A stretch of DNA of 64,000 bases, taken from contig NC_090418.1 in the NCBI RefSeq assembly GCF_036365525.1, forward strand, positions 14,198,248-14,262,247, in the 5' to 3' direction. A program made the position numbers and the translations under genes. This document shows positions 1 to 64,000 of the stretch, in pieces. Every line of letters begins with the position of its first letter. Position 1 is the first letter of the stretch. The notes beneath the pieces were generated by a model that worked only from the letters and a program-made list of their open reading frames with translations, was not told the DNA's origin and did not search any database. This stretch comes from Heterodontus francisci. Lineage: Eukaryota.

Positions 1-1875
1 CTGCACTACCCTCATTTTTCTTCCTTGGTACCTCTTGAAAACATTCGATCAAGTTGGGTCACAAAAGATCGTCCTTGAACAATACCATGCTGACTATCCT
101 TGATTAACCTGTGCCTTTCTAAATTACAGTTCATACTGTCTTTCAGAATAGATTCTACTTATTTGCCCACTACTGACGTCATACTGACTGGCCTGTAATT
201 ATTCTATCTATCCCTCACTCACTTTTTAAGCAGAGATACAACGTTAGCAATTCTCCAGTCCTCCATCTGTGTCCAGTGAGGACTGGAAAATAATGGTGAG
301 ACCTTCTGTTATTGCCTCTCTTGCTTCTTTCAACAGCCTAGGGTACATTTCATCTGGCACTGATAATTTATCAACTTTCAAGCATGCTAATCCCATTACT
401 ACGTCCTCTCTGCCAATATATGTCATGCCCAATACATCACTCTCCTCCTCCATAACTACAATATCTGCATCGCCCCCGTTTTTTGTGAAGACAGACGCAA
501 AGCATTGGTTAAGAATCATAACAGCATCTTCTATTCCTATGCATAGTTTACCTTTTTGGTCTTTAATGCGCTACTATCTCCGTAGTTCCTGCAACTCTTA
601 ATGTATTGAGAACACATCTTTGGGTTGACCTTGATTTTGCTTGCCAATATTGTTTCATGCCTTCTCTTTGCCCTCCCAATTTCCCTTTTGATTTCATCCC
701 TGCACTTTCTATACTCCTCTTGGCTTTTTCTCGTATTTGTTCTCGGTATAGATATAAGCTTCCCTTTCGTGCCTTATCTCTTTCTGTAAGCTCCTTGACA
801 TCCATGGTGCTCTATATTTGGCAGTCTTTTCCTTTTTCTTTGTGGGAACATGTTTACTCTGAACTCCTTTCATCTCTCGTTTGAATGCCTCCCACTGCTC
901 TGACAGTGACTTACCTTCAAGTATCTGTTTCCAGTCCACTTTCGCTGAGTCACTCCTCAGTTTAATCAACTTTGCCTTGCCTCAGTTGAGAAATCTAACT
1001 CCTGTTCTATCGCTGGCCTTTTGCAAAATTATGTTACAACTGATTCAATTATGATCACCAGCAACAAAATGCTCTCCCACTGCCAGTCCTTCCACCTGCC
1101 CAACTTAATTTCCTAAAACAAAGTCTAAACCTTCTGCCTCTCTTGTTGGACTTCCTATATACTGGCCAAAAAGTTCTCCTGAATGCACCTCAATAATTCT
1201 GCTCCCTGAAATAAAATACCATGTAAATAAAATTCTGTTTTCCTATTCTTCACCCCAAAGTGAGCAACCTTACAATTTTCCATGTTATACTCCATCAGCC
1301 AAATTACATAACCTATCTAAATTTCTTTGCAGACACTTTATGTCCTCTTCACAACTTCCTTTCATATATATCTTTGTATCGTTAGCAAATTTATTTACAA
1401 TACCCTGGGTCCCTTCATCCAAGCTCTAAAAATAGAGAGTTAAGTGTTGAGGCCCAAGCGCTGATCCCTGTGGCACAACGTCAGTTCCAGTTTGCCATCC
1501 TGAAAATGCTCCATACAGCGTAATATATTCTACCCAACATCATGAGCTATTATCTAGTGGAGTCACATTTTATGTTGCAACTTACCGAATACATCTTGGA
1601 AATCTGGTTCCTATTTATCCACCCTGTATGTTACATCCTCAAAGAACCAAAATAACATTGTCAAGCACGAGTTCCCTTTCGTGAAAACCTGATGATTGGC
1701 TTATAACGGTTTGATTTCCAAATGTCTTGCTACTAATATCTTAATAACGGATTCTAGCATTTTCCCAAATACAGATGGTATGCTGACTTGGCTATAGTTC
1801 CCTGCTCTCTGTCCGCCTGTTTTCTTGAATAGAGGTATTTTATTTGCGTTTTTCCAATCCATTGAGACCTTTCCA
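1..1875 (-). mobile_element. Decayed CR1 LINE ORF2 fragments (two pieces, junction near 1210)
   Basis: Minus-strand translations FASVFT..KVDKLSVPDEMYPRLLKE and DWKNANKIPLFKK..NYSQVS..GKMLE match CR1 ORF2; stops and frameshifts. Confidence 0.85.
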
Positions 1876-2499
1876 GATTGTGCCACGAGAACCGTTTGCA
1901 TGCATTTGCTGTGCTCTGCTGGAAAAAGCCATAACATGAGAGTTTCTTACCTGTAGAAAAGGATTCTGAACCCTAGATTAAATTAATACATGAACTGGAA
2001 TTTTCACTTTGTTTGCCATATTGTTTATCACATTTCACTGCACTCAGACTTGATGAAAATGATGGCCCGGTGGTGTCTTTCTGGCAACAACAAAATGGGA
2101 AGGGCAGGCTTCAAATATCGTGCTCTGCACAAACCCAATAATCCAATGTATAGAAAGGTGCAATCACCAGGCTTATGATTGTTGCTCCACAGGAAAAATG
2201 TAACGTAAGAAAGTATAGAAATGAAACTGATTTCCATCAGTTTCACACTCTATCTATTGTAGCCACAGTGTAAATCACATGAGTCAGCGATAACAGAAAA
2301 AAAACACCATCTGAATTGCAGCTTATCTCGGTATGCTTGAGCCTGATAAATGTTAGCAAACTCGATTATTGGACCAGCTCTCAGAATTGCTGATTCAGTT
2401 ACAGTGTGGGAAACCGGGTCAGTGTTCATAACCGGAATCTGGAAACTTACTTTATTCGGACCCGGGTTCAGTAATTATTATTAATCCAGTAATATAATC

Positions 2500-3025
2500 A
2501 CGCGGGAGTAGCAGCACTGGTAGCCGGATGTGCGTTGTGCCAGTACCCTGGGTATGTACGATACTGGTACCAGCAGTTGTGCTATATTGTGTCCTGGGAG
2601 TGTGGTGTACCTGGGCAGGAACTGTGTTGTATCGGGAGCTGGTTGTCTGCCATAGCTAGAAAGGGGAGTGCGGTGCCAGGGACCGCCGAATGTGCTGTAT
2701 TGGGATACAGGAGTTTAATGGCTTGCTACTCGGGGATTTGTTGCACAGTTATCCAGGGCCATGTTGCATTTGCACATGCTAGTTTGCTGTACTGGAGTGG
2801 TGGTGTGTTCCATTCCGGAAAATGCAGTATCTACTGTACTTGTTCCAGAAAGTGATATACTGGGTCCCAGGAGCATACTGTGTGGGGACACGGGCAGGCG
2901 CTGCACCTCGGCCCTTGGCCATGATATCCTGGGACCGGGGAATGTGTGGCTCCGGGACTCACGGGTGCACTGTACCAAGACTCCTGACTTATATTGTGTG
3001 ATGTTCCAGCACTGGGGAGTGAGCG
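2500..3025. repeat. Highly degenerate ~22-bp minisatellite (approx. GGGAGTGTGCTGTACCGGGACC)
   Basis: Recurring gtgctgtac/gtgttgtat + ggg motifs at ~21-24 bp spacing; paralogues at ~12043-12565 and ~45330-45690 + 47547-47805. Confidence 0.6.
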
Positions 3026-3366
3026 GTATTCGGATGAGGAATTTAGCAGTAGCATTCCCTTCTGATCTGACACAGATTTATATTTGTTCTCCTACAATTT
3101 ATCAAATGATGAAGCAAGTTAGCAATTGGCAAACTCTCATTCACCACAGATCAAAATCTGCTTTATTCAAGAACAGGCAAATGGTACAGACAACTGAGCA
3201 TGATAATATGTTCGATGTAATCATTTCAACATCTGCCTGGAAATTAAACACATTCCGAATAGCACAGGGAGAACCGGTGGGGGAGGGGGTGGGGGTGCAG
3301 CGGTGGGGGTTGAGGGGTGGGGGTGGCTTCAATTGATAACGCATCTGCAGATATTGTGAGATCATT

Positions 3367-4268
3367 TCATCGGATTAATTTGACAATAATTGTATGAGGA
3401 TATTTAACTCCATTTATCAATTCCTGCCTGAATTTTCTTTGGGTCACTGCATAAATAAACGTGTTTGTGCAGCAACTCAAGAGCTGGAGCATGAAGCCTA
3501 TCTCTTGAACAAATGTTGGCAGGGAAACAGTAACCAGGTGCCACATGTATTCCAGTCGTTTCAAAATGGAACAAACCATAAACACCACCCATAACAGTAT
3601 GAAATTCCCCGATATAACGAACAATAAAATCATGGATTTTCTTCGGTTCGCCATCTCTGGGTCACTGGGACTGTCCCCTCTGCTCCCACCCCGCAGCCGC
3701 CTGCGGGCTCTACTGGTCACTATAATGTTTCTGACCGTCAGTGCATTGAATAGTAGAATCAAAATAAATGGAATAAGAGGTGTTAAAATGTAATGCATTA
3801 ATTCCGTAACAGCCCAGGCCAGTGAGAGAGATACCGCTGATAACACGACGCAAAACCAGGGACTGTTAGAAATCGTATATTTAGATTCATACAGAAAATA
3901 CCAGAATATGTTCTTCATACAGCTCAGCATAGTCACTGTTCCGAGAACCACAGCGGCTGTTTTCTCTGTGCAGTATTTTGTTTGCAGCTTCTGACAACAA
4001 ATGGCTACAAATCGATCAAAGGAGAACATGACGGTAAACCAGACAGAACAGTCTGTGGAGGCATAAAGCAGGACAGCGTGGATATTACAAACTCTAATGT
4101 AATGCAGAAAAGCAGATTGTTCCCGATAAACAATTGGAATCTGCCTTAGGATCAGATCGAAAATAACGACCAATAGGTCCGCCGCTGCCATGGCTACGAG
4201 ATAGCAGGTGACACATTTGGACAGACCACACTTTGCCCGAGATAGGATCACAATCGTCACCACGTTAA
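3367..4268 (-). CDS. GPR139/GPR142-like class A GPCR, copy 1, coding exon 2 (end of TM1 to stop)
   Basis: Open 902-nt exon after acceptor ttctgctaacAG; YLVAMAAADLL (TM2), FDRFVAIC (TM3), CCTNTFIY (TM7); joins exon 1 in phase 1 to give 332 aa. Confidence 0.92.
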
Positions 4269-4983
4269 CTGTTAGCAGAAGTGAATAGTAAATTACTCAT
4301 CAAACACCACAATAATAGAAGTTTGACGTGCTTTGGTGAAATAATGGAAAAGGATGTGGAATACGTCTATTCACGTTCTTCACAATAAACTGAAATTCGG
4401 AAAAAAAATATGATGGTATCTGTTATCTTTTCTGTGACACAACATCCTGTCTATATATTTTGCAATCACAGTAATCTGTAATGAATCGGCAGTTAAATGA
4501 TACAATGGAATCAAATGAAACAAGGTTACAATAGTAAGTCAGTTTAGATTAAATAAAAAGAGGACAAAAATCGGGAGCCACACTTCCATATGGACAGTGG
4601 AAAGTGATTCAGCTATTCAATCAGTTGGACCTGTTACGCCATTCAATTAGTTTGCAGCTGATCTGTATCTGAACATCCATCCACACCCCACGGATTCTTA
4701 ATCCTGGGGGGGAAAAAAATCTATCAATCGCAGTTTTGAAACATTCAATTCACCTCGTTTGAATGGCCTGGTATGGGGAAGTTTTCCAGATTTCCACTGC
4801 GCATTAACTGAATCGGATCGAAATTAAGTACACAAAAATAATTTGATTGACATCAGTGAAGGAGAGCTCACATTCATGGAACATAGGTCACAATCAAATA
4901 TACATGTTGAGAAAATACAAATAATTGTACAAACTGATTAAAGACAGAAATAAAGGGAGATATAAAGGATAAAGAATTATGAA

Positions 4984-5075
4984 GCAAAGAAAGGATGAAA
5001 GAAGGAAGGAAAGGAGGAAAGAAAGAAAGAAAAAGAAAGGAAGAAAGAAAGAAAGGGAGAAAGAAGGAAGGAAGA
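4984..5075 (+). repeat. Purine-rich (GAAA/GGAA)n microsatellite in GPCR intron
   Basis: Direct reading; paralogues at ~15228-15325 and ~51290-51385. Confidence 0.85.
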
Positions 5076-5292
5076 ACTCACATCTATTGACACTGAACAG
5101 AAAATCCGGTCATGCAAAACACTTTACGGCCAGTGAAGTACCTTTCCCATATATTCACGGTTGCAAGTTTGAAGTGCAGTCACGATCGCAATATAAGGAA
5201 TGTCATACAGTACATTTCTGGACGTGCAGACTCAGATATTACATGCTGCTAAACTCCAGTTACTGAAGTACCAGCTCCAGGTAGCAACTTAC

Positions 5293-5389
5293 TCGGGACA
5301 GCAATCGCAGCCAAGATGGGGAAGTAAATCTTTTCTATATCATTAAGCGCCCAAAGAATTTTGAGTTTTATCAGGAAACTAAGAGACAT
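5293..5389 (-). CDS. GPR139/GPR142-like GPCR, copy 1, coding exon 1
   Basis: ATG at 5389, MSLSFLIKLKILWALNDIEKIYFPILAAIAVP, donor A|GTAAGT at 5292; 97 nt (phase 1) matches exon 2; in-frame stop upstream. Confidence 0.85.
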
Positions 5390-6489
5390 TATTTTCACTT
5401 TTGGTAAGAGTCGATGATTCGATGTTGTTGATGCTGGAAGAAATTCTCCGATTGACACATTGAGAGGATCTCCATTCTTTATAGGCGAAAACACAAATCC
5501 ATTAGGTCAGATAATTGGTTTCCTTACAGTCACTGAACAAACAGATGAAGTCAACAGCCTTCACTCCAGGATTGTTTAAAAATAGCAGCGGGATTTCGAA
5601 ATAGACATTTCCTTGAAGACCGGGTTAAAGCTGGACCTTCATTCACTCATACAAGTCCCACAATCCTAAGAAGTATTTCACTGATGTCTTTTCTCAAAAA
5701 GAATGCTACTAGACAGTGGATTTGTCCAGTGTCATCAAATAAAAGCCCGAACAAATGTGTTCCTATTCGAGAGGATCAACCAAAGAAGAAGTTAAGTAAA
5801 AAGAAAAACATAAGAATTTTAATATCTGAAATAATAACATTACTGACAGTTTCCATCAAGCCCTCCGTACCTGCGGTGCAACTTCAAAAAGATGCTGCCT
5901 GTTTTACTGATTGTTTGCAGCCTATTTTTCTTATCATTCAGATTCCCAGCTTCCACAATATTGCTTTCGTTTCAAGAATTTAAAAACATTTCCTGGATAT
6001 TTATTCTAAGCTGCTTCTTGTACAAAATGAATTGATTCAGAAAGCATCTTTTCCAGTTGATGATACCGGTCAGAATAAAAATGTCTTACACAAAGGAAAG
6101 AAGGAAGAAATCTAGTCACCTTTTATTGTGGGCACTATTGTAACAATCGCTGGCTGCAGTTAAGAACCGTCTCTTGGAAATTATTGATGCGTGATTCTTC
6201 TGAATTTTAATTAAAAGTTTAATATTCTTGCTTAAGAAACAGGGAGACAGATTTGAAACTATCACATCAAGTGTTTGCACGTCATCATTACACTGTCAAA
6301 GTTCAGGGTTTTGTCAATATTGGATGGTGATTATCTCAACAAGTGTGACTGACGTTTAGCGATTTCTTAACTGGTGGAATTGTCCAGCTACTGATTTCGA
6401 ATCTTGTGCCTCTCTCCATCTTCTAACAAAGTGTGCCCTAATTTCCCTGCTTATTACCTTAAACGAGCAACACTGGCAACCTCCACCCA

Positions 6490-6745
6490 TTTTGTGCATT
6501 TCTTTATTCCTTCTTGGGTGGTGAGTGTCGCTGGTGATGCCAGCATTTGTTTTCCATTCCTAACAGCCCTTGAGACGCTGGTGGTGTGCGTCTTTCTTGA
6601 ACAGTGGTTCTCCATTGGATGTATGCACACCCATAGTGCTGTTATGGATTGCATTTCTGACATTGGCTCAGCGATACTGAAGCTTCACCGAAATAGTTCC
6701 AGTTCTGGATGGTATGAGGCGTGGAGGAAAACTTTCAGTGGCATC
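6490..6745 (-). mobile_element. Old 3' fragment of LINE-A
   Basis: Reverse complement of the LINE-A tail (gccagcatttg..ttcctaacagcccttgag); same insertion at ~17570-17820 and 59760 onward. Confidence 0.65.
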
Positions 6746-6749
6746 ACCA

Positions 6750-7580
6750 ACGTCTTGCCCAATCACTTAACCTGTGCTTAACGCATTGTAGACTCCTTAC
6801 TTCCTCCACACAGCTTACCTTCCCAGCCAACCTTGTACAGTCAGCAACTTTGGATATAACCCTCATCTGAGTTATTAATTTGGATATAAAATAGCTGAAA
6901 TCCAAGCACAGATTCTTGTGGTGTTTCTCTAGTTGCACTCCACCATCCCAAAAATTACCTGTTTTTCCCTAGTGTCTGTTTGCTGCCTGTTCTGTCAGCT
7001 AACTAATTATCAAATCAAGTAAGTGTCTTACCCCGTATCCCATGAGCCCTAACCTTGTGAAAGTACCACTTGAGTAGCATCTTTTCGAATTTTCTCTGGA
7101 ATCCCAAGCATCCTGCAGTTACTAATTATCCCTCACCTGCAGAGCTAGTTACACCCACAAATAAAAACAATAAACAATTTGTTAAACATCGTTTTTATTG
7201 TTTCACGTACTTAACATTATATCATAGCATTTTCCCGAGTTATAATCTCAGGCTAACTAGCCCATACTTCCCCTGTACACCCTCGATATGATAACGGTAT
7301 TACATTTACTACTTTCGAATCCAGGTGGACCTTTCGGGAACATCGGGAATTGTGGAGCCTAAAACAAATGCATCCAGTACCTCTGCAGCCACAAGTTGAC
7401 TATCAAATGCGAACGATCTATCGGCATTTCGTCCCATGATGTTATCTAACACGTTTGCTTTAATATTATTAATTTTGTTAAATTCTTCATCCTCACTAGA
7501 TCCTTGATATAGACAATTGTAACATGTTCCATCAGCCTTCTAATGTGAAGACTGATACAAAATATTTGTGGAACGTCTCT
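6750..7580 (-). mobile_element. Old fragmented CR1 ORF2
   Basis: Minus translation ISKVADCTRLAGKVSC..SLQC..RLSDWARRW (degenerate FADD region). Confidence 0.7.
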
Positions 7581-7734
7581 GTGGTTATTCTTAACTTGTC
7601 CAATTATACATTGTAATGCCACTTTTCAAGTGGAGCTTTTATTCCTCAACGGAACGTATATTCGATGAGAGGTATGATGTATTTCTTTAAACGTTTCCCA
7701 TTGCATACTTGCGTTCATTAAAAAAAAAATCTAA

Positions 7735-7806
7735 TTTGCCCCGTTCTCTGTCGAGCGTCAGTAGCTTCTTGTTTTCCACCTGAGAGGGCAGATGGCCCCT
7801 TGGTTG
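7735..7806 (-). mobile_element. Short DeuSINE (SacSINE1-like) central-domain remnant
   Basis: Minus strand ccaaggggccatctgccctctcaggtgga resembles the shark Deu-domain motif GGCCCCGTCTGCCCTCTCAGGTGGA (recalled, not aligned). Confidence 0.45.
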
Positions 7807-8029
7807 ATGAGTTAGAAGAGAAAGAAATTGATAGTATTAAACGATTATTAATTCACAGGTAAATAAGTGCGTTGACTCTTAGGCCGAACGCGTTGTAAAT
7901 TTAGCGATGAAACGTCTGACAGTGCTCACGGGGAGAATGTCAAACTTGGTTTTATTAACACCGTATTCTCACCAACTGAACAAAACGGCAGTATGGACAC
8001 AGTGGTGAGTGATGCACCGGTGTAGATCA

Positions 8030-8715
8030 TTTAGTTCCCAGAGTCCTTTCCACCAATCAATGAGATCATGGATAATCTGCGACCCATCTTCATATACCCA
8101 CCTGTGATCCATGCCTCTTAATCCCTGTGACTGACAAAAAAGAAATCGATCTATTTCAGTTTTAAATTGAACAACTGATCAGACATCAATTGCTTTTTGC
8201 TGAAGTGAGTTACAAACTTCTAGCATCCTTTGCATGAAGAAATGTTTCTTAATTTCACTCCTGAAAGGTCTGGCCGCAATGTTTTGACTATGCCCCCTCG
8301 TCTCAGAGGCACCAACTAACATATATACTTCCTCGTATTCTACTTCATCTTTCCCCCTTAATAAATTGTAAAAAATCAATCACCTCTTAACCTTCTAAAT
8401 TTTAGTTAATTTCAGGGAACACATCACTAGTTTGTTTAATTGCTCCCCGAGTTTAATCCTTGGATTCTAGCGATCATGCTAAATCCATGCTACACTCCCT
8501 TCAAGGTCAATATATTATTTTTAAGGTGAGGTGCCGAGAACTGCTCGCTTTCCTTCAGGGAAATCGTACAGCAGAACATGACTGCTACCCACTTGCATTC
8601 CAATACTCTAGGTATAAATGCCAGCATTTCATTAGCCCCTTTGAATATTTTCTGTTCCTGCTGATGACATTTTAATGATCTGCATACATCAACCGCAAGG
8701 GCTCTTTGGCGCAAT
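8030..8715 (-). mobile_element. Decayed CR1 3' end
   Basis: Minus translations TRGHS..FRSEIKKHFFMQR and ANEMLAFI; paralogue ~21250-21935. Confidence 0.8.
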
Positions 8716-8987
8716 TTTATCTCGTTGGTTCACGTGTGCACAGCAACAATCTGCAAGGTACCGTGTATTGAAATAAACAGGCTGCTCACAACAGCGAGCA
8801 CGAGGGGAAGATGGCATGGATACGATGGTGCCAGGGATGGGCAACAAACCCCAATGGAAAATGCTGAAGTGGCTGAAAGAGAGCATGAAAAGGCGCAGTC
8901 ATAATTGTAGGACCAGAAAGTGTGGTAAACAGGGATTTTGTGTTCAGAGGAGCAGCAAGCACGGGAGAGAGGGAATATGTGATTCGA

Positions 8988-9113
8988 GAAGGGTCACTGA
9001 GCCAATACGTTAACTCTGCTTCTCTTTCCACAGATGCTGCCAGACCTGCTGAGTGATTCCAGCATTTCTTGTTTTTGTTTCAGATTTCCAGCATTTCTTG
9101 TTTTTGTTTTATA
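8988..9113 (+). mobile_element. Penelope-like element 3' terminal remnant with partial hammerhead motif
   Basis: aagggtcactga..cgttaactctgcttctctttccacagatgctgccagacctgctgag, near identical to PLE ends at 17320-17445 and 40305-40426. Confidence 0.85.
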
Positions 9114-11420
9114 TCTTTGCCCTGTTTGGCCTCTCCAAAGCATCCCCTCACATTTCTCCAGGTTGAGTTCCATTTGGCAAGCTTTTGCCCATCCGACCTG
9201 ACCATCAATATCTTCTTGAAGCCGACAGCCATCTTCTTTGGTATTTACCACACGGCCAATCTTTGTTTCATCTGCAAACTTCTTCATCATGCCCCATACA
9301 CTTTTGTCCAAATCGTTAATTTATACCACATAAAGCAGGGTACCCACTACTGAGCCGACGGAACGCTACTGGAAACAACCCTCCAGTCGCCCAAACACCC
9401 GTTCAACAATTACCCTTTGTTTCCTGCCACTGTGCCAATTTCGAAGCCACCTTGTTGCATTTCCCTGGATCCCATTGGATTTTATTTTTGCAACCAGTCT
9501 GCCATGTGCTCCTTGTTAAAGCCTTTCTAAAATCCATGTAAACCAACTGCACTACCCTCATTTTTCTTCCTTGGTACCTCTTGAAAACATTCGATCAAGT
9601 TGGGTCACAAAAGATCGTCCTTGAACAATACCATGCTGACTATCCTTGATTAACCTGTGCCTTTCTAAATTACAGTTCATCCTGTCTTTCAGAATAGATT
9701 CTACTTATTTGCCCACTACTGAAGTTAGACTGACTTGCCTGTAATTATTCTATCTATCCCTCACCCACCTTTTAAACAGAGATCCAACGTTAGCAATTCT
9801 CCAGTCCTCCATCTGTGTCCAGTGAGGACTGGAAAATAATGGTTAGACCTTCTGTTATTGCCTCTCTTGCTTCTTTTAACAGCCTAGGGTACATTTCATC
9901 TGGCACTGATAATTTAACAACTTTCAAGCATGCTAATCCCATTACTATGTCCTCTCTGCCGATATATGTCATGCCCAATACATCACTCTCCTCCTCCATA
10001 ACTACAATATCTGCATCGCCCCCGTTTTTTGTGAAGACAGACGCAAAGCATTGGTTAAGAATCATAACAGCATCTTCTATTCTTATGCATAGTTTACCTT
10101 TTTGGTCTTTAATGCGCTACTATCTCCATAGTTCCTGCAACTCTTAATGTATTGAGAACACATCTTTGGGTTGACCTTGATTTTGCTTGCCAATATTGTT
10201 TCATGCCTTCTCTTTGCCCTCCTAATTTCCCTTTTGATTTCACCCCTGCACTTTCTATACTCCTCTTGGCTTTTTCTCGTATTCGTTCTCGGTATAGATA
10301 ACAGCTTTCCTTTTCTGCCTTATCTCTTTCTGTAAGCTCCTTGACATCTATGGGGCTCTATATTTGGCAGTCTTTTCCTTTTTCTTTGTGGGAACATGTT
10401 TACTCTGAACTCCTTTCATCTCCCGTTTGAATGCCTCCCACTGCTCTGACAGTGACTTACCTTCAAGTATCTGTTTCCAGTCCACTTTCGCTGAGTCACT
10501 CCTCAGTTTAATCAAATTTGCCTTGCCTCATTTGAGAAATCTAAATCCTCTTCTGTCGCTAGCCTATTGCAAAATTATGTTACAACTGATTCAATTATGA
10601 TCACTAGCAACAAAATGCTCTCCCACTGCCAGTCCTTCCACCTGTCCAACTTAATTTCCTAAAACAAAGTCTAAACCTTCTGCCTCTCTTGTTGGACTTC
10701 CTATATACTGGCCAAAATGTTCTCCTGAATGCACCTCAATAATTCTGCTCCCTCAAATAAAATACCATGTAAATAAAATTCTGTTTTCCTATTCTTCACC
10801 CCAAAGTGAGCAACCTTACATTTTTCCATGTTATACTCCATCAGCCAAATTACATAACCTATCTAAATTTCTTTGCAGACACTTTATGTCCTCTTCACAA
10901 CTTCCTTTCCTATATATCTTTGTATCGTTAGCAAATTTATTTACAATACCCTGGGTCCCTTCATCCAAGCTCTTTAAATAGACAGTTAAGTGTTGAGGCC
11001 CAAGCGCTGATCCCTGTGGCACACCACCATTTCCAGTTTGCCAACCTGAAAATGCTCCATACAGCGTAATATATTATACCCAACATCATGAGCTATTATC
11101 TAGTGGAGTCACATTTTATGTTGCACCTTACCAATACATTTTGGAAATCTGGTTCCTATGTATCCACCCTGTATGTTACATCCTCAAAGAACCAAAATAA
11201 CATTGTCAAGCACGAGTTCCCTTTCGTGAAAACCTGATGATTGGCTAATAACGGTTTGATTTCCAAATGTCTTGCTGCTAATATCTTAATAACGGATTCT
11301 AGCATTTTCCCAAATACTGATGGTATGCTAACTTGGCTATAGTTCCTTGCTCTCTGTCTGCCTGCTTTCTTGAATAGAGGTATTTCATTTGCGTTTTTCC
11401 AATCCATTGAGACCTTTCCA
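9114..11420 (-). mobile_element. Decayed CR1 ORF2 fragments (from 9547 on, paralogous to 1-1875)
   Basis: KFADETKIGRVV, PQGSALGP..KFANDTK in minus translations. Confidence 0.85.
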
Positions 11421-13254
11421 GATTGTGCCACGAGAACTGTTTGCATGCATTTGCTGTGCTCTGCTGGAAAAAGCCATAACATGAGAGTTTCTTATCTGTA
11501 GAAAAGGATTCTGAACACTTGATTAAATTAATACATGAAGTGGCATTTTCACTTTGTTTGCCATATTGTTTATCACATTTCACTGCACTCGGACTTTATG
11601 AAAATGATGGCCCGGTGGTGTTTTTCTGGCAACAACATAATGGGAAGGGCAGGCTTCAAATATCGTCCTCTGCACAAACCCAATAATCCAATGTATGGAA
11701 AGATGCAATCACCAGGCTGATGATTGTTGCTCCACAGGAAAAATGTAACAGAAGAAAGTATAGAAATGAAACTGATTTCCATCAGTTTCACACTCTATCT
11801 ATTGTAGCCACAGTTTAAATCACATGAGTCACCGATAACAGAAAAAAACACCAACTGAATTGCAGCTTATCTCGGTCTGCTTGAGCCTGATAAATGTTAG
11901 CGAACTCGATTATTGGACCAGCTCTCAGAATTACTGATTCAGTTACAGTGTGGGAGACCGGGTCAGTGTTTAACTGGAATCTGGAAACTTACTTTATTCG
12001 GACCCGGGTTCAGTAATTACTATTAATCCAGTAATATAATCACGCGGGAGTAAACAGCACTGGTAGCCGGATGTGCGTTGTGCCAGTACCCTGGGTATGT
12101 ACGATGCTGGTACCAGAAATTGTGCTATATTGCGTCCTGGGAGTGTGGTGTACCTGGGCAGGAACTGTGTTGTATCGGGAGCTGGTTGTATGCCATAGCT
12201 AGACAGGGGAGTGCGCTGCCATGGACCACCGAATGTGCTGTATTGGGATACAGGAGTTTAATGGCTTGCTACTCGAGCATTTGTTGCACAGTTATCCAGG
12301 GCCATGTTGTATTGGTGCCCGCTAGTTTGCTATACTGGAGTGGTGGTGTGTTCCGTTCCGGAAAATGCAGTATCTACTGTACTGGTTCCAGAAAGTGACC
12401 TACTGTGTCCCAGGAGCATACTTTGTGGGAACCCGGGCAGGCGCTGCACCTCGGCCCTTGGCCATGATATCCTGGGACTGGGGAATGTGTGGCTCCGGGA
12501 CTCAGTCGTGCGCTGTACCGTGATTCCTGACTTATATTGTGTGATGTTCCAGGACTGGGGAGTGAGCGGTATTCGGATGAGGAATTTAGCAGTAGCATTC
12601 CCTTCTGATCTGACACAGATTTCTATTTGTTCTCCTACAATTTATCAAATGATGAAGCATGTTATCAATTGGCAAAGTATCTTTCAGCATAGATCAAAAT
12701 CTGCTTTATTCAAGAACAGGCAAATGGTACAGAAAACTGAGTATGATAATATGTTCGATGTAATCATTTCAACATCTACCTGGAAATTGGACACATTCCG
12801 AATAGCACAGGGAGAAGGAGTGAGGGAGGGGGTGGGCTTGTGGGGGGTGGGGGAGGGGGTGGTGGGGTGTTGGCGGGGGAGTTGGTGGACGTCTATGTGG
12901 ATCGGGTACTGGTAATTTATTATAGAAAATATAGTTTTATTCTCTATCAATCCCGATGACGGTGGAGAAATCAATAACCTTCACAGCCTTCCTTTTTTCC
13001 TGCTGCCTTTCCAGTTTTCCTGATCCTGTGCTCTCTCTCAAATCATATTACTTCAGAAAAAAGCAAAGGTCAGAGAAACTTTTCAACACTGAGACTCGGC
13101 GTCTGCCTTGGCAATGTAAGCTCATGGTGAATTTTGGAGAAAAATACAATCATAGCAAGTGTTCATTCCCAAAGTACCCTGGATTGTGTACACCAGTACG
13201 ATTGTGGAAAGGAGGCGTTCGTTGAAATGCATCTGTCGTTATTGTGAGATCATT

Positions 13255-14156
13255 TTATCGGATTAATTTGAAAATCATTGTAAGAGGATATTTAACTCCA
13301 TTTATCAATTCCTGCCTGTATTTTCTTTGGGTCACTGCATAAATAAACGTGTTTGTGCAGCAACTCAAGAGCTGGAGCATGAAGCCTATCTCTTGAACAA
13401 ATGTTGGCAGGGAAACAGTAACAAGGTACCAAAAGTATTCCAGTCGTTTCAAAATGGAACAAACCATAAACAACACCCATAACAATATGAAATTCGCCGA
13501 TATAACGAACAGTAAAATCATGGATTTTCTTCGGTTCGCCATCTCTGGGTCACTGGGACTGTCCCCTCTGCTCCCACCCCGGAGCCGCCTGCGGGCTCTA
13601 CTGGTCACTATAATGTTTCTGACCGTCAGTGCATTGAATAGTAGAATCAAAATAAATGGAATAAGAGGTGTTAAAATGTAATGCATTAATTCCGTAACAG
13701 CCCAGGCCTGTGAGTGTGATACAGCTGATGCCACGAAGCAAAACCAGGGACTGTTTGAAATCGTATATTTAGATTCATACAGAAAATACCAAAAAATGTT
13801 CTTCAAACAGCTCAGTGCAGTCACTGTTCCGAGAACCACAGCGGCTGTTTTCTCTGTACAGTATTTCGTTTTCAGCTTCTGACAACAAATGGCTACAAAT
13901 CGATCAAAGGAGAATATGACGGTAAACCAGACAGAACAGTCTGTGGCGGCATAAAGCAGGACAGCGTGGATATCACAAACTCTAACGTAATACAGAAAAG
14001 CAGATTGTTCCCGATAAACAATTGGAATCTGCCTGAGGATCAGATCGAAAATAATGACCAATAGATCTGCCGCTGCCATGGCTACGAGATAGCAGGTGAC
14101 ACATTTGGAGAGACCACACTTTCCCCGAGACAGGATCACAATCGTCACCACGTTAG
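13255..14156 (-). CDS. GPR139/GPR142-like class A GPCR, copy 2, coding exon 2
   Basis: Open 902-nt exon after acceptor ttctgcttacAG; 22 aa differences from copy 1 in the 298-aa ORF; same TM motifs. Confidence 0.92.
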
Positions 14157-14636
14157 CTGTAAGCAGAAGTGAATCGTAAATTACTCATCAAACACCGCAA
14201 TAATAGAAGTTTGACGTGCTTCGGTGAAATAACGGAAAAGGATGTGGAATACGTCTATTCACGTTCTTCACAATAAACTGAAATTCGGAGCAAAAATATG
14301 ATGGTATCTGTTATCTTATCTGTGACACAACATCCTGTATATATATTTTGCAATCACAGTAATCTGTAATGAATCGGCAGTTAAATGATGCAAAGGGATC
14401 AAATAAAACAAGGTTACAATAGTAAGTCAATTTAGATTAAATAGATATAGGACAAAAATCTGGAGCTACACTTCCATATGGACAGTGGAAAGTGATTAAG
14501 CTATTCAACCACTTGGACTTGTTCCGCCATTCAAATATTTCGCGGCTGATCTTTATCTGAACTCCATCCACACCCCACGGATTCTTAATCCCGGGCAAAA
14601 AAAATACTACCAATCTCAGTTTTGAAACATTCAATT

Positions 14637-14980
14637 CGGCACAGTGGCGCAGTGGTTAGCACCACAGTCTCACAGCTCTCGGGACCCTTGTTCCATTCTG
14701 GGTACTGCCTGTGTGGAGTTTGCAAGTTCTCCCTGTGTCTGCGTGGGTTTTCTCCGGGTGCTCCGGTTTCCTCCCACAAACCAAAAGACTTGCAGGTTGG
14801 TAGGTAAATTGGCCATTATAAATTGTCACTAGTATAGGTAGGTGGTAGGGAAATACAGGGACAGGTGGGGATGTTTGGTAGGAATATGGGATTAGTGTAG
14901 GATTAGTATAAATGGGTGGTTGATGGTCGGCACAGCATCGGTGGGCCGAAGGGACTGTTTCAGTGCTGTATCTCTAATCT
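14637..14980 (+). mobile_element. HE1-like tRNA-derived SINE in intron of copy 2
   Basis: A box TGGCGCAGTGG, body gtgtggagtttgcaagttctccc, CR1-like tail gggccgaaggg..gtgctgtatctctaa; absent at the paralogous site (~4750). Confidence 0.9.
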
Positions 14981-15528
14981 AATTTACCTCGTCTAAATGG
15001 CTTTGTCAGGGGAAATTTTCCAGATTTCCACTGCGCATTGACTGAATCGGATCGAAATCATGACTATTAAGAACACAACAATAATTTGATTGACATCAGT
15101 GAATGAGAGCTCACATCCATGGAACACAGGTCACAATCAAATATACATGCTGAGAAAATAGAAATAATTGCACAAACTGAAAAAAGACAGAAAGAAAGGG
15201 AGAGATAAAGCATAACGAATTTTGAAGCAAAGAAAGGATTAAAGAAGGAAGGAAGGGAAAAAAGAAAGAAGGAAGGGAGGAAAGAAAGAAAGAAAGAAAA
15301 AAAGGAAGAAAGAAAGAAGGAAGAACTCGCATCTATTGACACTAAACGGAAAATCCGGTCATGCAAAACACTTGACTGCCAGTGAAGTACCTTTCCCATA
15401 TATTCACGGTTGCAGTCACGCTTGCGATATAAGTAATGTCATACAATAAATTTCTGGACGTGCAGACTCAGATATTACATGCTGCTAAACTCCAGTTACT
15501 GAAGTACCAGTTCCAGGTAGCAACTTAC

Positions 15529-15625
15529 TCGGGAGAGCAATCGCAGCCAAGATGGGGAAGTAAATCTTTTCTATATCATTAAGCGCCCAAAGAATTTTGA
15601 GTTTTATCAGGAAACTAAGAGACAT
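15529..15625 (-). CDS. GPR139/GPR142-like GPCR, copy 2, coding exon 1
   Basis: ATG at 15625, MSLSFLIKLKILWALNDIEKIYFPILAAIALP, donor A|GTAAGT at 15528, 97 nt. Confidence 0.85.
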
Positions 15626-16609
15626 TATTTTCCCTTTTGGTAAGAGTCGATGATTCGATGTTGTTGATGCTGGAAGAAATTCTCCAATTGACACATTGTG
15701 AGGATCTCCATTCTTTATAGGAGAAAACAAAAATCCATTAGGTCAGATAATTCGATTCCTTACAGTCACTGAACAACCAGATGAAGTCAACAGCTTTCAC
15801 TCCAGGATTGTTTAAAAATAACAGCAGGATTTCGAAATAGACATTTCCTTGAAGACCGGGTTAAAGCTGTACCTTCATTCACTCATACAAGTCCCACAAT
15901 CCACGAAGTATTTCACTGATGTCTTTTCCCAAAAATAATGCTCCTAGACAGTGGATTTGCCCAGTGTCATCAAATAAAAGCCCGAACAAATGTGTTCCTA
16001 TTCGAGAGGATCAACCAAAGAAGAACTTAAGTAAAAAGCAAAACATAAGAATTTTAATATCTGAAATAATAATATTACTGACAGTTTCCATCAAGCCCTC
16101 CGTACCTGCGGTGCAACTTCAAAAAGATGCTGCCTGTTTTACTGATTGTTTGCAGCATATTTTTCTTATCATTCAGATTCCCAGCTTCCACAATATTGCT
16201 TTCGTTTCAAGAATTTAAAAACATTTCCTGGATATTTATTCTGGGCTGCTTCTTGTACAAAATGAATTGATTCAGAAAGCATCTTTTCCAGTTGATGATA
16301 CCGGTGAGAATATATATGTCTTACACGAAAGAAAGAAGGAAGGAAAGAAGGAAGAAATCTAGTCACATTTTATTGTGGGCACTATTGTAACAATTGCTGG
16401 CTACAGTTAAGAGCCGACTCTTGGAAATTATTGATGCGTGATTCTTCTGAATTTTAATTAAAAGTTTAATATTCCTGCTTAAGAAACAGGGAGACAGATT
16501 TGAAACTATCACATCAAGTGTTTGCACGTCATCCTTACACTGCCAAAGTACAGGGTTTTGAAAATATTGGATGGTGATTATCTCAACAAGTGTAACTGAC
16601 GTTTAGCGA

Positions 16610-17445
16610 ATTACTTGTACTTCTTTCACTGTCGTATATTGTATTCGCTGCTCACAGTGTGGTCTCCTCTACATTGGGGAGACCAAGCGCAGACTGGGTG
16701 ACCGCTTAGCGGAACATCTCCGCTCAGTCTGCAAGCAGGACCTTGAGCTTCCGGTTGCTTGCCATTTCAACACTCCCCCCTGCTCTCATGCTCACATCTC
16801 GGTCCTGGGATTGCTGCAGTGTTCCAGTCAACATCAACGCAAGCTCGAGGAACAGCATCTCATCTACCGATTAGGCACACTACAGCCTGCCGGACTGAAC
16901 ATTGAGTTCAATAATTTCAGAGCATGACAGCCCCCCACTTTACTTTCATTTTTAGTCATTTTTAGTTATTTTTCCTTCCTTTTTTTTTTACATTCCTTTT
17001 TACATTTTTTACAATCTTTTTTTGCATTTATTTCATTTCATCTTTGTTTGTTCAGTTTGCTTACCCACTGTTTTTTTCAGGTTGTTTTTCTTCAAGTTTG
17101 CACTTACTGCTGTTCAATATTTAGTATATTCACACCTAATCTGTGCTGATGCTTTGACTTTCAACACACCATTAACATATTGTTTGCCTTTGCTCCGTGA
17201 CCTTTTGGTCAGCTATGTGGCCTGGTCCAATCTGCACCTTCTCCTTTGTTATCTCTTGCCCAACCCCCACCTCACTTGTTTATAATCTGTGACTTTTCTA
17301 ATAGTTGTCAGTTCCGAAGAAGGGTCACTGACCCGAAACGTTAACTCTGCTTCTCTTTCCACAGATGCTGCCAGACCTGCTGAGTGAATCCAGCATTTCT
17401 TGTTTTTGTTTCAGATTTCCAGCATCCGCAGTATTTTGCTTTTAT
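16610..17445 (+). mobile_element. 5'-truncated Penelope-like element (GIY-YIG end plus 3' region)
   Basis: Encodes VVYCIRCSQCGLLYIGETKRRLGDRLAEHL; absent at the paralogous site ~6362. Confidence 0.92.
17310..17346 (+). ncRNA. Minimal type I hammerhead ribozyme motif of the PLE
   Basis: AGUU-CCGAAGA-A-GGGUCA-C-UGACCC-GAAAC-GUU-AACU: stem I AGUU/AACU, core C(U>C)GANGA, stem II, GAAA, palindromic short stem III, GUU cleavage triplet. Confidence 0.7.
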
Positions 17446-19194
17446 CTTAACTGGTGGAATTGTCCAGTTACTGATTCCAAATCTTGTGCCTCTCTCCATC
17501 TTCGAACAAAGTGTGCCCTAATTTCCCTGCTTATTATCTTGAACGAGCAACACTGGCAACCTCCACCCATTTTGTGCATTTCTTTATTCCTTCTTTGGTC
17601 GTGAGTGTCGCTGGCCATACCAGCATTTGTTTTCCATCCCTAACTGCCCTTGAGTCGCTGGTGGTGTGCCTCTATCTTGAACAGTGGTTCTCCAGATGAT
17701 GCATGTACACCCATAGTGCTGTTATGGAGTAAGTTTCTGACTTTGGATCAGCGATATTGAAGCTTTACCGATATAGTTCCAAGTCGGGATGGTATGAGGC
17801 GTGGAGGAAAACTTTCCATGGCATCACCAATATCTTGCCCAATCATTTAGCCTGTGCTTAACGCATTGTAGACTCCTTACTTCCTCCATACAGCTTACCT
17901 TCCCAGCCAACCTTGTACAGTCAGCAACCTTGGATATAATACACACAGTACTCTCATCTCAGTTATTAACATGGATAGAAAATAGCTGCAATCCAAGCAC
18001 AGATTCTTGTGGTGTTCCTCTAGTTGCACTCCACCATCCCAAAAATTACATGTTTAATCCTACTCACTGCTTTCTGTCTGTTCTGTCGGCTAACTAATTA
18101 TCAAATCAAGTGAGTGTCTTACCCCGAATCCCATGAGCCCTAACCTTGTGAAAGTACCACTTGAGTAGCATCTTATCCAATTTTGTCAGAAACCCCAAGC
18201 ATCATGCAGCCACTGATTATCGCTCACCAACAGAGCTAGTTACACCCACAAATAAAAACAATGAACAATTTGTTAAACATCGTTTTTATTGTTTCACGTA
18301 CTTAACATTATATTATAGCATTTTGCCGAGTTATAATCTCAGGCTAACTAGCCCATAGCTCCATACTTCCTCTCTACACCCTCGCTATGATAACGGTATT
18401 ACATTTACTACTTTCGAATCCCAGTGGACCTTTCTGGAACATTGGGAACTGTGGAGACTAAAATGAATGCATCCAGTACCTCAGAAGCCACCAGTTGACT
18501 ATCAAATGCGAAGGATCTATCGGCTTTTTGTCCCATGAACTTATGCTTTAAGAATATTAATTTGGTTAATTTCTTCATACTCACTAGATCCTTGATTTTC
18601 TACAATTTTCAACATGTTCCATCTGCCTTCTAATGTGAAGACTGATACAAAATATTTGTGGAACGTCTCTGTGGTTATTCTTAACTTGTCCAATTATAGA
18701 TTGCAATGCCATTTTTCAAGTGGAGCTTTTATTCCTCAACGGAAAGTATATTCGATAAGAGGTGTGATGTATTTCTTTAAACGTTTCCCATTGCATACTT
18801 GCGTTCATTAAAAAAAACATCTAATTTGTCCCGTTCTCTGTAGAGTGTCAGTAGCTTCTTGTTTTCCACCTGAGATGGCAGATGGGGCCTTGGTTGAGGA
18901 GTTAGAAGCGAAAGAAACCGATGGTATTAAACGATTATTAATTCACAGGTAAATAAGTTCATTGACTCTTAGGCCGAACGCGTTGATAAATACGTAAGAG
19001 GTGGAAATAAAGTGTCCGCTACAGAGCAAGAAAACAAATATTTGGATTTCTATCGTGCCTTTCCCTATCTTTCATTCCCAAGCTATTTCTAATCAATGAA
19101 GTATGGTCAGCTCAGCGAACCAATAAAGGCGGAAACCTATTTGCACACAGCAAGCTCCCTTAAAAAGAAGCAAAGCGAGAACAATGAATGGCTG

Positions 19195-19545
19195 CAGAGT
19201 CAAGCCGAGAGAGAGTTTATGACTGAATGAGAGAACAGGATTACTTCTGACAGAGCCAAAAAGCGTGAGACGAAGCAAGAGTCAGATAGGCAGAGAGAAA
19301 CACTTAGAAAGCGAGAAACAGAGTGAGAGAGAGTGAACGATCTATATAGAGAGAAAGAGTTAGAAAAAATGACTGAAAGACAGAGTACCAAGTACAGGGA
19401 GAAATACAGAACTCAAAACTGGAAAGAGAGAAAGCGAAAAAGGGAGCGTGAGAGACAAAGATTCAAAGAGACGTAGTGAGGTAGGGAAAGAAGTGCACAG
19501 GATGAGAGAGAGAGAGATAAAGATGCAGAGAAAGAAACAGATAGA
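19195..19545 (+). repeat. Degenerate (GA)n-rich low-complexity tract
   Basis: Direct reading. Confidence 0.8.
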
Positions 19546-19747
19546 TATTCTGTTAGTAAGTCATTGACTGTTTACTCGAAATGTTCGAAGTCTACAGATG
19601 TGACTTTCAGCCCCCTGAGTGTTAGGAAAGCAGTTTAAGAGGTGATGCCCTGTGCACCCCTTTTCTGTGGCAGTGGTCATGTTGTGGGCAGTCAGACATG
19701 GGCAGGATGCAAAGTGAATAAAAAAAAGATTAAACCGGTAATTAAAT

Positions 19748-19890
19748 TGAAGCAAATTACTGCAGAAGCTGGAAATCTTAAATAAAAGGGGCGAATTCTA
19801 GAAAACTTCTGGCAGTCTAGGGCAGCAGCAGTGGAGAGGGAAACAACGCTACCGTTTCAGCTCGATGACCTTACATCAGGACCGGGTTAA
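19748..19890 (-). mobile_element. Old PLE 3' remnant with decayed hammerhead
   Basis: Minus strand CTGATGTAAGGTCATCGAGCTGAAACG followed by agatttccagcttctgcagtaatttgc. Confidence 0.55.
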
Positions 19891-20606
19891 GTTAGACGTT
19901 TAACGGTGTATAAGCAAGTACAAAGCCAAGGAAAAGAAGGAAAATAAGATTAAATATTAGGAATCTGTGCTTCCTTCAGGATTTTAACTTCTTGCTGCTT
20001 TTTCCCGACATTACAAAGCTGAGGGCACATCACAGAGAGAGACATATTGGCTTTGAAATGAATAGATCCTTCCTGTCAATTGAATGCGGATCTTGCAGCT
20101 TCCCAGAACCGAACGGCCTCAGCAACATTTGTGGGTTATGGAGATTCCTGCCTGAGTAGACAGTTCAAAGAGTGTCTGATATAAATCAGATGCGATAACA
20201 GTATCAGGACGTCTCTTTCTGATTTAGGACTCTTACCTCTGTCTAGCATTTCGCTGTTACAGACTGAATTTTATTTCATTTCATCTGTCTATCGGTGACA
20301 GTGCAGCTCAATGGCATTTCTGGCCCGTCTCTCCTTTCACAATTTATCAGTGCCGAGAAAACTATGTTGAATATTCCACACATGTTGTATTCTGTAACTT
20401 TTCCTAATCGCTTGAATGCTTTTCGCACCATGAACAGCACTGTGGAGATTTATTTGTTTACAAACACTTCAGCAGAATATTAACATAATCTGAGCTCAGA
20501 GATCTGGCCGGCGCCATTCTCACGATGCGGATTGAGAAAGAGGGACAAATCCACCAGGTTTATATTTTATTCCAAAGCAACGACTCAAAAGTTAGTTTGC
20601 CGTGAG

Positions 20607-20654
20607 GCTGAAATAGCTCAATGGGGAGAGGGTTAGAATGATGATTTAAAGGTC
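20607..20654 (+). pseudogene. Truncated tRNA-Phe pseudogene (5' two-thirds)
   Basis: GCTGAAATAGCTCAATGGGGAGAGGGTTAGAATGATGATTTAAAGGTC vs vertebrate tRNA-Phe GCCGAAATAGCTCAGTTGGGAGAGCGTTAGACTGAAGATCTAAAGGTC; T arm missing, anticodon mutated. Confidence 0.8.
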
Positions 20655-22616
20655 TTGAGCTTAGGCAGTTCTCATTCATTTCATGCCTCTTTCCTTGGGT
20701 CAGATTTTGAGCTGCACAACTTATCCGACACTGCAGGTTTGAATTTGAACAGAGACGGGAAGGATGAGAGATATTTAGATCACCGGTATTTAGTTTATTC
20801 TCTAATTCCGCCATTTTCTCTGGTTTGTGTCTATCTCGGTGCTGGATGAACATTTGACTTGCTGCATCTGTCCGAAACTAAAACATTCATCACATTTCGT
20901 GGCTGTCAAACTTGCTTTGTTCGTCTGTAACTTCTTGTTACCATTTATGGCAACAGGCCATGAGTTCAACATTGATCAGCAAATGCTAGATAATTAAAAA
21001 TAATGCTGTGTTAATCCAATCCAACGACAAAAAAAAACAACTGATGTCATTCAAAATACGTTCCCTGTGACATTAGGTTTGTTTTGGTATGCTTCAACAG
21101 AGTGCATTTTACATGTTAGAAAAAATTCGTAAACTTCTGACAGTGCAGACGGGGGGAAAGTCAAACTTGGTTTTATTAACACCGTACTCTAACCAACTGA
21201 ACAAAACGGCGGTATGGACAGAGTTGTGAATGAGTCACAGGAGTAGGTCATTTAGTTCCTAGAGACTTTCCACCAATCAATGAGATCATGGATAATCTGC
21301 GACCCATCTCCATATAACCACCTGTGACCCATTCCTCTTAATCCCTGTGATTGAAAGAAAAGAAGTTGATTTACTTCAGTTTTAAAATGAACAATTGATC
21401 GGACATCAATTGCTATTTGCCGAAGTGAGTTACAAACTTCTAGCATCCTTTGCATGAAGAAATGTTTCTTAATTTCACTCCTGAAAGGTCTGCCCATAAT
21501 GTTTTGACTGTGCCCCCTAGTCTTAGAGGCACAAACTAACACATATACGTCCTCGTATTCTACCTCATATTTTCCCCTTAATAAATTTAAAAAAATCGAT
21601 CACCTCTTAACCTTCTAAATTCTAGTTAATTTCAGGGAATACATCACTAGTTTGTTTAATTGCTCCCCGAGTTTAACTCTTGAATTCTAGCGATCATGCT
21701 AAATCCATGCTACACTCCCTTCAAGGTCAATATATTCTTTCTCAGGTGAGGCGCTGAGAACTGCTCACTTTCTTTCAAGTATATCGTACAGCTGAACATG
21801 ACTGCTATCCACTTGCATTCCAATACTCTAGATATAAATGCCAGCATTTCACTAGCCCCTTTGAATATTTTCTGTTCCTGCTGATGACATTTTAATGATC
21901 TGCATTCATAGAAACCAAGGTCCCTTTGGTGCAATTTTATCTCTATGGTTCACGTGTGCACAACAACAATCTGCAAGGTACCGTGCATTGAAATAAACAG
22001 GCCGCTCACACAAGTGAGCACGAGGGGAAGATGGCATGGAGACGATGGAGCCAGGGATGGGCAAGAAACCCCAGTGAAAAATGCTGAAGCGGCTGAAAGA
22101 GAGCATGAAAGGCGCAGTCATAATTGTAGGACCAGAAATTGTGGGAAACAGGGATTTTGTGTTCAGAGGAGCAGCAAGCACGGGAGAGAGGGAATATGTG
22201 ATTCGAGGATCATTGAATGGGGGAGAGAGGGTATCTGATTGGAAGTGCAGAGAGAATGGGATTGCGATATTTGTGATGACAGGAGAAAAGAGTTTGGGGG
22301 TGGAGTTGTGGCTACAAGTGGACATCCCGTGGCGGGATGTGCGGCAGGTAAGGAATTGCACAAAGCTTCAGAGTCCCGAGAGAGACTGAGCTTAAGAAGT
22401 CGAAAATGCTTTGGATTCATTAGTTAATGCTTGTGGGAGGCTGAGACACTCCCCTCGGTAGCCGGTCAGTCTGTGAATGGAGGGACTGAGCTGAATGAAA
22501 GAGATGGGGCCAACACAGCGTCTGGCTGCCAGCGAGTCTCAAGAGGGCTCACCATTCAGCAGCTCTCAGTGGCCCATGGTTCAATCTGGAACAGCCTAAA
22601 AAGTCCCACAGCAATC

Positions 22617-22974
22617 TTTTTAAAAATTCATTCATGGGATGTGGGCGTTGCTGGCTAGGCCAGCATTTATTGCCCATCCCTAATTACCCTAACTGAGTGG
22701 CTTGCAAGGCCATTTCAGAGGGGATGTAAGAGTCAACCACATTGCTGTGGGTCTGGAGTCACATGTAAGCCAGACCAGGTAAGGATAGCAGATTTCCTAT
22801 TCGAAAGGAGATCCGTGAACTTTATGGGTTTTGCAACAATCGACAATGGTTTCATGGCCATCATTAGACTAGCTTTTTAATTCCAGATTTATTAAATCCC
22901 CATGTCCCCAAAGCAATACCCTGGGTCTCTAGGTTACTAGTCCAGTGACAGCACCACTACGCCACCGCCTCTCC
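22617..22974 (-). mobile_element. tRNA-headed SINE sharing head, body and tail with LINE-A
   Basis: Minus strand GGAGAGGCGGTGGCGTAGTGG..caagccactcagtt joined to agggtaattagggatgggcaataaatgctggcctagccagc..atgaatgaa. Confidence 0.9.
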
Positions 22975-24276
22975 TGTTGCAAATGGGGAGGCGCTGGAGT
23001 AGTGGTATTGTAATTGGACTATAGATCAAAAAAACACGGTATTGCTCTGTGGACTTTGTTTCGAATCAAACCACAGCAGAAGGTGGAATTTGAATTCAAT
23101 TAATAAATCTGGAATTAAAAGCTCGTCTAATGTTGGCCATGAAACCATTGTTGATTGTTGCAAAAACCAGTCTGGTTAAATCACCTCCTTCAGAGAAGAA
23201 CATTGTCTGTAAGGTATGCTTCCATGAGTATGACTATGTCAGGCTGCTGCTTGACGAGTCTGTGGGACAGCTCTCCCTACATTGGCACAAGCCCACATAT
23301 ATTATTAAGGAGGTATTTGCAGGGTCGACAGGGCTGGGCTATCCTTACCTGATCTGGCCTACATGTGACTCCAGACGAACGCAATGTGATCGATATTTAT
23401 ATGCCCTCTGAAATGGCCTAGCAAGCCACTCAATTGTGCCTTACTGCGACAAAGTCAATAAAAGAGAATGAAATCGGATGGAAGATCTGTCATCGACCTA
23501 GGCACCTGAAATGACAACGGCAAGCCCAGCCCTGTCCACCCTGCAAAGTCGTCCTTAATAACATCTGTGGGCTTGTGCCAATGTTGAGAGAGCTGTCCCA
23601 CAGACTAGTCAAGCAGCAGCCTGACATGGTCATACTCCCGGAAGCATACCTTACTGACAATGTCCCAGACCCAATCATCGCCATCCCGGCATATGTCCTG
23701 ATCCACTGGCTGGACAGACCCAGCAGAGGTGGCGATGCAGTGGTATACAGGTGGGATGGAGTTGACCTGGGACTCCTCAACATCGACTTTGGACCCTACG
23801 AAGTCACATGGCAACGTAACGTCCTGCTTAATACCATCTACTGACCTCCTTCAGCTGATCAGACAGTACTCCTCCATGTTCAACACGACTTGCAGGAAGC
23901 ACTGAGGTCGGCAAGAGCACAGAATGTGCTCGGGATGGGGACTTCAATGTTCATCACCAAGAGTGGCTCGGTAGTACCACGACTGGCCGAGTTCCAAAGG
24001 ACATAACTGCTAGAGTGGGTAAACGGCAAAAGGTGAGGGAAAAACATACTTGACCTTGTCCTCATGAATCTGCCTCCGACAGATGCATCTGTCCATGACA
24101 GTATTGGTAGGAGTGACCACCGCACAGTCCTTCAGGAGACAAAGTCACGCCTTCACATTGAGGATACTTACAATATGCTAAATGGGATAGATTTCGAACA
24201 GATCTAGCAATTTCAAACTGAGCATCCATGAGGCGTCGTGGGCCAGCAGCAGCAGCAGAACTGTACTCAACCACAA

Positions 24277-24856
24277 GTGAGGTATCAGCTGGGAAGGTGA
24301 GTTTCAGCTTCAAGTAAATTACCTTTTGTTTTAGCGGACCAGGCGACTGCTGGGTAAGTAAACCTACATATTTGGGCCGTTTAAAATAACTTACCTTTTG
24401 GTGCAGCAGCTTTTTCTGAAGCAGCGCTAGTGCGAGCGAGGTATCAGCTGGAAAGGTAAGTTTCAGCTTAAAGTAAATTACCTTTTGTTTCGACGGACCA
24501 GGGGACAGCTGGGTAAGTAAACCTATATATTTGGGCAGTTTAAAATAACTTACCTTTTGTTGCAGCAGCTTTTTCTGAAGCAGCGATAGTGCGAGCGAGG
24601 TATCAGCTGGGAAGGTGAGTTTCAGTTTAAAGTAAATTACCTTTTGTTTCGGCGGACCAGGGGACTGCTGGGTAGGTAAAACTATATATTTGGGCAGTTT
24701 AAAATAACTTACCTTTTGTTGCAGCAGCTTTTTCTGAAGCAGCAATAGTGCGAGCAAGGTTTCAGCTGGGAAGGTGAGTTTCAGCTTAAACTAAATTACC
24801 TATTGTTCGGCGGACCAGGGGACTGCTGGGTAAGTAAACCTATATATTTGGGCAGT
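24277..24856 (+). repeat. 159-bp tandem monomer array (~3.6 copies) forming the CR1 5' end
   Basis: gaggtatcagctgg recurs at 24279, 24438, 24597 and (variant) 24756. Confidence 0.95.
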
Positions 24857-27314
24857 GGCTAAACCCGAAACACTACAAGTGAAGTGTCTCCCACCCATCC
24901 TCCTCCTCTAAGCAAAAAAAAAGGACTCTTGTGTGGAGGGTTTGGTAAGGTAAGGTTTTCCTTTTTTTTAAATCTCTGTTGTCCATTTAGTGCGGAGGGG
25001 ATGGAAGCTAGGGCAATTGCATGCTCCTCTTGCAGGATGTGTGAGGTAAGGGTCACCACTTGTGTCCCTGCTGACTTCACCTGTGAGAAGTGCACCCAAC
25101 TCCAGCTCCTCGCAGACCGCGTTAGGGAACTGGAGCTGGAGCTGGATGAACTTCGGATCATTCAGGAGGCTGGGGGGGTGGTGGGTGGGTGTGGGGGGGG
25201 GTGATAGTGAGCAGTTATAGGGAAGTAGTGACACCTAAGTTACAGGATAAAGGTAGCTGGGTGACCGTCAGGGGAGGGAAAGGGAATAGGCGCACAGTGC
25301 AGGGATCCCCTGTGGCCGTTCCCCTCAATAATACGTATACCGTTCTGGATACGGTTGCGGGGGATGACCTACCAGAGGAAAACCACAGTGGCCAGGTCTC
25401 TGGCACTGAGCCTGGCTCAGTGGCTCAGAAGGGAAGGGGGGAGAATAGGAGAGCGATAGTGATAGGAGATTCAATGGTTAGAGGAACAGACAGGAGATTC
25501 TGTGGTCGCGAACGAGACTCCCAGATGGTATGTTGCCTCCCGCGTGCCAGGGTCAGGGATGTCTCGGATCGAGTCCAGAGGATTATTAAGGGGGAAGGGG
25601 AGCAGCCAGAGGTCGTGGTACATATCGGTACCAATGACATAGCCAGGAAAAGGTGTGAGGACCTGAAAAGCGAATATAGGGAGTTAGGTTGGAAGCTGAA
25701 AGGCAGGACGAGCAGAGTAGTAATCTCAGGATTGTTACCGGTGCCACGTGCTAGTGAGGCGAGAAACAGGGAGCGAGTGCAGCTGAACACGTGGCTGCAG
25801 AACTGGTGTAGGAGGAAGGGATTCTGATATGTGGATCATTGGGATACCTTCTGGGGTCGGTGGGACCTGTACAGGAAGGACGGGGTGCATCTGAACAGGA
25901 GGGGCAACAATATCCTGGGCGGGAGGTTTGCTAGAGCTCTTCGGGAGGGTTTAAACTAGCTTAGCAGGGGGATGGGAAACGGAGCCACGGATCAGTGGAT
26001 GGGGTAGCTGTTGAACAGGCAGATACAGAGTGCATAGTGTATGTAAGGAAGGTTGGACAGTTGACAGGGCAAAGTTGCAGCCAGTATGATTGGTTGAAGT
26101 GTGTCTATTTTAACGCAAGAAGTGTCAGGAATAAGGGTGATGAAATTAGAGCATGGATCAGTACTTGGAGCTACGATGTTGTGGCCATTACGGAGATTTG
26201 GATATCACAGGGGCATGAATGGATGTTGGATGTTCCTGGGTTTAGAAGTTTCAAAAGGAATAGGGAGGGAGGTAAAAGAGGTGGGGGAGTGGCATTGTTA
26301 ATCAGGGATAGTATCACAGCTGCAGAAAGGGAGGTCGTCGAGGAGGGTTTGTCTACTGAGTCATTATGGGTGGAAGTCAGAAACAGGAAAGGAGCAGTCA
26401 CTTTAGTGGGAGTTTTCTACAGACCCCTCAATAGCAGCAGAGACATGGAGGAACAGATCGGGAGGCAGATTTTGGAAAGGTGCAGAAGTAACAGGGTTGT
26501 TGTCATGGGTGACTTCAACTTCCCTATTATTGATTGGAACCTCCTTCGTGCAAACAGTTTGGATGGGGCAGTTTTTGTCAGGTTTGTCCAGGAAGGTTTC
26601 CTGACTCAATTGTAGATAGGCCGACTAGAGGGGAGACTATGTTGGATTTGGTGCGTGGCAACGAACCAGGCCAGGTGGCAGATCTCTCGGTGGGAGAGCA
26701 TTTCGGTGATAGTGATCACAGCTACCTGACCTTTACTATAGTCATGGAGAGGGACAGGAGCAGACGGGATGGGAAAATATTTAATTGGGGACGGGGAATT
26801 ACAATGCTATTAGGCACGAACTGGGGAGCATAAATTGGGAACAGATGTTCTCAGGGAAATGCACGACAGAAATGTGGAGGTTGTTTAGGGAGCAATTGCT
26901 GCGACTGCTGGATAGGTTTATCCCGATGAGGCAGGGAGGGAATGGTAGGGTGAAGGAACCTTGGATGACAAGAGATGTGGAACAGCTGGTCAAGAGGAAG
27001 ATTACTTAAGGTTGAGGAAGCAAGGATTAGTCAGGGCTCCAGAGGGTTACAAGGTAGCCAGGAAGGAACTGAAGAATGGACTTAGGAGAGCTATAAGGGG
27101 ACATGAAAAAGTCTTGGCGGGTTGGATTAAGGAAAGACCCAAGGCGTTCTACACTTACGTGTGGAACAAGAGGATGGCCAGAGTGAGGGTCGTGCTGATC
27201 AAGGATAGTGGAGGGAACTTGTGCCTGGAGTCGGAGGAGGTAGGGGAGGTCCTAAATGAATATTTTGCTTAAGTATTCACTGGTGAGAGGAACCTGATCG
27301 TTTGTGAGGACAGC

Positions 27315-28760
27315 GTGGAACAGGCTGATATGCTTGAACAAGTTGAGGTTAAGAGGGAGGATGTGCTAGAAATTTTGAATATGAGGATAGATAAGCCCCC
27401 GGGGCCAGACGGGATATACCCAAGGATATTATGGGAAATGAGGGAAGAGATGGCCGCGCCTTTGGCGATGATCTTTGCATCTTCACTGTTCACTGGAGTA
27501 GTACCGGATGATTGGAGGGTGGCAAATGTTGTTCCCTTGTTCAAGAAAGGGAATAGGGATAACCCTGGGAATTATAGACCAGTCAGTCTTACGTTGGTAG
27601 TGGGAAAATTATTGGAGAGGATTCTGAGAGACAGGATTTATGATTATTTGGAAAAGCATAGTTTGATTAGAGATAGTCAGCATGGCTTTGTGAGGGGCAG
27701 GTCATGCCTCACAAGCCTTATTGAATTCTTTGAAGATGTGACAAAACACATTGATGAAGGAAGAGCAGTGGATGTGGTGTATATGGATTTCAGCAAGGCC
27801 TTTGATAAGGTTCCCCATGGTAGGCTCATTCAGAAAGTAAGGAGGCATGGGATACAGGGAAAGGTGGCTGTCTGGATACAAAATTGGCTGGCCCATAGAA
27901 GTCAGAGGGTGGTTGTAGATGGAAAGTATTCAACATGGAGCTCGGTGACCAGTGGTGTTCCGCAGGGATCTGTTCTGGGACCTCTGCTCTTTGTGATTTT
28001 TATAAATGACTTGGATGAGGAAGTGGAAGGCTGGGTTAGCAAGTTTGCCGATGACACGAAGGTTGCTGGAGTTATGGATAGTGTGGAAGGCTGTTGTAGT
28101 TTGCAACGGGACATTGACAGGATGGATAGCTGGGCTGAGAAGTGGCAGGTGGTGTTCAACCTGGAAAAGTGTGAAGTGATTCATTTTGGAAGGTCGAATT
28201 TGAATGCAGAATACAGGCTTAAAGACAGGATTCTTGGTAGTGTGGAGGAACAGAGGGATCTTGGGGTCCATGTCCATAGATCGCTCAAAGTTGCCGCCCA
28301 AGTTGATAGGGTTGTTAAGAAGGCGTATGGTGTGTTGGCTTTCATTAACAGGGGTATTGAGTTTAAGAGCCACGAGGTTATGCTGCAGCTCTATAAGGCC
28401 CTGGTTCGACCACACTTGGAATATTGTGTTCAGTTCTGGTCGCCTCATTATCGTAAGGATGTGGAAGCTTTAGAGAGGGTGCAGAGGAGATTTACCAGGA
28501 TGCTGCCTGGACTGGAGGGCATGTCCTACGAAGAAAGATTGAGGGAGCTAGGGCTTTTCTCATTGGAGCAGAGAAGGAAGAGTGGTGACTTGATCGAGGG
28601 GTGCAAGATGATGACAGGCATAGATAGAGTGGATCGTCAGAGACTTTTTCCCAGGGTGGAATGGGCTGTCACCAGGGGGCATAATTTTAGTGTTATTGGA
28701 GGAAGGTTTCGGGGAGATGTCAGAGGTAGGTTCTTTACACAGAGAATGGTGGGTGCGTAG
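27315..28760 (+). pseudogene. CR1 ORF2 reverse transcriptase segment (longest open piece, 481 aa)
   Basis: Complete RT motifs, but separated from the APE domain by stops/frameshifts and ending in a premature stop. Confidence 0.85.
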
Positions 28761-29620
28761 AATGCACTGCCAGCGGTGGTAGAGAAGCAGATACATTAGG
28801 GGCATTTAAGCGACTCTTGGATAGCAGAATGAAGGGTTGGTAATTGCTTAGATCTTAGAGTAGGTTAAAGGTTCGGCACAACATCGTGGGCCGAAGGGCC
28901 TGTACTGTGCTGTACTGTTCTATGTTCTATGGAACCTCATGGCCAGGCATGTCCCCCACTCTACCATCACCACTAAGCCAGGAGACCAACCATGGTTCAA
29001 CGAAGAGTGCTTGAGGGCATGTCAGGAGCAGCACCAGGCATGCTTCAAAATGGGGTGGCAATCTGGTAAAGCTACAAAGCAGGAATACCTGTGCACCAGA
29101 CTGCTTAAGCAGCTTGCGACAGACAGAGCTAAGTGATCCCATGACACACGTATCAGATATAAGATCTGCAGTCCTGCTACATTCCGCCGTTAATGGTGGT
29201 GGACAATTAAACAACCAACTGGAGCAGGTGCCTCCACAAAAGTCCCCATCTTCAATGATGGGGGAGCCCAGAACATCAGTGCAGAAGATAACACTGAAGC
29301 ATTTGCAACAAACTTCAGCCAGAAGTGCAGAGTTGATAATCCATCTCGGCCTCCTCCTTAAGTCGCCAGCATTACAGATGCCAGACTTCATCCAATTCGA
29401 TTCCCTCTGCATGATATCAAGAAACGACTAAGGCACTGGACACTGCAAAGGCTACCAGCCTGACAATATTCTGGCAATAGTCCTGAAGATCTGTGCTGCA
29501 GACGTTGCTGCACCCCAGCCAGGCTGTTCCACTACAGCTACAACACTGCAATCTAACCGGCAATGTCCTGTACACAAAATGCACGACAATTCTAACCCAG
29601 CCAAATACCGACCAATCAGT

Positions 29621-31045
29621 AATAAAACAAGAAATGCTTGAACCACTCAGCAGGTCTGGCAGCATCTGTGAAAAGAGAAGCAGAGTTAACATTTTGGGTC
29701 AGTGACCCTTCATCGGAACTGACAAATATTAGAAAAGTCACAGGTTATAAGCAACTGAGGTGGGGGTGGGGCAAGAGATAACAAAGGAGGTCTAGATTGG
29801 ACCAGGCCACATAGCTGACCAAAAGATCACGGAGCAAAGGCAAACAATATGTTAATGGTATGTTGAAAGACGAAGCATTAGTGCAGATTAGGTGTTAATA
29901 CACTGAATATTGAACAGCAGCAAGTGCAAACCTGAAAAAAAACAACAGTGTGTAAGTAAACTGAACAAACTAAGATGAAATGAAATAAATGCAAAAAGAG
30001 ATTGTAAAACATGTAAAAAAGAATGTAAAAAAAAAGGAATAAAAAGATAACTAAAAATGAAAGTAAAATGGGGGGCTGTCATGCTCTGAAATTATTGAAC
30101 TCAATGTTCTGTCCAGCAGGCTGCAGTGTGCCTAATCGGCAGATGAGATGCTGTTCCTCGAGCTTGCGTTGATGTTCACTGGAACACTGCAGCAATCCCA
30201 GGACAGACATGTGAGCATGAGAGCAGGGGGGGGTGTTGAAATGGCAAGCAACTGGAAGCTCAGGGTCCTGCTTGCGGACTGAGCTGAGATGTTCCTCAAA
30301 GCGGTCACCCAGTCTGCGCTTGGTCTCCCCAATGTAGAGGAGACCACACTGTGAGCAGCGAATACAGTATACGACGTTGAAAGAAGTACAAGTAAATCGC
30401 TGCTTCACCTGAAAGGAGTGTTTGGGGCCTGGGACAGTGAGGAGAGAGGAGGTAAATGTGCTGGTATTACACCTCCTGCGATTGCAGGGGAAGGTGCCAT
30501 GGGACGGGGACGAGGTGGTGGGTGTAATGGACGAGTGGACCAGGGAGTCGCGGAGGGAATGATCCCTTCAGAATGCTGACAGGGGAAGGGAGGGAAAGAT
30601 GCGACTGTTAGTGGCATCACGCTGGAGGTGGCGAAAATGGCGGAGGATGATCCTTTGGGTATGGAGGCTGATGGGGTGAAAAGTAAGGACAAGGGGAACC
30701 CTGTCATGGTTCTGGGAGGGAGGGGAAGGGGTGAGGGTAGAGGTGCGGGGAATGGGCCAGATACGGTTGAGGGCCCTTACAACCACAGTGGGGGGAAAAC
30801 CTCGGTTGAGGAAAAAGGAGATCATATTAGAGGCACCGTCATGGAGTGTAGCATCATCAGAGCAGATGCGACGGAGACGGAGAAACTGGGAGAATGGAAT
30901 GGAGTCCTTACAGGAGGTAGGGTGTGAAGAAGTGTAGTCGAGGTAGCTGTGGAAGTCGGTGGGCTTATAATGGATATTAGAGGACACCCTATCCCCAGAG
31001 ATGGAGACAGAGAAGTCAAGGAAGGGAAGGGAAGTGTCAGAGATG
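29621..31045 (-). mobile_element. 5'-truncated Penelope-like element (RT C-terminus + GIY-YIG)
   Basis: HYKPTDFHSYLDYTSSHP; VVYCIRCSQCGLLYIGETKR; 14-bp TSD ACCGACCAATCAGT at 29607 and 31046. Confidence 0.93.
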
Positions 31046-32747
31046 ACCGACCAATCAGTCTTCTCTCAACCATCAGTAAAGTGATGGAAGGTGCCCTCAA
31101 CAGTGCCATCAAGTGGCACTTGCTTCGCAATAACCTGCTCAGTGATGCTCAGTTTGGTGTCCACCAGGGCCATTCAGCTCCTGACCTCATTACAGCCTTG
31201 GTTCAAACACGGACAAAAGAGCAGAACTCAAGACGTGAGGTGAGAGTGACTGCCCTTGACATCAAGGCAGCATTTGACCGAGTATGGCATTAAGGAGCCC
31301 TAGCAAAGTGGTCAATGGGAATCAGGGGTGAGGGGAGGGGGAACACTTTGCTGGTCGGAGTCATAGCTCGCACACAGGACGATGGTTGTGTTTTTTTTTT
31401 GCAGATCAATCATCTGAACTGCAGGACATAACAGCAGGAGTTCCTCGGCGTAATGTCCCAGGCCCAATCATCTTCAGCTGTTTCATCAATGACTTTCCTT
31501 CAATCATAAGGTCAGAAGTGGGGATGTCAGCTGATAATGGCACAATGTTCAGCATCATTCACGGCTCCTCAAATACTGAACAAAGACTGGACAGTATCCA
31601 GGCTTGGGCTAATAAGTGGCAAGTGACATTCGTGTCACACAAGTATATTCTCCAACAACAGAGAAACAAACCATCTTCCCTTGAAATTCAATGGCATTAC
31701 TATTCCTGAATCGCCCATTATCAACATCCTAGGGGCTACCATTGACCAGAAACTGAACTGGAGTAGCCCTATAAATACCGTAGCTACAGGGAAGGTCAGA
31801 GGCAGAAATTGAACTGGAGTAGCCATATAAAAACCATATCTACAAGAGCAGGTCAGAGGCTAGGAATCCTGCGGCAAGTAACTCACCTCCTGACTCCCCA
31901 AAGCCTGTCCACCATCTACAAGGCGTAAGTCAGGAGTGTGATGGAATACTGTCCACTTGCCTGGATGGATGCTGCTCCAACAACACTCCAGAAGCTCGCT
32001 GGATTTACACACCAACTACAATTATTTACTCCATCCACCACTGATGCACGGTGGTAGCAGTGTGTACCATCTACAGGATGCACTGCAGCAATGCAACAAG
32101 GCTCCTTAGACAGTCCCTTCCAAACATGCGACCTCTATCAACTGGAAGGACAAAGGCAGCATATGCATGGGAACACCACCACTTGCAATTTCCACTTCAC
32201 GTCACTCACCATCCTGACTTGGAACTATATCGCCATTCCTTCACTGTCACTGGGTCAAAATCCTGGAACTCCCTTCCTAACAGCATTGTGGGTGTACCGA
32301 CCTCACATGGACTGCAAAGGTTCAAGAAGGCAGCTCACTACCTCCTCCTCAACGGAAAGTAGGGACGGGCAATATATGCTGGCCTAGCCAACGAAGCCCA
32401 CGTCCCACGAATGAATAAAAAGTCCCGATGAAGGGACTTTATCAATGCTTTTTTGAAAGTCCATATAAATGACATCCATAGACATCCCACTACTTTTGTC
32501 ACCTCTTCAAAAAATCCAATCAGCTTCGTCTAGGATGACCTAGCCTTTATAAATCCACGCTGGCTCCCTGATTAGCTGAAGAATTTCTAGTTGTTTAGTT
32601 GCCCTATCAACGAAGAACAAAGGACAAAGAACCTGTGCCGATCTTGATGCCTTCCTAAACTAAAACATTCTGCACTTCCCCTGCCCATATCCCTCTATTC
32701 CCTTCCTATTCATGTATTTGTCAAGATAACTCTTAAACGTCGCTATT

Positions 32748-33350
32748 CAGAAATTGAACTGGAGTAGCCGTATAAAAACCATATCTACAAGAGCAGATCA
32801 GTGGCTAGGAATCCTGCGGCGAGTAACTCACCTCCTCACTCCCCAAAGGCTGTCCACCAGCTACAAAGTACAAGTCAGGAGTGTAATAGAATACTCTGCA
32901 CTTGAAGCTCCAATAACACTCAACAAGCTCGACACCATCCAGGACAAAGCAACCTGTTTGATGGCACCGCATCCACGACCTTCAAGATTCACTCCCTGCA
33001 CCAGTGACACACAGTTGCAGCAGTGTGTATCATTTGCAAGATGCACTACAGCAACGCATCATGTCGTTAGACAGATCCTTCCAAAGCCGCCACTTCTACC
33101 ATCTTAAAGGACAAGAGAAGAAGGTGCATGCAAACACCACAACCTACAAGTTCCCTTCCATGCCACAAAACATCCTGACTCGGACGTATGTCGCTGGGTC
33201 AAAATCCTGGAAATCCCTTCCTAGTACCTACTCCACAGACTACAGCGGTTCAAGAAGGTGGCTTACCATCACATACTCAAGGGCAATTATAAATGGGCAA
33301 TAAATGTTGTCCTAGCCAGCTAAACCCAAATCCACTGAATGAAAAAAAAA
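32748..33350 (+). mobile_element. LINE-A 3' fragment
   Basis: NWSSRIKTISTRADQWLGILRR; tail gggcaataaatgttgtcctagccagc + A run. Confidence 0.85.
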
Positions 33351-34485
33351 ACAGCACAGGAACATGCCATTCAGCCCTCAAAGCCTGCGCCGATCTTGAT
33401 GCCTGCCTAAACTAACACCTTCTGCACTTTTGGGGGCCATATCCCTCAATTCCCTTCCAATACATATATTTGTCAAGATGTCTCTTAAACGTCGCTATCG
33501 TATTTGCTTCCAACACCTCCCTTGGCAGCAAGTTCCAGGCACTCAACTCCCTCTGTGTAAAAAACTTAACTCGCACATCCCCTCTAAACTTTTCCCCTCG
33601 CACCTTAAACCTATGTCCCCTAGTAACTGACTCTTCCACCCTGGGAAAAAGCTTCTGACTATCCACTCTGTCCATGCCGCTCATAACTTTGTAAACCTCT
33701 ATCATGTCGCCCCTCCACCTCCGTCGTTCCAGTGTAAACAATCCGAGTTTTTCCAACCTCTCCTCATAGCTAATGCCCTCCAGACCAGGCAAAATCCTGG
33801 TAAACCTCCTCTGTACCCTCTCCACAGCCTCCACGTCCTTCTGGTAGTGTGACCTAACTAAGGTTCTGTACAGCTGCAACATGACTTGCCAATTTTTATA
33901 CTCTATGCCCCTACCAATGAAGGCAAGCATGCCGTATGCCTTCTTGACTACCTTATCCACCTGTGTTGCCACTTTCAGTGACCTGTGGACCTGTAAGCCC
34001 AGATCTCTCTGCCCCTCAATACTCCTAAGGTTTCTGCCATTTACTGTATGCCTCCCACCTGCATTAATCCTTCCAAAATGCATTACCTCACATTTGTCCG
34101 GATTAAACTCCATCTGCCATTTCTCCACCCACGTCTCCACCGATCTATATCCTGCTGTATCCTCTGACAATCCTCATCATTATCCGCAACTCCACCAACC
34201 GTTGTGTCGTCCGCAAACTTACTAATCAGACCAGCTACATTTTCCTCCAAATCATTTATATCTACTGCAAACAACAAAGGTCCCTGCATTGATCCCTGCG
34301 GAACACCACTAGTCACATCCCTCCATTCAGTAAAACACCCTTCTACTGATACCCTCTGTCTTCTATGACTGAGCCAGTTCTGTATCCATCTTGCCAGCTC
34401 ACCTCTGATCCCGTGTGACTTCACCTTTTGTACCAGTCTGCCATGCGGATCTTTGTCAAAGGCTTTACTGAAGTTCATATAGATA
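33351..34485 (-). mobile_element. CR1 3' portion (same family as 53095-56737)
   Basis: FSKAFDK, PQGS, KFADDT, ERVQRRFTR, TRGH in minus translations. Confidence 0.9.
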
Positions 34486-34489
34486 AAAA

Positions 34490-36900
34490 TTTTAACAATT
34501 TCCAGTTAACAGATGTTAGGCACACAGGACTCCAATTCCTTGGTTTCCAACTGCCACATTACTGAAATAGCAGAGTGACTTGAACAGTTTTCCAATCTGA
34601 AGGGACGGTTCCCGATTCAAGATGATTTTGAAAGATTATTGTTAGGGCATCTGGAGTGTTTTCAACTACATCTTTATGAAAGCCTGGGATGAAAAGCATC
34701 TGGTCCTCGGGATTCATCACTCTTTAGTGCCATTGACTTTTCCGTTACTGTCATTTGCTTCTGTCAAAATTGGTGAGTCCCTGACCCTGATGCAATGTTA
34801 GTTTCTGTAGGATGTCAGGCATGCTGATTTCTTCCTCTACTGTCAATAATAATAGAAAGTAATTATTTACCATGTCCGCTATTTCCTTGCTCTTATTGAA
34901 AACAACACCGTTATTGGTTCTCAAGGGTCCCATTGTTAACCCGAAGATCGTCAGAAGCAATGTAATCAGAAATGTATTGGTAATGATTTTGATACGCCTT
35001 CCGTGTCTTTTTTTGCATGCTCCCTTTTTGTAGCTATTACTGTCTTTTTTGCCACTCTTTGTTGCTCTTTGCATACTTCCAATTCAGCAGGATCTGTGGA
35101 TTTAAAAATGCAAGTTTGAATGCATTTTCTTTCATGTTATATTGCTTCTTACGTCTTTCGCTGGCCTAGGCTGTATTTCTTGGAAAGGAGAGCTCTTGCT
35201 ATTAAAGGGCATAGGGCTGCTTCTTTATTGCCTTAAATTCGTTTTTGAATATATCCCACTGATCTCTCTATTTGCCAATCAACATTTTTCTTATTGTACT
35301 GTGAACAGTCTCTGGCTCATCCAAGTAAAGTGAACCTAACCTACATCAAGACTCTTGGTATCTGTTACACGTTTTTCCCTTTCAAACACTGTGCTGAACT
35401 CAATTATTCTGTTTTTGCTTTTCGATAAATGTTCAAATATCGTTAGGCTGTTAACTAAATATGGCCGATTACTCTTTACTAAATATAATATGGCCTGACC
35501 GCTTTCTGGCTGTAGGACCAACTGTCTCAGTAAAGCATTCCAGATACATTGAGAGGTTCACTGTCTTTCTGGCATCTTCTCCAGGGAAATTAGGGATGGG
35601 CAATAAATTCTGGCCTGGCCACTGATGCTCACATTCCATTAACAATTAAAAAAAAATACTCTCCTGTTTATCTCAACCCATATGCAAGTTAAAACCCCCA
35701 TTAAACATATTCCGTCTTCACTACATTTTTGTTTAATCCTTGTGTTTATATAAGGTACACTTCACAGATTTTTCCAAGGCATCTATACTCAACTGCCACT
35801 ACAGTCTTAAATAATTTCCTATTTCATGATTTTACCCACAAAGCATTCATTGCCTGATTACCTCTCGTTATATTCTCACTTAGCAATGAGGTGAATTTAC
35901 CCTTATTCATTAAGGCTGATCCTGCCCTTCTACAATTCTCCATATCTATACTATAGGTCTTGAAACCTCGTGCAATTAGTTTCAGTTCTGGCCGACTTGC
36001 AACCATGTTTCCAGAATAGGTATCATATCTTACCCTCAAAGTTGAATTTGTGCCTGCAGTTCATTCAATTATTCCCTTATATTACGTGCATTTGTATCAG
36101 GAACACTTATTTTGGCCTACACAACTTAACCAGTCATTCCGATCTAATGTTTAGTCCACACTTTTCCAATTTTAACCTGTTTAATTATTTTATATCATTT
36201 AGATAGTTCTTATAGTGGCTAAGGCACAGCTGCTGACTGCAATTCTACTTTATTCCCTTTGTTTGTTTGAAAATTATTATCCATCATATTGTTGGAGCAG
36301 ATACTTAGCCCATACATCCCTTTCGCCTGCCTATGTTTAAAGTCCATGTAAGCACCCAATTTATCTTTGTCGCAGGATCATCGGTCCTAGTGCAGTTGAG
36401 GTGGAGCCTGTTCACAGAAACATAGAAAACAGAGGCAGGAGTAGGCCATTCGGCCCTTCGGGCCTGCTCCGCTATTCAAAAAAGGTCATGGCTGATCATC
36501 TAATTCAGTACTCTGTTCCCGCTTTCTCCCCATAATCCTTGATCCCTTTGGCATTACGGAATCTATCTATCTCCTTTTTGGATATATTTATCCCAGTGCT
36601 GCTGCCAGGGATCCATGAAATTGGACTCAACCTTCCCACATCACGCCTTCAGCCACGCGTTCACCTCCCTAATCTGCTTATCCGTACACTAATTTGCATT
36701 TGATTCGTGTAATAATCAAGACATTATAACCTTTGAGGTCCGCTGATTTAATTTAATCCTAGATTCTGGTACACTCCAAAATAAGCCCTTTTCCCTTGCT
36801 TTCCTATGTTATTGCTCCCAACATGGTCCCACTCCAATATTCTTTCAAGTCAGTTCAGAATGCCATTCACTCTGGAACCAGGTTGGCAACAAGCTATGGG
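34490..36900 (-). mobile_element. Old, heavily decayed CR1 with small younger inserts (LINE-A tail ~35578-35655; CR1 tail ~36418-36590)
   Basis: Residual CR1-like phrases (GPL..EIADMVNNYF; ccaatccctcctg-type and ccctttcgcc remnants). Confidence 0.55.
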
Positions 36901-37069
36901 GTTTCTCAATATTTTTTACGAAGGATGCCATCTGTTCTCATAATTCGTGAATCCGCTACAGCTACCACATTCTGCCTCCATTGCTCTTTCTCCTGCTCAC
37001 CACTTTATCAGCCTTCTGCTCCAAGGCGACTTGGTCCGTATGCTGGCTGTCTTTCCGAGATTATTTTCT

Positions 37070-40000
37070 ATAATTTATTCTTTAACGGTATATGGGCGCC
37101 GCTGGCTAGGCCAACAGTTATTGTCCAACCCTAATTGCCCTCGAGAAGATGGTGATGATCCATCTTCTTGAACCGCTGAAGTCCATATGGTGTTAGTACA
37201 ATCATCGTGCTATTAGGAAAGGAATTCCAGGATTTTGACCCAGCAACAATGAAGGAAAAGCAATATAGTTCCTAGTCAGGATAGTGTGCAGCTTGGAGGG
37301 GAGCTTGCAGGTGGCGGTCCTCCCATGCATCTGGTGCCCTTGGCCTTCTAGGTACAGAGGTAACGGGATTGTAAGATGCTGTCGAAGGAACCCTGGTGAA
37401 TTTCTGCAGTACTTCTTGTGCATGGTACACAATACTACCTCTGGGCATCAGTAGTTGAGGGAGTGAATGTTAAAAGTGGTCGATGGGTTGACAATCAAGC
37501 GGGTTGCTTTTTTCCTGGACGTTGTCAAGCTCCTTGGTGATCTTGGAGCTGCACCTGTCCAGGCAAGTGAGGGTATTCCATCATATCACTTCTCTTCCAG
37601 GAATGCCTACCTTGAAGAAGTTCTGCTCTTCTCTCCAATGGGATTTTCGTTTGTCCCTTTACCTTGTTTACCTTCATTGCTTTCTAGTTCCCTCCTTGTG
37701 TTTGATAAAGTGTTTACCAAAACTCGTTTTCACAGGCACATCTCCTTCCTCAGTGACTGCCTCTGGCTCCGACCTATTCCACTTGGATTCCAACTGCATT
37801 TTCATCCATCATGTTTTGAATCCACCCAGGAATACAGATTCTCTGAGAAATACAACGTTCCTCGGACTGCTACTCTCGCCACATCCTGAGATCCACACTC
37901 AGTGCTGAGCGCCGCAACATGCACACACTGAACCACTGTCTCTAGCAGCACCGCCTCACCTTATCTCAAAGCTGTTCTACTCCGCAGTTTCATTTCATCT
38001 TTTGTCTCATCCGACGCATTAACAAAAAGCTTTTTTTCTTCCTTTCAGATGTCAAGGAACACAAGCTCCAGTAGCTGATGGGGACGAATGCTCCTCCGGA
38101 TCCTCCTTCCGCTTCACTTCCCTCTGAGCCCACCCCTTCTGATCTGACCCCTTGCCATGTGTTCACTATACCCTCTGATCGCCCCCTCTCTGATGCTGAA
38201 AGTTCTGTACTCAGCAAAGGTCTCACTTGTATCCAGCTCAATGAATTTCGCCCACAGCATTACTTTGAGCTCTTCTTCCGTCGCCTCCACCTCCGGGATC
38301 ACTTCTTTGACCAGGAGTCCTCCCCGCAAGCAGTGGAACCATTCACCCACCTCCAGCATTCTCCCTCTACCTTGACCACTCCCCCTGGCCTCTTACCCGC
38401 TCTTGATCTCTTCATTGAAAACTATCGGTGAGACATTGGTCATCTCAAGTTCTCTGCCCCCTCACTCACTCCAACCTGTCCCCCTCTGAACCTGAGGCAC
38501 TCCGTTCTCTCAGGTCTAACCCCGTCATGGTCATCAAATCTGCAGGCAAGGGTGGTGTTTCCTGGTCCTTACTGCCTCCTCTTTACTATGGACGTCCAAT
38601 CGCTCTACACCTCCATCCCCCACCAGGATGGTTTATGGACTCTCCGCTTCTTCCCTGAACAGAGGCCCAACCAGTCCCCATCCGCCACCACCCTCCTCTG
38701 CCTGGCTGAACTTGTTCTCACATTGAACAACCTCTCCTTCAACTCCACTCACTTCGTTCAAGTAAAAGGTGTTGCTATGGGTACTCGCATGGGTCCTAGT
38801 TATGCCTGTCATGTTGTGGGATATGTCGAGCATTCTTTGTTCCAGTCCTACTCAGGCCCCCTCCCCCAACTCTTTTTCCAGTACATTGATGACTGTATCG
38901 GTGCCATTTCCTGCTCCCGCCAGGAACTGGAAAACTTTATCAACTTTGCTTCCAATTTCCACCCTTCTCTAACCTTTACATGGTCCATCTCCAACACTTC
39001 CCTTCCCTTCCTCGACTTCTCTGTCTCCATCTCTGGGGATCGGTTGTCTACTAATATCCATTATAAGCCCACCGACTCCCAGAGCTGCCTGGACTACACT
39101 TCTTCACCCCCTACCTCCTGTAAGGGCTCCATTCCATTCTCCCAGTTTCTCCATCTCCGATGCATCTGCTCTGATGATACTACCTTCCATGACGGTGCTT
39201 CTGATATGACCTCCTTTTTCCTCAACCGAGGATTCCCTCCCACTGTTGTAGACAGGGCCCTCAACCGTGTCTGGCCCATTTCCCGCACCTCTACCCGCAC
39301 CCCTTCCCCTCCCTCCAAGAACCGTGACAGGGTTCCCCTTGTCCTCACTTTCCACCCCATCAGCCTCCATATACAAAGGATCATCCTCCACCATTTCCGC
39401 CACATCCAGCGTGATTCCACTACCAAATGCATCTTCCCCTCCCTTCCCCTGTCCGCATTCTGAAGGGAGCATTCCCTCCGTGACACCCTGGTCCACTCCT
39501 CCATTACCCCCACCACCTTGTCCCCGTCCCATGGCACCTTCCCCTGCAATCGCAGGAGGTGTAATACCTGTCCATTTACCTCCTCTCTCCTCACTATCCC
39601 AGGCCCCAAACACACCTTTCAGGTGAAGCAGCGATTTACTTGTACTTCTTTCAATGTAGTATACTGTATTCGCTGCTCACAAAGTGGTCTCCTCTCCACT
39701 GGGGTGACCAAACGCAGACTGGGTGACCGCTTTGAGGAACACCTCCGCTCAGTCTGCAAGCAGGACCCTGAGCTTCCGGTTGCTTGCCATTTCAGCACTC
39801 CCCCCTGCTCTCATGCTCACATCTCTATCCTGGGCTTGCTGCAGTGTTCCAGTGAACATCAACGCAAGCTCGAGGAACAGCATCCCATTTACTGATTAGG
39901 CACACTAAAGCCTGCCAGACTGAACATTGAGTTCAATAATTTCAGAGCATGACAGTCCTCCCATTTTACTTTCATTTTTAGTTATTTCTCCTTTTTTCCC

Positions 40001-41066
40001 TTTTTACATTTTTTACAATTTTTTATGTTTATTTCATTTCATCTTTGTTTGTTAAGTTTGCTTACCCACTGTTTTTTTCATGTTTGTACTTGCTGCTGTT
40101 CAATCTCAGTCCGTTAACACCCTATCTGTATCAATGCTTCGTCTTTCAACACACCATTAACATATTGTTTGCCTTTGCTCCATGACATTTTTGTCAGCTA
40201 TGTGGCCTTATCCAATCTACACCTTCTCATTTGTTACCTCTTTCCCCACCCCTGCCTCACTTGCTTATAACCTTTGACATTTATAATATTTGCTAGTTCG
40301 GAAGAAGGGTCACTGACCCGAAACGTTAACTCTGCTTCTCTTTCCATAGATGCTGCCAGACCTGCTGAGTGGTTCCAGCATTTCTTGTTTTTATTTCAGA
40401 ATTCCAGCATCCGCAGTATTTTTCTTGTATTCCATCATACTCCTGACTTGTGCCTTGTAGGTGGTGGACAGGCTTAGGGAAGTCAAGAGGTCAAGTATTC
40501 GCCTTAGAATTCCTATCCTCTGACCTGCTCCTGTAGACACAGTATTGATTTGGTCTGTCCAGTTCAGTTTCTGGTCAATGGCAACCCCGAGGATATTGAT
40601 ACTCGGGGATTCAGCAATAGGAATGCCATTTAACGTCAGGGGGAAATGGTTAGATTCTCACTTCTTTGAAATGATCGTTGTCTGCTACTTGAGTGGCGCG
40701 AATGTAACTTTCCACACATCAGCCCAAGTCTGAATGTCATCTGGGTCTTGCTGCAGATCGACAGGGATTGATTCTCTATCTGAGGAGTTGCAAATGGCGC
40801 TGAACATTGTGCAATTATGAACGAAAATCCCCACTTCTGACCTTATTATGGAGGAAAGGTCATTGTTGAGCAGCTGAAGATGGTTGGGCTTAGGACACTA
40901 ACCTGAAGAACTCCTGCAGGGATGTCCTGGGACTGAGAAAATTGACCTCCAACAACCATAACCAGCTTCCTTTGCGCTAAGTATGACTCCAACCAATGGA
41001 GAGGTTCCCCCCGATTCCCATTGACTTCAATTTTGTAGGGCGCCTTCATGCCATGCTCACTCAAAA
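37070..41066 (-). mobile_element. LINE-A 3' portion (~1.1 kb), split by a PLE
   Basis: Tail at 37070-37140; LHWLESYLAQRKLVMVVGGQ..PTIFSC at 40850-41000; rejoined across the TSD. Confidence 0.85.
37586..40426 (+). mobile_element. Near full-length Penelope-like element (Neptune-type, Cys linker + GIY-YIG), inactivated
   Basis: LSDAESSVLSKGL, MDVQSLYTSIP, GVAMGTRMGPSYA, YIDD, CNRRRCNTC, VVYCIRC; internal RT deletion near 38560; 13-bp TSD GTATTCCATCATA at 37573 and 40427. Confidence 0.93.
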
Positions 41067-42240
41067 GTGACATTCCCACAGGTAGCAAGTGCATTGTATC
41101 TGTTGGATACTATTAGTTTCTGTGGCTCCTCGTTCTCTGTCTCACCTGTGTTCCCTTTACTCTGTAAATTGTTGTTCAAACTAAACGCGTTCAGAACCTA
41201 TACCCCACTCAAAGCTTTGGCCGAAATCTGCAGCAAAGGGTGCAGATACTCTTATGTATCAGAGTGCCTTCAGCTCACACTCCCGCTCAATGATTCGAAG
41301 CCAAAGGGATTCCAGATGAAGACATCTGCCACAGATGAGACAGTCCAGCTGGCTACAAACTCCCACCTACTACAGGCCAAACAAAAAACCTACTCTGTCA
41401 TATCTTAGTCGAAATGATTTAATTTATTTATATATAGTTTTTAGTTTTTTGTTAGTTTCTTCTTTGTGTACAGAATAAATTTCACCAGGCTGTGGACAAA
41501 AACATTAAATACCACCTCAAGCTTCCACTGCAAGTATTGGAGGTTAAAAAAGCGGCAGCTGCTATCTCATTTGCACCAAATTCTCACTTGCAACAAATTC
41601 CCATCTTTAACACTCTTAATGCTGCAGTCTTTTCAAGACCACATTGTGAGCACCATTCTGTGTGAACAAATACTGTACTAATACAGATCTTTAGGAGTCG
41701 CACCCACAGTGCAACTTCTTCTAATTCAGCTTTCCGCTCAGCTACAGTTTACATTGATTGACAGTTAACTGCCACTGACAGAATGATTCTACGAACTGGT
41801 TAGTTAAACCAGCTTGCAGTTTCTTGTGACATTTTTTAAAGCTGCAAATCAAATTCTAAATGTCAAACACAATTTCAGTTTGAGAAAACCTTACCGGGAA
41901 CAGTCACTGGCACCAAATTCCCTACTTTCGCACTGTTAATGCTGAAAACTTTCATCGATCACTTCATCAGGACATTATGTTATTTCCTTCGATCATCCCT
42001 TCTCCAACATTGCTTCTCATAGTGTTTTACTTCTCACACTGGGTGACAGAGCGACTGCACAAACAATGGACACATCCCTGAAATATTGTTCTGATATAAA
42101 CATGTGTGATATAAAAACTGAGCGTGTAATTCGAAAATAACCGAAAGAGGACTTTATCAAACTTAATTGTAAAAGTTAATATTGCACGAACACAAACATT
42201 TCTTGAAATCAAGAACCCTCCTGATTAAAACGCAGGAACC

Positions 42241-42306
42241 TCAGCCCCTGTGATTGGAACACTCAATCCTCTGGAGTCAAACGTGCTACCTTTGCATCAC
42301 GAACTC
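42241..42306 (-). pseudogene. tRNA-Trp(CCA) pseudogene
   Basis: GAGTTCGTGATGCAAAGGTAGCACGTTTGACTCCAGA..TTGAGTGTTCCAATCAC..GGGG vs tRNA-Trp GACCTCGTGGCGCAACGGTAGCGCGTCTGACTCCAGA..TTGCGTGTTCAAATCAC; broken stems. Confidence 0.75.
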
Positions 42307-43112
42307 TGTAAAAAATAGCTGGAGGCTGATACCGAGGAGTGATACCTGCACTGACGCCTCCCAAGATCACGGAGTGTAAGAGTTGCAAATAGCAGTCAGC
42401 AGCCTGCCTTAACAACAGCTCAGGATTCCCACTCTGTCATGCAGCCGCTGCCAACTGAGAGCTGCCAGTCTCATTTTATGGTACGAGGTGCAGCTCACAC
42501 GCAGTGTGAGGAATCTCACTCCTGGAAGATTCACTTCTTTAAACATTGTTTGCATTCATTGAATTAATATTGAATTCAATCCTCATCTGACCTCCGCTCT
42601 ATTAATTCAGCATTCAACTTAAATGGGTCCTTGGAATTCTCTTTTACGTGGTGTTGCCTGTTTAAATAGTTCTCAGGCTCATAAGTCAGAGAAATCAGAG
42701 GTTTTGCTGCTAACTGCTGCATGCTACAAAGTGCCCAGGAATTAGGCAATTTCTCCTGTGGACTGGGGAACTGGCCTTTCGTCTCAACCATTCAATCCAT
42801 GAATTTACTGGCCTTGCTGGAGGTTATGTCCATCCAAAGACGTCGTACAAAAGACAAAAGAGTAGGACAAGGTGCGTTGGTGGTCTAGAGAACCGCCATG
42901 GCCAGGACGGATCGAATGGACCCTTTCTGTGCTGCAACCATTCTGTGATTCCGGTTAAGTTTGGTAGATTAAATATCTCTTTTTTGGTTATGTTCGCTTC
43001 AGGACGCTCATTTTTCATTTAATGCAATTTAAAGTCAGAACGATATTTCAGGGATGTCATGTGTCCATTGTTTATGTAATACCTCTGTCACCCAGTGAAG
43101 TAAAATACAAAT

Positions 43113-43141
43113 CGTCTAGCATGGGGCTGAAACCCACATCC
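43113..43141 (-). pseudogene. tRNA 3'-half relic (Lys-CTT-like T arm and acceptor)
   Basis: GATGTGGGTTTCAGCCCCATGCTAGACG vs GTCGTGGGTTCGAGCCCCACGTTGGGCG. Confidence 0.4.
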
Positions 43142-43154
43142 GCTCCATCTGTGC

Positions 43155-43228
43155 GGCGGCTTAATTCCGTTGGTTAGATTGCAGTGTTAATAACACAACG
43201 GTTGCAGATTTGATCCCGTTGAACAGCG
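43155..43228 (+). pseudogene. tRNA-Ile(AAT) pseudogene
   Basis: GGCGGCTTAATTCCGTTGGTTAGATTGCAGTGTTAATAACACAACGGTTGCAGATTTGATCCCG vs GGCCGGTTAGCTCAGTTGGTTAGAGCGTGGTGCTAATAACGCCAAGGTCGCGGGTTCGATCCCC. Confidence 0.7.
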
Positions 43229-43679
43229 TCAGTTTCACTGTTGATTTTACAGATTTCCCAATTCTTCAACACTTCATAAGTAAACACATCCACACAAAAT
43301 GTCACTGGGGACTTATTTTAAATAACGTCTATTCCATCTTTGTCACTGGGACGGAATAACACCGAATGCTTTTTATTTGTCTTTATTTCGCTAATGAAGG
43401 CAGAGAGGGAATGGGTAATGACTGGGCCATCAAGGAACATCAGGCAAGTAACGCAGTATTCCCTGGAGCACATCTCACTCTCCAATTCGTAATCAATTTT
43501 GAATACTGGTGAGACTGATGGCTCTTCTGGGAATGCAGCCGGAGCCAAGCCCACTGCACCATGGAGGCGGGGTAAGATTGAGAAAGCAATAGTCATAGGA
43601 GATTCTGTCGTTAGAGGAAGAGACAGACGCTCTTGCGGCCACTGATGTGGCTTCTATCTGCTTCTTTGTCCACATTACT

Positions 43680-44525
43680 TGTTGTACTTGCATTTTAACG
43701 TTTAGTGGTTCATATTTGTACAAGGACACCCAAATCCGTCTGAAGTGCAGACTCTGAAGTTTCTCTCCATGTAAATAAAATTCGGCTTTCCTATTCTTCC
43801 GACCAAAGTCGGGAACCTCACATTTTTTCATGTTATACTCCGTCAGTCAAATTTTTGCCCACTCACTTAATCTGTGTATATGTCTTTGCAGACACTTTAT
43901 GTCCTTCTCAAAAATTGCTTTCCCACTTGTCTTTGTATCGTCTGCAAATTTAGGTACAATACACTAGGTCCCTTAATCCAATCCAAGAATATAGATCGTT
44001 AATTGTTGAAGCCCCTGCACTGAGCCCTGTGGCACACCACTATTTACAGTTTGCCACCCTGAAAATGCCCAATTTATCCCAACACCCTGTTTCCTGTTTG
44101 TTAGCCAATCGTTTATCCATTCTAAAATATTATCCGCAACATCATGAGACATTGTCTTGTGTAGCAGCCTTTTATGTAGCACCTTATCGGATGCCTTTTG
44201 GCAATCCAAATGCACTATATCTACTGGTTGCCCTTTATCCACCCTGCATGTTACATCCTTTAAGAACTCTTAATAATATTTTCAAGCACGATTTCCCTTT
44301 CGTGAAACCATGTCGCCTCTGGCTGATTACGTTACGATTTTCTAAATGTCTTGCTTTCAATTTATTAATAACAGATTCCAAAATTTTCGCATTAACCTAT
44401 GTTAAATAACTGGGCTATAGTTTCCTTATTTCTGTCTGCCTCCTTTCTTGAATAGATGTATTTCATTTGCGGATTTCCAATCTCTGGGACCTTTCCAGGA
44501 TCTAGGGAATTTTAGGAGATTATAA
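43680..44525 (-). mobile_element. CR1 ORF2 fragment (orthologous to ~1220-1875)
   Basis: VDIVHLDCQKASDKV..SGVPQGSV in minus translation. Confidence 0.85.
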
Positions 44526-45696
44526 CCGAATCCTTTATTCACCCTCTTTCTCCTCTTGACTATTTGATCCAGGTGTGCATCCCTCTGCATGTAACAAAGA
44601 TACTCAATTTCCTGAACAAACGTTGCACTGGAAGTTTATAATGTTCAGCAGCATGGAGTGGTGGGAGGGCATTAGCACCTAAGATGAACATCATGATCAC
44701 AATAAATAGATCAGCTGTGCAGATGCGGCTCCAACTCACAACCTCGGCATTTCCCGAAACTACCGTCACAATGCGGCATCAGACTGACAAATTGCACCAT
44801 GATAACCGTTTGTGTGTGTTTGCTGTCCCAGTATGCGGAAGAAAAAAACCTTAACGTGAGAGTTTCTTGCCTGTGGAAACGGGTCCAATGCGCTTGAGGA
44901 AATTATCAAATGAACTTTCATTTTCAGTTTCGTTTATATTGTTTACTACATCTCACGACACTCGGAATTTATGAAAATAATGGACACGTGGTGTCTTTCT
45001 GGAGCCTGCCACTGAATAACAAACTCTGCCAGCAACAGAACATATCGTCATTTGCACAAGCACAATAATCGAATGCATAGAAAAGAGGATTCAACAGGCT
45101 TATGATTATTGGTCTACAATATAAGAAAGGATAGAAATGAAACAGATTTTCTTGTGGTTTCACGCTCTATCTATTGTGGCCGCAGTGTGACTCAAATGAG
45201 TCAACGATTACAGAAAAAAAGCACCATCCAAACTGTAGCTTAAACTCGGGACTTTCGAGCCCGACAAATAGAAGCTAACTGGATTATTGGGCCAGCTTTC
45301 TGAATTTCTAATTTAGAGACAGTTCCAGGACCTTTGTAAGTGTTGTACCGGGCTCCACAATTTTACTTTACTGGGCCGCGTGACTCTGCTGTACTGGATT
45401 TCGTAAGTATGATGAATCCAGTAGCCGAACCACCCGGGAGTGAACATCACTGGTACCCAGAAGACTGTTGTGACAGGACCTCGGGAGTGTACGATACTTG
45501 TACCCGCAGTTATGCTGTACTGATCCTGGGAGTGTGGTGTACCTCGGCAGCGACTGCATTATATGAAGACCCGGGTGTATGCCACAGCTGGACAGGGCAG
45601 TGTGCTCACATAGGACCTTCGAATGTGCGTTATTCGGTTACAGGATTTCGATGTAGTTCTAACCGAGCATGTGCTGCACAGTAAACCAGGGCTGTG

Positions 45697-47545
45697 TTTT
45701 TATTTTTTTATTTAGAGATACAGCACTGAAACAGGCCCTTCGGCCCACCGCATCTGTGCTGACCATCAACCACCCATTTATACTAATCCTGCACTAATCC
45801 CACCACATCCCAACATTCCCCTACCACCTACCTATACTAGGGGGCAATTTATAATGGCCAATGTACAGCATTGTGGGGAAAGTCTTTGCTCGAGTCGCTC
45901 TGAACAGGCTCCAGAAGCTGGCCGAGCGCGTCTACCCTGAGGCACAGTGTGGCTTTCGTGCAGAGAGATCGACTATTGACATGCTGTTCTCCCTTCGTCA
46001 GATACAGGAGAAATGCCGTGAACAACAGATGCCCCTCTACATTGCTTTCATTGATCTCACCAAAGCCTTTGACCTCGTCAGCAGACGTGGTCTCTTCAGA
46101 CTACTAGAAAAGATCGGATGTCCACCAAAGCTACTAAGTATCATCACCTCATTCCATGACAATATGAAAGGCACAATTCAACATGGTGGCTCCTCATCAG
46201 AGCCCTTCCCTATCCTGAGTGGTGTGAAACAGGGCTGTGTTCTCGCACCCACACTTTTTGGGATTTTCTTCTCCCTGCTGCTTTCACATGCGTTCAAATC
46301 CTCTGAAGAAGGAATTTTCCTCCACACAAGATCAGGGGGCAGGTTGTTCAACCTTGCCCGTCTAAGAGCGAAGTCCAAAGTACGGAAAGTCCTCATCAGA
46401 GAACTCCTCTTTGCTGACGATGCTGCTTTAACATCTCACACTGAAGAATGCCTGCAGAGTCTCATCGACAGGTTTGCGTCTGCCTGCAATGAATTTGGCC
46501 TAACCATCAGCCTCAAGAAAACGAACATCATGGGGCAGGATGTCAGAAATGCTCCATCCATCAATATTGGCGACCACGCTCTGGAAGTGGTTCAAAAGTT
46601 CACCTACCTAGGCTCAACTATCACCAGTAACCTGTCTCTAGATGCAGAAATCAACAAGCGCATGGGTAAGGCTTCCACTGCTATGTTCAGACTGGCCAAG
46701 AGAGTGTGGGAAAATGGCGCACTGACACGGAACACAAAAGTCCGAGTGTATCAGGCCTGTGTCCTCAGTACCTTGCTCTACGGCAGCGAGGCCTGGACAA
46801 CGTATGCCAGCCAAGAGCGACGTCTCAATTCATTCCATCTTCGCTGCCTTCGGAGAATACTTGGCATCAGGTGGCAGGACTATATCTCCAACACAGAAGT
46901 CCTTGAAGCGGCCAACATCCCCAGCTTATACACACTACTGAGTCAGCGGCGCTTGAGATGGCTTGGCCATGTGAGCCGCATGGAAGATGGCAGGATCCCC
47001 AAAGACACATTGTACAGCGAGCTCGCCACTGGTATCAGACCCACCGGCCGTCCATGTCTCCGTTATAAAGACGTCTGCAAACGCGACATGAAATCGTGTG
47101 ACATTGATCACAAGTCGTGGGAGTCAGTTGCCAGCATTCGCCAGAGCTGGCGGGCAGCCATAAAGACAGGGCTAAATTGTGGCGAGTCGAAGAGACTTAG
47201 TAGTTGGCAGGAAAAAAGACAGAGGCGCAAGGGGAGAGCCAACTGTGCAACAGCCCCAACAAACAAATTTCTCTGCAGCACCTGTGGAAGAGCCTGTCAC
47301 TCCAGAATTGGCCTTTATAGCCACTCCAGGCGCTGCTTCACAAACCACTGACCACCTCCAGGCGCGTATCCATTGTCTCTCGAGATAAGGAGGCCCAAAA
47401 GAATGTACCTACAAGTGGTGGGAGGAAACCGGAGTACCCGGTGAAAACCCACGCAGACACAGGGAGAACTTGCAAACTCCACACAGTCAGTACCCAGAAT
47501 TGAACTGTGAGGCTGCGGTGCTAACCACTGCGCCACTGTGCCGCC
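45697..47545 (-). mobile_element. HE1-like SINE split by an RTE insertion (45697-45866 and 47402-47545)
   Basis: Tail and head both match the SINE at 14637. Confidence 0.88.
45867..47401 (+). mobile_element. Young 5'-truncated RTE-clade LINE with uninterrupted RT ORF (to 47351)
   Basis: PEAQCGFRAERSTIDM, FIDLTKAFDLV, GVKQGCVLAPTLF, LFADD, YGSEAW, C-terminal CxxC..H; 7-bp TSD AATGTAC at 45860 and 47402. Confidence 0.95.
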
Positions 47546-48460
47546 TGCGTTGTACCTGTTCATTTGCTGTACCGGACTTGTGGTGTGTATCATACCGGCA
47601 CATGTAATATGCTGTACAGGTACCAGAAAGTGTGCTGTCCTGGGTCCCAGGAGCATGCGATCCGGAGACACGTGCATGCGACGTTCCGCGGCCCTGGAAT
47701 TTGCTCCACTACAACTGGGGAATGTATAGCTCCGGGGCTCATGGGTGCGCTGTACCGGGATTCAGGACAGATATTGTGTGCTGTTCCCGGACCGGGGAGT
47801 GAGCGGTATTCGGATCAAGAACATAGCAGCAGCATTCACTTGTGATCTGACCCAGATTTCTATGTGTCCTCCTACGATGTGTCCTCTTCCGAAAGATGAA
47901 ACAAATTATCAAAAGCCAAAGTACCTATGGCACAGTTCACAATCTGCTTGGCTATAACAGGCAAATGGTACAGAGCAACGATATGATGTAATATGTACCG
48001 TGTAATTATGTAAACATCTGCTTGAAAACTAAATAACACATTTAGGACGACGACTGAGTAGAGGAGGGTGGTGGTGGACCTAGATGTGCCAGGGGTACTT
48101 GCAATTTAATCGGAAAATGTCAGGTTTCTTCTCTATTGATCCCAATGACGGTGGAGAAATCAATGACCTTCGCAATCTCTCTTTTTCCTGCTGCCTTTAC
48201 GTTTTTCCTGATCCTGTCCTGTCTTTCAAATCATGTTGCTCCAAATATTAAAGCAAAGGTCAAAAAAACTTGTCATCACTGAGATATTAAAGACTCCGTG
48301 ACTGACATGGCAATGAGAGCTAATGGTCCATGTTGGAGAGAAATATCACACCAAGTGTTCATTCCCAACGTACCCCTGAATTGTATACTCGGGCAGGGTT
48401 CTGTAAAGTGGTAAACCACACTTTGGCTGAAAACACATCTGCAGAAAGTGTGAGATCGTT

Positions 48461-51400
48461 TCATCGTATTAACTTGGCCACCTTTCTGAGAGGATATTTC
48501 CCTCCACTCCTCAACTCCTGCCTGAATTTCCATTTACACGCCTTCATTCCATTCATTGCCTATGGAGAAACAACCAATCTCAGTTTTGAAATTTTCGATT
48601 CACCTTGTCTAACTGGGTTTTTAGGGGGAAAATTTCCAGATTTACACTTCTCATTGTCTGAAACAGATCTAATAATGACCCAAAAGCAGACAATATAGAG
48701 AGCTTTACAGGGCATTGGTTAGACCACATGAGGAGTACTGTGTACAATATTGGTCTCCTTATTTAATGAAGCATTTAATGCGTTGGTAACAGATCAGTGG
48801 TTGACCAGACCAATACCCAGAATGGGCAGTTGTCTTCCGAGGAAAGTTTGGATAGGCTAGACTTGTATCCGCTGGAGTTTAGAATAGTAGGAGGCGACTT
48901 GATTGAAACATAACATGATTAAAAATATGGGGTTGCCAATTTAAAAATATGAGAAGATTTATTTTCTCTCAGACGGTCATGCGTCTTTGTAACTCTTTTA
49001 TCCAAAGGCAGTAGACGCATAGTATTTGAATATTTTAAGGGCAGAGGTAGATAGATTCGTGATAAGCAAGGTGGCGAATGGTTATTGGGGGCATGCGGGA
49101 ATATGGAGTTGAGGTTGTAATCAGATTAGACATGAGGAGAAATATAAAATTGTCAGAACAAGCAGCAAACCTGAGGATTGGGAGCAGTTTGGAATTCAGC
49201 AAAGGAGGACAAAGGGATTGATTAAGAAGGGGAAAATAGAGTATGAGAGTAAGCTTGCAGAGAACATAAAAACTGACTGTAAAAAGCTTCTCCAGATATG
49301 TGAAGAGAAAAAGATTAGTTAAGACAAAAGACAGTCAGAAACGGGGGAATTTATAATGGGAAACAAAGAAATGGTAGACCAATTAAACACATAATTTGGT
49401 TCCATCTTCACAAAGTAGGACACAAATTACCTCCCAGAAATGTTGGGGAACATGGGCTGTAGTGAGAAGGAGGAACTGTATGAAATCAATATTAGTAAGG
49501 AAATGGTGTTTGGGAAATTGACAGGATTAAAGGCCAGTAAATCCCCAGGGCCTGATAATCTACATCCCAGAGTAATTTCTGAAGTGGCCCAAGAAGTAGT
49601 AGATGCATTGACGGTCATTTTTCAAAATTCTATGGACTATGGAGAGTTCCAACTGATTGGAGAGTAGCTAATATAACACTACTATTTAAAAAGGAGGTGG
49701 AGAGAAAACAAGAAGTTATAGACCGGTTACCCTGATATCAATAATAGGAAAAATGCTGGAGTCCATTATAAAAGATGTAATGCCAAAGTACTTGGAAAAC
49801 AGTGACAAAATCAACATGGATTTACAAAAGGGAAATCATGCTTGACAAATATACTGGAATTTTTGAGGATATAACTAGTTTAATAGATAAGGGAGTGGAT
49901 GTGGTTTATTTGGACTTTCAGAAGGTTTTCGATAACGTGACACATGAGAGATAAAAGTGCAAAATTAAAGCACATGGGGGTTGGGGGTAAAGTACTGACA
50001 TGGATAGAGAACTGGCTGGGTGACAGGAAACAAAGAGTAGGGGTAAACGTGTCTTTTTCCAAGTGGCAGGTAGTGACTAGTGTGATACCGCAGGGATCAG
50101 AGCTAGGAATCCAGCTAGTCACAATATATATTAATGATGTAGAAGAGGGAATTAAATGTAATATATCCAAGTTTTCTGATGACACAAATAGGGGTGGGAG
50201 AGTGAAATGTCAGGAGGATGCAGAGAAGCTCCACTGTGATTTGGACAGGTTGAGTGAGTGGCCAAACCATGTCAGATGCAGTACAATGTGGATAAATGTG
50301 AGGTTATCCACTTTGGAGGCAAAAACTGGATTATTATCTGAACGGTGATAGATTGGGAAAGGGGGAGGTGCAGCGAGACCTGGGTGTCCTTGTACACCAG
50401 TTGCTGTAAGTAAGCATGCAGGTGCATCAGGCAGTTAAGAAGGCAAATGGTATGTTGGCATTTATAGCGAGAGGGTTCAAGTATAGAAGCAGGGATGTCT
50501 TGCTGCAGTTATACAAGGCCCTGTGGAGACCACACCTTGAGTATTGTGCGTAGTTTTGGTCTCCTTATCTGACGAAGGATTCTCTTGCTATGGAGGGAGT
50601 GCAGCGAAGGTTCACCAGACCGATTCCTGGGATCGCAGGACTGATGTATGAAGAGAGATTGGGTCGATTAGGCTTGTATTCGCTAGAGTTTAGAGGAATG
50701 AGATAGGATCTCATAAAAACCTACAACATTCTAACAGGACTGGACGGATGCAGGAAGGATGTTCCGAATGGCGAGGGAGTCCAGGACCAGGGATCACAGT
50801 CTGGATAAAAGGTAAACCATTTAGGGTTGAGATGAGGAGAGATTTCTTCACCCAGAGACTGGTGAACCGGTGGAATTCTCCACCACGGAAAGCAGTTGAG
50901 GCTAAATCGTTAAATATTTTCAAGAAAGAGTTGATATAGTTCCTAGGGTTAAAGGGATCAAGCGATACGGGACTAAAGTGGGAAAGGTGTACTGAGTTTG
51001 GATGATCAGCCATGATTGTATTGAGTGGTGGAGCAGACTCGAAGGGCCAAATGGCCTACTCCTGCTTCTATTTTTCTATTTTTCTATGTTTCTATGTTTC
51101 TATGCTTCTATCCATTAAATGGTTGAGCAGGTGTGAGGAGCCAAGTGGCTTACTCCTGCTCCAATTTGTATGTTCGAATGTATGCACGCAATAATCATTG
51201 AGTTGATATGAAGGAAAGTGTTTTCACATCCATCGAAAACAAGCCATCATCGAATATACACGTAGAAAAAGATAGAATGATGTTAACAGGAAAAGAGAAA
51301 AAGAAACACTGAAAGAAACACAGAAAGAAAGAAAGAAAAAAGTAATAAATAAATAAAGACAAAATGAATAAAAGAAAGGAAGGATTCATATCTATAGATA

Positions 51401-51688
51401 CTAACCACAAACTGCAATCATCCAAAAGAACTTTACAGCGAGTGAAGTTCCTTTCACATGTATTCACTGCTATGATTTTGAATTGTAGTCACTGTTGAAA
51501 TGTAGGAAGGTATTACAGTAAATATCTGGAAGTAAGGACTAAGATTTCGCATACTGTTAAACTCCAGTACCAGCCCCCGGTAGTAACTTACCAGGGACAC
51601 CAATCACAGCCAAGATGGGGCAGTAAATCCTTTCGATATCATAAAGCGCCCAAAGAATCTTAAGCTTCATCAGAAAACCAAGAGACAC
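48461..51688 (-). pseudogene. GPR139-like GPCR copy 3, pseudogene (exon 1 51592-51688 kept; only the last ~70 nt of exon 2 kept)
   Basis: Exon 1 KLKILWALYDIERIYCPILAVIGVP G|GTAAGT; 48461-48529 reads KFRQELRSGGKYPLRKVAKLIR*, then jumps to intron-homologous sequence. Confidence 0.88.
48695..51180 (+). mobile_element. Nested decayed CR1 copies in the copy-3 intron (inner element ~49135-51105)
   Basis: KSPGPDNLHPRV, PQGSELG, KFSDDT, RRDFFTQR; (TTTCTATG)n tail at ~51085-51104. Confidence 0.85.
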
Positions 51689-52385
51689 TATTTTCCCTTT
51701 TGGTATGAATCGATGATTGTTGTTGTTGATGCTGGGAAGAAATTCTCTGATTGATACATTGAGAGGATCCCCATTCTTTATAGGAGTAAACAAAATCAAT
51801 TAGTTAAGATAATTGGGTCCCATGCTGCCTGGGCTTACTTACAGTCATTGAACAAACAGATGAAATCAACAGCATTCACTCCAAGATTTTTTAACAAAAA
51901 CAGCAACATTTCCAAATACATATTGCCCTGAAGACCAGGTTAAAGCTACACCTTCATACACTCTTGCACGTCCCACAATCCTAAGAAGTATTTTCACAGA
52001 TTTATTTTTTTCAAAAACAAAGTAAGTGACATTGGGTTAGCCCAGTTTCATCAAAAAAAGGCCGAACAAACGTGCTCCTATTCGAGAGGAAGACCAATAA
52101 AAAACTGAAGCAAAGAAGCTATAGAAGGGAATTTTAAGATGTTAAAAAACATTATTTCCAGTTTCTATCAAGCCCTCTGTACTTGCGGTGCAATTGGCAA
52201 AGGTGCTGCCTGGTTTGCTGATTGTTTCCAGCATTTTGTGCTTATATTTCATCTTGCAGCATCCACAATATTGCTTTTGTTTGAATAATTTTAAAATACA
52301 GCCTTAACATTAATTTTTGGCTCCATGGTGAATAAAACGAATTCCAGTTGATGATACTCGTCAGAGTATGTACGTTATACAGTCG

Positions 52386-52470
52386 GGAAGGAAGGAAGGG
52401 AGGGAGGAAAGGAGGAAGGAAGGAAGGAAGGAAGGAATGAAGGAATGAAGGAAGGAAGGAAGGGAGGGAA
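52386..52470 (+). repeat. (GGAA)n microsatellite
   Basis: Direct reading; much shorter at paralogous sites ~6093 and ~16328. Confidence 0.9.
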
Positions 52471-52704
52471 TCTCATCACTGTTTTAATGCGGGCAATATT
52501 GTAATAATCGATAGTCAAAATTTAGAGCAAAGTCCTGGAGACGGTTGATGAGTGATTCTTCTGTATTTTAATCAAAAGGTTAACATTCCTGCTTAACTAA
52601 CAGGAAGACAGATTTGAAACCATAACATCAAATGTTTGCACGTTATCACCACACTGCCAAATTTTAAAGTTTTATCATGGTGATTATCTCAACAAGGGTT
52701 TAAT

Positions 52705-55700
52705 TGGAGAGGCGGTGGTGTAGTGATACTGTCATTGGACTAGTAACCCAGAGACCCAGGGTATTGCTCTGGGGATATGTGTTCAAATCCCAACACAGCA
52801 AAAGGTGGAATTTGAATTCAATTAATAGCTCTGGAATTAAAAAATCTAGTCTAATGATGGCCATGAAACCATTGTCAATTGTTGTAAAAACCCACCTGGC
52901 TCACTAAAGTCCTTTAGGGAAGAAAATCTGCTGTCCTTAGCTGGTCTGGCCTACATGTGAGTCCAGACCCACAGCAATGTGGTTGACTCTTACATGCCCT
53001 CTGAAGTGGCCGAGCAAGCCACTCAGTTGTATCGAACCACAACAAAGTCAATAAAAAGGAATGAAACTGGTTGGAACACCCGGTGTCGACCTAGCAGGGG
53101 CAGGCATTCAGTGCAGGAATCCCCTGTGGCTGTCCCCCTCTCTGCCAAGTATGCAATTTTGGATACTGCTTGGCAGGACGGCCTATCAGGGGAAAACAAC
53201 AGCAGCAGCCAGAGCAGTGGCACCACGGCTGGCTCTGTTGTTCAACAGGGAGGGACAAAGCACAGAAGAGCAATAGTTATAGGGGGCTCTAAAGTCAGGG
53301 TCGCAGAAGGGCGCTTCAGAGTGAAAGAGACTCCAGGATGGTATGGTGCCTCCCTGGCGGCTGGGTCAAGGATGTCTCTGAATGGGCAGGGGGCATTCTG
53401 AAGGGGGAGTGCGAACAGTACATATTAGTACCAATGACATAGGCAGAAAGAGTGACGAGGTCCTGCAGGTGGAGTTCAGGGAATTAGGTAGTAAGTTAAA
53501 AACAACAGGACCTCTAGGGATGTAATCTCGGGATTGCTCCCTATGCCACGTGCCAGTGAGGCTAGAAATAGGAAGATAGTGCATCTAAACACGTGGTTAA
53601 ACAGCTGGTGTAGGAGGGAGGGTTTCAGATATCTGGATCATTGGGATCTATTCCGGGATAGGTGGGACCTATACAAGAAGGACGGGTTGCATCGAAACTG
53701 GAGGGGCACAAATATCCTGGCTGCGAGGTTTGCCAGTGTAACTCGGGAGGGTTTAAACTAGTATGGCAGGAGGATGGGAACCAGAGTGGTAGGTCAGCAG
53801 GTGAAATAACTGAGGGGGAACTAGTGAATAAGGCTAGTAAGACTGACAGAAATAGCAGGCAGAGAGATGTTGCAGAGCACAGCGGGACTGGTGGTCTGAA
53901 GTGCATTTGTTTCAATGCGAGAAGTATAACAGGTAAGGCAGATGAACTTATAGCTTGGAGTAGTACTTGGAACTATGATATTGTTGCTATTACCGACACT
54001 TGGTTGATGGAAGGACAGGATTTACATCTAAACCTTCCAGGATTTGGAAGCTTCAGGCGGGAGAGAGGGGGATGTAAAAGGGGTGGGGAGTTGCGTTACT
54101 GGTTAAGGAGAATATCGCAGCTGGACTGCAGGAGGACACCTCGGAGGGCTCATGCAGCAAGGCAATATGGGTTGAGCTCAGGAATAGGAAGGGGGTTGTT
54201 ACTACAGGCCTCCCAACAGCCGGCGGGAGATAGAGGAGCAGACAGATTTTGGAAAGCTGTAAAACCAACAGGGTTGTTGTGGTGGGTGATTTTAAAGTCC
54301 CCTATATTGACTGGGACTCACTTCGTGCGAGGGGCTTGAATGGGGCAGAATTTGTAAAGAGCATTCAGGAGGGCTTCTTGAAACAATATGTAGATAGTCC
54401 AACTAGGGATGGGGCCGTACTGGACCTGGCATTGGGGAATGAGCCCGGCCAGGTGGTCGAAGTTTCAGTAGGGGTGCATTTCGGGAACAGTGACCATAAT
54501 TTCGTAAGTTTTAAGGTACTTGTGGATAAGGATAAGAGTAGTCCTCGGGTGAAGGTGCTAAATTGGGAGAAGGCTAATTATAACAATATAGGCAGGAACT
54601 GAAGAATTTAAATTGGGGGCGGCTGTTTGACGGTAAATCAACATCTGACATGTGGGAGTCTTTCAAACGTCAGTTGATTAGAATCCAGGACCAGCATGTT
54701 CCTGTGAAGATGAAGGATAAGTTTGGCAAGTTTCTTGGAAGCTTGGATAACGAGGGATATTGTGAGCCTAGTCAAAAAGAAAAAGGAAGCATTCGTAAGG
54801 GCCAGAAGGCTGGGATCAGATGATGCCCTTGAGGAATATAAAGATAGTAGGAAGCAACTTAAGCAAAGAGTCAGGAGGCCTAAAAGGGGTTATGAAAAGT
54901 CATTGGCAAACTGGATTCAGGAGAATCCCAAAGCTTTTTATACGTATATAAAGAGCAAAAGTGTAGTCAGGAAAAAGGTTGGCCCACTCAAGAGCAGAGG
55001 AGGGAATCTATGCGTGGAGCCAGAGGAAATGGACGAGGTACTAAATGAGTCCTTTGCATCACTATTCACCAAAGAGAAGGACTTTGTGAATGATGAGTCT
55101 AGGGAAGGGAGTGTAGCTAGTCTGGGTCATGTCGTTATCAAAAAGGAGGAGGTGTTGGGCGTCTTGCAAAGCATTATGGCAGATAAGTCCTCAGAACCTG
55201 ATGGCAAATGCTCCAGAATATTGAGGAAGGAAAAGGAGGCAATTGCTGGGGCCATGACAGAAATCTTTGTATCCTCATTGGCTACAGGTGAGGTCCCAGA
55301 GGTCTGGAGAATAACCAATGTTGTTCCTTTGTTTAGGAAGGATAACAAGGATAATCCAGGAAATTACAGGCCGACGAGCCTTACGTCAGAGGTAGGGAAA
55401 TTATTGGAGAGGATTCTTAGGGACAGGATTTACTCCCATTTGGAAACAAATGGACTTTTGAGCGAGAGGCAGCATGTTTTTGTGAAGGGGAGGTCGTGTC
55501 TCACCAGCTTGATTGAGTTTTTTGAGGAAGTGACGAAGATGATTGATGAAGCAAGGGCAATTAATGTTGCCTACATGGACTTCTTAAAGCCTTTGACATG
55601 GTCCCTCATGGCAGACTGGTATAAAAGGTGAAGTCACACGGGGTCAGAAGTGAGCTGGCAAGATGGATACAGAACTGGCTCGGTCATAGAAGACAAAGAG

Positions 55701-58700
55701 TAGCAGTGGAATGGTGCGTTTTTGAATGGAGAGCTGTGATTAGTGGTGTTGCACAGGGATCAGTGCAGGGACCTTTGCCGTTTGTATTATATATAAATGA
55801 TTTGGAGGAAAATGTAGCTGGTCTGATTAGTAAGTTTGCGGACGACACAATGATTGGTGGAATTGCGGATAGTGATGAGGATTGTCAGAGGATACAGCAG
55901 CATACAGATCGGTTGTAAACTTGCGCAGAGAAATGGCAGATGAAGCATAATCCGGACAAATGTGAGGTAATGTATTTTGGAAGGTCTAATACAGGTGGGA
56001 AGTATACAGTAAATGGCGAACCCTTAGGAGTATTGACAGGGAGAGAGATCTGGGCGTACAGGTCCACAGACCACTGAAAGTGGCAACGCAGGTGGATAAG
56101 TTGGTCAAGAAGGCACACGGCATGCTTGTCTTCATCGGTCGGGGCATAGAGTATAAAAAATTGGCAAGTCATGCTGCAGCTGTACAGAACGTTATTTAGG
56201 CCACACTTGGGATATTGCATACAATTCTGATTGCCACACTAGCAGAAAGATGTGGAGGCTTCGGAGAAGGCACAGAGGAGGTTTACCAGGATGTTTCTTG
56301 GTCTGGAGGGTATTAGCTATGAGGAGAGGTTGGATAAACTCGGATTGTTTTCACTGGAACGACGGAGATGGAGGGGCGACGTGATAGAGGTTTACATATT
56401 TATGTGTGGCATGGACAGAGTGGATAGTCAGAAGCTTTTTCCCAGGGTGAAAGAGTCATTTATAAGGGAACATATGTTTAAGGTGCGAGGCGCAAAGTTT
56501 AGCGGAGATGTGCGAGTCAAGATGTTTGCACAGAGGGTGGTGAGTGCCTGGAACTTGCTGCTGGGAGAGGTTGTGGAAGCAGGTACGTTTAAGAGGGATC
56601 TTGACAAACACATGAATAGGATGGTAATGGAGGGATACGGACCCCGGAAGTGCGGAAGGATTTAGTTTAGACAGGCATCATGATTGGCGCAGGCTTGGAG
56701 GGCCGAATGGCCTGTTCCTGTGCTGTACTGTTCTTTGTAGGCACCAGAACTGACAACGGCAAACCGAACCCTGTCGACCCTACAACGTGCTCCTTACTCA
56801 CATCTGGGGGCCTCTGCCATAGATGGGAGAGCTGTCCCACAGACTAGTCAAGCAACAACCTGAAATAGTAATACTCACGAATCATACTTGAAAGACAATG
56901 TCCCAGAGACTGCCATCACCATCTTCAAATATGTCCTGTCCCACCGACAGGACAGACCCAGCAGAGATGGCAGCACGATGATATACAGTCGGGAGGGAGT
57001 TGCCCTGGGAGTCCTCAACATCGACTCTGGACCCCATGCGGTTTCATGGCATCCGATCAAACATGGACATGGAAACCTCCTGCTGATTACCACCTACCAC
57101 CCTCCCTCAGCTGATGAGTCCGTACTCCTCCATGTTGAACAGCACTTGGAGGAAGCACTGAGGGTGGCAAAGGCACAGAATTTACTCTGGGTGGGGGACT
57201 TCAATGTCCATCACCAAAAGTGGCTCGGTCGCACCACTACTGTCCGAGCTGGCCGAGTCCTAAACGTCAAATCTGCTAGAATGGGTATGCGACAGGTGGT
57301 GAGGGAACCATAAAGAGGGGAAAACATATTTGACCTCGTCCTCACCAATCTGCCTGCCGCAGATGCATCTGTCCATGACAGTATTGGTAGAAGTGACCAC
57401 CGCACAGTCCTTGTGGAGATGAAGTCCTGGCTTCACATTGAGGACACGCTCCTTCGTGTTGTGTGGTACTACCACCGTGCTAAATGAGATAGATTTCGAA
57501 CAGATCTAGCAATGCAAAACTGGGTATCCATGAGGTGCTGTGTGCCATCAGCAGCAGCAAAATTCTATTCGATCACAATCTGCAAACTCATGGCCCAGCA
57601 TATCCCCCACACTGTCATTACCAACAAGCCAGGAGACCAATCTTGGTTCAATGAAGAGTGCACGAGGGCAAGCCAGGAGTAGCACCAGGCAGACCTCAAA
57701 AATGAGGTGTCAACCTGGTGAAACTACAGAGCAGGACTATCTGCATGCCAACCCTGCGTAAGCAGCATGCGATAGACAGAGCTAATCGATCCCATAACCA
57801 ACTGATCAGATCTAAGCTCTGCAATCCTGCCATATCCAGCCGTGAATGGTGGTGGACAATTAAACACCTAACTGGAGGAGGTGGTTCCACAAATATCCCC
57901 ATCCTCAATGATGGGGGAGCCCAGCACATCAGTGCGAAAGATCAGGCTGAAGCATTTGCAACAATCTTCAGCCAGAAGTGCCGCATTGATGATCCATCTC
58001 CCCAGCTTCACAGATGCCAGACTTCAGCCAATTCGATTCAATCCACGTGATATCAAGAAATGACTGAAGGCACTGGATACTACAAAGGCTATGGGCCCTG
58101 ACAATATTCCGGCCATAGTACTGAAGAGCTGTGCTCCAGAACTACCCATGCCCCGAGCCAAGCTGTTCCAGTATAGGTATGACACTGGCATCTACCCTGC
58201 AATGTGGAAGATTGCTCTGGAATTTCCTGTGCACAAAAAGCAGGACAAGTCCAACCCAGCCAATTACCGCCCCATCAGACTACTCTCACTCATCACTAAA
58301 GTGATGGAAGGTGTCATCAACAGTGCAATAAGATGGCACTTGCTTTACCATAACCTGCTCAGTGACACTCAGTTTGGGTTCCGCCAGGGCCACGCAGCTC
58401 CTGAACTCATTTCAGCCTTGGTTCAAACATGGACAAAAGAGCTGAACTCAAGAGGTGAGATGAGAGTGACTGCCTTTGGCATCAATGCAGTATTTGACCG
58501 AATATGGCATCAAGGAACCCTAGCAAAACTGAGGTCAATGGGAATCAGGGGGAAAACCCTCCACTGGCTGGAGTCATACCTAGTGCAAAGGAAGATGTTT
58601 TTGGTTGTTGGAGGTCAATCATCTGAGCTCGAGGATATCACTGCAGGAGTTCCTCAGGGTAGTGTTCCTAGGCCCAACCATCTTCAGCTGCTTCATCAAT

Positions 58701-59603
58701 GACCTTCCTTCAACCATAAGGTCAGATGTGGGGATGTTCGCTGACTCCTCAGATACTGAAGCAATCTGTGTAGAAATGCAGCAAGATCTGGACAATATCC
58801 AGGCTTGGGATGATAAGTGGCAAGTAACATTCGCGCCACAGAAGTGCCTGGCAATGACCATCTCCAATAAGAGAGAATCTAACCATCTCCCCTTGACAGT
58901 CAATGGCATTACCATCCCTGAATCCCCCACTATCAACATCTTAGGGGCTACTATTGACCAGAAAGTGAACTGGAGTAGCCACGTAAATACTGTGGCTACA
59001 AGAGCAGGTCAGAGGCTAGGAATCCCGCGGCGAGTAACTCACCTCCTGACTCCCCAAAATCTGTTCACCATCTACAAGGCACAAGTCAGGAGTATGATGG
59101 AATACTCTCCACTTGCCTGGATGGGTGGAGCTCCAACAATACTCAAGAAGCTCGACAACATCCAGGACAAAGCAGCCCGCTTGATTGGCACCCCATCTAC
59201 AAACATTCACTCCCTCCACCACCACTGCACAATCGCAGTAATGTGTACCATCTCCAAGATGCAATGTAGCAATGCACCAAGGCTCCTTAGATAGCATCTT
59301 CCAAACCTGCGACCTCTACCAACTAGAAGGACAAGAGCAGCAAATGCATGGGAACAACACCACCTGCAAGTTTCCCTCCAAGTCACACACCATACTGACT
59401 TGGAACTATATAGCCATTCCTTCACTGTCACTGGGTCAAAATCCTGGAACTCCCTTCCTAACAACACTGTGGATGTACCTAACCCACATGGGCTCCAGCA
59501 GTTCAAGAAGGCATCTCACCACCACCTTCTTAAGGACAATTAGATATGGGTAATAAATGCTGACCTGGCCAGCAACGATCGCATCCCATGAATGGGAAAA
59601 AAA
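52705..59603 (+). mobile_element. LINE-A copy 2 (tRNA-headed CR1-group APE-RT element, ~3.25 kb net), interrupted by a CR1
   Basis: A box 52716, B box GTTCAAATCC 52781, APE (VGDFNVHH), RT (GPDNIP, YRPI, QFGFR, VPQGS, MFAD), tail + A run; absent from the paralogous site ~6345. Confidence 0.92.
53095..56737 (+). mobile_element. 5'-truncated CR1 LINE (partial ORF1 esterase + decayed ORF2)
   Basis: SPVAVPLS, WDLYKKDGLH, FNARS, GNYRP, KFADDT; tail ctgtgctgtactgttctttg; host LINE-A rejoins as gacctag/gcacc. Confidence 0.92.
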
Positions 59604-59759
59604 TAAACTAACGTTTAGAGAATTTCTAACTGGTGAAATTGTCTAGTAACAGATGTTGAATTCTGTCGCTGACTCTGTCTTCGTACTGATTGTGCCATTC
59701 TTTGTCTGTTTATTATCTTAAGCGACCAACACTATAGCCTACTCCATTCATTCTGTGCA

Positions 59760-60818
59760 TTATTTTTATTCCTGTGTGGGTGGTAAGTGTCACTAAGAGA
59801 GCCAGAATTTGTCGTCCAACCCTAAATGCCTTTGTGAAGATCGCGGTGAGCCACCTTCTTGAACTACTGCATTCTTGCTGGTATAAGTACACCCAGAGAT
59901 CTGTTAGGGTGTGAGTTCATGGTTTTTGCCCAGTGACAGTGAATGAACACCAATATAGTTCCCAGTCAGGAATGTGTGCGTCTTGCAGGAAAACTTTAAG
60001 GTGGTGGCTTCTCCATACATCTGCTGGTCTGGTCCTTCTAGCTACTGGATGTCGTAGGTTTGGAATGTGCTGTTGAGAGACGTTTGTCGAGCTCCTGAAT
60101 CATGTATATTGTACACAATAGTACGACCGTGCTCTGGTGGTGGATGGTGTGAATGTTTAAGGTGTGCCACTCAAAGGGGCTCCTTTGTCCTGGATGGTGT
60201 CAGGCATGGGAGACTATTCCACTACACTCCTTGCTTGTGTCTTGCAGATGATAGACAGGCATTGCGGTGTCAGGAGGTGAGTTACTTGCCACATTATTAG
60301 GATCCTTTGACATGCTGTTGTAGCCACAGCATTTATATGACTGGTTCAGTTACGTTTCTAGTCAGAGGTAACTCTTCAGGATGTTCATGGTGGGGAATTC
60401 AGCGGTGGGAAAGCCATTGAATGTCAAGTGGAGATGGTTAGATTCCCTTTAGTTGGGGATGGTCATTGCCTGGAACTTGTATGATGTGATTGTTAATTGC
60501 AACTTATCAGCCCAAGCCTGAAAGTTGTCCAGGTCTTACTGCACACTGCTTCAATATCTGAGGAGTTGGGAATGGTGCTGAACATTGTGCAGACATCCAC
60601 ACTTCTGATCTTATTATGGAAGTAAGGTCATTGATGAAGCAGGTGAAGATGCTTGGACAAGCATACTATCCTAAGGAACGTCTGCAGTGATGTCCTGCGA
60701 TTGAGATGATTGACCTCCAACAACCACAACAACCTTTCTTTGCATTAGGTATGACACCATGAATCCCATTGATTCCAGTTTTGCAATGGATCCTTCATGC
60801 CACACTCAGTCAAATGCT
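59760..60818 (-). mobile_element. Old LINE-A 3' portion
   Basis: Reverse complement of LINE-A RT end and tail; paralogue of 37070-41066. Confidence 0.8.
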
Positions 60819-61819
60819 GCATTCCCAATGGTATAAAGTGCATTGTATCTGTTGGATATAATCAATTTCTGTGGCTCCGCGTTCTCCAATTCACTTGGAC
60901 TGCTTTTTACTCTGTACACTGCTGGTCACACTACACCCATTCAGAACCTGGACCCCACTTAAAAGTCTCGCCGAATTCTGCAGCAAAGTGTCCATCTACT
61001 TTTGCCCCTGCCATATGTGCTCCAATGTCTTCAACTGTACAGACTTTGTTGCACGAAACGGTGGAGAAAACATTAATCACCTACCACCTCATGTTTCCAC
61101 TGCAATGATTGAAGATTAACATAGCTGCAGCTGTTTGCCCCTCTGCACCTAATTCTCACATGCACCAAATGTCCAATTTTAGCTCTCTTAACGCTGCACT
61201 CGTTTCATAAACACATTGTGTAAACCATTCTGTGTGTTACAAATGTTCTTTTCTTTATAGACCTTTATGAGTCCCACCGAAGGTGCAAATGCTTCGAATC
61301 CTGCTTCCTGCTCAGCTAAAGCTGTACTTTGTTTTCAGTTAACTGTCACTGACAGAAAGTTTCTATTAACTGTGTAGCTCATCAAGCTTGCAGATTCTTG
61401 TGACAAGTTTTAAAGCTGCAAATCAAATTCTCAATGTCAAAACTCAATATCAGTTTGAGAAAAACTTACCCAGGAACTGTCACTTGCATAAATTTCCCTA
61501 ATTCAGCACTCTGGTCACGATAAAAACTTTCCACGACCACTCTGTCAAGAGTTGTTTTCTTCGATTATCCCTTCTCCCACATTGCTTCTCACAATTGCTT
61601 TACTTCCCACACTGGGTGACAGAACCGTGACACAAACAATAGACGCATCCCTGAAACACTGTTTCTGATATAAAACTGTGTGAAATAACAACTGAGCATG
61701 TAATTCTAAAGTAGCCCGAAGAGGAATTTAATCTATCAAACCTAACTATAAACGTTAATATTGCACGAATACAAATATTCCCTGCAATCAAGGACTCTCC
61801 TGATGAAAACACAGAAACC

Positions 61820-61897
61820 TCATCCCCTGTCATTGGAACACACAATTTACTAATCTGGAGTCATGCGTTATACCAGTTACAGTTACACCACCAGGTC
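61820..61897 (-). pseudogene. tRNA-Trp(CCA) pseudogene, paralogue of 42241-42306
   Basis: GACCTGGTGGTGTAAC..TGACTCCAGATTAGTAAATTGTGTGTTCCAATGAC. Confidence 0.7.
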
Positions 61898-62466
61898 GAT
61901 AATAAACAGCTGCCGGCGGATGCTGAGGAGTAAGATCTTTACAGACGCCTCCCTGGATCTCGGAGTGTGAGAGGTGGAAACAGCAGCAGCCAGCCTGCCT
62001 GAATAACAGCTCAGGAACCCCGTTCTCTCATGCAGCCGCTGCAGGCTGAGAGCTGTCTGAGCGCTGTTTGGGAGCTGGCTGTCGTTCTCATTTTATTGTC
62101 GGGGAACAAACCAGGTAGAGCTCACACACAGTGTGAGGAATCTCAATCCGGGCAGATTCACTTCTTTAACGCTGTTTACTTTCATTGAATTAACATTGAA
62201 TTCAATCCTCATCTGACCTCCGCTCAATCAGTTTCGTAGAATATTTAAATGGATACTTGGAGTTTTGATGTACAGAGTCTTGGCTATTTAGGCAGTTCTC
62301 AGATCCATATCTCAGATAAATCAGATGTTTAGCTGCTAGCTGCTCTATGCTACAAAGTGTACAGGAATTAAACAATTTCACCTGTGGACTGGGAACTGGC
62401 AGAGATTCGGCTCAGGTATCAAATCCAGAAACATTTTGGCATTGCTGGAGGCTATATCTATCAACC

Positions 62467-62851
62467 TTTTTAGATTAGATTAGATTAGAGATACAGCACT
62501 GAAACAGGCCCTTCGGCCCACCGAGTCTGTGCCGAACATCAACCACCCATTTATACTAATCCTACACTAATCCCATATTCCTACCAAACATCCCCACCTA
62601 TTCCTACCAAACATCCCCACCTATTCCTATATTTCCCTACCACCTACCTATACTAGTGACAATTTATAATGGCCAATTTACCTATCAACCTGCAAGTATT
62701 TTGGCTTGTGGGAGGAAACCGGAGCACCCGGAGAAAACCCACGCAGACACAGGGAGAACTTGCAAACTCCACACAGGCTGTACCCGGAATCGAACCCGGG
62801 TCCCTGGAGCTGTGAGGCTGCGGTGCTAACCACTGCGCCACTGTGCCGCCC
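62467..62851 (-). mobile_element. Young full-length HE1-like SINE
   Basis: Intact A box TGGCGCAGTGG and B box GGTTCGATTCC; (TCTAA)n tail; internal 23-bp duplication. Confidence 0.93.
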
Positions 62852-63242
62852 AATGTGGAGCTCAGTAGCACAATTGGTGAGATATAAACACTTATAAATA
62901 CTTCAGTGTATCTTACTCTGTGTCCAAAGCTGAGAGACAGCTTTATGTGTTAATAAAGAGTATAGTTGAGTGAGTGGTCTCTTAGATCAAGCAGGGCAAA
63001 AGACAAGAGTTTGTGGGCAGTGGATTTTGGGGTGAGGCATGGTGGAAGAAAGCAGTCATTCGTTAACATTTTACGGACTGTAAGGAATGCAGAATGAATG
63101 AGAGAGGGAGAGAGGGAAAGAGAGAGAGCGAAAGAAGCAATGCTGACCAAGCCATTATGGAAGAATGTGGCCATGATTCTGATTAAAATTGAACCAAACA
63201 TAAGATAATATACAAGTTGTATTAACAGACTATTAACATAAT

Positions 63243-63557
63243 GGGGCAGCACAGTGGCGCAGTGCAGCTTCATAGCGCAGGGACCCAGGTTCAATTCTGG
63301 GTCCTGCCTGTGCGGAGTTTGCAAGCTCTCCCTGTATCACGTGGGTTTTCACTGAGTGCTCCCGCTTCCTCCCACAGCCAAAGACTTGCAGGTTGATAGG
63401 TAAATTGGCCATTGTAAATTGCCCCTAGTGTAGGTATCTGATAGGGAATATGGGATTACTACAGGATTACTATAAATGGGTGATGTTGGTCGGCACAGAC
63501 TCAGTGGGCCGAGTGGCCTGTTTCAGTGCTGTATCTCGAAATAAAAATAAATAAAAA
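63243..63557 (+). mobile_element. HE1-like SINE
   Basis: Same head, body and tail as 14637; A-rich end. Confidence 0.88.
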
Positions 63558-63559
63558 AT

Positions 63560-64000
63560 CAGAGTATTAAGAAGCACTGCCAAAACTGGAATCAATGATA
63601 ATGTGGGGGAAACATCTCCGCTGGTTGGAGTCATACCTAGTGCAAAGGAAGATAGTTGTTGTTGTTGGAGGTCAATCATCCAGGACATTAGTGCAAGAAT
63701 TCCTCATGGTAGTGTCTTAGACCCTACCATCTTCAGCTGCTTCATCAATGACCTTCCTTCAATAATAAGGTCAGAAATAGGGCTGTTTGCTGATGATTGC
63801 AAAATGTTCAGTACCATTCACGACTTCTCCGAGAGTGAAGCAATCCATGTAGAAATGCAACAAGACCTGGACAATAGACAAATTTGGGGTGACAAGTGAC
63901 AGTTGCAACACACAAGGGCCTGGCAATCACAATCTGAAACAAGAGAAAATCTAAGTAACTCCCCTTGACATTCAATGGCATTAAGATCGATGAATCAGCC
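63560..64000 (+). mobile_element. LINE-A RT fragment (runs off window)
   Basis: PHGSVLDPTIFSCFINDLP..GLFADDC. Confidence 0.85.

Follow-up and report, generated by a model that had tools for sequence, protein, structure and literature searches.

A protein-coding LINE with a tRNA-like head in the shark Heterodontus francisci: a candidate for transcription by RNA polymerase III and a probable source of short SINE-type derivatives

The window, by which we mean the whole stretch of 64,000 nt of Heterodontus francisci DNA that was analysed, contains two copies of one element of ~3.3 kb, both of them nested and decayed. As the reference for aligning them we used L063, which is a full-length natural copy of the same genome. 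Copy 2, on the forward strand, aligns to this reference at 52706-53094 (element nt 2-389, 91% identity) and again at 56738-59605 (nt 387-3285, 89%), with a 3-nt overlap at the junction where it is interrupted by a nested 3.6-kb CR1. Its head, which is of tRNA-Thr(AGT) type by alignment (see below), lies at 52706-52800 and contains the A-box-like TGGTGTAGTGA at 52716-52726, a remnant of the anticodon loop at 52740-52746 and the B box GTTCAAATCC at 52781-52790, with ~20 extra nt in the spacer between the two boxes. Both boxes begin where the initial annotation, made from the letters of the window, had placed them. The head is followed by a non-coding body (52801-53014) that makes up the rest of the 5' UTR and is common to the short SINE-type derivatives, and then by the beginning of a single long frame (53015-53094; element nt 310 onward) with a basic N-terminal stretch and a conserved out-of-frame ATG at 53061-53063. 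The insertion at 53095-56737, also on the forward strand, is a canonical CR1 LINE; it is later and unrelated, represents more than half of 52705-59603 and served as a control family. Beyond it, the APE endonuclease and reverse transcriptase (RT) coding region of copy 2 occupies 56738-59543, contains stops and frameshifts, and ends with a stop codon at 59541-59543. The short 3' UTR (59544-59603) carries AATAAA at 59552-59557, a predicted stem-loop and an A tail.

Copy 1 is older (~80% to the reference copy) and occupies the same strand between 22985 and 32420, where five collinear pieces correspond to nt 2-3283 at 80-85% identity; the breaks between them are due to two nested inserts and a short inverted piece. 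The head, body and APE region lie at 22985-24276, with the inverted piece, of the same family, at 23200-23338; part of the linker and RT lies between the two nested inserts at 28930-29619, and RT, the C-terminus, the 3' UTR and the A tail at 31043-32421. The CR1 nested in copy 1 is of the same kind as that in copy 2 and has an esterase-type ORF1. Head-to-head with copy 1, on the reverse strand at 22626-22975, is a short SINE-type derivative in which element nt 1-323 are joined directly to nt 3215-3279. The frames of both window copies are disrupted by stops and frameshifts, and each copy has one TTTT run. With the nested inserts removed, both are collinear with L063, in agreement with the earlier description of a single shared architecture. 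The earlier view of copy 2 as an insertion relative to an empty paralogous site at ~6345 also held, since the sequences flanking copy 2 are contiguous there (6335-6355, no strand assigned) and at a second site near 16590.

In the genome as a whole (6.0 Gb), the head and the coding region travel as one unit, and the family is abundant. When the APE region only was used as the query and the best 40 of 6092 candidates were scored, the full head was present directly upstream in 23 of the 39 non-self matches, a partial head in 6, the body only in 5 and neither in 5, these last breaking off near nt 350-390. Since the APE-query matches are ranked by similarity, a sample picked by position was also taken, namely the first 40 chromosome-1 matches to an exact 23-mer (element nt ~351-373) that has 3632 matches in the genome. 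The full head was reached in 28 of these 40 copies, and the remaining 12 begin at scattered positions (38-348). Upstream sequences of the 5'-truncated and headless copies, compared at the junction, have nothing in common, so that no alternative shared 5' UTR or ORF1 was found. One candidate for an alternative 5' region, the 1073-aa frame of L131, turned out to result from a 5'-truncated copy positioned after a CR1-type APE in the same reading frame. Similarity between copies stops sharply at a G-rich start ~10 nt before the A box, and no head with separate ends of its own, as for a SINE placed in front of a LINE, was found.

Natural copies running from the head to the A tail number 33; they are mostly ~3.27 kb, have A-rich ends in 33 of 33 cases and diverge by 2.9-5.5% from the column majority. 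Flank matches for an empty-site comparison were found for 7 copies, from which L075 (simple repeat) and L148 (matches to its own locus) were dropped. The five copies with usable flanks lie within another repeat, the halves of which abut within -5 to +4 nt. Target-site duplications around the whole unit, for which the initial annotation had suggested looking, did not emerge: in the 33 full-length copies the longest match averaged 2.73, not significantly above the 2.56 obtained with permuted flanks (P=0.15), and at copy 2 none was recognisable, with 8 extra nt on its left remaining unexplained. Linkage is seen between head variant 27 and variants of the ORF at distances of up to 3 kb (Fisher P from 4e-7 to 1e-3), although the subfamily split under this linkage test partly tracks the route by which the copies were collected (DNA vs protein query). 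The SINE-headed, protein-coding, ORF1-less LINE family proposed from the window is thus upheld by the genome-wide copies, by the linkage of head and ORF and by six published elasmobranch consensus sequences with the same head.

A pattern search located a real tRNA-Thr(AGT) gene in the same genome (L106), to which the head aligns over the A box, the anticodon loop and the T arm, with the ~20 extra nt falling in the spacer. The acceptor stem is not conserved, and the 5' end of the element lies ~3 nt upstream of the equivalent of the mature tRNA +1. ARAGORN calls one copy of the head (in L117) tRNA-Thr(agt). Since the window heads were not called by ARAGORN run over the window, and an Rfam search with the head gave no match, the tRNA origin is based on the L106 alignment together with the one called head. 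From these we conclude that the head derives from tRNA-Thr(AGT) and that it provides the element with A and B boxes at its 5' end. In older copies (L116, by eye) the extra piece of the spacer suggests a duplicated anticodon arm.

In the majority sequence of the 33 copies, a single frame of 975 codons spans nt 310-3234. It is preceded by only 309 nt, in which the longest upstream AUG frame is 46 aa, so that there is no ORF1. A natural copy, L132, combines the head, an open frame of 941 aa with Exo_endo_phos and RVT_1, and the tail. Among ORF variants common to several copies, 28 are silent and 18 are replacements, compared with 419 and 1114 among private variants (P=3e-6). The private variants form a neutral-like background and the ORF is under purifying selection; since the shared variants are mostly silent, the amplifying lineages needed the protein. 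No in-frame AUG is present before residue 210. Ten AUGs lie upstream and open frames no longer than 46 codons; of the 22 copies scored, 21 have the last one, at nt 356, out of frame. With its 3.3 kb and its coding capacity the full element is unlike SINE2, and short, non-coding forms are found only as the 350-730-nt derivatives.

By-eye matching of the 5' end to published rows assigns the family to the elasmobranch Zenon LINEs of the CR1 group. Zenon elements from five elasmobranchs have been described as lacking ORF1, having poly-A tails and being not yet in repeat repositories (PMC13343379, 2026); the shark element likewise has a single APE-RT frame, no ORF1 and a poly-A tail. In the displayed rows of the supplement to that paper, 6 of 6 elasmobranch Zenon sequences start by eye with the same head, in which the A and B boxes are kept and the spacer varies, and TTTT is absent from the first 400 nt. 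The 3 hagfish and coelacanth Zenon rows (first 400 nt, by eye) have T runs and no such head. Since the six elasmobranch rows, from sharks to ray, start with it, the head predates the shark-ray split. The published elements (CarCar_, ScyCan_, RhiTyp_, HypSab_ and SquAca_Zenon; PMC13343379) resemble ours in their length of 3.2-3.3 kb, their lack of ORF1, their A tail and, by eye, their first 400 nt, whereas a tRNA-Thr head, a purge of T runs, an out-of-frame AUG and SINE derivatives are undescribed in the available parts of that account. The terms tRNA, promoter, head and Pol III are absent from its text, and tRNA from its supplement, as far as these were accessible. The family, whose status the initial annotation had left undecided, is therefore already catalogued, and its tRNA head goes unremarked in the accessible parts of PMC13343379, which makes it a known family with an undescribed architecture. 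In a quick RT tree that includes no named Zenon protein, L132 stands apart from shark CR1 and groups with six relatives (SH-aLRT 98). A protein search with the element gave 14 matches, none of them a full-length close relative, and close homologous fragments were found inside annotated shark and ray proteins.

RNA polymerase III (Pol III) terminates at runs of at least four T on the coding strand (PMC3141230); the termination rules applied here to the shark are taken over from human data. In the 3302-column majority of the 33 copies, runs of at least four occur 13 times for A, 13 times for C, 9 times for G and 0 times for T. Base shuffling gave a mean of 4.3 such T runs (P=0.01), while synonymous shuffling, in which the T-poor codon usage is held fixed, gave 2.0, a deficit that is not significant (P=0.09). 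TTT was observed 4 times against 12.7 under synonymous shuffling (0 of 2000 shuffles as low), with runs of three A, C or G occurring as expected. Among the natural full-length copies, 21 of 33 have no T4 run. Since the element is T-poor (20% T), part of the T-run signal may be compositional. Two TTVTT motifs persist in the element, non-canonical terminator motifs each being too rare for individual testing. The CR1 ORFs from the same genome contain T4 runs in 15 of 15 cases (6-13 each), with TTT at expectation, and their observed/expected ratio for TT is ~1.2, compared with ~0.7 for the shark element. Relatives were taken from 80 metagenome loci, of which 24 with frames of <600 aa were left out and 56 were kept. 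T4 runs are present in all 56 relatives with frames of at least 600 aa (2-40 each), including the two nearest with DNA, which have 36 and 20. L132 is the lowest of 58 rows both in the TT ratio (0.73, next 0.86) and in the TTT z-score. Of the 80 metagenome loci, 60 were run through ARAGORN and none gave a tRNA call, a negative that is weak because the program also misses most shark heads. The A/B-box pattern was seen in 1 of the 56 relatives (L222), ~1 kb upstream of a CR1-like frame.

Short derivatives were found with a query consisting of the head only, which gave 29 non-self matches: 8 run into the APE region, two of these representing one duplicated locus, and 21 are short. Each of the 21 consists of the 5' part of the element joined to its 3' end, with the middle absent, and they are 350-730 nt long. 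The junction 323^3215 occurs in 6 copies as well as in the derivative at 22626-22975 of the window, 337^3145-3149 in 6 copies, 352^3142 in 3 and 323^3212 in 2. Four further junctions occur in a single copy each, and one junction among all retains part of the APE frame. A 23-mer spanning one of the junctions has 312 exact matches in the genome. Since the junctions are recurrent, the derivatives have been amplified as SINE-like families, and the existence of several junctions, one of them with part of the APE frame, argues that the present derivative families came from the LINE. At the root, either a SINE or the headed LINE may have come first. Contig sets from four organisms cover all 30 bins and show derivative-like head-to-tail joints; these were left out as expression evidence since their RNA nature was only guessed.

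The depletion of T runs is indirect evidence for Pol III. Since the element combines a head derived from tRNA with a coding strand without TTTT runs, it is likely that it is transcribed end to end by Pol III from the A and B boxes of the head. We propose that TFIIIC would bind these boxes and that Pol III would start at the G-rich beginning of the element, ~10 nt ahead of the A box, run through 3.3 kb without a terminator and stop at a T run in the flanking DNA. The uncapped RNA would be translated cap-independently, which is the weakest step of the proposal, and translation might start at a non-AUG codon near nt 310-370, or else at the conserved AUG of nt 356, which is out of frame, with a -1 shift to follow. 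In established LINE biology the protein binds the 3' stem-loop of its RNA and copies it by target-primed reverse transcription; here, the same steps would restore the internal promoter in full-length copies. An internal deletion would then produce ready-made SINEs, with promoter and tail, in a single step. For an uncapped LINE RNA, R2 offers a precedent (PMC6765202). Taken as a whole, the picture towards which we lean, if only slightly, is of an autonomous element whose 3.3 kb are transcribed by Pol III, using a tRNA promoter that it has captured, with terminators purged from its 975-codon frame since before the shark-ray split, an uncapped RNA translated without an in-frame AUG and new SINE families arising by one-step internal deletion. 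Several points count against Pol III. Non-LTR elements are held to be transcribed by Pol II, and the weak processivity of Pol III to limit SINEs to 100-700 bp (PMC10886601, Kojima 2024). The AATAAA that precedes the A tail is also compatible with Pol II, and the T4 deficit taken alone, the two TTVTT motifs and the lack of an in-frame AUG before residue 210 weigh in the same direction.

It is unlikely, though worth serious consideration, that the captured SINE 5' end instead serves as an internal Pol II promoter and that the absence of T runs has a compositional cause or stems from some other constraint. Such a promoter is standard for LINEs (PMC10886601) and would agree with the AATAAA and A tail; capped RNA would ease translation, and the T4 deficit alone gave P=0.09 under synonymous shuffling. 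However, the depletion is confined to T runs, leaving A, C and G runs unaffected, and is seen in 0 of 56 relatives and 0 of 15 CR1 controls. A Pol II promoter also sits uneasily with the position of the 5' end ~10 nt before the A box and with the conservation of the A and B boxes from sharks to ray, by eye in the displayed rows, while the spacer between them changes (PMC13343379). The ten upstream AUGs and the missing in-frame AUG are a poor fit to cap-dependent scanning too. The same missing AUG is a problem if the life cycle is split, with Pol III making the 3.3-kb RNA that is copied and the protein being supplied in trans by a few copies, through capped host transcripts that read through them. 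This arrangement, which we regard as rather improbable, accounts for both the T purge and the head while requiring no cap-independent translation, and the abundance of the family would place it in many host transcripts (3632 exact 23-mer matches; fragments in annotated shark and ray proteins), but purifying selection on the shared variants is easier to understand if the protein copies the very RNA that encodes it.

Very little probability attaches to the tRNA-like head being a processing signal, at which an RNase P-like cut would act on read-through RNA in the manner of the HDV-like ribozymes of R2, RTE and Ingi. While signals for 5' processing are known from LINEs that lack ORF1 (PMC5786205, PMC6765202) and one head copy folds well enough for the tRNA-Thr call of ARAGORN, the 5' end ~3 nt upstream of the +1 equivalent and the loss of the acceptor stem do not fit such a cut, and it does not predict the T purge. 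In a genome this dense in short and long copies, SINEs might also have been inserted by chance before 5'-truncated LINEs. We give this practically no credence, since most copies have an identical head-body-ORF junction, no tail lies between head and ORF, head and ORF are linked and the published rows have the same structure in five other species (PMC13343379); chance juxtaposition is refuted by the genome-wide junctions, the linkage and the copies of the other species.

The proposed transcription of the coding element by Pol III can be set beside several known systems, compared here through the accessible parts of their descriptions. The lepidopteran Zenon likewise repeatedly yields short derivatives made of 5' and 3' parts, such as Persaeus (PMC6740152), which is described as having no tRNA homology and no Pol III promoter; since the shark derivatives carry the tRNA head, they look like ordinary SINE2. 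The bipartite SINEs Bov-tA, SINE2_Gav and SINE2-1_ACar also combine a tRNA head with LINE 5' and 3' parts, but there the head was added to a non-autonomous derivative of a headless parent LINE, whereas in the shark the coding parent is headed (PMC5786205). RTE-1_DAn, a LINE noted in one sentence as having tRNA-like sequence (PMC5786205), belongs to the RTE clade and, on that brief description, may be a precedent for a tRNA-headed LINE. R2 RNA is similarly not a capped Pol II mRNA and is thought to be translated cap-independently, but it is a Pol I co-transcript freed by a ribozyme from a site-specific element with another endonuclease and no internal promoter (PMC6765202). The type of tRNA-Thr-like head agrees with that of MetaSINE, and the bivalve Meta-domain rows (66-bp Meta domain) showed no likeness by eye in the first quarter of the supplement. 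HER1 is a CR1-type element. SacSINE1 (Deu, L2 tail) and HE1 (V, HER1 tail) are tRNA-headed short shark elements with a tail shared with a LINE, and differ, by their descriptions, in being SINEs with L2 or HER1 partners (PMC5499810, PMC3747384). A literature search revealed no description of a tRNA-headed or Pol III-transcribed autonomous LINE, within a scope that excludes Repbase, Dfam, subscription journals and older shark SINE papers, so that absence from print is not established.

To our knowledge, Pol III is not thought to make such long coding RNAs. In the usual division LINEs are coding and made by Pol II, while SINEs are short, non-coding and made by Pol III (PMC10886601). If the Pol III reading is correct, this division would be broken by a very abundant vertebrate LINE in which a tRNA promoter goes together with a coding strand free of terminators, and which would provide both a natural Pol III-made mRNA and a direct route from LINE to SINE. 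It would thereby become directly testable whether long natural mRNAs can be produced by Pol III and by what means they are translated. A simple origin would also be offered for tRNA-headed SINEs with a LINE tail, namely deletion from a headed parent, for which several recurrent junctions are seen here. Since the head and the tail are common to both, the counts of shark sequences annotated as 'SINE' and as 'Zenon' overlap.

The older, decayed copy of the Zenon LINE (copy 1) is interrupted by a piece of the same element at 23200-23338, corresponding to element nt 551-413 and inverted relative to the rest of the copy. Since this piece is 91% identical to the reference, a natural full-length genomic copy, versus ~80% for the remainder of copy 1, it is likely a younger fragment that inserted into copy 1 later. 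Immediately outside copy 1, a SINE-type short derivative (22626-22975, minus strand) lies head-to-head with it, only ~10 nt separating the derivative from the start of copy 1 at 22985 (plus strand). Inverted Zenon heads or tails likewise adjoin other copies (L018 and L276). Such head-to-head or inverted neighbours could result from 5' inversion or from an insertion preference.

Other LINE families are also present. A young CR1 (24277-28929) nested in copy 1 carries 5' tandem repeats of ~160 nt, and its ORF1 is GDSL-esterase-like. An RT frame of 498 codons from another family lies at 45855-47351 on the plus strand (RVT_1, weak DUF6451). In a metagenome contig, a CR1-like frame is preceded, at a distance of ~1 kb, by an A/B-box-like tRNA remnant (L222:182-235).

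In L131 (oriented 1174-4392), a 5'-truncated Zenon copy is in frame downstream of a CR1-type APE, giving a frame of 1073 codons with two endonuclease domains. Annotated shark and ray proteins (P0005 and P0013, one of them an aldo-keto reductase model) contain spliced-in pieces of the Zenon protein at 82-85% identity, which probably represent annotation errors or exonisation.

Two paralogous open frames of 309 codons, at 3367-4296 and 13255-14184 (both minus strand), belong to a tandem duplication. The former encodes a rhodopsin-family 7TM receptor (PF00001, E 5e-21), and flanks of further paralogues occur near 43767-60000.

Follow-up and report, generated by a model that had tools for sequence, protein, structure and literature searches.

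Layout of the repeat and its copies

Why the sense strand of a protein-coding retroelement should lack the T runs that stop RNA polymerase III (Pol III) is the question raised by LINE-A, the repeat family at 56738..59603 (+) in a 64-kb stretch of the Heterodontus francisci genome (the window, meaning that whole stretch). The host genome (6.0 Gb) is rich in CR1, RTE, Penelope-like and SINE copies, and LINE-A is abundant in it as a protein-coding unit of approximately 3.3 kb with a majority sequence of 3,290 nt. It is an APE-type LINE by its endonuclease and reverse transcriptase in one long frame, and its copies are dispersed, truncated to varying extents at the 5' end, alike at the 3' end with its A tail and free of LTRs. 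Its nearest named protein match was from a ray, 71% identical over part of its length.

Pfam searches recognized an endonuclease and a reverse transcriptase domain, both decayed, in the window stretch at 56738-59603. These bounds, taken from the first-pass annotation, held for the body of the copy (copy 2) and its + strand but missed its 5' head at 52706-53094, which has been detached by a CR1 insertion. The 5' part (52706..53094, +; element 1-388) is 92% identical to the majority sequence and comprises a tRNA-like head, a non-coding body of ~230-250 nt and the start of the long frame. Within it lie the A box of an internal type 2 Pol III promoter, decayed here (52716..52726, +; TGGCGTAGTGG at 11-21 of the majority sequence), and a B box with one mismatch (52780..52790, +; GGTTCAAATCC at 75-85 of the majority sequence, GGTTCGAATCC in an older subfamily). 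The unrelated insert, assigned by CR1 similarity, occupies 53095..56737 (+) and is not part of the element: the head stops at element position 388 and the body restarts at 386. The decayed single ORF, with an AP endonuclease (PF14529/PF03372) and a reverse transcriptase (PF00078), spans 56738..59543 (+) and is followed by a short 3' UTR (59544..59603, +) with AATAAA ~40 nt ahead of a short A tail.

The older copy 1 (22985..32421, +; 82-87% identity) is also headed and is split at two places, by a CR1 at 24277-28929 and by a Penelope-like element at 29624-31045. Next to it, at 22626..22974 (-), lies a short form (SINE) in which head and body are joined straight to the last 65 nt of LINE-A. Old fragments, 74-84% identical to the majority sequence, were found at 59801..60823 (-; 5'-truncated), 32748-33343 (+), 37077-37583 (-), 40427-41065 (-) and 63566-63996 (+). 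ARAGORN called no tRNA in the decayed window copies. A body-only query retrieved 39 genomic copies, of which 32 were aligned with window copy 2 (n = 33; 91-96% identical to the majority sequence) and seven, being short or interrupted, were left out.

A tRNA-like head as the fixed 5' end

The 5' end of LINE-A is sharp and lies 10 nt ahead of the A box (11-21), with the B box at 75-85; both boxes are canonical in both subfamilies. Of 10 genomic copies examined with ARAGORN, 3 gave a tRNA-Thr call at the head, and an Rfam scan of LINE-A returned nothing at threshold, with a T-arm-like match in the B-box region below it. Although the 39 copies had been found with the body only, 17 of them started at base 1-2, three at base 9, 12 within 13-322 and seven further in, and no other shared 5' end or alternative upstream sequence occurred among them. 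In two more, partly overlapping copy sets, 20 of 29 and 15 of 19 started within bases 1-12.

The junction of head and ORF was matched exactly 3,015 and 2,340 times for the two subfamilies, that is, at least 5,300 junctions, and 18 of the first 20 junctions listed continued into the ORF. The older subfamily (1,882 exact matches to its diagnostic motif) differs at 111 positions, yet has kept the head, a 977-codon frame, the same six TTT and zero terminators; it is not an independent test of terminator loss, as 111 substitutions would be expected to create only ~1.5 new motifs. Contigs of four other organisms covered all 30 bins of LINE-A and the joint of the SINE, and those of two of these bridged head and ORF. 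Recurrent SINE-LINE chimeras formed by chance template switching are unlikely, given an identical junction in thousands of copies and two subfamilies. The tRNA-like head thus belongs to the mobile LINE-A unit.

Origin of the T runs in individual copies

As first described, each of the two window copies contains one T4+ run, TTTTT at 58598..58602 (+) in copy 2 and a private T10 at 31391-31400 in copy 1. Both fall in one segment (element ~2262-2273), where neither the majority sequence, the copy at 63651 nor the minus-strand copy near 40950 has a T run; the last of these has a private T4 a few bases beyond the segment. The proposal that such runs arose after insertion was borne out: only window copy 2 among the 33 aligned copies has a run in that segment. 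No T4 at all was present in 15 of the 33, and the remainder held 23 T4 runs in total. Since these runs are private and scattered, are absent from the majority sequence and lie in 6 of 23 cases at a single TTT beside a CpG, they are best regarded as post-insertion decay. Active terminator motifs likewise refill after insertion, to a mean of 1.9 per genomic copy.

The family consensus, which the earlier annotation had proposed to inspect, contained no T4+: over its 3,290 nt, the majority sequence from the 33 aligned copies shows 0 T4+, 6 TTT, 44 AAA, 50 CCC and 40 GGG. Runs of A4+ are indeed common, with 12 in each window copy, and the adjoining CR1s are rich in T4+ (23 and 12 runs).

Terminator loss compared with synonymous sequences

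The expectation that T4 would be significantly depleted relative to synonymous-codon shuffles failed: the ORF holds 0 vs. 2.06 expected (P 0.08-0.09). With CpG-stratified permutation this became 0 vs. 0.98 (P = 0.34), and with neutral Phe usage 0 vs. 2.7 (P = 0.047); zero T4 is expected in 1% of cases under a base-composition model and in 19% under a first-order Markov model. The A4 count of the ORF equalled the prediction from codon content (10 vs. 10.1). The true signal is in TTT and T-rich pentamers rather than in T4 alone. The ORF contains 4 TTT vs. 12.8 expected, a count as low as this occurring in none of 10,000 synonymous permutations, and all four are Phe codons; under CpG stratification with codon usage kept, the comparison was 4 vs. 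10.0 (P = 0.001).

For human Pol III, T3VT, TVT3 and T2VT2 are described as partial terminators, with the exception of the almost inactive T2GT2, and an isolated T3 as inactive (Orioli et al., PMC3141230); termination was measured at 50% for TCTTT and 65% for TTTT by Vassetzky et al. (PMC8466645). Active terminators were defined after the former source as T4+, T3VT, TVT3 and T2[AC]T2. With this set, which was picked after the TTT deficit had already been seen, the ORF contained 0 motifs vs. 6.0 expected (codon permutation, P = 0.0005) and 0 vs. 3.9 under CpG stratification (P = 0.006). The antisense strand was normal (24 vs. 27.0), so that the loss concerns the sense strand only. The head also lacked active motifs (0 vs. 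2.7, P = 0.04), and the whole element has only two windows with four T in five positions, both T2GT2. The coding strand of LINE-A is therefore without T4 and without interrupted T-rich terminators.

Controls and headless relatives

Majority sequences of 16 CR1 and 16 RTE copies from the same genome served as controls. CR1 ORF2 showed no depletion of active motifs (28 vs. 28.3 expected), and its T4 count was that predicted by codon content (11 vs. 14.2). RTE, with a base composition near that of LINE-A, holds 26 TTT and 5 T4; its active motifs were mildly depleted (12 vs. 17.1, P = 0.035), an effect that vanished under CpG stratification (12 vs. 14.0). Observed/expected ratios of T-T at codon junctions were 0.19 in LINE-A, 1.06 in CR1, 0.64 in RTE, 0.77 in a Penelope-like element and 1.09 in a host GPCR gene. 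The majority sequence of an HE1-like SINE, a Pol III-type element of the same genome, contains one internal T4, present in 6 of 12 copies.

More distant relatives came from a metagenome scan that yielded 80 loci, 57 of which had an open frame of at least 450 aa and were tested, 23 being dropped. The comparison with LINEs lacking a detected tRNA head, suggested at the outset, set LINE-A apart: all 57 carried at least two T4 runs, with active-motif observed/expected ratios of at least 0.70 (median 0.97) and junction T-T ratios of 0.62-1.39, for controls that are only distantly related (27-41% amino-acid identity), mostly have more T and in part lie on contigs that may stop short of the 5' end. 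ARAGORN found no tRNA head in the 45 loci scanned, and an A/B-box pattern matched in 1 of the 57, 5.4 kb upstream. When three diverged copies were used to search this genome for a closely related family without the head, only LINE-A itself was returned.

Probable transcription by Pol III and its alternatives

We consider it likely, from these sequence patterns, that LINE-A is transcribed by Pol III from its tRNA-derived head as one 3.3-kb RNA, which would explain the loss of stop signals from the sense strand. Pol III would be brought to base 1 by TFIIIC and TFIIIB. A source copy in which a terminator had arisen would yield a truncated RNA without the 3' tail on which target-primed reverse transcription depends, and so leave no offspring; the loss of such copies would purge T clusters, as a form of purifying selection. 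The transcript would end at the first T run in or beyond the A tail. The originally proposed selection for Pol III read-through is accordingly upheld in part: the absence of active motifs, confined to the sense strand, and the A-box/B-box head favor it, whereas the T4 test was not significant, TT is avoided even without a terminator and a Pol III-type SINE in this genome tolerates an internal T4. Observations that weigh against a Pol III reading as a whole are T4 taken alone, the TT avoidance, the mild RTE depletion, the internal T4 of the HE1-like SINE and the distance of the controls.

Transcription by Pol II, from the element's own body or by host read-through, with a head that is vestigial or of use to the SINEs only, appears unlikely; TT and TTT would then have been lost by context bias of the reverse transcriptase or by selection against U-rich RNA. 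The form of the avoidance favors this explanation, as a replication bias could cause it. At codon junctions a T seldom precedes another T (5 vs. 26), and this holds when TTT is allowed for (coefficient -1.66, s.e. 0.48); the avoidance begins at TT even where no terminator arises, isolated TT and T3 being poor terminators, and it is stronger for the first T of the junction pair than inside codons. Pol II would also suit the AATAAA ahead of the A tail, the T4 tolerated by the HE1-like SINE and the general treatment of LINEs as Pol II units (PMC5786205). On the other hand, CR1 and the 57 relatives are without such a bias, the TT count of the head is near expectation (18 in 322 nt), the A and B boxes are canonical in both subfamilies and the sharp 5' end lies just ahead of the A box. 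T is not reduced before A (53/183, compared with 49/165 before C and 5/54 before T), which counts against ADAR-type editing. The available indirect evidence thus seems to point away from Pol II.

Translation bears on a second alternative, a split cycle, in which Pol III would supply the template RNA, and the protein would come in trans from separate capped RNAs that contain copies, either products of Pol II read-through or spliced host transcripts. We give this only a slim chance. The majority sequence has a single frame of 975 codons from stop to stop, encoding the APE endonuclease and reverse transcriptase with their catalytic motifs present. It opens at element position 309; the endonuclease motif follows at codon 47, and the first Met is not reached until codon 210. 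No AUG precedes the endonuclease within this frame, nine AUGs lie upstream in the head, and an AUG-GCC-UAG just upstream of the frame and in phase with it ends in a stop in 80 of 114 copies. These features suit protein made from another transcript, as do the uncapped state of Pol III RNA and the efficient mobilisation of deleted forms, which shows activity in trans. However, AUG-less translation of ORF2 is known in other LINEs, and the ORF2 frame of this genome's CR1 likewise opens far ahead of its first Met. The intact frame of 975-977 codons, linked to the head in both subfamilies, would also be kept more easily if copies favored their own RNA. With this variant included, a template RNA made by Pol III is probable on the sequence evidence.

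An origin of the pattern in low T (20%), few Phe codons (1.8% of codons) and CpG decay, with no special cause, fits T4 alone but is highly improbable and already largely refuted, as the TTT and active-motif deficits survive CpG-stratified permutation and relatives with T of 0.19-0.22 hold 16-21 TTT and 3-7 T4.

Returning to transcription of the whole unit by Pol III, if the same putative uncapped RNA were also translated, this could proceed by a non-AUG start, by read-through of the AUG-GCC-UAG or by frameshift from a short overlapping frame, a 46-codon AUG frame overlapping the endonuclease start in another phase. A subfamily free of the in-frame stop was sought and rejected: 26 of the 114 copies have another first base, yet these are spread across haplotypes, and the short forms show the same variation. 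Three of the four common variants in 323-345 are at third positions of the long frame, which lends weak support to its translation. A complete life cycle on the 3.3-kb Pol III transcript, translated without cap or AUG via the structured 5' body and shedding SINEs in one step, is a tentative proposal, for which the odds are somewhat less than even.

Of 89 scored 3' ends, 29 had at least two T just before the A tail, and lengthening of the T run at the tail boundary was seen in 15 of 89 copies. Such T runs before the A tail were discarded as proof of Pol III termination, because the same lengthening has been described as post-insertion slippage in B2.

Origin of the short forms

The short SINEs have both ends in common with LINE-A. 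The majority sequence of 25 copies of a 387-nt form is 100% identical to element 1-322 joined to 3226-3290 (the last 65 nt), and its joint sequence occurred 325 times. Further breakpoints lie at ~3156, 3186, 3196 and 3222 on the 3' side and at 322-346 on the 5' side. These data are consistent with repeated internal deletion of headed LINE-A, by which promoter and tail would be retained. Alternatively, the shared ends could have arisen when a truncated LINE took up the head of a SINE, with exchange afterwards. A spliced origin was rejected, as the skipped parts lack GT-AG ends. The short form folds more stably than its shuffles (z -3.6), which does not by itself identify an IRES.

Implications

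LINEs are usually taken as coding Pol II units and SINEs as non-coding Pol III units. A high-copy family with a SINE promoter and a LINE ORF, and with codons apparently shaped by Pol III termination, crosses this division. What carries the argument is that a coding element with a SINE head has lost every kind of active terminator; T4 alone was the wrong statistic, pointing in the right direction. If Pol III transcription holds, LINE-A would be a natural multi-kilobase Pol III template, a test case for a reverse transcriptase made from uncapped, AUG-less RNA and a source from which SINEs that combine a tRNA head with a LINE tail could arise in one step. As a natural Pol III mRNA it would be a missing link between SINEs and LINEs, and if both transcription by Pol III and translation are true, it would be categorically new. 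For the annotation of shark repeats the architecture alone matters, as repeat masking would assign the head to a SINE and treat the body as a LINE of its own.

Comparison with known systems

In a reverse transcriptase tree LINE-A grouped with lepidopteran proteins, with weak branch support (87/74) and no named reference, apart from the two-ORF CR1 of this genome. No ORF1 was found in the majority sequence, whereas the CR1 has one of 311 aa. LINE-A thus appears to lie outside the vertebrate two-ORF CR1 clade. Its lepidopteran relatives presumably belong to the CR1-Zenon group. CR1-Zenon is in use as a clade name (PMC11481361). In the accessible parts of the full-text literature outside subscription journals, Repbase and Dfam (PMC5753468, PMC3747384, PMC4824008, PMC11481361, PMC10572872, PMC10468316, PMC1845163, PMC5499810) we found no description of an autonomous LINE with a tRNA head, and there were no motif matches in the published supplements searched.

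Single-ORF CR1-related LINEs of invertebrates resemble LINE-A in having one APE-RT frame of ~960-990 aa (35-49% identity). They differ in a Met 10-50 residues ahead of the endonuclease motif, in having no detected tRNA head and in normal T4 and TTT numbers.

Tails in common with a LINE are also found in the tRNA-headed SINEs SacSINE1/LmeSINE1 (Deu-SINEs, with L2-2_CM) and HE1 (a V-SINE, with HER1), known from sharks. SacSINE1/LmeSINE1 carry Deu motifs, which are absent from the LINE-A body, and this genome has separate Deu-type and HE1-like SINEs, which differ from LINE-A in body and tail. Identity of the LINE-A body with a Deu domain was rejected: it is unlike the published alignment (PMC7245038), and a search allowing up to 3 mismatches found neither of two published Deu motifs in it. 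Nor was it significantly similar to the Deu-type SINE of this genome, which has another tail. As the body is not Deu, work on SacSINE1/L2-2_CM does not describe the LINE-A/SINE pair. Blastn gave no match of the body to the HE1-like SINE (V-domain), and comparison by eye with the printed alignments (PMC7245038) gave no resemblance to the Meta and UCON3 domains. As far as compared, the body would seem to fit none of the Deu, V, Meta and UCON3 domains.

In promoter and tail LINE-A resembles SINE2 elements, the tRNA-derived SINEs that include the T+ SINEs B2, Dip and Ves: a 5' head with A and B boxes, a LINE-type tail, AATAAA before the A tail and T runs lengthening at the tail boundary. LINE-A differs in its size of 3.3 kb and its own endonuclease and reverse transcriptase. 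According to Kojima (2018; PMC5786205), SINEs cannot encode protein and LINEs are treated as Pol II units. The 387-nt form agrees with SINE2 in being short and non-coding, whereas LINE-A, with its 3,290 nt and 975-codon frame, does not. The bipartite-LINE model of the same source resembles the present case in that the short forms are built from the two ends, 5' and 3', of one LINE; in its accessible text, such derivatives are given from RTE, Ingi, Vingi and R2 only. The model has the tRNA head acquired once the deletion has occurred, whereas LINE-A, of a clade unlisted there, is already headed.

Neighboring genes and repeats

Two intact, seven-helix receptor-like frames of 309 aa were present on the minus strand (window 3367–4296 and 13255–14184); a local tandem duplication (window 1–3326 vs. 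9547–12862, 95%) contains both, and they served only as a codon control. The 5′ UTR of a CR1 consisted of tandem units of approximately 160 nt (window 24276–24856), and ORF1 of the same CR1 contained an SGNH/GDSL esterase-like domain. Three elements, at 29624–31045 (minus strand), 38432–40430 (plus strand) and 16605–17445, were presumed to be Penelope-like, with a reverse transcriptase (RT) and a GIY-YIG-like C-terminal frame; their Pfam match was to RT only and was weak. An RTE on the plus strand (45860–47410) belonged to a very young family, which is probably still active, since 40/40 of the genomic matches listed were approximately 100% identical.

Three SINE copies (62476–62848, minus strand; 14637–14986; 63241–63540) were taken to be HE1-like V-SINEs. 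The majority sequence of this SINE retained an internal T4, although it is Pol III-type. A true Deu-type SINE with an L2-like tail, on the minus strand of another locus (L270:2730–3033), differed from the LINE-A short form.

Variation within LINE-A

A CR1 had inserted less than 60 nt past the head-ORF junction in two LINE-A copies (window 53095 and L278:1465, a second locus), as had an HE1-like SINE, likewise within 60 nt, at locus L044. The stretch just past this junction is possibly an insertion hot spot. The in-frame stop preceding the ORF has its T at element position 306 (window ~53012); this base was variable in 23% of copies, compared to a median of 4% at other T sites, and this raised variability was common to LINE and short forms.

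At the 3′ end, 150 copies were taken and 89 scored; 29 of the latter carried runs of 2–10 T between element end and A tail. In this, LINE-A resembles ageing mammalian T+ SINEs, for which similar T runs are described.
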